A DNA stretch of 64,000 bases from Raillietiella orientalis (Eukaryota). The stretch spans positions 124,001-188,000 of the forward strand of contig JAYWIR010000100.1 in NCBI GenBank assembly GCA_036172245.1, given 5' to 3'. Made by a program: the position numbers and the translations under genes. The notes beneath the pieces were generated by a model. It did no database searches. It was not told the DNA's origin and saw only the letters and a list, made by a program, of their open reading frames with translations. Shown here in pieces: positions 1 through 64,000 of this stretch. Positions within the stretch are counted from its first letter, which is position 1. Each line of letters begins with the position of its first letter.

Positions 1-554
1 TACCATGAAAACAACAAAGAGTAAAAAGTGCCACAGCCTAATGAAATTTCGAACTCTTCTTAATCATGCTCTCAAATCAGGAAATAGGAAGGCCTTGAGC
101 CTCTCCATGACGAGAATTTGTCACTGACTGCAAATAGATGCTTCCAGAGGAGGAGCAAAACAGCAATGGTGAAATCCCCTCCTTTCGAAATGATTACAAA
201 GCCTGAAAGGTTGCAAATTTCTACCACATCATGAATCAGAGCGAACGAAAAGATTCCTCTTCTAGGTACGACAGTGGTTACCGTGAAAACAACAGATAGA
301 CCAAAGTGCCACGCCCAAATCTAATCTCGAACACTTCATAATCATCCTCTGAAATCGGGAAATTGGAAGTCCTTGAGTCTCTTCATGACGGGAATTTGCA
401 ACTTACTGCAAATGGATGCTTAGTGAAAAGGCGCAATAGTGCAGCAGTAATATCCTCTGATTTCCAATTGATTACAAAGCCGGAAAGGTTGCAAATTTTT
501 ACCACATCATGAATGAGAGCGAAGGAAAAGATTCCTTTTCTAGGTACGACACTG

Positions 555-568
555 GTTACCATGAAAAC
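555..568. promoter_or_regulatory. Representative X-box-like (RFX/DAF-19 consensus) motif GTTACCATGAAAAC; this or a close variant sits at the same position in each monomer
   Basis: Matches the degenerate X-box consensus GTHNYY-AT-RRNAAC. Variants GTTACTATGAAAAC, CTTACCATGAAAAC and TTTACCATGAAGAC occur in other monomers. This is a motif match only; there is no functional evidence. Confidence 0.3.
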
Positions 569-3500
569 AACAAAGAGTAAAAAGTGCCACGGCCGAATGA
601 ACTCTCGAATTCTTCGTAATCATGCTCTGAAATCAGAAAATTGGAAGGCCTTGAGCCTCTCCATGACGCGAATTTGTCACTGACTGCAAATAGATGCTTC
701 CAGAGGAGGAGCAAAACAGCAATGGTGAAATCCCCTTATTTCCGATTGTTTACAAAACTTGAAAACTTGCAAATTTCTACCACATCATGACTCAGAGCGA
801 AGTACAAGATTGCTCTTCTAGGTAGTCTATGTTGTTTTTTTGGTAATCAGAGTCCAAAGTGCCATGCTGTCATGAAATTTCGAACTCTTCATATTCAGTC
901 TCTTAAATCAGGAAATTGGAATGCCTTGAGGCTTTCCATGACGGGAATTTGCCACTCACTGCAAATGGATGCTTAGTGAAAAGGCGCGAAACTGCAATAG
1001 AAAAATCCCCTGATTTCCAATTGATTACAAAGACCGAAAAGATGCAAATTTCTACCACATCATGAATCAGAGCGAAGGAAAAGATTCTTCTTCTAGATAC
1101 GACACTGCTTACCATGAAAACAACACAGATACCAAAGTGCCACGCCCTAACCTTATTTCGAACACTTCTTAGTCATCCTCTGAAATCAGGAAATTGGAAA
1201 GCCGTGAGCCTCTCCATGACGGGAATTTGGCACTTACTGCAAATGGATGCTTACTGAAAAGGCGCAATATTGCAACAGTAATATCCCCTGATTTCCAATT
1301 GATTACAAAGCCTGAAAGGATGCAAATTTCTGCCACATCATGAATGAGAGCGAAGTATCTGATTCCTCTTCTAGGTACGACACTGCTTACCATGAAATTA
1401 ACACAGTGACCAAAGTGCCACGCCCTAACCTAATTTCGAACCCTTCTTAGTCATCCTCTGAAATCAGTAGATTGGAAGGCCGTGAGCCTCTCCATGAAGG
1501 GAATTTGCCATTCACTGCAAATGTAAGCTTACTGAAAAGGCGCAAAAGTGCAATAGTAAAATCCCCTCATTTCCAATTGGTTACAAACCCTGAAAGGTTG
1601 CAAATTTTTACCACATACTGAATTAGAGCGAAGGAAAGAATTCCTCTTCTAGGTACGACACCGGTTACTATGAAAACAACAGATAGACTAAGGTGCCACG
1701 GCCTAATCTAATTTCGAACACTTCATAATCATCCTCTGAAATCGGGAAATTGGAAGGCCTTGAGTCTCTTCATGACGGGAATTTGCAACTTACTGCAAAT
1801 GGATGATTAGTGAAAAGGCGCAATAGTGCAACAGTAATATCCTCTGATTTCCAATTGATTACAAAGCCGGAAAGGTTGCAAATTTTTACCACATGATGAA
1901 TGAGAGCGTAGGAAAAGATTCCTTTTCTAGGTATGACACTGGTTACCATGAAAACAACAAAGAGTAAGAAGTGCCACGGCCTAATGAAATTTCCAACTCT
2001 TCGTAATCATCCTCTGAAATCAGGAAATTGGAAGTCCTTGAGCATCTCCATGACTGGAATTTGCCACTCACTGCAAATAGATGCTTCGTGAAGAGGCGCA
2101 AAACTGCAATGGAGAAATCCCCTGATTTCGAATTGATTACAAAGCCTGAAAGGTTGCAAATTTCTACCACATCATGAATCAGAGCGAAGGAAAAGATTCC
2201 TCTTCTAGGAAAGACAGTGGTTAACAGGGAAACAACACAGAGACCAAAGCACCACCCTCTAATCTAATTTGGAAGACTTCATAATCATCCTCTGAATTCG
2301 GGAAATTCGAAGGCCGTGAGCCTCTCCATGACGGGAATTTGCCACTCACTGGAAATAGATGATTCGTGAAGAGGTGCAAAACTGCAATGGAGGAATCCTC
2401 TAATTTCGAATTGATTACACAGACTGAAAGGTTGCAAATTTCTACCACATTATGAATCAGAGCGAACGAAAAGATTCCTCTTCTAGGTACGATAGTGGTT
2501 ACCATGAAAACAACACAGAGACCAAAGTGCCACGCCCTAACCTAGTTTCGAACTCTTCTTAGTCATCCTCTGAAATCAGGAAATAGGAAGGCCGTGAGCC
2601 TCTCCATGACGGGAATTTGCCACTCACTGCAAATGTATGCTTAATGAAAAGGTGCAAAAGTGCAATAGTAAAATCCACTCATTTCCAATTGGTTACAAAA
2701 CCTTAAAGTTTGCAAATTTTTACCACATACTGAATTAGAGCGAAGGAAAAAATTCCTCTTCTAGGTACGACACTGGTTACTATGAAAACAACAGATAGAC
2801 CAAAGTGCCACGCCCTAATCTAATTTCGAACTCTTCTTAATCATTCTCTGAAATCAGGAAATTGGATGCCCTAGAGGCTCTTAATGACTGCAATTTCCCA
2901 CTCAATGGAAATAGATGCTTCGCGAAGAGGTGCAAAACCGCAATGGAGAAATCCCTGGGTTTCGAATTGTTTACAAAGCTTGTAAGGTAGCAAACATCTA
3001 AGACATCATGGATAACAACGTTCGAAAAGATTCCTCTTCTAGGTACGACAGTGATTACCATGAAAACAACACAGACTCCAAAGTTCCACGTCCTAATGTA
3101 ATTTCGATATCTTCGTAATCATCCTCTGAAATCGGGAAATTGGTAGGCCTTGAGCCTCTCCATGACGGGAATTTCTTACTCACTGCAAATGTATGCTTAC
3201 TGAAAAGGCGCAAAAGTGCAATAGTAAAATCCCCTCATTTCCAATTGGTTACAAACCCTGAAAGGTTGCAAATTTTTACCACATACTGAATTAGAGCGAA
3301 AGAAAAAATTCCTCTTCTAGTTACGACACTGCTTACCATGAAAAAAACACAGAGACCAAAGTGCCACGCCCTAACCTAATTTCGAACACTCCATAATCAT
3401 GTTCTGAAATCAGGAAATTGGAAGGCCTTGAGCCTCTCCATGACGGGAATTTGCCACTCACTGGAAATAGATGCATCGTGAAGAGGTGGAAAACTGCAAT

Positions 3501-6500
3501 GGAGAAATCCTTTGATTTCGAATTGATTACAAAGCCTGAAAGGTTGCAAATTTCTACCACATCATGAATCAGAGCGAACAAAAAGATTCCTCTTCTTGGA
3601 AAAACAGTGGTTACTATGAAAACAACACAGAGACCAAAGCACCACCCTCTAATCTATTTTGGAACACTTCTTAATCATCCGCTGAAATCAGCAAATTGGA
3701 AGGGCTTGAGGCTTTCCATGGCGGAAATTTGCCACTCACTGCAATCGTATGCTTAGTGAAAAGACGCAGAAGTGCTATAGTAAAATCCCCTGATTTCCAA
3801 TTGGTTACAAACCCTGAAAGTTTGCAAATTTTTACCACATAGTGAATTGGAGCAAAGGAAAAAATTCCCATTCTAAATACGACACTGGTTACTATAAAAC
3901 AACAGATAGATTAAAGTGCCACGCCCTAATCTAATTTCGAACACTTCATAATGATTCTCTGAAATCGTGAAATTTGAAGGCCTCTAGTCTCTTCATGACG
4001 GGAATTTGCCACTTACTGCAAATGGATGCTTAGTGAAAAGGTGCAATAGTGCAACAGTAATATCCTGTCATTTCCAATTGATTACAAAGCCGGAAAGGTT
4101 GCAAATTTTTACGACATCACGAATCAGAGCGAAGTATAAGATTCCTCTTCTAGGTTCTCTGTTTTGTTTTTATGGTAATCAGAGTCCAAAGTACCATGCT
4201 CGCATTAAATTTGGAACTCTTTACAATCAGGCTCTTAAATCAGGATACTGGAAGGCCTTGAGGCTTTCCATGACGGGAATTTGCCACTCACTGCAAATGG
4301 ATGCTTAGTGAAAAGGCGCAAAAGTGCAATAGTAAAATCCCCTGATTTCCAATTGATTACAAAGCCGGAAAGGTTGCAAATTTTTACCAAATCATGAATC
4401 AGAGCGAAGGAAAAGATTCCTTTACTAGGTACGACACTGGTTACCATGAAAACAACACAGAGTACAAAGTGCCACCGCCTAATGAAATTTCGAACTCTTT
4501 TTAATCATGCCCTGAAATCGGGAAATTGGGTGGCCTTGAGCCTCTCCATGACGGAAATTTGGCACTTACTGGAAATGGATGCTTACTGAAAAGGCGCAAT
4601 ATTGCAACAGTAATATCCCCTAATTTCCAATTGATTACAATGCCTGAAAGGATGCAAATTTCTACCACATCATGAATCAGAGCGAAGTATAAGATTCCTC
4701 TTCTAGGTACGACTCTGCTTACCATGAAAACAACACAGAGACCAAAGTGCCACGGTCTAACGTAATTTCGAACTCTTGTTAGTCACCCTCTGAAATCTGG
4801 AAATTGGAAGTCCTTGAGCCTCTCCATGACGAGAATTTGCCACTCACTGGAAATAGATGCATCGTGAAGAGGTGCAAAACTGCAATGCAGAAATCCCCAG
4901 ATTTCGAATTGATTACAAAGCCTGAAAGGTTGCAAATTTCTACCAGATCATGAATCAGAGCGAAGGTAAAGATTCCTCTTCTAGGAAAGACAGTGCTTAC
5001 CATCAAAACAACACAGAGACCAAAGTACCACGCCCTAATCTAATTTCGAACACTTCTTAATCATCCTCTGAAATCGGGAAATTGGAAGGCCTTGAGTCTC
5101 TTCATGACGGGAATTTGCCACTTACTGCAAATGGATGCTTAGTGAAGAGGCGCAAAACTGCAATGGAGAAATCCCCTGATTTCGAATTGATGACAAAGCC
5201 TGAAGGGTTGCAAATTTCTACCAGATCATGAATCAGAGCGAAGGTAAAGATTCCTCTTCTAGGAAAGACAGTGCTTACCATCAAAACAACACAGAGACCA
5301 AAGCACCACCCGCTAATCTAATATCGAACACTTCAAAATCATCCTCTGAAATCGAGAAATTGGAAGGCCTTGAGTCTCTTTATGACGGGAATTCGCCACT
5401 TACTGCAAAAGTATGCTTAGTCAAAAGGCGCAAAAGTGCAACAGTATTATCCTCTGATTTCCAATTGATTACAAAGCCTGAAGGGATGCAAATTTCTACC
5501 ACCTCATGAATCAGAGCGAAGTATAAGAGTCCTCTTCTAGGTACGACACTGCTTACCATGAAAACAACACAGAGACCAAAGTGTCACGCCCTAATCTAAT
5601 TTCGAACTCTTCGTAATCATCCTCTGAAATTGAGAAATTGATAGGCCTTGAGTCTCTTCATGACGGGAATTTGCAACTTACTGCAAATGGATGCTTAGTG
5701 AAAAGGCGCAATAGTGCAACAGTAATATCCTCTGATTTCCAATTGATTACAAAGCCGGAAAGGTTGCAAATTTTTACCACATCATGAATGAGAGCGAAGG
5801 AAAAGATTACTTTTCTAGGTACGACACTGCTTACCATGAAATTAACACAGAGACCAAAGTGCCACGCCCTAACCTAATTTCGAACTCTTCGTAATCATGC
5901 TCTGAAATTGGGAAATTGGAAGGCCTTGAGTCTCTTCATGACGGGAATTTGCAACTTACTGCAAATGGATGCTTAGTGAAAAGGCGCAATAGTGCAACAG
6001 TAATATCCTCTGATTTCCAATTGATTACAAAGCCGGAAAGGTTGCAAATTTTTACCACATCATGAATGAGAGCGAAGGAAAAGATTCCTTTTCTAGGTAC
6101 GACACTGGTTACCATGAAAACAACAAAGAGTAAAAAGTGCCACGTCCTAATGAACTCTCGAACTCTTCTTAATCATGCTCTGAAATCAGAAAATTGGAAG
6201 GCCTTGAGCCTCTCCATGACGCGAATTTGTCACTGACTGCAAATAGATGCTTCGTGAGGAGGAGCAAAACAGCAATGGTGAAATCCCCTTATTTCCGATT
6301 GATTACAAAACTTGAAAACTTGCAAATTTCTACCACATCATGACTCAGAGCGAAGTACAAGATTGCTCTTCTAGGTAGTCTATGTTGTTTTTTTGGTAAT
6401 CAGAGTCCAAAGTGCCATGCTCTCATGAAATTTCGAACTCTTCATATTCAGTCTCTTAAATCAGGAAATTGGAATGCCTTGAGGCTTTCCATGACGGGAA

Positions 6501-7679
6501 TTTGCCACTCACTGCAAATGGATGCTTAGTGAAAAGGCGCGAAACTGCAATAGAAAAATCCCCTGATTTCCAATTGAATACAAAGACCGAAAAGATGCAA
6601 ATTTCTACCACATACTGAATTAGAGCGAAGGGAAAAATTCCTCTTCTAGGTACGACACTGGTTACTATGAAAACAACAGAGAGCCCAAAGTGCCACGCCC
6701 TAATCTAATTTCGAACACTTCTTAGTCATCCTCTGAAATCAGGAAATTGGAAAGCCGTGAGCCTCTCCATGAAGGGAATTTGCCACTCACTCCAAATGTA
6801 TGCTTACTGAAAAGGCGCAAAAGTGCAATAGTGAAATGTCCTCATTTCCAATTGGTTACAAACACTGAAAGGTTGCAAATTTTTACCACATACTGAATTA
6901 GAGCGAAAGAAAAAATTCCTCTTCTAGTTGCGACACTGCTTACCATGAAAACAACACAGAGACCAAAGTGCCACGCCCTAACCTAATTTCGAACACTCCA
7001 TAATCATGTTCTGAAATCAGGAAATTGGAAGGCCTTGAGCCTCTCCATGACGAGAATTTGCCACTCACTGGAAATAGATGATTCGGAAAGAGGTGCAAAA
7101 CTGCAATGGAGGAATCCCCTAATTTCGAATTGATTACACAGCCTGAAAGGTTTCAAATTTCTACCACATCATGAATCAGAGCGAAGGAAAAGATTCCTCT
7201 TCTAGGAACGACAGTGGTTACCATGAAAACAACACAGAGTACAAAGTGCCACGGCCTAATGAAATTTCGAACTCTTCATAATCATGCTCTCAAATCAGCA
7301 AATTGGAAGGCCGTGAGCCTCGCCATGACGGGAATTTGCCACTCACTGGAAAAACATGCTTCGCGATGAGGTGCAAAACTGCAATGGAGAAATCCCCGGG
7401 TTTCGAATTGATTACAAAACTTGAAAAGTTGCAAATTACTACCATATAATGAATCAGAACGAAGTATAAGATTCCTCTTCCAGATAGGACACTGTTTACC
7501 ATGAAAAGAACACAGAGACCAAAGTGCCACGCCCTAATCTAATTTCGAACTCTTCGTAATCATCCTCTGAAATCGGGAAATTGGAAGGCCTTGAGTCTCT
7601 TCATGACATGAATTTGCAACTTACTGCAAATAGATGCTTCGTGAAGAGGCGCAAAACTGCAATAGACAAATCACCTGAT

Positions 7680-10600
7680 TTCGAATTGATTACAAAGCCT
7701 GAAAGGTTGCAAATTTCTACCACATCATGAATGGGAGCGAACGAAAAGATTCCTCTTCTAGGAAAGACAGTGGTTACTATGAAAACAACACAGAGGCCAA
7801 AGCATCACCCCCTAATCTAATTTCGAACACTTCTTAATCATCCGCGGAAATCAGCAAAATGGAAGGCCTTGAGGCTTTCCATGACGGATATTTGGCACTC
7901 ACTGCAAACGTATGCCTAGTGAAAAGGCACAGAAGTGCTATAGTAAAATCCCCTGATTTTTAATTGGTTACAAACCCAGAAAGTTTGCAAATTTTTACCA
8001 CATACTGAATTAGAGCGAAGGAAAAAATTCCTCTTCTAGGTACGACACTGGTTTTTCTGAAAACAACAGATAGACCAAAGTGCCACGCCCTATTCTAATT
8101 TCGAACACTTGATAATCATCCTCTGAAATCGTGAAATTGGAAGGCTTTGAGTCTCTTCATGACGGGAATTTGCCACTTACTGCAAATGGATGCTTAGTCA
8201 AAAGGCGCAAAAGTGCAATAGTAAAATCCCCTGAATTCCAATTGATTACAAAGCCGGAAAGGTTGCAAATTTTAACCACATCATGAATCAGAGCTAAGGA
8301 AAAGATTTCTTTTCTAGGTGCTACACTGGTTACCATGAAAACAACAGATAGACCAAAGTGCCACGCCCTAATCTAATTTCGAACTCTTCTTAATCATCCT
8401 CTGAAATCAGGAAATTGGATGCCCTAGAGGCTCTTAATGACTGCAATTTGCGACTGAATGGAAATAGATGCTTCGCGAAGAGGTGCAAAACTGCAATGGA
8501 GAAATCCCCGGGTTTCGAATTGTTTACAAAGCCTGTAGGGTAGCAAATTTCTACCACATCATGGAAAACAACGAACGAAAAGATTCCTCTTCTATGTACG
8601 ACAGTGATTACCATGAAAACAACACAGACTCCAAAGTTCAAGGCCCTAATGATATTTCCGACTCTTCTTAATCATGCTCTGAAATCGGGAAATTGGTAGG
8701 CCTTGAGGCTCTCCATGACGGGAATTTGCACTCACTGCAAATGGATGCTTACTGAAAAGGCGCAATATTGCAATGGAGAAATCCCCTGATTTCGAATTGA
8801 TTACAAAGCCTGAACGGTTGCAAATTTCTACCACATCATGAATCAGAGCAAAGGAAAAGATTCCTCTTCTAGAAAAGACAGTGGTTACGATGAAAACAAC
8901 ACAGAGACCAAAGTGCCACGCCCTAACCTAGTTTCGAACTTTTCTTAGTCATCCTCTGAAATCAGGAAATAGGAAGGCCGTGAGCCTCTCCATGACGGGA
9001 ATTTGCCACTCACTGCAAATGTATTCTTAATGAACAGGCGCAAAAGTGCAATAGTAAAATCCACTCATTTCCAATTGGTTACAAAACCTTAAAGTTTGCA
9101 AATTTTTACCACATACTGAATTAGAGCGAAGGAAAAAATTCCTCTTCTAGGTACGACACTGGTTACTATGAAAACAACAGATAGACCAAAGTGCCACGCC
9201 CTAATCTAATTTCGAACTCTTCTTAATCATACTCTGAAATCAGGAAATTGGATGCCCTAGAGGTTCTTAATGACTGCAATTTGCCACTCAATGGAAATAG
9301 ATGCTTCGCGAAGAGGTGCAAAACTGCAATGGAGAAATCCCCGGGTTTCGAATTGATTACAAAGCCTGAAAGGTTGCAAATTTCTACCACATCATGAATG
9401 GGAGCGAACGAAAAGATTCCTCTTCTAGGAAAGACAGTGGTTACTATGAAAACAACACAGAGGCCAAAGCATCACCCCCTAATCTAATTTCGAACACTTC
9501 TTAATCATCCGCGGAAATCAGCAAAATGGAAGGCCTTGAGGCTTTCCATGACGGATATTTGGCACTCACTGCAAACCTATGCCTAGTGAAAAGGCACAGA
9601 AGTGCTATAGTAAAATCCCCTGATTTCCAATTGGTTACAAACCCAGAAAGTTTGCAAATTTTTACCACATACTGAATTAGAGCGAAGGAAAAAATTCCTC
9701 TTCTAGGTACGACACTGGTTTTTCTGAAAACAACAGATAGACCAAAGTGCCACGCCCTATTCTAATTTCGAACACTTGATAATCATCCTCTGAAATCGTG
9801 AAATTGGAAGGCCTTGAGTCTCTTCATGACGGGAATTTGCCACTTACTGCAAATGGATGCTTAGTCAAAAGGCGCAAAAGTGCAATAGTAAAATCCCCTG
9901 ATTTCCAATTGATTACAAAGCCGGAAAGGTTGCAAATTTTAACCACATCATGAATCAGAGCTAAGGAAAAGATTTCTTTTCTAGGTGCTACACTGGTTAC
10001 CATGAAAACAACAGATAGACCAAAGTGCCACGCACTAATCTAATTTCGAACTCTTCTTAATCATCCTCTGAAATCAGGAAATTGGATGCCCTAGAGGCTC
10101 TTAGTGACTGCAATTTGCGACTGAATGGAAATAGATGCTTCCCGAAGAGGTGCAAAACTGCGATGGAGAAATCCCCGGGTTTCGAATTCTTTACAAAGCC
10201 TGTAGGGTAGCAAATTTCTACCACATCATGGATAACAACGAACGAAAAGATTCCTCTTCTAGGTACGACAGTGATTACCATGAAAACAACACAGACTCCA
10301 AAGTTCCAGGCCCTAATGATATTTCCGACTCTTCTTAATCATGCTCTGAAATCGGGAAATTGGTAGGCCTTGAGCCTCTCCATGACGGGAATTTGCACTT
10401 ACTGCAAATGGATGCTTACTGAAAAGGCGCAATATTGCAATGGAGAAATCCCCTGATTTCGAATTGATTACAAAGCCTGAAAGGTTGCAAATTTCTACCA
10501 CATCATGAATCAGAGCAAAGGAAAAGATTCCTCTTCTAGAAAAGACAGTGGTTACGATGAAAACAATACAGAGACCAAAGTGCCACGCCCTAACCTAGTT

Positions 10601-11015
10601 TCGAACTTTTCTTAGTCATCCTCTGAAATCAGGAAATAGGAAGGCCGTGAGCCTCTCCATGACGGGAATTTGCCACTCACTGCAAATGTATGCTTAATGA
10701 AAAGGCGCAAAATTGCAATAGTAAAATCCACTCATTGAAAATTGGTTACAAAACTTTAAAGTTTGCAAATTTTTACCACATACTCAATTAGAGCGAAGGA
10801 AAAAATTCCTCTTCTAGGTACGACACTGGTTACTATGAAAACAACAGATAGACCAAAGTACCACGCCCTAATCTAATTACGAACTCTTCTTAATCATCCT
10901 GTGAAATCAGGAAATTGGATGCCCTCCAGGCTCTTAATGACTGCAATTTGCCACTCAATGGAAATAGATGCTCCGCGAAGAGGTGCAAAACTGCAATGGA
11001 GAAATCCCCGGGTTT
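7680..11015. repeat. Two tandem copies of a 6-monomer higher-order repeat (1667 bp)
   Basis: ORF pairs 8390/10057, 8468/10135 and 8646/10313 are all 1667 apart. The diagnostic 'agcatcacccccta...tccgcggaaatcagc' occurs at 7801 and 9468. Ends are approximate. Confidence 0.9.
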
Positions 11016-14000
11016 CGAATTGTTTACAAAGCCTGTAAGGTAGCAAACTTCTTAAACATCATGGATAACAACGATCGAAAAGATTCCTCTTCTAGGTACG
11101 ACAGTGATTACCATGAAAACAACACAGACTCCAAAGCTCCACGCCCTAATGAAATTTCGATATCTTCGTAATCATCCTCTGAAATCGGGAAATTGGTAGG
11201 CCTTGAGCCTCTCCATGACGGGAATTTCCCACTCACTGCGAATGTATGCTTACTGAAAAGGCGCAAAAGTGCAATAGGAAAATCCCCTCATTTCCAATTG
11301 GTTACAAACCTTAAAAGGTTGCAAATTTTTACCACATACTGAATTAGAGCGAAAGAAAAAATTCCTCTTCTAGTTACGACACTGCTTACCATGAAAACAA
11401 CACAGAGACCAAAGTGCCACGCCCTAACCTAATTTCGAACACTCCATAATCATGTTCTGAAGTCAGGTAATTGGAAGGCCTTGAGCCTCTCCATGACGAG
11501 AATTTGCCACTCACTGGAAATAGATGCATCGTGAAGAGGTGGAAAACTGCAATGGAGAAATCCCCTGATTTCGAATTGATAACAAAGCCTGAAAGGTTGC
11601 AAATTTCTACCACATCATGAAGCAGAGCGAACAAAAAGATTCCTCTTCTTGGAAAAACAGTGGTTACTATGAAAACAACACAGAGACCAAAGCACCACCC
11701 TCCAATCTATTTTGGAACACTTCTTAATCATCCGCTGAAATCAGCAAATTGGAAGGGCTTGAGGCTTTCCATGGCGGAAATTTGCCACTCACTGCAATCG
11801 TATGCTCAGTGAAAAGACGCAGAAGTGCTATAGTAAAATCCCCTGATTTCCAATTGGTTACAAACCCTGAAAGTTTGCAAATTTTTACCACATAGTGAAT
11901 TGGAGCGAAGGAAAAAATTCCTATTCTAAATACGACACTGGTTACTATAAAACAACAGATAGACCAAAGTGCCACGCCCTAATCTAATTTCGAACACTTC
12001 ATAATCATCCTCTGATATCGTGAAATTGGAAGGCCTTGAGTTTCTCCATGACGGAAATTTGGAACTTACTGCAAATGGATGCTTACTCAAAAGGCGCAAT
12101 ATTGCAACAGTAAGATCCCCTGATTTCCAATTGATTACAATGCCTGAAAGGATGCAAATTTCTACCACATCGTGAATCAGAGCGAACAAAAAGATTCCTC
12201 TTCTAGGAAAAACTGTGGTTACTATGAAAACAACACAGAGACCAAAGTACCACCCCCTAATCTAATATCGAACACTTCAAAATCATCCTCTGAAATCGAG
12301 AAATTGGAAGGCCTTGAGTCTCTTTATGACGGGAATTTGCCACTTACTGCAAAAGTATGCTTAGTGAAAAGGCGCAATAGTGCAACAGTAATATCCTCTG
12401 ATTTCCAATTGATTACAAAGCCGGAAAGGTTGCAAATTCTTACCACATCATGAATAAGAGCGAAGGAAAAGATTACTTTTCTAGGTACGACACTGCTTAC
12501 CATGAAAACAATACAGAGACCAAAGTGCCACGCCCTAGACAATTTTCGACTTCTTCTTAGTCATCCTCTGAAATCAGGAAATTGGAAGGCCGTGAGCCTC
12601 TCCATGACATGAATTTGCCACTCACTGCAAATAGATGCTTCGTGAAGAGGCGCAAAACTGCAATGGAGAAATCCCCTGAATTCGATTTGATTACAAAGCC
12701 TGAAAGGTTGCAAATTTCTACCACATCATGAATCAGAGCGAAGGAAAAGATTCCTCTTCTAGGAAAGACAGTGGTTAACAGGGAAACAACACAGAGACCA
12801 AAGCACCACCCTCTAATCTGATTTGGAACACTTCATAATCATCCTCTGAAATCGGGAAATTCGAAGGCCGTGAGCCTCTCAATGACGGGAATTTGCCACT
12901 CACTGGAAATAGATGATTCGTGAAGAGGTGCAAAACTGCAATGGAGGAATCCCCTAATTTCGAATTGATTACACAGCCTGAAAGGTTGCAAATTTCTATT
13001 ACATTATGAATCAGAGCGAACGAAAAGATTCCTCTTCTAGGTACGATAGTGGTTACCATGAAGACAACACAGAGACCAAAGTACCACGCCCGAACTTAAT
13101 TTCGTACTCTTCTTAATCATCCTCTGAAATCAGAAAATTTGAAGGCCTTGAGCCTCTCCATGATGCGAATTTGGCACTGACTGCAAATTGATGCTTCGTG
13201 AAGACGAGCAAAACTGCAATGGTGAAATCCCCTGATTTCCGATTGATTACAAAACTTGAAAAGTTGCAAATTTCTACCACATCATGAATCAGAGCGAAGT
13301 ACAAGATTGCTCTTCTAGGTAGTCTATGTTGTTTCTATGGTAATCAGAGTCCAAAGTGCCATGCTCTCATGAAATTTCGAACTCTTCATGATCAGGCTCT
13401 TAAATCAGGAAATTGGAACGCGTTCAGGCTTTCCATGACAAGAATTTGCCACTCACTGCAAATGGATGCTGAGTGAAAAGGCGCAAAACTGCAATTGAAA
13501 AATCCCCTGATTTCCAATTCATTACAAAACTTGAAAAGTTGCAAATTTCTACCACATCATGAATCAGAGCGAAGTACAAGATTGCTCTTCTAGGTAGTCT
13601 ATGTTGTTTTTATGGTAATCAGATTCCAAAGTGCCATGCGCTGATGAAATTTCGAACTCTATAATCATGCTCTTAAATCAGATAATTGGAAGGCCTTGAG
13701 GCTTTCCATTACGTTAATTTCCCACTCACTGCAAATGCATTCTTAGTGAAAAGGCTCAAAAGTGCTATAGTAAAATCCCCTGATTTCGAATTGATTACAA
13801 AGCCTGAAAGGTTGCAAATTTCTACCACATCATGAATCAGAGCGAAGGAAAAGATTCCTCTTCTAGGAACGACAGTGGTTACCATGAAAACAACACAGAG
13901 TACAAAGTACCACGGCCTAATGAAATTTCGAACTCTTCATAATCAGGCACTTAAATCAGGAAATTAGAAAGCCTTGAAACTTTCCATGACATGAATTTGC

Positions 14001-14969
14001 CACTCACTGCAAATAGGTGCTTCGTGAAGAGGAGCACAACTGCAATCGTGAAACTCCCTGATTTCGAATTGATTACAAAACTTGAAAAGTTTCAAATTAC
14101 TACCATATAATGAATCAGAACGAAGTATAAGATTCCTCTTCTAGGCAGGACACTGTTTACCATGAAAACAACACAGAGACCAAAGTGCCACGCCCTAACC
14201 TAATTTCGAACTCTTTTTAATCATCCTCTTAAATCAGGAAAATGGAAGCCCTTGAGGATCTTCATGACGGCAATTTGCCCCTCACTGGAAATAGATGCTT
14301 CGCGAAGAGGTGCAAAACTGTAATGGAGAAATTACCGTGTTTCGAATTGATTACAAAGCCTGTAAGGTAGCAAATTTTAACACATCATGGATCAGAGCGA
14401 ACGAAAATATTCCTCTTCTAGGAACGACAGTGGTTACCATGAAGTCAACACAGAGATCGAAGTACCACCCCCTAATCTAATTTCGAACACTTCTTAATCA
14501 TCCGCTGTAATCAAAAAAATGGAAGGCCTTGAGGCTTTCCATGACGGAAATTTGCCACTCACTGCAAATGTATGCTTAGTGAAAAGGCGCAAAAGTGCTA
14601 TAGGAAAATCCCCTGATTTCCAATTGGTTACAAACCCTGAAAGTTTGCAAATTTTTACCACATACTGAATTAGAGCGAAGGAAAAAATTCTCTTCTAGGT
14701 ACGACACTGGTTACTATGAAAACAACAGATCGACCAAAGTGCCACGCCCTAATTTAATTTCGAAGACTTCATAATCATCCTCTGAACTCGGTATATTGGA
14801 ATGCATTGAGTCTCTTTATGACGGGAATTTGCCACTTACTGCAAATGTATGCTTAGTGAAAAGGCGCAATAGTGCAACAGTAATATCCTCTGATTTCCAA
14901 TTGATTACAAAGCCGGAAAGGTTGCAAATTTTTAACACATCATGAATCAGAGCGAAGGAAAAGATTACT

Positions 14970-17900
14970 TTTCTAGGTACGACACTGCTTACCATGAAAA
15001 CGACACAGAGACCAAAGTGCCACGCCCTAACCTATTTTCGACCTCTTCTTAGTCATCCTCTGAAATCAGGAAATTGGAAGGCCGTGAGCCTCTCCATGAC
15101 ATGAATTTGCCACTCACTGCGAATGTAGGCTTAGCGAAAAGCAGCAAAATTGCAATAGTAAAATCCCATGATTTCCAATTTATTCCAAGCCTGTAAGGTT
15201 GCAAATTTTTACCACATCTTGAATCCGAGCGAAGTATAAGATTCCTCTTCTAGGTACGACACTGCTTACCATGAAAACAACACAGAGACCAAAGTGCCAC
15301 GCCCTAACCAATTTTCGACCTCTTCTTAGTCATCCTCTGAAATCAGGAAATTGGAATGTTGTGAGCCTCTCCATGACATGAATTTGCCACTCACTGCAAA
15401 TAGATGCTTCGTGAAGAGGAGCAAAACTGCAATGGTGAGATTCCCTGATTTCGAATTGATTACAAAACTTAAAAGTTGCAAATTACTACCATATAATGAA
15501 TCAGAACGAAGTATAAGATTCCTCTTCCAGGTAGGACACTGTTTACCATGAAAACAACATAGAGACCAAAGTGCCACGCCCTAATCTAATTTCGAACTCT
15601 GCTTAATCATTCTCTGAAATCAAAAAATTGGAAGCCCTTGAGGCTCTTCATGATGGCGATTTGCCACTCAATGGAAATAGATGCTTCGCGAAGAGGTGCA
15701 AAACTGCAATGGAGAAATCCCCGGGTTTCGAATTGATTACAAAGCCTGTAAGGTAGCAAATTTTTACCAGTTCATGGATCAGAGCGAACGAAAATATTCC
15801 TCTTCTTGGAACGACAGTGGTTACCATTAAGACAACACAGATACCAACGTACCACCCCCTATTCTAATTTCGAACACTTCTTAATCATCCGCTGTAATCA
15901 GGAAATTGGAAGGCCTTGAGGCTTTCCATGACGGAAATTTGCCACTCACTGCAAATGTATGCTTAGTGAAAAAGCGCAAAAGTGCTATAGTAAAATCCCC
16001 TGATTTCCAATTGGTTACACACCCTGAAAGTTTGCAAATTTTTACCACATACTGAATTAAAGCGAAGGGAAAAATTCCTCTTCTAGGTACGACACTGGTT
16101 ACTATGAAAACAACAGAAAGCCCAAAGTGCCACGCCCTAATCTAATTTCGAACACTTCATAATCATCCTCTGAAATCGGGAAATTGGAAGGCCTTGAGTC
16201 TCTTCATGACGGGAATTTGCCACTTACTGCAAATGGATACTTACTGAAAAGGCGCAATTGTGCAACAGTAATATCCCCTGATTTTTAGTTGATTACAAAG
16301 CATGTAAGGATGCAAATTTCTACCACATCATGAATCAGAGCGAAGTATAAGATTCCTCTTCCAGTTACGACACTGCTTACCATGAAAACAACACAGAGAC
16401 CAAAGTGCCACGCCCTAACCTAATTTCGAACTTCTCTTAGTCATCCTGTGATATCAGGAAATTGGAAGGCCGTGAACCTGTCCATGACATGAATTTGCCA
16501 CTCACTGCAAATAGATGCTTCTTGAAGAGGAGCAAACCTGCAATGGTGAAATTCACTGATTTCGAATTGATTACAAAACTTGAAAAGTTGCAAATTACTA
16601 CCATATAGTAAATCAAAACGAAGTATAAGATTCCTCTTCTAGGTAGGACACTGTTTACCATAAAAAGAACACAGAGACCAAAGTGCCACGCCCTAATCTA
16701 ATTTCGAACTCTTCTTAATCATCCTCTGAAATCAGGAAATTGGAAGCCCTTGAGGCTCTTCATGACGGCAATTTGCCACTCACTGGAAATAGATGCTTCG
16801 CGAAGAGGTGCAAAACTGCAATGGAGAAATTCCCGGGTTTCGAATTGATTACAAAGCCTGTAAGGTAGCAAATTTTTACCACATCATGGATCAGAGGGAA
16901 CGAAAATATTCCTTTTCTAGGAACGACAGTGGTTACCATTAAGACAACACAGAGACCAAAGTGCCACCCCCTAATCTAATTTCGAACACTTCTTAATCAT
17001 CCGCTGTAATTAGGAAATTGGAAGGCCTTGAGGCTTTCCATGACGGGAATTTGCCACTTACTGCAAATGTATGCTTAGTGAAAAGGCGCAATAGTGCAAC
17101 AGTAATATCCTCTGATTTCCAATTGATTACAAAGCCGTAAAGGTTGCAAATTTTTACCACATCATGAATCAGAGCGAAGGAAAAGATTACTTTTCTAGGT
17201 ACGACACTGGTTACCATGATAACAACACAGAGCACAAAGTGCCACGGCCTATTCAAATTTCGAACTTTTCTTAATCATGCTCTGAAATCGGGAAATTGGA
17301 AGGCCTTGAGCCTCTCCATGACGGGAATTTGCCACTCACTGCAAATGTATGCTTAGCGAAAAGCAGCAAAAGTGCAATAGTAAAATCCCCTGATTTCCAA
17401 TTTATTCCAAGCCTGTAAGGTTGCAAATTGTTACCACATCTTGAATCAGAGCGAAGTATAAGATTCCTCTTCTAGGTACGACACTGCCTACCATGAAAAC
17501 GACACAGAGACCAAAGTGCCACGCCCTAACCTATTTTCGACCTCTTCTTAGTCATCCTCTGAAATCAGGAAATTGGAAGGCCGTGAGCCTCTCCATGACA
17601 TGAATTTGCCACTCACTGCGAATGTATGCTTAGCGAAAAGCAGCAAAATTGCAATAGTAAAATCCCATGATTTCCAATTTATTCCAAGCCTGTAAGGTTG
17701 CAAATTTTTACCACATCTTGAATCCGAGCGAAGTATAAGATTCCTCTTCTAGGTACGACACTGCTTACCATGAAAACAACACAGAGACCAAAGTGCCACG
17801 CCCTAACCAATTTTCGACCTCTTCTTAGTCATCCTCTGAAATCAGGAAATTGGAATGTTGTGAGCCTCTCCATGACATGAATTTGCCACTCACTGCAAAT

Positions 17901-19900
17901 AGATGCTTCGTGAAGAGGAGCAAAACTGCAATGGTGAGATTCCCTGATTTCGAATTGATTACAAAACTTGAAAAGTTGCAAATTACTACCATATAATGAA
18001 TCAGAACGAAGTATAAGATTCCTCTTCCAGGTAGGACACTGTTTACCATGAAAACAACATAGAGACCAAAGTGCCACGCCCTAATCTAATTTCGAACTCT
18101 GCTTAATCATTCTCTGAAATCAAAAAATTGGAAGCCCTTGAGGCTCTTCATGATGGCGATTTGCCACTCAATGGAAATAGATGCTTCGCGAAGAGGTGCA
18201 AAACTGCAATGGAGAAATCCCCGGGTTTCGAATTGATTACAAAGCCTGTAAGGTAGCAAATTTTTACCAGTTCATGGATCAGAGCGAACGAAAATATTCC
18301 TCTTCTTGGAACGACAGTGGTTACCATTAAGACAACACAGATACCAACGTACCACCCCCTATTCTAATTTCGAACACTTCTTAATCATCCGCTGTAATCA
18401 GGAAATTGGAAGGCCTTGAGGCTTTCCATGACGGAAATTTGCCACTCACTGCAAATGTATGCTTAGTGAAAAAGCGCAAAAGTGCTATAGTAAAATCCCC
18501 TGATTTCCAATTGGTTACAAACCCTGAAAGTTTGCAAATTTTTACCACATACTGAATTAAAGCGAAGGGAAAAATTCCTCTTCTAGGTACGACACTGGTT
18601 ACTATGAAAACAACAGAAAGCCCAAAGTGCCACGCCCTAATCTAATTTCGAACACTTCATAATCATCCTCTGAAATCGGGAAATTGGAAGGCCTTGAGTC
18701 TCTTCATGACGGGAATTTGCCACTTACTGCAAATGGATACTTACTGAAAAGGCGCAATTGTGCAACAGTAATATCCCCTGATTTTTAGTTGATTACAAAG
18801 CATGTAAGGATGCAAATTTCTACCACATCATGAATCAGAGCGAAGTATAAGATTCCTCTTCCAGTTACGACACTGCTTACCATGAAAACAACACAGAGAC
18901 CAAAGTGCCACGCCCTAACCTAATTTCGAACTTCTCTTAGTCATCCTGTGATATCAGGAAATTGGAAGGCCGTGAACCTGTGCATGACATGAATTTGCCA
19001 CTCACTGCAAATAGATGCTTCGTGAAGAGGAGCAAAACTGCAATGGTGAAATTCACTGATTTCGAATTGATTACAAAACTTGAAAAGTTGCAAATTACTA
19101 CCATATAGTAAATCAAAACGAAGTATAAGATTCCTCTTCTAGGTAGGACACTGTTTACCATAAAAAGAACACAGAGACCAAAGTGCCACGCCCTAATCTA
19201 ATTTCGAACTCTTCTTAATCATCCTCTGAAATCAGGAAATTGGAAGCCCTTGAGGCTCTTCATGACGGCAATTTGCCACTCACTGGAAATAGATGCTTCG
19301 CGAAGAGGTGCAAAACTGCAATGGAGAAATTCCCGGGTTTCGAATTGATTACAAAGCCTGTAAGGTAGCAAATTTTTACCACATCATGGATCAGAGGGAA
19401 CGAAAATATTCCTTTTCTAGGAACGACAGTGGTTACCATTAAGACAACACAGAGACCAAAGTGCCACCCCCTAATCTAATTTCGAACACTTCTTAATCAT
19501 CCGCTGTAATTAGGAAATTGGAAGGCCTTGAGGCTTTCCATGACGGGAATTTGCCACTTACTGCAAATGTATGCTTAGTGAAAAGGCGCAATAGTGCAAC
19601 AGTAATATCCTCTGATTTCCAATTGATTACAAAGCCGTAAAGGTTGCAAATTTTTACCACATCATGAATCAGAGCGAAGGAAAAGATTACTTTTCTAGGT
19701 ACGACACTGGTTACCATGATAACAACACAGAGCACAAAGTGCCACGGCCTATTCAAATTTCGAACTTTTCTTAATCATGCTCTGAAATCGGGAAATTGGA
19801 AGGCCTTGAGCCTCTCCATGACGGGAATTTGCCACTCACTGCAAATGTATGCTTAGCGAAAAGCAGCAAAAATGCAATAGTAAAATCCCCTGATTTCCAA
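14970..19900. repeat. Two tandem near-identical copies of a 9-monomer higher-order repeat (~2500 bp)
   Basis: ORF pairs 15326/17825 (2499), 16437/18937 (2500) and 16993/19493 (2500, identical proteins). Similarity ends near 17400/19900. Confidence 0.92.
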
Positions 19901-22669
19901 TTTCTTACAAAGCCTGTAAGGTTGCAAATTTTTACCACATCTTGAATCAGAGCGAAGTATAAGATTTCTCTTCTAGGTACGACACTGCTTACCATGAAAA
20001 CGACACAGAGACCAAAGTGACACGCCCTAACCTATTTTCGACCTCTTCTTAGTCATCCTCTGAAATCAGGAAATTGGAAGGCCGTGAGCCTCTCCATCAC
20101 ATGAATTTGCCACTCACTGCAAATAGATGCTTCGTGAAGAGGAGCAAAACTGCAATGGAGAAATCCCCGGGTTTCGAATTGATTACACAGCCTGTAAGGT
20201 AGCAAATTTTTACCACTCTATGGATCAGAGCGAACGAAAATATTCCTCTTCTTGGAACGACAGTGGTTGCCATTAAGACAACACAGAGACCAAGGTACCA
20301 CCCCCTAATCTAATTTCGAACACTTCTCAATCATCCTCTGAAATCAGGAAATTGGAAGTCCGTGAGCCTCTCCATGACATGAATTTGCCACTCACTGCAA
20401 ATAGATGCTTCGTGAAAACGAGCAAAACTGCAATGGTGAAATTCCCTGATTTCGAATTGATTACAAAACTTGAAAAGTTGCAAATTACTACCATATAATG
20501 AAACAGAACGAAGTATAACATTCCTCTTCCAGGTAGGACACTGTTTACCATGAAAACAACACAGAGACCAAAGTGCCACGCCCTAATCTAATTTCGAACT
20601 CTTCTTAATCATCCTCTGAAATCAGGAAATTGGAAGCCCTTGAGGCTCTTCATGACGGCGATTTGCCACTCACTGGAAATAGATGCTTCGCTAAGAGGTG
20701 CAAAACTGCAATGGAGAAATCCCCGGGTTCCGAATGGATTACAAAGCCTGTAAGGTAGCAAATTTTTACCACTTCATGGATCAGAGCGAACGAAAATATT
20801 CCTCTTCTTGGAACGACAGTGCTTACCATCAAGACAACACAGAGACCAAAGTACCACCCCCTAATCTAATTTCGAACACTTCTTAATCATCCGCTGTAAT
20901 CAGGAAATTGGAAGGCCTTGAGGCTTTCCATGACGGAAATTTGCCACTCACTGCAAATGTATGCTTAGTGAAAAGGCGCAAAAGTGCTATAGGAAAATCC
21001 GCTGATTTCCAATTGGTTACAAACCCTGAAAGTTTGCACATTTTTACCACATATTGAATTAGAGCGAAGGGAAAAATTCCTCTTCTTGGTAAGAAACTGC
21101 TTACCATGAAAACAACACAGAGACCAAAGTGCCACGCCCTAATCTAATTTCGAACTCTTCTTAATCATCCTCTGAAATCAGCAAATTGGAAGCCCTTGAG
21201 GCTGTTCATGACGGCAATTTGCCACTCACCGGAAATAGATGCTTCGTGAAGAGGCGCAAAAGTGCTATATTAAAATCCCCTGATTTCCAATTGGTTACAA
21301 ACCCTGAAAGTTTGCCAGTGTTTAATACATACTGAATTAGTGCGAAGGAAAAAATTCCTCTTCTAGGTACGACACTGGTTACTATGAAAACAACAGACAG
21401 ACCAAAGTGCCACGCCCTAATCTAATTTCGAACACTTCATTATCATCCTCTGAAATCGGGAAAATGGAAGGCATTGAGTCTCTTCATGACAAGAATTTGC
21501 CACTTACTGCAAATGGATGCTTAGTGAAAAGGCGCAATAGTGCAACAGTAATATCCCCTGATTTCCAATTGGTTACAAACACTGAAAGGTTGCAAATTTT
21601 TACCACATACTGAATTAGAGCGAAGGAAAAGATTCCTCTTCTAGGAACGACAGTGGTTACCATGAAAACAACACAGAGACCAAAGTGCCACGCTTTAACT
21701 TAATTTCGTACTCTTCTTAATCATCCCCTGAAGTCAGAAAATTGGAAGGCCTTGAGCCTCTCCATGACGCGAATTTGCAACTCACTGCAAATAGATGCTT
21801 CGTGAAGTTTAGCACAACTGCAATGGTGAAATCCCCCGATTTCCGATTGATTACAAAACTTGAAAAGTTGCAAATTTCTACGACATCATGAATCAAAGCG
21901 AAGTATAGGATTCCTCTACTAGGAACTCTGGGTTGTTTTTATTATAATCAGAGTCCAAAGTGCCATGCTCTCATGAAATTTCGAACTCTTCATAATCAGG
22001 CTCTTAAATCAGGAAATTGGAAGGCCTTGAGGCTTTTATGACGGGAATTTGCCACTCACGGCAAATGGATGCTTAGTGAAAAGGCGCAAAACTGCAAGAG
22101 AAAAATCCCCTGATTTCCAATTGATTACAAAACTTGATAAGTTGCAAATTTCTACCACATCATGAATCAGAGCGAAGTATAAGATTGCTCTTTTAGGTAC
22201 TCTATGTTGTTTTCATGATAATCAGTGTCCAAAGTGCCTTGCGCTGATGAAATTTCGAACTCTTTATAATCATGCTCTTAAATGAGATAATTGGAATGAC
22301 TTGAGGCTTTCCATGACGGGAATTTGCCACTCATTGCAAATGGATGCTTAGTGAAAAGGCGCAATAGTGCAACAGTAATATCCTCTGATTTCCAATTGAT
22401 TGCAAAACCTGAAAGTTTGCAAATTTTTACCCCATACTGAATTAGAGCGAAGGAAAAAATTCCTCTTCTACGTACGACACTGTTTACCATGAAAACAACA
22501 CAGAGACCAAAGTGGCACGCCCTAATCTAATTTCGAACTCTTCTTAATCATCCTCTGAAATCAGGAAATTGGAATCGATTGAGGCTGTTCATGACGGCAA
22601 TTTGCCACTTACTGGAAATAGATGCTTCCCGAAGAGGTGCAAAACTGCAATGGTGAAATTCGCTGATTT

Positions 22670-24770
22670 CCAATTGATTACAAAACTTGAAAAGTTGCAA
22701 ATTTCTACCACATCATGAATCAGAGCGAAGTACAAGATTGCTCTTCTAGGTAGTCTATGTTGTTTCTATGGTAATCAGAGTCCAAAGTGCCATGCTCTCA
22801 TGAAATTTCGAACTCTTCATGATCAGGCTCTTAAATCAGGAAATTGGAACGCGTTCAGGCTTTCCATGACAAGAATTTGCCACTAACTGCAAATGGATGC
22901 TGAGTGAAAAGGCGCAAAACTGCAATTGAAAAATCCCCTGATTTCCAATTCATTAGAAAACTTGAAAAGTTGCAAATTTCTACCACATCATGAATCAGAG
23001 CGAAGTACAAGATTGCTCTTCTAGGTAGTCTATGTTGTTTTTATGGTAATCAGATTCCAAAGTGCCATGCGCTGATGAAATTTCGAACTCTATAATCATG
23101 CTCTTAAATCAGATAATTGGAAGGCCTTGAGGCTTTCCATTACGTTAATTTCCCACTCACTGTAAATGTATTCTTAGTGAAAAGGCTCAAAAGTGCTATA
23201 GTAAAATCCCCTGATTTCGAATTGATTACAAAGCCTGAAAGGTTGCAAATTTCTACCACATCATGAATCAGAGCGAAGGAAAAGATTCCTCTTCTAGGAA
23301 CGACAGTGGTTACCATGAAAACAACACAGAGTACAAAGTACCACGGCCTAATGAAATTTCGAACTCTTCATAATCAGGCTCTTAAATCAGGAAATTAGAA
23401 AGCCTTGAAACTTTCCATGACATGAATTTGCCACTCACTGCAAATAGGTGCTTCGTGAAGAGGAGCACAACTGCAATGGTGAAACTCCCTGATTTCGAAT
23501 TGATTACAAAACTTGAAAAGTTTCAAATTACTACCATATAATGAATCAGAACGAAGTATAAGATTCCTCTTCTAGGCAGGACACTGTTTACCATGAAAAC
23601 AACACAGAGACCAAAGTGCCACGCCCTAACCTAATTTCGAACTCTTTTTAATCATCCTCTTAAATCAGGAAATTGGAAGCCCTTGAGGATCTTCATGACG
23701 GCAATTTGCCCCTCACTGGAAATAGATGCTTCGCGAAGAGGAGCAAAATTGCAATGGTGAAATCCCCTGATTTCGAATTGATTACAAAGCCTGTAAGGTA
23801 GCAAATTTGTACCACATCATGGATCAGAGCGAACGAAAATATTCCTCTTCTAGGAACGACAGTGGTTACCATGAAGTCAACACAGAGATCGAAGTACCAC
23901 CCCCTAATCTAATTTCGAACACTTCTTAATCATCCGCTGTAATCAGGAAATTGGAAGGCCTTGAGGCTTTCCATGACGGAAATTTGCCACTCACTGCAAA
24001 TGTATGCTTAGTGAAAAGGCGCAAAAGTGCTATAGTAAAATCCCCTGATTTCCAATTGGTTACAAACCCTGAAAGTTTGCAAATTTTTACCACATACTGA
24101 ATTAGAGCGAAGGAAAAAATTCTCTTCTAGGTACGACACTGGTTACTATGAAAACAACAGATCGACCAAAGTGCCACGCCATAATTTAATTTCGAAGACT
24201 TCATAATCATCCTCTGAACTCGGTAAATTGGAATGCATTGAGTCTCTTCATGACGGGAATTTGCCACTTACTGCAAATGTATGCTTAGTGAAAAGGCGCA
24301 ATAGTGCAACAGTAATATCCTCTGATTTCCAATTGATTACAAAGCCGGAAAGGTTGCAAATTTTTAACACATCATGAATCAGAGTGAAGGAAAAGATTAC
24401 TTTTCTAGGTACGACACTGCTTACCATGAAAACGACACAGAGACCAAAGTGCCACGCCCTAACCTATTTTCGACCTCTTCTTAGTCATCCTCTGAAATCA
24501 GGAAATTGGAAGGCCGTGAGCCTCTCCATGACATGAATTTGCCACTCACTGCGAATGTATGCTTAGCGAAAAGCAGCAAAATTGCAATAGTAAAATCCCA
24601 TGATTTCCAATTTATTCCAAGCCTGTAAGGTTGCAAATTGTTACCACATCTTGAATCAGAGCGAAGTATAAGATTCCTCTTCTAGGTACGACACTGCTTA
24701 CCATGAAAACAACACAGAGACCAAAGTGCCACGCCCTAACCAATTTTCGACCTCTTCTTAGTCATCCTCT
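22670..24770. repeat. Dispersed duplicate of block ~13240-15340 (offset ~9431 bp, ~34 monomers), including a pair of inverted-cassette monomers
   Basis: Shared private variants such as 'ggaacgcgttcaggct', 'ttccattacgttaatttccc' and 'gaaactccctgat'. The inverted cassettes at 13321 and 22752 correspond. Confidence 0.85.
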
Positions 24771-26650
24771 GAAATCAGGAAATTGGAAGGCCGTGAGCCT
24801 CTCCATGACATGAATTTGCCACTCACTGCAAATAGATGCTTCGTGAAGAGGAGCAAAACTGCAATGGTGAAATTCCCTGATTTCGAATTGATTACAAAAC
24901 TTGAAAAGTTGCAAATTACTACCATATAATGAATCAGAACGAAGTATAAGATTCCACATCCAGGTAGGACACTGTTTACCATGAAAACAACACAGAGACC
25001 AAAGTGCTACGCCCTAATCTAATTTCGAACTCTTCTTAATCATCCTCTTAAATCAGGAAATTGGAAGCCCTTGAGGCTCTTCATGACGGCAATTTGCCAC
25101 TCACTGGAAATAGATGCTTCGCGAAGAGGTGCAAAACTGCAATGGAGAAATCCTTGGGTTTGGAATTGATTACAAAGCCTGCAAGGTAGCAAATTTTTAC
25201 CACATCATGGATCAGAGCGAACGAAAATATTCCTCTTCTAGGAACGACAGTGGTTACCATGAAGTCAACACAGAGACCAAAGTACCACCCCCTATTCTAA
25301 TTTCGAACGCTTCTTAATCATCCGCTGTAATCAGGAAATTGGCAGGCCTTGAGGCTTTCCATGACGGAAATTTGCCACTCACTGCAAATGTATGCTTAGT
25401 GAAAAGGCGCAAAAGTGCTATAGTAAAATCCCCTTTTTTCCAATTGGTTACAAACCCTGAAAGTTTGCAAATTTTTACCACATACTGAATTAAAGCGAAG
25501 GGAAAAATTCCTCTTCTAGGTACGACACTGGTTACTATGAAAACAACAGAGACCCCAACGTGCCACGCCCTAATGTAATTTCGAACACTTCATAATCATC
25601 CTCTGAAATCGGGAAATTGGAAGGCCTTGAGTCTCTTCATGACGGGAATTTGCCACTTATTGCAAATGGATGCTTAGTGAAGAGGCGCAAAACTGCAATG
25701 GAGATATCCCCTGATTTCGAATTGATTACAAAGCCTGAAAGGTTACAAATTTCTACCAGATCAAGAATCAGAGCGAAGGTAAAGATTCCTCTTCTAGGAA
25801 AGACAGTGGTTACCATGAAAACAACACAGAGACCAAAGTGCCACGCCCTAACCTAGTTTCGACCTCTTCTTAGTCATCCTCTTAAATCAGGAAATTGGAA
25901 GGCCGTGAGCCTCTCCATGACATGAATTTGCCACTCACTGCAAATAGATGCTTCGTGAAGAGAAGCAAAACTGCAATGGTGAAATTCCCTGATTTCGAAT
26001 TGATTACAAAACTTGAAAAGTTGCAAATTACTACCATATCATGAATCAGAACGAAGTATAAGATTCCACATCCAGGTAGGACACTGTTTACCATGAAAAC
26101 AACAGAGAGACCAAAGTGCTACGCCCTAATCTAATTTCGAACTCTTCTTAATCATCCTCTCAAATCAGGAAATTGGAATCCCTTGAGGCTGTTCATGACG
26201 GCAATTTGCCACTCACTGGAAATAGATGCTTCGCGAAGAGGTGCAAAACTGCAATGGAGAAATCCCCGGGTTTCGAATTGATTACAAAGCCTGTAAGGTT
26301 GCAAATTTTTACTAGTTCATATATCAGAGCGAACGAAAATATTCCTTTTCTTGGAACGACAGTGGTTAATATTAAGACAACACAGATACCAACGTACCAC
26401 CCCCTATTCTAATTTCGAACACTTCTTAATCATCCGCTGTAATCAGGAAATTCGAAGGCCTTGAGGCTTTCCATGACGGAAATTTGCCACTCACTGCAAA
26501 TGTATGCTTAGTGAAAAGGCGCAAAAGTGCTATAGTAAAATCCCCTGATTTCCAATTGGTTACAAACCCTGAAAGTTTGCAAATTTTTACCACATACTGA
26601 ATTAGAGCGAAGGGAAAAATTCCTCTTCTAGGTACGACACTGGTTACTAT
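24420..26650. repeat. 4-monomer repeat (1112 bp) pair, copied again at ~29700-31900 (offset 5277 bp, 19 monomers)
   Basis: MVNSVLPGCG-type ORFs start at 24982, 26094, 30259 and 31371 (steps of 1112 within each pair). 24758->30035 and 25114->30391 are both 5277. Confidence 0.82.
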
Positions 26651-29600
26651 GAAAACAACAGATAGGCAAAAGTGCCACGCCCTAATCTAATTTCGAACAC
26701 TTCATAATCATCCTCTGAAATCGGGAAATTGGAAGGCCTTGAGTCTCTTCATGACGGGAATTTGCCACTTACTGCAATTGGATGCTTACTGAAAAGGCGC
26801 AATTGTGCAACAGTAATATCCCCTGATTTTTAGTTGATTACAAAGCATGAAAGGATGCAAATTTCTAGCACATCATGAATGAGAGCGAAGTATAAGATTC
26901 GTCTTCTAAGTACGACACTGCTTACCATGAAAACGACACAGAGACCAAAGTGACACGCCCTAACCTATTTTCGACCTCTTCTTAGTCATCCTCTGAAATC
27001 AGGAAATTGGAAGGCCGTGAGCCTCTCCATCACATGAATTTGCCACTCACTGCAAATAGCTGCTTCGTGAAGAGGAGCAAAACTGCAATGGAGAAATCCC
27101 CGGGTTTCGAATTGATTACACAGCCAGTAAAGTAGCAAATTTTTACCACTCTATGGATCAGAGCGAACGAAAATATTCCTCTTCTTGGAACGACAGTGGT
27201 TACCATTAAGACAACACAGAAACCAAGGTACCACCCCCTAATCTAATTTCGAAAACTTCTCAATCATCCTCTGAAATCAGGAAATTGGAAGTCCGTGAGC
27301 CTCTCCATGACATGAATTTGCCACTCACTGAAAATAGATGCTTCGTGAGGAGGAGCAAAATTGCAATGGTGAAATCCCCTGATTTCGAATTGATTACAAA
27401 ACCTGAAAAGTTGCAAAATACTACCATATTATGAAGCAGAACGAAGTATAAGATTCCTCTTCTAGGTAGGACACTGTTTACCATGAAGACAACACAGAGA
27501 CCAAAGTAACACCCCCTAATCTGATTTCGAACACTTCTTAGTCATGCTCTGAAATCAGGAAAATGGAAGGCCGTGAGCCTCTCCATGACGGGAATTTGCA
27601 CTCACTGAAAATGTTTGCTTAATAAAGGCGTAAAAGTGCTATAGTAAAATCCCCTGATTTCCAATTGGTTACAAACCCTGAAAGTTTGCAAATTTTTACC
27701 ACATACTGAAGTAGAGCGAAGGAAAAAATTCCTCTTCTACGTACGACACTGGTTACTATGAAAACAACAGATAGACAAAAGTGCCACGCCCTAATCTAAT
27801 TTCGAACACTTCATAATCATGCTCTGAAATCGGGAAATTGGTAGGCCTTTAGACTCTCCATGACGTGAATTTGGCACTTACTGCAAATGGATGCTTACTG
27901 AAAAGGGTCAATATTGCAACAGTTATATCCCCTGATTTCCAATTGTTTACAAAGCCTGAAAGGATGCAAATTTCTACCACATCATGAATCAGAGCGAAGT
28001 ATAAGATTCCTCTTCCAGGGACGACACTGCTTACCATGAAAACAACACAGAGACTAAAGTGCCACGCCCTAACCTATTTTCGACCTCTTCTTAGTCATCC
28101 TCTCAAATCAGGAAAATGGAAGGCCGTGAGCCTCTCCATGACATGAATTTGCCACTCACTGCAAATAGATGCTTCGTTAAGAGGAGCAAAATTGCAATGG
28201 TGAAATCGCCTGATTTCGAATTGATTACAAAACCTGAAAAGTTGCAAATTACTACCATATTATGAAGCAGAACGAAGTATAAGATTCCTCTTCTAGTTAG
28301 GACACTGTTTACCATGAAGACAACACAGAGACCAAAGTAACACCCCCTAATCTGATTTCGAACACTTCTTAGTCATGCTCTGAAATCAGGAAAATGGAAG
28401 GCCGTGAGCCTCTCCATGACGGGAATTTGCACTCACTGAAAATGTTTGCTTAGTAAAAAGGCGCAAAAGTGCTATAGTAAAATCCCCTGATTTCCAATTG
28501 TTTACAAACCATGAAAGTTTGCAAGTTTTTACCACATACTGAATTAGAGCGAAGGAAACAATTCCTCTTCTAGGTACTACACTGGTTACCATGAAAACAA
28601 CACAGAGACCAAAGTGCCACGGCCTAATGAAATTTCGAACTCTTCTTAATCATGCTCTGAAATTAGGAAATTGGAAGGACTTGAGCCTCTCCATGACGCG
28701 AATTTGCCACTAACTGGAAATAGATGCTTCGTGAAGAGGTGCAAAACTGCCATGGAGAAATCCCCTGATTTCGAATTGATCACCAAGCCTGAAAGGTTGC
28801 AAATTTTTGCCACATCTTGAATCAGAGCGAAGTATAAAATTCCTCTTCTAGGAACGACAGTGGTTACCATGAAGACAACACAGAGACCAAAGTAACACCT
28901 CCTAATCTGATATCGAACACTTCTTATTCATGCTCTGAAATCAGGAAAATGGAAGGCCGTGAGCCTCTCCATGACGGGAATTTGCCACTCACTGAAAATG
29001 TTTGCTTAGTAAAAAGGAGTAAAAGTGCTATAGTAAAATCCCCTGATTTCCAATTGGTTACAAACCCTGAAAGTTTGCAAATTTTTACCAAATACTGAAG
29101 TAGAGCGAAGGAAAAAATTCCTCTTCTACGTACGACACTGGTTACTATGAAAACAACAGATAGACAAAAGTGCCACGCCCTAATCTTATTTCGAACACTT
29201 CATAATCATGCTCTGAAATCGGGAAATTGGTAGGCCTTTAGACTCTCCATGAGGGGAATTTGGAACTTACTGCAAATGGATGCTTACTGAAAAGGGTCAA
29301 TATTGCAACAGTTATATCCCCTGATTTCCAATTGTTTACAAAGCCTGAAAGGATGCAAACTTCTACCACATCATGAATCAGAGCGAAGTATAAGATTCCT
29401 CTTCTAGGTAGAACACTGTTTACCATGAAGACAACACAGAGACCAAAGTAACACCCCCTAATCTGATTTCGAACACTTCTTAGTGATGCTCTGAAATCAG
29501 GAAAATGGAAGGCCGTGAGCCTCTCCATGACGGGAATTTGCCACTCACTGAAAATGTTTGCTTAGTAAAAAGGCGTAAAAGTGCTATAGTAAAATCCCCT

Positions 29601-32600
29601 GATTTCCAATTGGTTACAAACCATGAAAGTTTGCAAATTTTTACCACATACTGAATTAGAGCGAAGGAAACAATTCCTCTTCTAGGTACGACACTGCTTA
29701 CCATGAAAACGACACAGAGAACAAAGTGCCACGCCCTAACCTATTTTCGACCTCTTCTTAGTCATCCTCTGAAATCAGGAAATTGGAAGGCCGTGAGCCT
29801 CTCCATGACATGAATTTGCCACTCACTGCGAATGTATGCTTAGCGAAAAGCAGCAAAATTGCAATAGTAAAATCCCATGATTTCCAATTTATTCCAAGCC
29901 TGTAAGGTTGCAAATTGTTACCACATCTTGAATCAGAGCGAAGTATAAGATTCCTCTTCTAGGTACGACACTGCTTACCATGAAAACAACACAGAGACCA
30001 AAGTGCCACGCCCTAACCAATTTTCGACCTCTTCTTAGTCATCCTCTGAAATCAGGAAATTGGAAGGCCGTGAGCCTCTCCATGACATGAATTTGCCACT
30101 CACTGCAAATAGATGCTTCGTGAAGAGGAGCAAAACTGCAATGGTGAAATTCCCTGATTTCGAATTGATTACAAAACTTGAAAAGTTGCAAATTACTACC
30201 ATATAATGAATCAGAACGAAGTATAAGATTCCACATCCAGGTAGGACACTGTTTACCATGAAAACAACACAGAGACCAAAGTGCTACGCCCTAATCTAAT
30301 TTCGAACTCTTCTTAATCATCCTCTTAAATCAGGAAATTGGAAGCCCTTGAGGCTCTTCATGACGGCAATTTGCCACTCACTGGAAATAGATGCTTCGCG
30401 AAGAGGTGCAAAACTGCAATGGAGAAATCCTTGGGTTTGGAATTGATTACAAAGCCTGCAAGGTAGCAAATTTTTACCACATCATGGATCAGAGCGAACG
30501 AAAATATTCCTCTTCTAGGAACGACAGTGGTTACCATGAAGTCAACACAGAGACCAAAGTACCACCCCCTATTCTAATTTCGAACGCTTCTTAATCATCC
30601 GCTGTAATCAGGAAATTGGCAGGCCTTGAGGCTTTCCATGACGGAAATTTGCCACTCACTGCAAATGTATGCTTAGTGAAAAGGCGCAAAAGTGCTATAG
30701 TAAAATCCCCTTTTTTCCAATTGGTAACAAACCCTGAAAGTTTGCAAATTTTTACCACATACTGAATTAAAGCGAAGGGAAAAATTCCTCTTCTAGGTAC
30801 GACACTGGTTACTATGAAAACAACAGAGAGCCCAAAGTGCCACGCCCTAATCTAATTTCGAACACTTCATAATCATCCTCTGAAATCGGGAAATTGGAAG
30901 GCCTCGAGTCTCTTCATGACGGGAATTTGCCACTTACTGCAATTGGATGCTTACTGAAAAGGCGCAATTGTGCAACAGTAATATCCCCTGATTTTTAGTT
31001 GATTACAAAGCATGAAAGGATGCAAATTTCAAGCACATCATGAATGAGAGCGAAGTATAAGATTCCTCTTCTAGGTACGACACTGCTTACCATGAAAACA
31101 ACACAGAGACCAAAGTGCCACGCCCTAACCAATTTTCGACCTCTTCTTAGTCATCCTCTGAAATCAGGAAATTGGAAGGCCGTGAGCCTCTCCATGACAT
31201 GAATTTGCCACTCACTGCAAATAGATGCTTCGTGAAGAGGAGCAAAACTGCAATGGTGAAATTCCCTGATTTCGAATTGATTACAAAACTTGAAAAGTTG
31301 CAAATTACTACCATATAATGAATCAGAACGAAGTATAAGATTCCACATCCAGGTAGGACACTGTTTACCATGAAAACAACACAGAGACCAAAGTGCTACG
31401 CCCTAATCTAATTTCGAACTCTTCTTAATCATCCTCTTAAATCAGGAAATTGGAATCCCTTGAGGCTCTTCATGACGGCAATTTGCCACTCACTGGAAAT
31501 AGATGCTTCGCGAAGAGGTGCAAAACTGCAATGGAGAAATCCTTGGGTTTCGAATTGATTACAAAGCCTGCAAGGTAGCAAATTTTTACCACATCATGGA
31601 TCAGAGCGAACGAAAATATTCCTCTTCTAGGAACGACAGTGGTTACCATGAAGTCAACACAGATACCAACGTACCACCCCCTATTCTAATTTCGAACACT
31701 TCTTAATCATCCGCTGTAATCAGGAAATTGGAAGGCCTTGAGGCTTTCCATGACGGAAATTTGCCACTCACTGCAAATGTATGCTTAGTGAAAAGGCGCA
31801 AAAGTGCTATAGTAAAATCCCCTGATTTCCAATTGGTTACAAACCCTGAAAGTTTGCAAGTTTTTACCACATACTGAATTAGAGCGAAGGAAAAAATTCT
31901 TCTTCTAGGTACGACAATGGTTACTATGAAAACAACAGATAGACCAAAGTACCACGCCCTAATCTGATTTCGGACACTTCATAATCATCCTCTGAACTCG
32001 GGAAATCGGAAGGCCTTGAGTCTCCTCTTGACGGGAATTTGCCACTTACTGCAGATGTATGCTAAGTGAAAAGGCGCAATAGTGCAACAGTAATATCCTC
32101 TGATTTCCAATTGATTACAAAGCCGGAAAGGTTGCAAATTTTTACCACATCATGAATCAGAGCGAAGGAAAGGATTACTTTTCTAGGTACGACACTGCTT
32201 ACCATGAAAACGACACAGAGACCAAAGTGCCACGCCCTAACCTATTTTCGACCTCTTCTCAGTCATCCTCTGAAATCAGGAAATTTGAAGGCCGTGAGCC
32301 TCTCCATGACATGAATTTGCCACTCACTGCAAATGTATGCTTAGCGAAAAGCAGCAAAAGTGCAATAGTAAAATCCCATGATTTCCAATTTATTCCAATC
32401 CTGTAAGGTTGCAAATTTTTACCACATCTTGAATCAGAGCGAAGTATAAGATTCCTCTTCTAGGTACGACACTGCTTACCATGAAAACAACACAGAGACG
32501 AAAGTGCCACGCCCTAACCAATTTTCGACCTCTTCTTAGTAATCCTCTGAAATCAGGAAATTGGAAGGTTGTGAGCCTCTCCATGACATGAATTTGCCAC

Positions 32601-33899
32601 TCACTGCAAATAGATGCTTCGTGAAGAGGAGCAAAACTGCAATGGTGAGATTCCCTGATATCGAATTGATTACAAAACTTGAAAAGTTGCAAATTACTAC
32701 TATATAATGAATCAGAACGAAGTATAAGATTCTTCTTCCAGGTAGGACACTGTTTACCATGAAAACAACATAGAGACCAAAGTGCCACGCCCTAATCTAA
32801 TTTCGAACTCTTCTTAATCATTCTCTGAAATCAAAAAATTGGAAGCCCTTGAGGCTCTTCATGACGGCGATTTGCCACTCAATGGAAATAGATGCTTCGC
32901 GAAGAGCTGCAAAACTGCAATGGAGAAATCCCCGGGTTTCGAATTGATTACAAAGCCTGTAAGGTAGCAAATTTTTACCAGTTCATGGATCAGAGCGAAC
33001 GAAAATATTCCTCTTCTTGGAACGACAGTGGTTACCATTAAGACAACACAGATACCAAAGTACCACCCCCTATTCTAATTTCGAACACTTCTTAATCATC
33101 CGCTGTAATCAGGAAATTGGAAGGCCTTGAGGCTTTCTATGACGGAAATTTGCCACTCACTGCAAATGTATGCTTAGTAAAAAGGCGCAAAATTGCTATA
33201 GTAAAATCCCCTGATTTCCAATTGGTTACAAAGCCTGAAAGTTTGCAAATTTTTACCACATACTGAATTAGAGCGAAGGGAAAAATTCCTCTTCTAGGTA
33301 CGACACTGGTTACTATGAAAACAACAGATAGGCAAAAGTGCCACGCCCTAATCTAATTTCGAACACTTCATAATCATCCTCTGAAATCGGGAAATTGGAA
33401 GGCCTTGAGTCTCTTCATGACGGGAATTTGCCACTTACTGCAATTGGATGCTTACTGAAAAGGCGCAATTGTGCAACAGTAATATCCCCTGATTTTTAGT
33501 TGATTACAAAGCATGAAAGGATGCAAATTTCTAGCACATCATGAATGAGAGCGAAGTATAAGATTCGTCTTCTAAGTACGACACTGCTTACCATGAAAAC
33601 GACACAGAGACCAAAGTGACACGCCCTAACCTATTTTCGACCTCTTCTTAGTCATCCTCTGAAATCAGGAAATTGGAAGGCCGTGAGCCTCTCCATCACA
33701 TGAATTTGCCACTCACTGCAAATAGCTGCTTCGTGAAGAGGAGCAAAACTGCAATGGAGAAATCCCCGGGTTTCGAATTGATTACACAGCCAGTAAAGTA
33801 GCAAATTTTTACCACTCTATGGATCAGAGCGAACGAAAATATTCCTCTTCTTGGAACGACAGTGGTTACCATTAAGACAACACAGAAACCAAGGTACCA

Positions 33900-36800
33900 C
33901 CCCCTAATCTAATTTCGAAAACTTCTCAATCATCCTCTGAAATCAGGAAATTGGAAGTCCGTGAGCCTCTCCATGACATGAATTTGCCACTCACTGAAAA
34001 TAGATGCTTCGTGAGGAGGAGCAAAATTGCAATGGTGAAATCCCCTGATTTCGAATTGATTACAAAACCTGAAAAGTTGCAAAATACTACCATATTATGA
34101 AGCAGAACGAAGTATAAGATTCCTCTTCTAGGTAGGACACTGTTTACCATGAAGACAACACAGAGACCAAAGTAACACCCCCTAATCTGATTTCGAACAC
34201 TTCTTAGTCATGCTCTGAAATCAGGAAAATGGAAGGCCGTGAGCCTCTCCATGACGGGAATTTGCACTCACTGAAAATGTTTGCTTAGTAAAAAGGCGCA
34301 AAAGTGCTATAGTAAAATCCTTTGATTTCCAATTGTTTACAAACCATGAAAGTTTGCAAGTTTTTACCACATACTGAATTAGAGCGAAGGAAACAATTCC
34401 TCTTCTAGGTACTACACTGGTTACCATGAAAACAACACAGAGACCAAAGTGCCACAACCTAATGAAATTTCGAACTCTTCTTAATCATGCTCTGAAATTA
34501 GGAAATTGGAAGGCCTTGAGCCTCTCCATGACGTGAATTTGCCACTCACTGGAAATAGATGCTTCGTGAAGAGGTGCAAAACTGCCATGGAGAAATCCCC
34601 TGATTTCGAATTGATCACCAAGCCTGAAAGGTTGCAAATTTTTGCCACATCTTGAATCAGAGCGAAGTATAAAATTCCTCTTCTAGGAACGACAGTGGTT
34701 ACCATGAAGACAAAACAGAGACCAAAGTAACACCCCCTAATCTGATATCGAACACTTCTTAGTCATGCTCTGAAATCAGGAAAATGGAAGGCCGTGAGCC
34801 TCTCCATGACGGGAATTTGCCACTCACTGAAAATGTTTGCTTAATAAAGGCGTAAAAGTGCTATAGTAAAATCCCCTGATTTCCAATTGGTTACAAACCC
34901 TGAAAGTTTGCAAATTTTTACCACATACTGAAGTAGAGCGAAGGAAAAAATTCCTCTTCTACGTACGACACTGGTTACTATGAAAACAACAGATAGACAA
35001 AAGTGCCACGCCCTAATCTAATTTCGAACACTTCATAATCATGCTCTGAAATCGGGAAATTGGTAGGCCTTTAGACTCTCCATGACGTGAATTTGGCACT
35101 TACTGCAAATGGATGCTTACTGAAAAGGGTCAATATTGCAACAGTTATATCCCCTGATTTCCAATTGTTTACAAAGCCTGAAAGGATGCAAATTTCTACC
35201 ACATCATGAATCAGAGCGAAGTATAAGATTCCTCTTCTAGGGACGACACTGCTTACCATGAAAACAACACAGAGACTAAAGTGCCACGCCCTAACCTATT
35301 TTCGACCTCTTCTTAGTCATCCTCTCAAATCAGGAAAATGGAAGGCCGTGAGCCTCTCCATGACATGAATTTGCCACTCACTGCAAATAGATGCTTCGTT
35401 AAGAGGAGCAAAATTGCAATGGTGAAATCGCCTGATTTCGAATTGATTACAAAACCTGAAAAGTTGCAAATTACTACCATATTATGAAGCAGAACGAAGT
35501 ATAAGATTCCTCTTCTAGTTAGGACACTGTTTACCATGAAGACAACACAGAGACCAAAGTAACACCCCCTAATCTGATTTCGAACACTTCTTAGTCATGC
35601 TCTGAAATCAGGAAAATGGAAGGCCGTGAGCCTCTCCATGACGGGAATTTGCACTCACTGAAAATGTTTGCTTAGTAAAAAGGCGCAAAAGTGCTATAGT
35701 AAAATCCCCTGATTTCCAATTGTTTACAAACCATGAAAGTTTGCAAGTTTTTACCACATACTGAATTAGAGCGAAGGAAACAATTCCTCTTCTAGGTACT
35801 ACACTGGTTACCATGAAAACAACACAGAGACCAAAGTGCCACGGCCTAATGAAATTTCGAACTCTTCTTAATCATGCTCTGAAATTAGGAAATTGGAAGG
35901 ACTTGAGCCTCTCCATGACGCGAATTTGCCACTCACTGGAAATAGATGCTTCGTGAAGAGGTGCAAAACTGCCATGGAGAAATCCCCTGATTTCGAATTG
36001 ATCACCAAGCCTGAAAGGTTGCAAATTTTTGCCACATCTTGAATCAGAGCGAAGTATAAAATTCCTCTTCTAGGAACGACAGTGGTTACCATGAAGACAA
36101 CACAGAGACCAAAGTAACACCCCCTAATCTGATATCGAACACTTCTTATTCATGCTCTGAAATCAGGAAAATGGAAGGCCGTGAGCCTCTCCATGACGGG
36201 AATTTGCCACTCACTGAAAATGTTTGCTTAGTAAAAAGGCGTAAAAGTGCTATAGTAAAATCCCCTGATTTCCAATTGGTTACAAACCCTGAAAGTTTGC
36301 AAATTTTTACCACATACTGAAGTAGAGCGAAGGAAAAAATTCCTCTTCTACGTACGACACTGGTTACTATGAAAACAACAGATAGACAAAAGTGCCACGC
36401 CCTAATCTTATTTCGAACACTTCATAATCATGCTCTGAAATCGGGAAATTGGTAGGCCTTTATACTCTCCATGAGGGGAATTTGGAACTTACTGCAAATG
36501 GATGCTTACTGAAAAGGGTCAATATTGCAACAGTTATATCCCCTGATTTCCAATTGTTTACAAAGCCTGAAAGGATGCAAACTTCTACCACATCATGAAT
36601 CAGAGCGAAGTATAAGATTCCTCTTCTAGGTAGAACACTGTTTACCATGAAGACAACACAGAGACCAAAGTAACACCCCCTAATCTGATTTCGAACACTT
36701 CTTAGTGATGCTCTGAAATCAGGAAAATGGAAGGCCGTGAGCCTCTCCATGACGGGAATTTGCCACTCACTGAAAATGTTTGCTTAGTAAAAAGGCGTAA

Positions 36801-39800
36801 AAGTGCTATAGTAAAATCCCCTGATTTCCAATTGGTTACAAACCATGAAAGTTTGCAAATTTTTACCACATACTGAATTAGAGCGAAGGAAACAATTCCT
36901 CTTCTAGGTACGACACTGCTTACCATGAAAACAACACAGAGACCAAAGTGCCACACCCTAACCTAATTTCGAACTCTTCTTAGTCATCCTCTGAAATCAG
37001 GAAATTGGAATGCCGTGAGGCTCTCCATGACGGGAATTTGCCACTCACTGAAAATGTTTGCTTAGTAAAAAGGCGCAAAATTGCTATAGTAAAATCCCCT
37101 GATTTCCAATTGGTTACAAAGCCTGAAAGTTTGCAAGTTCTTACCACATAATGAATTAGAGTGAAGGAAACAATTCCTCTTCTAGGTACGACACTGGTTA
37201 CTATGAAAACAACAGATAGGCAAAAGTGCCACGCCCTAATCTAATTTCGAACACTTCATAATCATCCTCTGAAATCGGGAAATTGGAAGGCCTTGAGTCT
37301 CTTCATGACGGGAATTTGCCACTTACTGCAATTGGATGCTTACTGAAAAGGCGCAATTGTGCAACAGTAATATCCCCTGATTTTTAGTTGATTACAAAGC
37401 ATGAAAGGATGCAAATTTCTAGCACATCATGAATGAGAGCGAAGTATAAGATTCGTCTTCTAAGTACGACACTGCTTACCATGAAAACGACACAGAGACC
37501 AAAGTGACACGCCCTAACCTATTTTCGACCTCTTCTTAGTCATCCTCTGAAATCAGGAAATTGGAAGGCCGTGAGCCTCTCCATCACATGAATTTGCCAC
37601 TCACTGCAAATAGCTGCTTCGTGAAGAGGAGCAAAACTGCAATGGAGAAATCCCCGGGTTTCGAATTGATTACACAGCCAGTAAAGTAGCAAATTTTTAC
37701 CACTCTATGGATCAGAGCGAACGAAAATATTCCTCTTCTTGGAACGACAGTGGTTACCATTAAGACAACACAGAAACCAAGGTACCACCCCCTAATCTAA
37801 TTTCGAAAACTTCTCAATCATCCTCTGAAATCAGGAAATTGGAAGTCCGTGAGCCTCTCCATGACATGAATTTGCCACTCACTGAAAAAAGATGCTTCGT
37901 GAGGAGGAGCAAAATTGCAATGGTGAAATCCCCTGATTTCGAATTGATTACAAAACCTGAAAAGTTGCAAAATACTACCATATTATGAAGCAGAACGAAG
38001 TATAAGATTCCTCTTCTAGGTAGGACACTGTTTACCATGAAGACAACACAGAGACCAAAGTAACACCCCCTAATCTGATTTCGAACACTTCTTAGTCATG
38101 CTCTGAAATCAGGAAAATGGAAGGCCGTGAGCCTCTCCATGACGGGAATTTGCACTCACTGAAAATGTTTGCTTAGTAAAAAGGCGCAAAAGTGCTATAG
38201 TAAAATCCCCTGATTTCCAATTGTTTACAAACCATGAAAGTTTGCAAGTTTTTACCACATACTGAATTAGAGCGAAGGAAACAATTCCTCTTCTAGGTAC
38301 TACACTGGTTACCATGAAAACAACATAGAGACCAAAGTGCCACGGCCTAATGAAATTTCGAACTCTTCTTAATCATGCTCTGAAATTAGGAAATTGGAAG
38401 GACTTGAGCCTCTCCATGACGCGAATTTGCCACTCACTGGAAATAGATGCTTCGTGAAGAGGTGCAAAACTGCCATGGAGAAATCCCCTGATTTCGAATT
38501 GATCACCAAGCCTGAAAGGTTGCAAATTATTGCCACATCTTGAATCAGAGCGAAGTATAAGATTCCTCTTCTAGGAACGACAGTGGTTACCATGAAGACA
38601 ACACAGAGACCAAAGTAACACCCCATAATCTGATTTCGAACACTTCTTAGTCATGCTCTGAAATCAGGAAAATGGAAGGCCGTGAGCCTCTCCATGACGG
38701 GAATTTGCCACTCACTGAAAATGTTTGCTTAGTAAAAAGGCGTAAAAGTGCTATAGTAAAATCCCCTGATTTCCAATTGCTTACAAACCATCAAAGTTTG
38801 CAAATCTTTACCACATACTGAAGTAGAGCGAAGGAAAAAATTCCTCTTCTACGTACGACACTGGTTACTATGAAAACAACAGATAGACAAAAGTGCCACG
38901 CCCTAATCTAATTTCGAAAACTTCATAATCATGCTCTGAAATCGGGAAATTGGTAGGCCTTTAGACTCTCCATGACGGGAATTTGGCACTTACTGCAAAT
39001 GGATGCTTACTGAAAAGGGTCAATATTGCAACAGTTATATCCCCTGATTTCCAATTGTTTACAAAGCCTGAAAGGATGCAAATTTCTACCACATCATGAA
39101 TCAGAGCGAAGTATAAGATTCCTCTTCTAGGTAGAACACTGTTTACCATGAAGACAACACAGAGACCAAAGTAACACCCCCTAATCTGATTTCGAACACT
39201 TCTTAGTCATGCTCTGAAATCAGGAAAATGGAAGGCCTTGAGGCTTTCGATGACGGAAATTTGCCACTCACTGCAAATGTATGCTTAGTGAAAAGGCGCA
39301 AAAGTGCTATAGTAAAATCCCCTCATTTCCAATTGGTTACAAACCCTGAAAGTTTGCAAATTTTTACCACATACTGAAGTAGAGCGAAGGAAAAAATTCC
39401 TCTTCTACGTACGACACTGGTTACTATGAAAACAACAGATAGACAAAAGTGCCACGCCCTAATCTAATTTCGAACACTTCATAATCATGCTCTGAAATCG
39501 GGAAATTGGTAGGCCTTTAGACTCTCCATGACGGGAATTTGGCACTTACTGCAAATGGATGCTTACTGAAAAGGGTCAATATTGCAACAGTTATATCCCC
39601 TGATTTCCAATTGTTTACAAAGCCTGAAAGGATGCAAATTTCTACCACATCATGAATCAGAGCGAAGTATAAGATTCCTCTTCTAGGGACGACACTGCTT
39701 ACCATGAAAACAACACAGAGACTAAAGTGCCACGCCCTAACCTATTTTCGACCTCTTCTTAGTCATCCTCTCAAATCAGGAAAATGGAAGGCCGTGAGCC

Positions 39801-42800
39801 TCTCCATGACATGAATTTGCCACTCACTGAAAATAGATGCTTCGTGAGGAGGAGCAAAATTGCAATGGTGAAATCCCCTGATTTCGAATTGATTACAAAA
39901 CCTGAAAAGTTGCAAATTACTACCATATTATGAAGCAGAACGAAGTATAAGATTCCTCTTCTAGGTAGAACACTGTTTACCATGAAGACAACACAGAGAC
40001 CAAAGTAACACCCCCTAATCTGATTTCGAACACTTCTTAGTCATGCTCTGAAATCAGGAAAATGGAAGGCCGTGAGCCTCTCCATGACGGGAATTTGCAC
40101 TCACTGAAAATGTTTGCTTAGTAAAAAGGCGCAAAAGTGCTATAGTAAAATCCCCTGATTTCCAATTGTTTACAAACCATGAAAGTTTGCAAGTTTTTAC
40201 CACATACTGAATTAGAGCGAAGGAAACAATTCCTCTTCTAGGTACTACACTGGTTACCATGAAAACAACACAGAGACCAAAGTGCCACGGCCTAATGAAA
40301 TTTCGAACTCTTCTTAATCATGCTCTGAAATTAGGAAATTGGAAGGACTTGAGCCTCTCCATGACGCGAATTTGCCACTCACTGGAAATAGATGCTTCGT
40401 GAAGAGGTGCAAAACTGCCATGGAGAAATCCCCTGATTTCGAATTGATCACCAAGCCTGAAAGGTTGCAAATTTTTGCCACATCTTGAATCAGAGCGAAG
40501 TATAAAATTCCTCTTCTAGGAACGACAGTGGTTACCATGAAGACAACACAGAGACCAAAGTAACACCCCCTAATCTGATTTCGAACACTTCTTAGTCATG
40601 CTCTGAAATCAGGAAAATGGAAGGCCGTGAGCCTCTCCATGACGGGAATTTGCCACTCACTGAAAATGTTTGCTTAGTAAAAAGGCGTAAAAGTGCTATA
40701 GTAAAATCCCCTGATTTCCAATTGGTTACAAACCCTGAAAGTTTGCAAATTTTTACCACATACTGAAGTAGAGCGAAGGAAAAAATTCCTCTTCTACGTA
40801 CGACACTGGTTACTATGAAAACAACAGATAGACAAAAGTGCCACGCCCTAATCTAATTTCGAACACTTCATAATCATGCTCTGAAATCGGGAAATTGGTA
40901 GGCCTTTAGACTCTCCATGACGGGAATTTGGCACTTACTGCAAATGGATGCTTACTGAAAAGGGTCAATATTGCAACAGTTATATCCCCTGATTTCCAAT
41001 TGTTTACAAAGCCTGAAAGGATGCAAATTTCTACCACATCATGAATCAGAGCGAAGTATAAGATTCCTCTTCTAGGGACGACACTGCTTACCATGAAAAC
41101 AACACAGAGACTAAAGTGCCACGCCCTAACCTATTTTCGACCTCTTCTTAGTCATCCTCTCAAATCAGGAAAATGGAAGGCCGTGAGCCTCTCCATGACA
41201 TGAATTTGCCACTCACTGCAAATAGATGCTTCGTGAAGAGGAGCAAAATTGCAATGGTGAAATCGCCTGATTTCGAATTGATTACAAAACCTGAAAAGTT
41301 GCAAATTACTACCATATTATGAAGCAGAACGAAGTATAAGATTCCTCTTCTAGTTAGGACACTGTTTACCATGAAGACAACACAGAGACCAAAGTAACAC
41401 CCCCTAATCTGATTTCGAACACTTCTTAGTCATGCTCTGAAATCAGGAAAATGGAAGGCCGTGAGCCTCTCCATGACGGGAATTTGCACTCACTGAAAAT
41501 GTTTGCTTAGTAAAAAGGCGCAAAAGTGCTATAGTAAAATCCCCTGATTTCCAATTGTTTACAAACCATGAAAGTTTGCAAGTTTTTACCACATACTGAA
41601 TTAGAGCGAAGGAAACAATTCCTCTTCTAGGTACTACACTGGTTACCATGAAAACAACACAGAGACCAAAGTGCCACGGCCTAATGAAATTTCGAACTCT
41701 TCTTAATCATGCTCTGAAATTAGGAAATTGGAAGGACTTGAGCCTCTCCATGACGCGAATTTGCCACTCACTGGAAATAGATGCTTCGTGAAGAGGTGCA
41801 AAACTGCCATGGAGAAATCCCCTGATTTCGAATTGATCACCAAGCCTGAAAGGTTGCAAATTTTTGCCACATCTTGAATCAGAGCGAAGTATAAGATTCC
41901 TCTTCTATAAACGGCAGTGGTTACCATGAAGACAACACAGAGACCAAAGTAACACCCCCTAATCTGATTTCGAACACTTCTTAGTCATGCTCTGAAATCA
42001 GGAAAATGGAAGGCCGTGAGCCTCTCCATGACGGGAATTTGCCACTCACTGAAAATGTTTGCTTAGTAAAAAGGCGTAAAAGTGCTATAGTAAAATCCCC
42101 TGATTTCCAATTGGTTACAAACCATGAAAGTTTGCAAATTTTTACCACATACTGAATTAGAGCGAAGGAAACAATTCCTCTTCTAGGTACGACACTGCTT
42201 ACCATGAAAACAACACAGAGACCAAAGTGCCACGCCCTAATCTAATTTCGAACACTTCATAATCATGCTCTGAAATCGGGAAATTGGTAGGCCTTTAGAC
42301 TCTCCATGACGGGAATTTGGCACTCACTGCAAATGGATGCTTACTGAAAAGGGTCAATATTGCAACAGTTATATCCCCTGATTTCCAATTGTTTACAAAG
42401 CCTGAAAGGATGCAAATTTCTACCACATCATGAATCAGAGCGAAGTATAAGATTCCTCTTCTAGGGACGACACTGCTTACCATGAAAACAACACAGAGAC
42501 TAAAGTGCCACGCCCTAACCTATTTTCGACCTCTTCTTAGTCATCCTCTCAAATCAGGAAAATGGAAGGCCGTGAGCCTCTCCATGACATGAATTGGCCA
42601 CTCACTGCAAATTGAAGCATCGTGAAGAGGAGCAAAAATGCAATGGTGAAATCCCCTGATTTCGAATTGATTACAAAGCCTGTAAGGTAGCAAATTTTTA
42701 CCACATCATGGATCAGAGCGAACGAAAATATTCCTCTTCTAGGTACGACACTGCTTACCATGAAAACAACACAGAGACCAAAGTGTCACCCCCTAATCTA

Positions 42801-45800
42801 ATTTCGAACACTTCTTAATCATCCGCAGTAATCAGGAAATTGGAAGGCCTTGAGGCTTTCGATGACGGAAATTTGCCACTCACTGCAAATGTATGCTTAG
42901 TGAAAAGGCGCAAAAGTGCTATAGTAAAATCCCCTGATTTCCAATAGTTTACAAACCATGAAAGTTTGCAAGTTTTTACCACATACTGAATTAGAGCGAA
43001 GGAAACAATTCCTCTTCTAGGTACTACACTGGTTACCATGAAAACAACATAGAGACCAAAGTGCCACGTCCTAATGAAATTTCGAACTCTTCTTAATCAT
43101 GCTCTGAAATTAGGAAATTGGAAGGACTTGAGACTCTCCATGACGCGAATTTGCCACTAACTGGAAATAGATGCTTCGTGAAGAGGTGCAAAACTGCCAT
43201 GGAGAAATCCCCTGATTTCGAATTGATCACCAAGCCTGAAAGGTTGCAAATTTTTGCCACATCTTGAATCAGAGCGAAGTATAAAATTCCTCTTCTAGGA
43301 ACGACAGTGGTTACCATGAAGACAACACAGAGACCAAAGTAACACCCCCTAATCTGATATCGAACACTTCTTATTCATGCTCTGAAATCAGGAAAATGGA
43401 AGGCCGTGAGCCTCTCCATGACGGGAATTTGCCACTCACTGAAAATGTTTGCTTAGTAAAAAGGCGTAAAAGTGCTATAGTAAAATCCCCTGATTTCCAA
43501 TTGGTTACAAACCCTGAAAGTTTGCAAATTTTTACCACATACTGAAGTAGAGCGAAGGAAAAAATTCCTCTTCTACGTACGACACTGGTTACTATGAAAA
43601 CAACAGATAGACAAAAGTGCCACGCCCTAATCTTATTTCGAACACTTCATAATCATGCTCTGAAATCGGGAAATTGGTAGGCCTTTATACTCTCCATGAG
43701 GGGAATTTGGAACTTACTGCAAATGGATGCTTACTGAAAAGGGTCAATATTGCAACAGTTATATCCCCTGATTTCCAATTGTTTACAAAGCCTGAAAGGA
43801 TGCAAACTTCTACCACATCATGAATCAGAGCGAAGTATAAGATTCCTCTTCTAGGTAGAACACTGTTTACCATGAAGACAACACAGAGACCAAAGTAACA
43901 CCCCCTAATCTGATTTCGAACACTTCTTAGTGATGCTCTGAAATCAGGAAAATGGAAGGCCGTGAGCCTCTCCATGACGGGAATTTGCCACTCACTGAAA
44001 ATGTTTGCTTAGTAAAAAGGCGTAAAAGTGCTATAGTAAAATCCCCTGATTTCCAATTGGTTACAAACCATGAAAGTTTGCAAATTTTTACCACATACTG
44101 AATTAGAGCGAAGGAAACAATTCCTCTTCTAGGTACGACACTGCTTACCATGAAAACAACACAGAGACCAAAGTGCCACACCCTAACCTAATTTCGAACT
44201 CTTCTTAGTCATCCTCTGAAATCAGGAAATTGGAATGCCGTGAGGCTCTCCATGACGGGAATTTGCCACTCACTGAAAATGTTTGCTTAGTAAAAAGGCG
44301 CAAAATTGCTATAGTAAAATCCCCTGATTTCCAATTGGTTACAAAGCCTGAAAGTTTGCAAGTTCTTACCACATAATGAATTAGAGTGAAGGAAACAATT
44401 CCTCTTCTAGGTACGACACTGGTTACTATGAAAACAACAGATAGGCAAAAGTGCCACGCCCTAATCTAATTTCGAACACTTCATAATCATCCTCTGAAAT
44501 CGGGAAATTGGAAGGCCTTGAGTCTCTTCATGACGGGAATTTGCCACTTACTGCAATTGGATGCTTACTGAAAAGGCGCAATTGTGCAACAGTAATATCC
44601 CCTGATTTTTAGTTGATTACAAAGCATGAAAGGATGCAAATTTCTAGCACATCATGAATGAGAGCGAAGTATAAGATTCGTCTTCTAAGTACGACACTGC
44701 TTACCATGAAAACGACACAGAGACCAAAGTGACACGCCCTAACCTATTTTCGACCTCTTCTTAGTCATCCTCTGAAATCAGGAAATTGGAAGGCCGTGAG
44801 CCTCTCCATCACATGAATTTGCCACTCACTGCAAATAGCTGCTTCGTGAAGAGGAGCAAAACTGCAATGGAGAAATCCCCGGGTTTCGAATTGATTACAC
44901 AGCCAGTAAAGTAGCAAATTTTTACCACTCTATGGATCAGAGCGAACGAAAATATTCCTCTTCTTGGAACGACAGTGGTTACCATTAAGACAACACAGAA
45001 ACCAAGGTACCACCCCCTAATCTAATTTCGAAAACTTCTCAATCATCCTCTGAAATCAGGAAATTGGAAGTCCGTGAGCCTCTCCATGACATGAATTTGC
45101 CACTCACTGAAAAAAGATGCTTCGTGAGGAGGAGCAAAATTGCAATGGTGAAATCCCCTGATTTCGAATTGATTACAAAACCTGAAAAGTTGCAAAATAC
45201 TACCATATTATGAAGCAGAACGAAGTATAAGATTCCTCTTCTAGGTAGGACACTGTTTACCATGAAGACAACACAGAGACCAAAGTAACACCCCCTAATC
45301 TGATTTCGAACACTTCTTAGTCATGCTCTGAAATCAGGAAAATGGAAGGCCGTGAGCCTCTCCATGACGGGAATTTGCACTCACTGAAAATGTTTGCTTA
45401 GTAAAAAGGCGCAAAAGTGCTATAGTAAAATCCCCTGATTTCCAATTGTTTACAAACCATGAAAGTTTGCAAGTTTTTACCACATACTGAATTAGAGCGA
45501 AGGAAACAATTCCTCTTCTAGGTACTACACTGGTTACCATGAAAACAACATAGAGACCAAAGTGCCACGGCCTAATGAAATTTCGAACTCTTCTTAATCA
45601 TGCTCTGAAATTAGGAAATTGGAAGGACTTGAGCCTCTCCATGACGCGAATTTGCCACTCACTGGAAATAGATGCTTCGTGAAGAGGTGCAAAACTGCCA
45701 TGGAGAAATCCCCTGATTTCGAATTGATCACCAAGCCTGAAAGGTTGCAAATTTTTGCCACATCTTGAATCAGAGCGAAGTATAAGATTCCTCTTCTAGG

Positions 45801-48800
45801 AACGACAGTGGTTACCATGAAGACAACACAGAGACCAAAGTAACACCCCATAATCTGATTTCGAACACTTCTTAGTCATGCTCTGAAATCAGGAAAATGG
45901 AAGGCCGTGAGCCTCTCCATGACGGGAATTTGCCACTCACTGAAAATGTTTGCTTAGTAAAAAGGCGTAAAAGTGCTATAGTAAAATCCCCTGATTTCCA
46001 ATTGCTTACAAACCATCAAAGTTTGCAAATCTTTACCACATACTGAAGTAGAGCGAAGGAAAAAATTCCTCTTCTACGTACGACACTGGTTACTATGAAA
46101 ACAACAGATAGACAAAAGTGCCACGCCCTAATCTAATTTCGAAAACTTCATAATCATGCTCTGAAATCGGGAAATTGGTAGGCCTTTAGACTCTCCATGA
46201 CGGGAATTTGGCACTTACTGCAAATGGATGCTTACTGAAAAGGGTCAATATTGCAACAGTTATATCCCCTGATTTCCAATTGTTTACAAAGCCTGAAAGG
46301 ATGCAAATTTCTACCACATCATGAATCAGAGCGAAGTATAAGATTCCTCTTCTAGGTAGAACACTGTTTACCATGAAGACAACACAGAGACCAAAGTAAC
46401 ACCCCCTAATCTGATTTCGAACACTTCTTAGTCATGCTCTGAAATCAGGAAAATGGAAGGCCTTGAGGCTTTCGATGACGGAAATTTGCCACTCACTGCA
46501 AATGTATGCTTAGTGAAAAGGCGCAAAAGTGCTATAGTAAAATCCCCTCATTTCCAATTGGTTACAAACCCTGAAAGTTTGCAAATTTTTACCACATACT
46601 GAAGTAGAGCGAAGGAAAAAAATTCCTCTTCTACGTACGACACTGGTTACTATGAAAACAACAGATAGACAAAAGTGCCACGCCCTAATCTAATTTCGAA
46701 CACTTCATAATCATGCTCTGAAATCGGGAAATTGGTAGGCCTTTAGACTCTCCATGACGGGAATTTGGCACTCACTGCAAATGGATGCTTACTGAAAAGG
46801 GTCAATATTGCAACAGTTATATCCCCTGATTTCCAATTGTTTACAAAGCCTGAAAGGATGCAAATTTCTACCACATCATGAATCAGAGCGAAGTATAAGA
46901 TTCCTCTTCTAGGGACGACACTGCTTACCATGAAAACAACACAGAGACTAAAGTGCCACGCCCTAACCTATTTTCGACCTCTTCTTAGTCATCCTCTCAA
47001 ATCAGGAAAATGGAAGGCCGTGAGCCTCTCCATGACATGAATTTGCAGCTCACTGCAAACAGACGCTTCGTGAAGAGGCGCAAAAGTGCAATGGTGAAAT
47101 CTGCTGACTTCGAAGTGATTACAACCCCCTAAAAGTTGCAAATTTGGACCATATAATCAATCAGAGCATAGGGAAACATTGTCTTTCTATCTCCGACACT
47201 GGTTACCATGAAAACCACACAGAGACCAAAGTGGCACACCCTAATGAAACTTCGAAGTCATCTCAATGTTCTTCTGAACCAAGGAAATTGGAAGGTTGTG
47301 AGGGTTTCCATGAAGGTAATTTGCAGCTCACTGCAAATGTATGCTTCGTAAAAAGGCGCAAAAGTGCTATAGTAAAATCCCCTGATTTCCAATTGTTTAC
47401 AAACCATGAAAGTTTGCAAGTTTTTACCACATACTGAATTAGAGCGAAGGAAACAATTCCTCTTCTAGGTACTACACTGGTTACCATGAAAACAACACAG
47501 AGACCAAAGTGCCACGGCCTAATGAAATTTCGAACTCTTCTTAATCATGCTCAGAAATTAGGAAATTGGAAGGACTTGAGCCTCTCCATGACGCGAATTT
47601 GCCACTCACTGGAAATAGATGCTTCGTGAAGAGGTGCAAAACTGCCATGGAGAAATCCCCTGATTTCGAATTGATCACCAAGCCTGAAAGGTTGCAAATT
47701 TTTGCCACATCTTGAATCAGAGCGAAGTATAAGATTCCTCTTCTATAAACGGCAGTGGTTACCATGAAGACAACACAGAGACCAAAGTAACACCCCCTAA
47801 TCTGATTTCGAACACTTCTTAGTCATGCTCTGAAATCAGGAAAATGGAAGGCCGTGAGCCTCTCCATGACGGGAATTTGCCACTCACTGAAAATGTTTGC
47901 TTAGTAAAAAGGCGTAAAAGTGCTATAGTAAAATCCCCTGATTTCCAATTGGTTACAAACCATGAAAGTTTGCAAATTTTTACCACATACTGAATTAGAG
48001 CGAAGGAAACAATTCCTCTTCTAGGTACGACACTGCTTACCATGAAAACAACACAGAGACCAAAGTGCCACGCCCTAATCTAATTTCGAACACTTCATAA
48101 TCATGCTCTGAAATCGGGAAATTGGTAGGCCTTTAGACTCTCCATGACGGGAATTTGGCACTCACTGCAAATGGATGCTTACTGAAAAGGGTCAATATTG
48201 CAACAGTTATATCCCCTGATTTCCAATTGTTTACAAAGCCTGAAAGGATGCAAATTTCTACCACATCATGAATCAGAGCGAAGTATAAGATTCCTCTTCT
48301 AGGGACGACACTGCTTACCATGAAAACAACACAGAGACTAAAGTGCCACGCCCTAACCTATTTTCGACCTCTTCTTAGTCATCCTCTCAAATCAGGAAAA
48401 TGGAAGGCCGTGAGCCTCTCCATGACATGAATTGGCCACTCACTGCAAATTGAAGCATCGTGAAGAGGAGCAAAAATGCAATGGTGAAATCCCCTGATTT
48501 CGAATTGATTACAAAGCCTGTAAGGTAGCAAATTTTTACCACATCATGGATCAGAGCGAACGAAAATATTCCTCTTCTAGGTACGACACTGCTTACCATG
48601 AAAACAACACAGAGACCAAAGTGTCACCCCCTAATCTAATTTCGAACACTTCTTAATCATCCGCAGTAATCAGGAAATTGGAAGGCCTTGAGGCTTTCGA
48701 TGACGGAAATTTGCCACTCACTGCAAATGTATGCTTAGTGAAAAGGCGCAAAAGTGCTATAGTAAAATCCCCTGATTTCCAATTGTTTACAAACCATGAA

Positions 48801-51800
48801 AGTTTGCAAGTTTTTACCACATACTGAATTAGAGCGAAGGAAACAATTCCTCTTCTAGGTACTACACTGGTTACCATGAAAACAACATAGAGACAAAAGT
48901 GCCACGTCCTAATGAAATTTCGAACTCTTCTTAATCATGCTCTGAAATTAGGAAATTGGAAGGACTTGAGACTCTCCATGACGCGAATTTGCCACTCACT
49001 GGAAATAGATGCTTCGTGAAGAGGTGCAAAACTGCCATGGAGAAATCCCCTGATTTCGAATTGATCACCAAGCCTGAAAGGTTGCAAATTTTTGCCACAT
49101 CTTGAATCAGAGCGAAGTATAAGATTCCTCTTCTAGGAACGACAGTGGTTACCATGAAGACAACACAGAGACCAAAGTAACACCCCCTAATCTGATTTCG
49201 AACACTTCTTAGTCATGCTCTGAAATCAGGAAAATGGAAGGCCGTGAGCCTCTCCATGACGGGAATTTGCCACTCACTGAAAATGTTTGCTTAGTAAAAA
49301 GGCGTAAAAGTGCTATAGTAAAATCCCCTGATTTCCAATTGCTTACAAACCATGAAAGTTTGCAAATTTTTACCACATACTGAAGTAGAGCGAAGGAAAA
49401 AATTCCTCTTCTACGTACGACACTGGTTACTATGAAAACAACAGATAGACAAAAGTGCCACGCCCTAATCTAATTTCGAAAACTTCATAATCATGCTCTG
49501 AAATCGGGAAATTGGTAGGCCTTTAGACTCTCCATGACGGGAATTTGGCACTTACTGCAAATGGATGCTTACTGAAAAGGGTCAATATTGCAACAGTTAT
49601 ATCCCCTGATTTCCAATTGTTTACAAAGCCTGAAAGGATGCAAATTTCTACCACATCATGAATCAGAGCGAAGTATAAGATTCCTCTTCTAGGTAGAACA
49701 CTGTTTACCATGAAGACAACACAGAGACCAAAGTAACACCCCCTAATCTGATTTCGAACACTTCTTAGTCATGCTCTGAAATCAGGAAAATGGAAGGCCT
49801 TGAGGCTTTCGATGACGGAAATTTGCCACTCACTGCAAATGTATGCTTAGTGAAAAGGCGCAAAAGTGCTATAGTAAAATCCCCTCATTTCCAATTGGTT
49901 ACAAACCCTGAAAGTTTGCAAATTTTTACCACATACTGAAGTAGAGCGAAGGAAAAAAATTCCTCTTCTACGTACGACACTGGTTACTATGAAAACAACA
50001 GATAGACAAAAGTGCCACGCCCTAATCTAATTTCGAACACTTCATAATCATGCTCTGAAATCGGGAAATTGGTAGGCCTTTAGACTCTCCATGACGGGAA
50101 TTTGGCACTCACTGCAAATGGATGCTTACTGAAAAGGGTCAATATTGCAACAGTTATATCCCCTGATTTCCAATTGTTTACAAAGCCTGAAAGGATGCAA
50201 ATTTCTACCACATCATGAATCAGAGCGAAGTATAAGATTCCTCTTCTAGGGACGACACTGCTTACCATGAAAACAACACAGAGACTAAAGTGCCACGCCC
50301 TAACCTATTTTCGACCTCTTCTTAGTCATCCTCTCAAATCAGGAAAATGGAAGGCCGTGAGCCTCTCCATGACGGGAATTTGCACTCACTGAAAATGTTT
50401 GCTTAGTAAAAAGGCGCAAAAGTGCTATAGTACAATCCCCTGATTTCCAATTGTTTACAAACCATGAAAGTTTGCAAGTTTTTACCACATACTGAATTAG
50501 AGCGAAGGAAACAATTCCTCTTCTAGGTACTACACTGGTTACCATGAAAACAACACAGAGACCAAAGTACCACGGCCTAATGAAATTTCGAACTCTTCTT
50601 AATCATGCTCTGAAATTAGGAAATTGGAAGGACTTGAGCCTCTCCATGACGCGAATTTGCCACTAACTGGAAATAGATGCTTCGTGAAGAGGTGCAAAAC
50701 TGCCATGGAGAAATCCCCTGATTTCGAATTGATCACCAAGCCTGAAAGGTTGCAAATTTTTGCCACATCTTGAATCAGAGCGAAGTATAAAATTCCTCTT
50801 CTAGGAACGACAGTGGTTACCATGAAGACAACACAGAGACCAAAGTAACACCCCCTAATCTGATATCGAACACTTCTTATTCATGCTCTGAAATCAGGAA
50901 AATGGAAGGCCGTGAGCCTCTCCATGACGGGAATTTGCCACTCACTGAAAATGTTTGCTTAGTAAAAAGGCGTAAAAGTGCTATAGTAAAATCCCCTGAT
51001 TTCCAATTGGTTACAAACCCTGAAAGTTTGCAAATTTTTACCACATACTGAAGTAGAGCGAAGGAAAAAATTCCTCTTCTACGTACGACACTGGTTACTA
51101 TGAAAACAACAGATAGACAAAAGTGCCACGCCCTAATCTTATTTCGAACACTTCATAATCATGCTCTGAAATCGGGAAATTGGTAGGCCTTTAGACTCTC
51201 CATGAGGGGAATTTGGAACTTACTGCAAATGGATGCTTACTGAAAAGGGTCAATATTGCAACAGTTATATCCCCTGATTTCCAATTGTTTACAAAGCCTG
51301 AAAGGATGCAAACTTCTACCACATCATGAATCAGAGCGAAGTATAAGATTCCTCTTCTAGGTAGAACACTGTTTACCATGAAGACAACACAGAGACCAAA
51401 GTAACACCCCCTAATCTGATTTCGAACACTTCTTAGTGATGCTCTGAAATCAGGAAAATGGAAGGCCGTGAGCCTCTCCATGACGGGAATTTGCCACTCA
51501 CTGAAAATGTTTGCTTAGTAAAAAGGCGTAAAAGTGCTATAGTAAAATCCCCTGATTTCCAATTGGTTACAAACCATGAAAGTTTGCAAATTTTTACCAC
51601 ATACTGAATTAGAGCGAAGGAAACAATTCCTCTTCTAGGTACGACACTGCTTACCATGAAAACAACACAGAGACCAAAGTGCCACACCCTAACCTAATTT
51701 CGAACTCTTCTTAGTCATCCTCTGAAATCAGGAAATTGGAATGCCGTGAGGCTCTCCATGACGGGAATTTGCCACTCACTGAAAATGTTTGCTTAGTAAA

Positions 51801-54800
51801 AAGGCGCAAAATTGCTATAGTAAAATCCCCTGATTTCCAATTGGTTACAAAGCCTGAAAGTTTGCAAGTTCTTACCACATAATGAATTAGAGTGAAGGAA
51901 ACAATTCCTCTTCTAGGTACGACACTGGTTACTATGAAAACAACAGATAGGCAAAAGTGCCACGCCCTAATCTAATTTCGAACACTTCATAATCATCCTC
52001 TGAAATCGGGAAATTGGAAGGCCTTGAGTCTCTTCATGACGGGAATTTGCCACTTACTGCAATTGGATGCTTACTGAAAAGGCGCAATTGTGCAACAGTA
52101 ATATCCCCTGATTTTTAGTTGATTACAAAGCATGAAAGGATGCAAATTTCTAGCACATCATGAATGAGAGCGAAGTATAAGATTCGTCTTCTAAGTACGA
52201 CACTGCTTACCATGAAAACGACACAGAGACCAAAGTGACACGCCCTAACCTATTTTCGACCTCTTCTTAGTCATCCTCTGAAATCAGGAAATTGGAAGGC
52301 CGTGAGCCTCTCCATCACATGAATTTGCCACTCACTGCAAATAGCTGCTTCGTGAAGAGGAGCAAAACTGCAATGGAGAAATCCCCGGGTTTCGAATTGA
52401 TTACACAGCCAGTAAAGTAGCAAATTTTTACCACTCTATGGATCAGAGCGAACGAAAATATTCCTCTTCTTGGAACGACAGTGGTTACCATTAAGACAAC
52501 ACAGAAACCAAGGTACCACCCCCTAATCTAATTTCGAAAACTTCTCAATCATCCTCTGAAATCAGGAAATTGGAAGTCCGTGAGCCTCTCCATGACATGA
52601 ATTTGCCACTCACTGAAAATAGATGCTTCGTGAGGAGGAGCAAAATTGCAATGGTGAAATCCCCTGATTTCGAATTGATTACAAAACCTGAAAAGTTGCA
52701 AAATACTACCATATTATGAAGCAGAACGAAGTATAAGATTCCTCTTCTAGGTAGGACACTGTTTACCATGAAGACAACACAGAGACCAAAGTAACACCCC
52801 CTAATCTGATTTCGAACACTTCTTAGTCATGCTCTGAAATCAGGAAAATGGAAGGCCGTGAGCCTCTCCATGACGGGAATTTGCACTCACTGAAAATGTT
52901 TGCTTAGTAAAAAGGCGCAAAAGTGCTATAGTAAAATCCCCTGATTTCCAATTGTTTACAAACCATGAAAGTTTGCAAGTTTTTACCACATACTGAATAA
53001 GAGCGAAGGAAACAATTCCTCTTCTAGGTACTACACTGGTTACCATGAATACAACATAGAGACCAAAGTGCCACGGCCTAATGAAATTTCGAACTCTTCT
53101 TAATCATGCTCTGAAATTAGGAAATTGGAAGGACTTGAGCCTCTCCATGACGCGAATTTGCCACTCACTGGAAATAGATGCTTCGTGAAGAGGTGCAAAA
53201 CTGCCATGGAGAAATCCCCTGATTTCGAATTGATCACCAAGCCTGAAAGGTTGCAAATTATTGCCACATCTTGAATCAGAGCGAAGTATAAGATTCCTCT
53301 TCTAGGAACGACAGTGGTTACCATGAAGACAACACAGAGACCAAAGTAACACCCCATAATCTGATTTCGAACACTTCTTAGTCATGCTTTGAAATCAGGA
53401 AAATGGAAGGCCGTGAGCCTCTCCATGACGGGAATTTGCCACTCACTGAAAATGTTTGCTTAGTAAAAAGGCGTAAAAGTGCTATAGTAATATCCCCTGA
53501 TTTCCAATTGGTCACAAACCATGAAAGTTTGCAAATTTTTACCACATACTGAATTAGAGCGAAGGAAACAATTCCTCTTCTAGGTACGACACTGCATACC
53601 ATGAAAACAACAAAGAGACCAAAGTGCCAAACCCTAACCTAATTTCGAACTCTTCTTAGTCATCCTCTGAAATCAGGAAATTGGAAGGCCGTGAGCCTCT
53701 CCATGACATGAATTGGTCACTCACTGCAAATTGATGCATCGTGAAGAGGAGCAAAACTGCAATGGTGAAATCCCCTGATTTCGGATTGATTACAAAGCCT
53801 GTAAAATAGCAAATTTTTACCACATCATGGATCAGAGCGTACGAAAATATTCCTCTTCTAGGTACGACACTGCTTACCATGAAAACAACACAGAGACCAA
53901 AGTGCCACGCCCTAACCTAATTTAGAACTCTTCTTACTCATGCTCTGAAATCAGGAAATTGGAAGGCCGTGAGCCTCTCCATGACATGAATTGGCCACTC
54001 ACTGCAAATTGATGCATCGTGAAGAGGAGCAAAACTGCAATGGTGAAATCCCCTGATTTCGAATTGATTACAAAGCCTGTAAGGTAGCAAATTTTTACCA
54101 CATCATAAATCAGAGCGAACGAAAATATTCCTCTTCTAGGTACGACACTGCTTACCATGAAAACAACACAGAGACCAAAGTGCCACCCCCTAATCTTATT
54201 TCGAACACTTCTTAGTCATGCTCTGAAATCAGGAAATTGGAAGGCCGTGAGCCTCTCCATGACATGAATTGGCCACTCACTGCAAATTGATGCATCGTGA
54301 AGAGGAGCAAAACTGCAATGGTGAAATCCCCTGATTTCGAATTGATTACAAAGCCTGTAAGGTAGCAAATTTTTACCACATCATAAATCAGAGCGAACGA
54401 AAATATTCCTCTTCTAGGTACGACACTGCTTACCATGAAAACAACACAGAGACCAAAGTGCCACCCCCTAATCTAATTTCGAACACTTCTTAATCATCCG
54501 CTGTAATCAGGAAATTGGAAGGCCTTGAGGCTTTCGATGACGGAAATTTGCCACTCACTGCAAATGTATGCTTAGTGAAAAGGCGCAAAAGTGCTATAGT
54601 AAAATCCCCTCATTTCCAATTGGTTACAAACCTTGAAAGTTTGCAAATTTTTACCACATACTGAAGTAGAGCGAAGGAAAAAATTCCTCTTCTACGTACG
54701 ACACTGGTTACTATGAAAACAACAGATAGACAAAAGTGCCACGCCCTAATCTTATTTCGAACACTTCATAATCATGCTCTGAAATCGGGAAATTGGTAGG

Positions 54801-57800
54801 CCTTTAGACTCTCCATGACGGGAATTTGGCACTTACTGCAAATGGATGCTTACTGAAAAGGGTCAATATTGCAACAGTTATATCCCCTGATTTCCAATTG
54901 TTCAAAGCCTGAAAGGATGCAAATTTCTACCACATCATGAATCAGAGCGAAGTATAAGATTCCTCTTCTAGGGACGACACTGCTTACCATGAAAACAACA
55001 CAGAGACTAAAGTGCCACGCCCTAACCTATTTTCGACCTCTTCTTAGTCATCCTCTCAAATCAGGAAAATGGAAGGCCGTGAGCCTCTCCATGACATGAA
55101 TTTGCCACTCACTGAAAATAGATGCTTCGTGAGGAGGAGCAAAATTGCAATGGTGAAATCCCCTGATTTCGAATTGATTACAAAACCTGAAAAGTTGCAA
55201 ATTACTACCATATTATGAAGCAGAACGAAGTATAAGATTCCTCTTCTAGTTAGGACACTGTTTACCATGAAGACAACACAGAGACCAAAGTAACACCCCC
55301 TAATCTGATTTCGAACACTTCTTAGTCATGCTCTGAAATCAGGAAAATGGAAGGCCGTGAGCCTCTCCATGACGGGAATTTGCACTCACTGAAAATGTTT
55401 GCTTAGTAAAAAGGCGCAAAAGTGCTATAGTAAAATCCTTTGATTTCCAATTGTTTACAAACCATGAAAGTTTGCAAGTTTTTACCACATACTGAATTAG
55501 AGCGAAGGAAACAATTCCTCTTCTAGGTACTACACTGGTTACCATGAAAACAACACAGAGACCAAAGTGCCACGGCCTAATGAAATTTCGAACTCTTCTT
55601 AATCATGCTCTGAAATTAGGAAATTGGAAGGACTTGAGCCTCTCCATGACGCGAATTTGCCACTCACTGGAAATAGATGCTTCGTGAAGAGGTGCAAAAC
55701 TGCCATGGAGAAATCCCCTGATTTCGAATTGATCACCAAGCCTGAAAGGTTGCAAATTTTTGCCACATCTTGAATCAGAGCGAAGTATAAAATTCCTCTT
55801 CTAGGAACGACAGTGGTTACCATGAAGACAACACAGAGACCAAAGTAACACCCCCTAATCTGATTTCGAACACTTCTTAGTCATGCTCTGAAATCAGGAA
55901 AATGGAAGGCCGTGAGCCTCTCCATGACGGGAATTTGCCACTCACTGAAAATGTTTGCTTAGTAAAAAGGCGTAAAAGTGCTATAGTAAAATCCCCTGAT
56001 TTCCAATTGGTTACAAACCCTGAAAGTTTGCAAATTTTTACCACATACTGAAGTAGAGCGAAGGAAAAAATTCCTCTTCTACGTACGACACTGGTTACTA
56101 TGAAAACAACAGATAGACAAAAGTGCCACGCCCTAATCTAATTTCGAACACTTCATAATCATGCTCTGAAATCGGGAAATTGGTAGGCCTTTAGACTCTC
56201 CATGACGGGAATTTGGCACTTACTGCAAATGGATGCTTACTGAAAAGGGTCAATATTGCAACAGTTATATCCCCTGATTTCCAATTGTTTACAAAGCCTG
56301 AAAGGATGCAAATTTCTACCACATCATGAATCAGAGCGAAGTATAAGATTCCTCTTCTAGGGACGACACTGCTTACCATGAAAACAACACAGAGACTAAA
56401 GTGCCACGCCCTAACCTATTTTCGACCTCTTCTTAGTCATCCTCTCAAATCAGGAAAATGGAAGGCCGTGAGCCTCTCCATGACATGAATTTGCCACTCA
56501 CTGCAAATAGATGCTTCGTGAAGAGGAGCAAAATTGCAATGGTGAAATCGCCTGATTTCGAATTGATTACAAAACCTGAAAAGTTGCAAATTACTACCAT
56601 ATTATGAAGCAGAACGAAGTATAAGATTCCTCTTCTAGTTAGGACACTGTTTACCATGAAGACAACACAGAGACCAAAGTAACACCCCCTAATCTGATTT
56701 CGAACACTTCTTAGTCATGCTCTGAAATCAGGAAAATGGAAGGCCGTGAGCCTCTCCATGACGGGGAATTTGCACTCACTGAAAATGTTTGCTTAGTAAA
56801 AAGGCGCAAAAGTGCTATAGTAAAATCCCCTGATTTCCAATTGTTTACAAACCATGAAAGTTTGCAAGTTTTTACCACATACTGAATTAGAGCGAAGGAA
56901 ACAATTCCTCTTCTAGGTACTACACTGGTTACCATGAAAACAACACAGAGACCAAAGTGCCACGGCCTAATGAAATTTCGAACTCTTCTTAATCATGCTC
57001 TGAAATTAGGAAATTGGAAGGACTTGAGCCTCTCCATGACGCGAATTTGCCACTCACTGGAAATAGATGCTTCGTGAAGAGGTGCAAAACTGCCATGGAG
57101 AAATCCTGATTTCGAATTGATCATGAAAGCTGTTGAGTTTTTGCCAAATAGGTCTGAATCAGAGCGAAGTATAAGATTCCTCTTCTATAAACGGCAGTGG
57201 TTACCATGAAGACAACACAGAGACCAAAGTAACACCCCCTAATCTGATTTCGAACACTTCTTAGTCATGCTCTGAAATCAGGAAAATGGAAGGCCGTGAG
57301 CCTCTCCATGACGGGAATTTGCCACTCACTGAAAATGTTTGCTTAGTAAAAAGGCGTAAAAGTGCTATAGTAAAATCCCCTGATTTCCAATTGGTTACAA
57401 ACCATGAAAGTTTGCAAATTTTTACCACATACTGAATTAGAGCGAAGGAAACAATTCCTCTTCTAGGTACGACACTGCTTACCATGAAAACAACACAGAG
57501 ACCAAAGTGCCACGCCCTAATCTAATTTCGAACACTTCATAATCATGCTCTGAAATCGGGAAATTGGTAGGCCTTTAGACTCTCCATGACGGGAATTTGG
57601 CACTCACTGCAAATGGATGCTTACTGAAAAGGGTCAATATTGCAACAGTTATATCCCCTGATTTCCAATTGTTTACAAAGCCTGAAAGGATGCAAATTTC
57701 TACCACATCATGAATCAGAGCGAAGTATAAGATTCCTCTTCTAGGGACGACACTGCTTACCATGAAAACAACACAGAGACTAAAGTGCCACGCCCTAACC

Positions 57801-60800
57801 TATTTTCGACCTCTTCTTAGTCATCCTCTCAAATCAGGAAAATGGAAGGCCGTGAGCCTCTCCATGACATGAATTGGCCACTCACTGCAAATTGAAGCAT
57901 CGTGAAGAGGAGCAAAAATGCAATGGTGAAATCCCCTGATTTCGAATTGATTACAAAGCCTGTAAGGTAGCAAATTTTTACCACATCATGGATCAGAGCG
58001 AACGAAAATATTCCTCTTCTAGGTACGACACTGCTTACCATGAAAACAACACAGAGACCAAAGTGTCACCCCCTAATCTAATTTCGAACACTTCTTAATC
58101 ATCCGCAGTAATCAGGAAATTGGAAGGCCTTGAGGCTTTCGATGACGGAAATTTGCCACTCACTGCAAATGTATGCTTAGTGAAAAGGCGCAAAAGTGCT
58201 ATAGTAAAATCCCCTGATTTCCAATAGTTTACAAACCATGAAAGTTTGCAAGTTTTTACCACATACTGAATTAGAGCGAAGGAAACAATTCCTCTTCTAG
58301 GTACTACACTGGTTACCATGAAAACAACATAGAGACCAAAGTGCCACGTCCTAATGAAATTTCGAACTCTTCTTAATCATGCTCTGAAATTAGGAAATTG
58401 GAAGGACTTGAGACTCTCCATGACGCGAATTTGCCACTCACTGGAAATAGATGCTTCGTGAAGAGGTGCAAAACTGCCATGGAGAAATCCCCTGATTTCG
58501 AATTGATCACCAAGCCTGAAAGGTTGCAAATTTTTGCCACATCTTGAATCAGAGCGAAGTATAAGATTCCTCTTCTAGGAACGACAGTGGTTACCATGAA
58601 GACAACACAGAGACCAAAGTAACACCCCCTAATCTGATATCGAACACTTCTTATTCATGCTCTGAAATCAGGAAAATGGAAGGCCGTGAGCCTCTCCATG
58701 ACGGGAATTTGCCACTCACTGAAAATGTTTGCTTAGTAAAAAGGCGTAAAAGTGCTATAGTAAAATCCCCTGATTTCCAATTGGTTACAAACCCTGAAAG
58801 TTTGCAAATTTTTACCACATACTGAAGTAGAGCGAAGGAAAAAATTCCTCTTCTACGTACGACACTGGTTACTATGAAAACAACAGATAGACAAAAGTGC
58901 CACGCCCTAATCTTATTTCGAACACTTCATAATCATGCTCTGAAATCGGGAAATTGGTAGGCCTTTAGACTCTCCATGAGGGGAATTTGGAACTTACTGC
59001 AAATGGATGCTTACTGAAAAGGGTCAATATTGCAACAGTTATATCCCCTGATTTCCAATTGTTTACAAAGCCTGAAAGGATGCAAACTTCTACCACATCA
59101 TGAATCAGAGCGAAGTATAAGATTCCTCTTCTAGGTAGAACACTGTTTACCATGAAGACAACACAGAGACCAAAGTAACACCCCCTAATCTGATTTCGAA
59201 CACTTCTTAGTGATGCTCTGAAATCAGGAAAATGGAAGGCCGTGAGCCTCTCCATGACGGGAATTTGCCACTCACTGAAAATGTTTGCTTAGTAAAAAGG
59301 CGTAAAAGTGCTATAGTAAAATCCCCTGATTTCCAATTGGTTACAAACCATGAAAGTTTGCAAATTTTTACCACATACTGAAGTAGAGCGAAGGAAAAAA
59401 TTCCTCTTCTACGTACGACACTGGTTACTATGAAAACAACAGATAGACCAAAGTGCCACGCCCTAATCTAATTTCGAACACTTCATAATCATGCTCTGAA
59501 ATCGGGAAATTGGTAGGCCTTTAGACTCTCCATGACGGGAATTTGGCACTTACTGCAAATGGATGCTTACTGAAAAGGGTCAATATTGCAACAGTTATAT
59601 CCCCTGATTTCCAATTGTTTACAAAGCCTGAAAGGATGCAAATTTCTACCACATCATGAATCAGAGCGAAGTATAAGATTCCTCTTCTAGGGACGACACT
59701 GCTTACCATGAAAACAACACAGAGACTAAAGTGCCACGCCCTAACCTATTTTCGACCTCTTCTTAGTCATCCTCTCAAATCAGGAAAATGGAAGGCCGTG
59801 AGCCTCTCCATGACATGAATTTGCCACTCACTGCAAATAGATGCTTCGTGAAGAGGAGCAAAATTGCAATGGTGAAATCCCCTGATTTCGAATTGATTAC
59901 AAAACCTGAAAAGTTGCAAATTACTACCATATTATGAAGCAGAACGAAGTATAAGATTCATCTTCTAGTTAGCACACTGTTTACCATGAAGACAACACAG
60001 AGACCAAGGTAACACCCCCTAATCTGATTTCGAACACTTCTTAGTCATGCTCTGAAATCAGGAAAATGGAAGGCCGTGAGCCTCTCCATGACGGGAATTT
60101 GCCACTCACTGAAAATGTTTGCTTAGTAAAAAGGCGTAAAAGTGCTATAGTAAAATCCCCTGATTTCCAATTGGTTACAAACCATGAAAGTTTGCAAATT
60201 TTTACCACATACTGAATTAGAGCGAAGGAAACAATTCCTCTTCTAGGTACGACACTGCTTACCATGAAAACAACACAGAGACCAAAGTGCCACGCCCTAA
60301 CCTAATTTCGAACTCTTCTTAGTCATCCTCTGAAATCAGGAAATTGAAAGGCCGTGAGCCTCTCCATGACGGGAATTTGCCACTCACTGAAAATGTTTGC
60401 TTAGTAAAAAGGCGTAAAAGTGCTATAGTAAAATCCCCTGATTTCCAATTGGTTACAAACCATGAAAGTTTGCAAATTTTTACCACATACTGAATTAGAG
60501 CGAAGGAAACAATTCCTCTTCTAGGTACGACACTGCTTACCATGAAAACAACACAGAGACCAAAGTGCCACGCCCTGACCTAATTTCGAACTCTTCTTAG
60601 TCATCCTCTGAAATCAGGAAATTGGAAGGCCGTGAGCCTCTCCATGACATGAATTGGCCACTCACTGCAAATTGATGCATCGTGAAGAGGAGCAAAACTG
60701 CAATGGTGAAATCCCCTGATTTCGAATTGATTACAAAGCCTGTAAGGTAGCAAATTTTTACCACATCATGGATCAGAGCGAACGAAAATATTCCTCTTCT

Positions 60801-63800
60801 AGGTACGACACTGCTTACCATGAAAACAACACAGAGACCAAAGTGCCACCCCCTAATCTAATTTCGAACACTTCTTAATCATCCGCTGTAATCAGGAAAT
60901 TGGAAGGCCTTGAGGCTTTCGATGACGGAAATTTGCCACTCACTGCAAATGTATGCTTAGTGAAAAGGCGCAAAAGTGCTATAGTAAAATCCCCTCATTT
61001 CCAATTGGTTACAAACCCTGAAAGTTTGCAAATTTTTACCACATACTGAAGTAGAGCGAAGGAAAAAATTCCTCTTCTACGTACGACACTGGTTACTATG
61101 AAAACAACAGATAGACAAAAGTGCCACGCCCTAATCTAATTTCGAACACTTCATAAGCATGCTCTGAAATCGGGAAATTGGTAGGCCTTTAGACTCTCCA
61201 TGACGGGAATTTGGCACTTACTGCAAATGGATGCTTACTGAAAAGGGTCAATATTGCAACAGTTATATCCCCTGATTTCCAATTGTTTACAAAGCCTGAA
61301 AGGATGCAAATTTCTACCACATCATGAATCAGAGCGAAGTATAAGATTCCTCTTCTAGGGACGACACTGCTTACCATGAAAACAACACAGAGACTAAAGT
61401 GCCACGCCCTAACCTATTTTCGACCTCTTCTTAGTCATCCTCTCAAATCAGGAAAATGGAAGGCCGTGAGCCTCTCCATGACATGAATTTGCCACTCACT
61501 GCAAATAGATGCTTCGTGAAGAGGAGCAAAATTGCAATGGTGAAATCCCCTGATTTCGAATTGATTACAAAACCTGAAAAGTTGCAAATTACTACCATAT
61601 TATGAAGCAGAACGAAGTATAAGATTCCTTTTCTAGTTAGCACACTGTTTACCATGAAGACAACACAGAGACCAAAGTAACACCCCCTAATCTGATTTCG
61701 AACACTTCTTAGTCATGCTCTGAAATCAGGAAAATGGAAGGCCGTGAGCCTCTCCATGACGGGAATTTGCACTCACTGAAAATGTTTGCTTAGTAAAAAG
61801 GCGCAAAAGTGCTATAGTAAAATCCCCTGATTTCCAATTGTTTACAAACCATGAAAGTTTGCAAGTTTTTACCACATACTGAATTAGAGCGAAGGAAACA
61901 ATTCCTCTTCTAGGTACTACACTGGTTACCATGAAAACAACACAGAGACCAAAGTGCCACGGCCTAATGAAATTTCGAACTCTTCTTAATCATGCTCTGA
62001 AATTAGGAAATTGGAAGGACTTGAGCCTCTCCATGACGCGAATTTGCCACTCACTGGAAATAGATGCTTCGTGAAGAGGTGCAAAACTGTTATGGAGAAA
62101 TCCCCTGATTTCGAATTGATCACCAAGCCTGAAAGGTTGCAAATTTTTGCCACATCTTGAATCAGAGCGAAGTATAAGATTCCTCTTCTAGGAACGACAG
62201 TGGTTACCATGAAGACAACACAGAGACCAAAGTAACACCCCCTAATCTGATTTCGAACACTTCTTAGTCATGCTCTGAAATCAGGAAAATGGAAGGCCGT
62301 GAGCCTCTCCATGACGGGAATTTGCCACTCACTGAAAATGTTTGCTAAGTAAAAAGGCGTAAAAGTGCTATAGTAAAATCCCCTGATTTCCAATTGGTTA
62401 CAAACCCTGAAAGTTTGCAAATTTTTACCACATACTGAAGTAGAGCGAAGGAAAAAATTCCTCTTCTACGTACGACACTGGTTACTATGAAAACAACAGA
62501 TAGACAAAAGTGCCATGCCCTAATCTAATTTCGAACACTTCATAATCATGCTCTGAAATCGGGAAATTGGTAGGGCTTTAGACTCTCCATGACGGGAATT
62601 TGGCACTTACTGCAAATGGATGCTTACTGAAAAGGGTCAATATTGCAACAGTTATATCCCCTGATTTCCAATTGTTTACAAAGCCTGAAAGGATGCAAAT
62701 TTCTACTACATCATGAATCAGAGCGAAGTATGAGATTCCTCTTCTAGGGACGACACTGCTTACCATGAAAACAACACAGAGACTAAAGTGCCATGCCCTA
62801 ACCTATTTTCGACCTCTTCTTAGTCATCCTCTCAAATCAGGAAAATGGAAGGCCGTGAGACTCTCCATGACATGAATTTGCCACTCACTGAAAATAGATG
62901 CTTCGTTAGGAGGAGCAAAATTGCAATGGTGAAATCCCCTGATTTCGAATTGATTACAAAACCTGAAAAGTTGCAAATTACTACCATATTATGAAGCAGA
63001 ACGAAGTATAAGATTCCTCTTCTAGGTAGAACACTGTTTACCATGAAGACAACACAGAGACCAAAGTAACACCCCCTAATCTGATTTCGAACACTTCTTA
63101 GTCATGCTCTGAAATCAGGAAAATGGAAGGCCGTGAGCATCTCCATGACGGGAATTTGCCACTCACTGAAAATGTTTGCTTAGTAAAAAGGCGTAAAAGT
63201 GCTATAGTAAAATCCCCTGATTTCCAATTGGTTACAAACCATGAAAGTTTGCAAATTTTTACCACATACTGAATTAGAGCGAAGGAAACAATTCCTCTTC
63301 TAGGTACGACACTGCTTACCATGAAAACAACACAGAGACGAAAGTGCCACGCCCTAACCTAATTTCGAACTCTTCTTAGTCATCCTCTGAAATCAGGAAA
63401 TTGGAAGGCCGTGAGCCTCTCCATGACATGAATTGGCCACTCACTGCAAATTGATGCATCGTGAAGAGGAGCGAAACTGCAATGGTGAAATCCCCTGATT
63501 TCGAATTGATTACAAAGCCTGTAAGGTAGCAAATTTTTACCACATCATGGATCAGAGCGAACGAAAATATTCCTCTTCTAGGTACGACACTGCTTACCAT
63601 GAAAACAACACAGAGACCAAAGTGCCACGCCCTAACCCAATTTCGAACTCTTCTTAGTCATCCTCTGAAATCAGGAAATTGGAAGGCCGTGAGCCTCTCC
63701 ATGACATGAATTGGCCACTCACTGCAAATTGATGCATCGTGAAGAGGAGCGAAACTGCAATGGTGAAATCCCCTGATTTCGAATTGATTACAAAGCCTGT

Positions 63801-64000
63801 AAGGTAGCAAATTTGTACCACATCATGGATCAGAGCGAACGATGATATTCCTCTTCTAGGTACGACACTGCTTACCATGAAAACAACACAGAGACCAAAG
63901 TGCCACCCCCTAATCTAATTTCGAACACTTCTTAATCATCCGCTGTAATCAGGAAATTGGAAGGCCTTGAGGCTTTCCATGACGGAAATTTGCCACTCAC
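33900..64000. repeat. Homogenised satellite domain built on a 5-monomer higher-order unit (1389 bp = 5x278-1) with rearranged variants
   Basis: Offsets of 1389 at 39517->40906->42295, 39771->41160, 40054->41443, 40314->41703, 55056->56445 and 61189->62578. One monomer type carries a fixed 1-bp deletion (gggaatttgcactcact). The same monomer types first appear at ~27250-29700. Confidence 0.9.
47045..47350. repeat. In-register patch of a diverged satellite variant, about 1.1 monomers long
   Basis: Dense private substitutions (e.g. 'tcagagcatagggaaacattgtctttctatctccgacact', 'gaaacttcgaagtcatctcaatgttcttctgaaccaagg') with near-identical HOR sequence on both sides. Confidence 0.88.

Follow-up and report, generated by a model that had tools for sequence, protein, structure and literature searches.

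The window, i.e. the whole 64,000-bp stretch analysed here (C100:124001-188000, in an assembly of 210 Mb and 491 contigs), consisted of a single 278-bp tandem satellite array (positions 1..64000, forward strand) with 230.5 copies, including 229 whole monomers. It is part of a 148.5-kb array (C100:50017-198544) that ran on one strand throughout to the contig end and was adjoined by an unrelated 1105-bp satellite (43 copies; C100:2319-50013). The box present in the 278-bp monomers was absent from this 1105-bp satellite, and a search of Rfam gave no match at E ≤ 0.1 for its piece L001, nor for the pieces L006 and L013. Within the window, an older mixed layer (1-23.1 kb) was followed by a homogenised layer (23500-64000) with higher-order periods of 2, 5, 9 and 26-27 monomers (556, 1389-1390, 2500 and 7225-7506 bp). 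At the array edge (C100:50017-50150; L006:17-150), about half a monomer immediately preceding the first flipped one was missing. In its place stood a short filler in which the adjacent AAG(T/A)ATAAGATT-like sequence was repeated, an arrangement resembling a templated insertion formed at a repair joint.

After the array had been split into monomers with a scored anchor and each monomer aligned on both strands, nine of the 229 whole monomers gave their better match to the 30-bp consensus cassette in reverse orientation (24-27 of 30 positions identical, versus 11-15 for the best forward alignment). The initial annotation had also described nine copies reading as the reverse complement of the cassette, and their starts lay within 1-3 bases of those found here. 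Local scores were 30-45 reversed versus 10-14 forward in the nine flipped cassettes, while in the 220 normal monomers of the window the forward score never fell below 30 and the reversed score never exceeded 13; none of 10,000 shuffles matched the observed score for any of the nine. All flipped monomers were located in the older mixed layer, and none was found in the homogenised layer (23.5-64 kb).

The flipped cassettes, all on the minus strand, lay at 825..854 (monomer 697-971, 275 bp; 24/30 identical reversed, 11/30 forward), 4157..4186 (monomer 4029-4303; 26/30 reversed, 15/30 forward), 6378..6407 (monomer 6250-6524), 13322..13351 and 13597..13626 (an adjacent pair, the second in a 273-bp monomer; 24/30 reversed each), 21926..21955 (274-bp monomer; 24/30 reversed), 22200..22229 (27/30 reversed, the nearest to a full 30-bp reverse complement), 22753..22782 and 23028..23057. 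Monomer-chain blocks identified the last two as block copies of the pair at 13322 and of the 273-bp monomer at 13597, respectively. Flipped monomers in the window were 273-275 bp long, about 3 bp short of 278. Around 22 bases were unambiguously reversed, and the last 7 (CAGAGTC in most copies) fitted equally the normal forward right end or the reversed left end; in the first cassette, for example, 826-847 were unambiguously reversed and 848-854 fitted both orientations. The right breakpoint is ambiguous because many normal monomers, as well as several outgroup arrays, have CAGAGTC as their forward right end. Of the in-place flip of about 30 bp on the ends gacactg...cagagac, as first described, the reversed segment was recovered but not the clean 30-bp breakpoints.

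Across the six contigs carrying this array family, 29 of 1466 monomers were flipped, all of them in one array type: 26/534 in C100, 2/194 in C160, 1/134 in C186, and none in C90 (0/436, a count that excludes C90:1-100000), C180 (0/143) and C307 (0/25). Three unclassified monomers were not flipped, one being diverged and two being 261-bp copies with a 17-bp loss around the left end of the cassette (C100:65312 and C160:45918), and 1434 normal monomers remained. The two flipped copies of C160 lay inside a 65-monomer block matching C100:57.5-75.5 kb with 0.11 differences per monomer; this pair may be the C100 locus assembled a second time, and a cautious count of flipped copies is therefore 27. 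The 29 copies comprised 12 distinct cassettes. Genome-wide, the pattern of a reversed box followed by the right flank had 23 matches, all belonging to this lineage, with none for the control.

A sequencing or assembly artefact might be suspected, since the public DNA run X1 contained 6% of the sampled words. The 12 distinct cassettes, distributed over three contigs, together with the lineage-structured flank alleles make an artefact very unlikely, and we consider its probability practically negligible. In addition, a 244-bp contig of X1, a run that may not be independent of the assembly, covered window positions 6266-6505 and crossed both junctions of the cassette at 6378..6407 with one other letter.

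The flipped monomers are best read as sharing one old origin, as the initial annotation had suggested. The junction geometry was the same in all 29 copies (32 bases, versus 35 in normal monomers). A linked downstream haplotype, also part of the first description, was retrieved: T at consensus 172 and T at consensus 211 occurred in 22/22 distinct flipped flank haplotypes each, versus 0.8% and 3.9% of the 1434 normal monomers, and T at consensus 107 occurred in 22/22 versus 24%. The copy at C100:50026, whose left flank is replaced by the array-edge junction, was excluded from both the allele counts and the trees. A tree of 77 sequences (17 distinct flipped haplotypes, the 45 nearest and 15 random normal ones), built from 60 bases per side after masking of the cassette, separated all 17 flipped haplotypes from the rest by a branch with support of 99/98. 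When all 770 distinct near-flank haplotypes were included, the flip required a single change (support of 97).

Trees built on longer flanks required more changes (two for the whole flank, four for the left flank and two for the right flank). The second change in the right flank was owed to one normal monomer, C186:36818-37095, with a normal cassette and near flank and the distal right flank of the flipped lineage. This monomer is a recombinant that marks an unequal-exchange junction between layers. We likewise attribute the extra changes in the whole-flank and left-flank trees to recombination, since unequal exchange would erode linkage with distance; the single origin consequently rests on the 60 bases per side and on the private alleles. 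Mean flank divergence was 11% among flipped monomers versus 17.8% among normal ones, indicating that the flip is old but younger than the family.

Repeated flipping of the cassette, with several origins of the flipped monomers, could also account for the two and four changes in the whole-flank and left-flank trees, and the box of most flipped copies is now flanked by 6-bp inverted arms, which could favour re-flipping. However, the breakpoints were identical and private alleles were present on both sides in all copies, which fell on a single branch of the masked near-flank tree. No flip was detected among 628 monomers of related arrays (292 + 168 + 168), nor by the genome-wide pattern outside the lineage, and no other micro-inversion of at least 15 bp was found in the 1437 non-flipped monomers. 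Recurrent flipping is already largely refuted by these comparisons and appears very improbable. The forward box of the 628 related-array monomers and of the 1434 normal monomers defines the ancestral state from which the single flip departed.

Overall, it is quite likely that 22-30 bp of one ancestral monomer were reverse-complemented with the loss of 3 bp, probably through one short-range inter-strand template switch, and that block duplication and unequal exchange then multiplied the product, likely in a neutral manner. The four-point template-switch model was fitted by exhaustive enumeration, using real normal cassettes as parents. With a parent ending in GTCC, the majority flipped sequence was obtained with two mismatches as type 1-3-4-2, which corresponds to an inverted repeat with an inverted spacer; with parents ending in GTAC or GACC, three mismatches remained and types 1-3-4-2 and 1-3-2-4 tied. 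In all optimal fits, point 1 preceded point 2 and the type was either 1-3-2-4 or 1-3-4-2. According to PMC5453318 (Loytynoja and Goldman 2017), this order of points is the inter-strand case, and types 1-3-2-4 and 1-3-4-2 represent 45% and 23%, respectively, of 794 human-chimp events. Template switching, the cause first put forward, is sufficient in a single step, leaving two to three residual mismatches. The ends proposed for it (gacactg...cagagac) are less well founded, as GTAC (4 bp) or AC (2 bp) with a return at CA/CAG fits as well or better.

During DNA replication, a nascent strand ending in ...GGTA(C) would have left its template, paired with the opposite strand at the right end of the cassette, through GTAC or AC depending on the parent, and been copied backwards through the box. 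Its return at a CA/CAG match (type 1-3-4-2) has a slightly better than even chance, and its return after the full cassette (type 1-3-2-4) falls slightly short of one. The two base changes degrading the box would be ordinary later or parental substitutions. We infer these steps from the end products, and an identical sequence would result from break repair that used a templated patch. Parental inverted ends were short and folded weakly (-1.4 to -3.4 kcal/mol); a stable hairpin is not required for the flip.

Some copies bear on the identity of the parent. The nearest normal monomers ended in GTAC, and outgroup arrays often in GTCC; the former may be recombinants carrying flipped-type right flanks. 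The copy at 22200..22229, the clearest one in the initial annotation, was the sole one retaining two ancestral-like bases (C in the box and T in the last 7 bases), which match a full 30-bp inversion, yet it was nested in the masked tree, and may be either a relic patch or a copy that reverted twice. A normal subfamily of 14-16 monomers (window 2918, 8471, 10138 and 10971, plus 11-12 more copies in C100/C90) shared two changes in its cassette with the reverse complement of the flipped one, namely an A at the first base of the box and ACT at the right end, although its flanks were distant. With the GATTACC...ACTCC subfamily as parent, the cassette fitted with two mismatches, while the near flanks were the most distant (17.7% versus 8.5-11.5%). 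The two bases shared by the 14-16 monomers may reflect chance, parentage or reverse conversion.

A different route to a single origin would start from a double-strand break or from a hairpin loop that was cut; end joining or a templated patch of the polymerase-theta type would then have rejoined the piece in reverse, losing 3 bp at the joint. The net loss of 3 bp at one junction would suit such a repair, as would the GTAC palindromes that can flank the cassette (191/1434 normal monomers) and the deletion with templated-looking filler found at the array edge just before the first flipped monomer. It would nevertheless require either a pair of cuts separated by 30 bp or a stable hairpin, in a parent that folds weakly, and none of the 29 flipped copies had the full 278-bp length with both GTAC ends. 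The change in length is already explained by a single switch, and we regard the rejoining of a reversed break as unlikely.

The flipped variant spread through the duplication of blocks and through unequal exchange, probably without selection, in agreement with the array amplification initially envisaged. Monomer chains revealed blocks of 13-65 monomers, duplicated at less than one difference per monomer, that carry flipped copies. These copies sit irregularly spaced in mixed layers and are absent from young homogenised layers. Near-identical blocks also extended to contig ends in two cases, C160:35942-53980 versus C100:57519-75553 (65 monomers) and C90:238664-248666 versus C180:29959-39969 (36 monomers), and possibly represent allelic or redundant contigs instead of real duplications.

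The reversed cassette contains an X-box-like core, which the initial annotation expected to roughly survive the flip owing to a near-palindromic centre. The normal core, GTTACCATGAAAAC, fits the loose X-box consensuses RYYNYY N1-3 RRNRAC and RYYVYY N1-3 RRHRAC, which are taken from PMC2375033 and are described there as non-predictive; they also fit 34% and 19% of shuffled monomers, respectively. The core has two mismatches to a palindromic X-box consensus (0.2% of shuffles were as good), and a strict mammalian consensus was failed by all 1434 normal monomers. A clean inversion of a double-stranded site preserves it whatever its symmetry. In the flipped copies, the exact box occurred in 0/29, each copy having two to four mismatches; the first G of GTT was lost in 29/29 and a second G was changed in 28. 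The expected survival of the site was thus not supported. A G-anchored consensus, which is our own blend of the two patterns of PMC2375033, was fitted by 0/29 flipped versus 679/1434 normal monomers, and the loosest consensus was still matched by 25/29 flipped copies. An accelerated decay of the box in flipped copies was not supported, as the two box changes on the flipped stem were within the neutral rate (P = 0.21).

Among normal monomers, the exact box was found in 79/507 in C100, 193/435 in C90 and 28/221 in the window. The value for C100 is no more than the approximately 21% expected from general divergence, which indicates that the host array is relaxed, and the box ranked 75th of 278 windows within C100.

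Beyond this array, the box is shared by a genome-wide superfamily of 275-281-bp satellites, forming at least two clades about 57% identical that have TGGTTRCCATGAAAAC in common in the same orientation. Clade 1 arrays were found in C23, C34, C59, C91, C7, C11, C105, C128, C159, C212 and C255, and clade 2 arrays at C1:12139494-12147865, C57:1-20000, C245:1491-3445 and C228:20156-21395; many of these arrays sit at contig ends. The exact 14-bp box had 4233 copies genome-wide (control: 3), and in clade 2 a 19-mer outside the box gave 12 matches versus 1851 for the 16-bp box. An ancient box flip fixed between the clades was rejected, since the orientation of the box relative to its flanks is the same in both; masked local scores between clades were 29-69 forward and 20-25 reverse, with shuffle maxima of 30-36, and were weak for C57. 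Loose matches to the cassette pattern in C212, C255, C245, C159, C105, C110 and C128 proved to come from related arrays and to be normal cassettes in forward orientation; the matches in C3 and C4 lay outside satellite. Whole-array strand changes were observed at C23:~3122020, C59:~733865 and C91:~245550, between different subfamilies in C23 and C91.

Conservation of the box between clades was re-tested on arrays found without it, because arrays found with the cassette or the box had biased the first tests; the resulting 24-bp invariant run over 8 consensuses (p = 0.0001) and the 15 of 16 invariant columns (0/20,000 permutations) were discarded as inflated. Of 6 consensuses found by non-box patterns, 5 contained the exact box. 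In a set of 7 consensuses that had been obtained independently of the box, it was the best-kept 16-column window (14/16 columns invariant, next best 10; p = 0.008), in permutations that ignore shared descent. The p value was 0.07-0.08 when the 64,000-bp window was compared with one clade 2 consensus, and 0.86 within clade 1 alone. These values are suggestive of constraint on the box between clades.

The cassette could accordingly be imagined as a functional box for an RFX-type protein, with flipped monomers kept or placed by selection, e.g. as spacers breaking the orientation of binding sites. RFX factors are known from promoters; the boxes examined all lay within satellite arrays. The genome encodes two PF02257 matches over the cut-off, one of them with 64 of 74 residues identical to the DNA-binding domain of human RFX1 (by-eye count), a likeness that suggests an animal genome; such a domain would be consistent with an RFX-type role, as would the 4233 exact copies and the fact that the flipped piece holds the best-kept 16 bp between the two clades. 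Within the host array, however, exact boxes do not exceed the expectation and the box ranks low among windows, its conservation is not significant within clade 1 and only about 0.08 pairwise between clades, and flipped copies are irregularly spaced and missing from the young homogenised layers. Selection on flipped monomers through such a box is quite improbable, and none of the results connects the flip with a function. It is likewise doubtful, although conceivable, that the box is an RFX docking site of the ~277-bp superfamily (more than 4200 exact copies, preserved between clades whose remaining sequence is near saturation), recruiting RFX to satellite, possibly centromeric, chromatin, of which the flipped subfamily would be a natural orientation-and-knockdown variant. 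If this were true, the flipped subfamily would let RFX docking be tested inside one array, and should a protein turn out to bind the box, a CENP-B-box-like role of RFX in satellites would be new. In a literature search that mostly left subscription journals outside its reach, no report was found of RFX binding to satellite DNA, nor of an intra-monomer satellite inversion defining a subfamily.

Short-range template-switch mutations, as described in PMC5453318, likewise produce a cluster of substitutions and a small deletion from one nearby opposite-strand fragment. The flip studied here has one opposite-strand fragment, two to three residual mismatches, an order of points that is among the types observed there (point 4 never precedes point 1, and point 1 precedes point 2 in a spacer inversion) and a known ancestral state. 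That study looked for its events outside masked repeats, and each is present in a single copy, whereas the present one lies in a satellite monomer, now has at least 27-29 copies through amplification and has since acquired two to three further substitutions. In yeast genes, PMC8604942 (Abraham and Hazkani-Covo 2021) reports spacer inversion and arm homogenisation between short inverted repeats, where an intermolecular switch turns the spacer around and may also make the arms perfect; this outcome is resembled by most flipped copies, with 6-bp perfect arms around an 18-bp inverted spacer. In yeast, the arms exceed 9 bp, the spacers measure 2-5 bp and flipping is repeated, in contrast to parent arms of 2-4 bp, a spacer of at least 18 bp and one origin here.

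Satellite micro-inversions in the pericentromeres of Hieracium alpinum are also ascribed to template switching or microhomology-mediated repair (PMC11566620), but they reverse runs of whole monomers, whereas the present inversion is intra-monomer and defines a subfamily. In the nematode Meloidogyne (PMC8097292, PMC3694981), divergent monomers similarly share a short box, and a box is associated with rearrangement points. The 19-bp Meloidogyne box is completely conserved and the repeats are bound by CenH3 in ChIP, whereas the box described here decays in its host array, shows modestly significant conservation between clades and is known from sequence alone.

The flip is therefore a known type of mutation in a new place, amplified within a satellite. 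The flipped cassette provides a homoplasy-poor marker of one monomer lineage, useful for dating array layers and for seeing unequal exchange, and the flipped lineage is a clean example that satellite turnover can amplify the products of short template switches.
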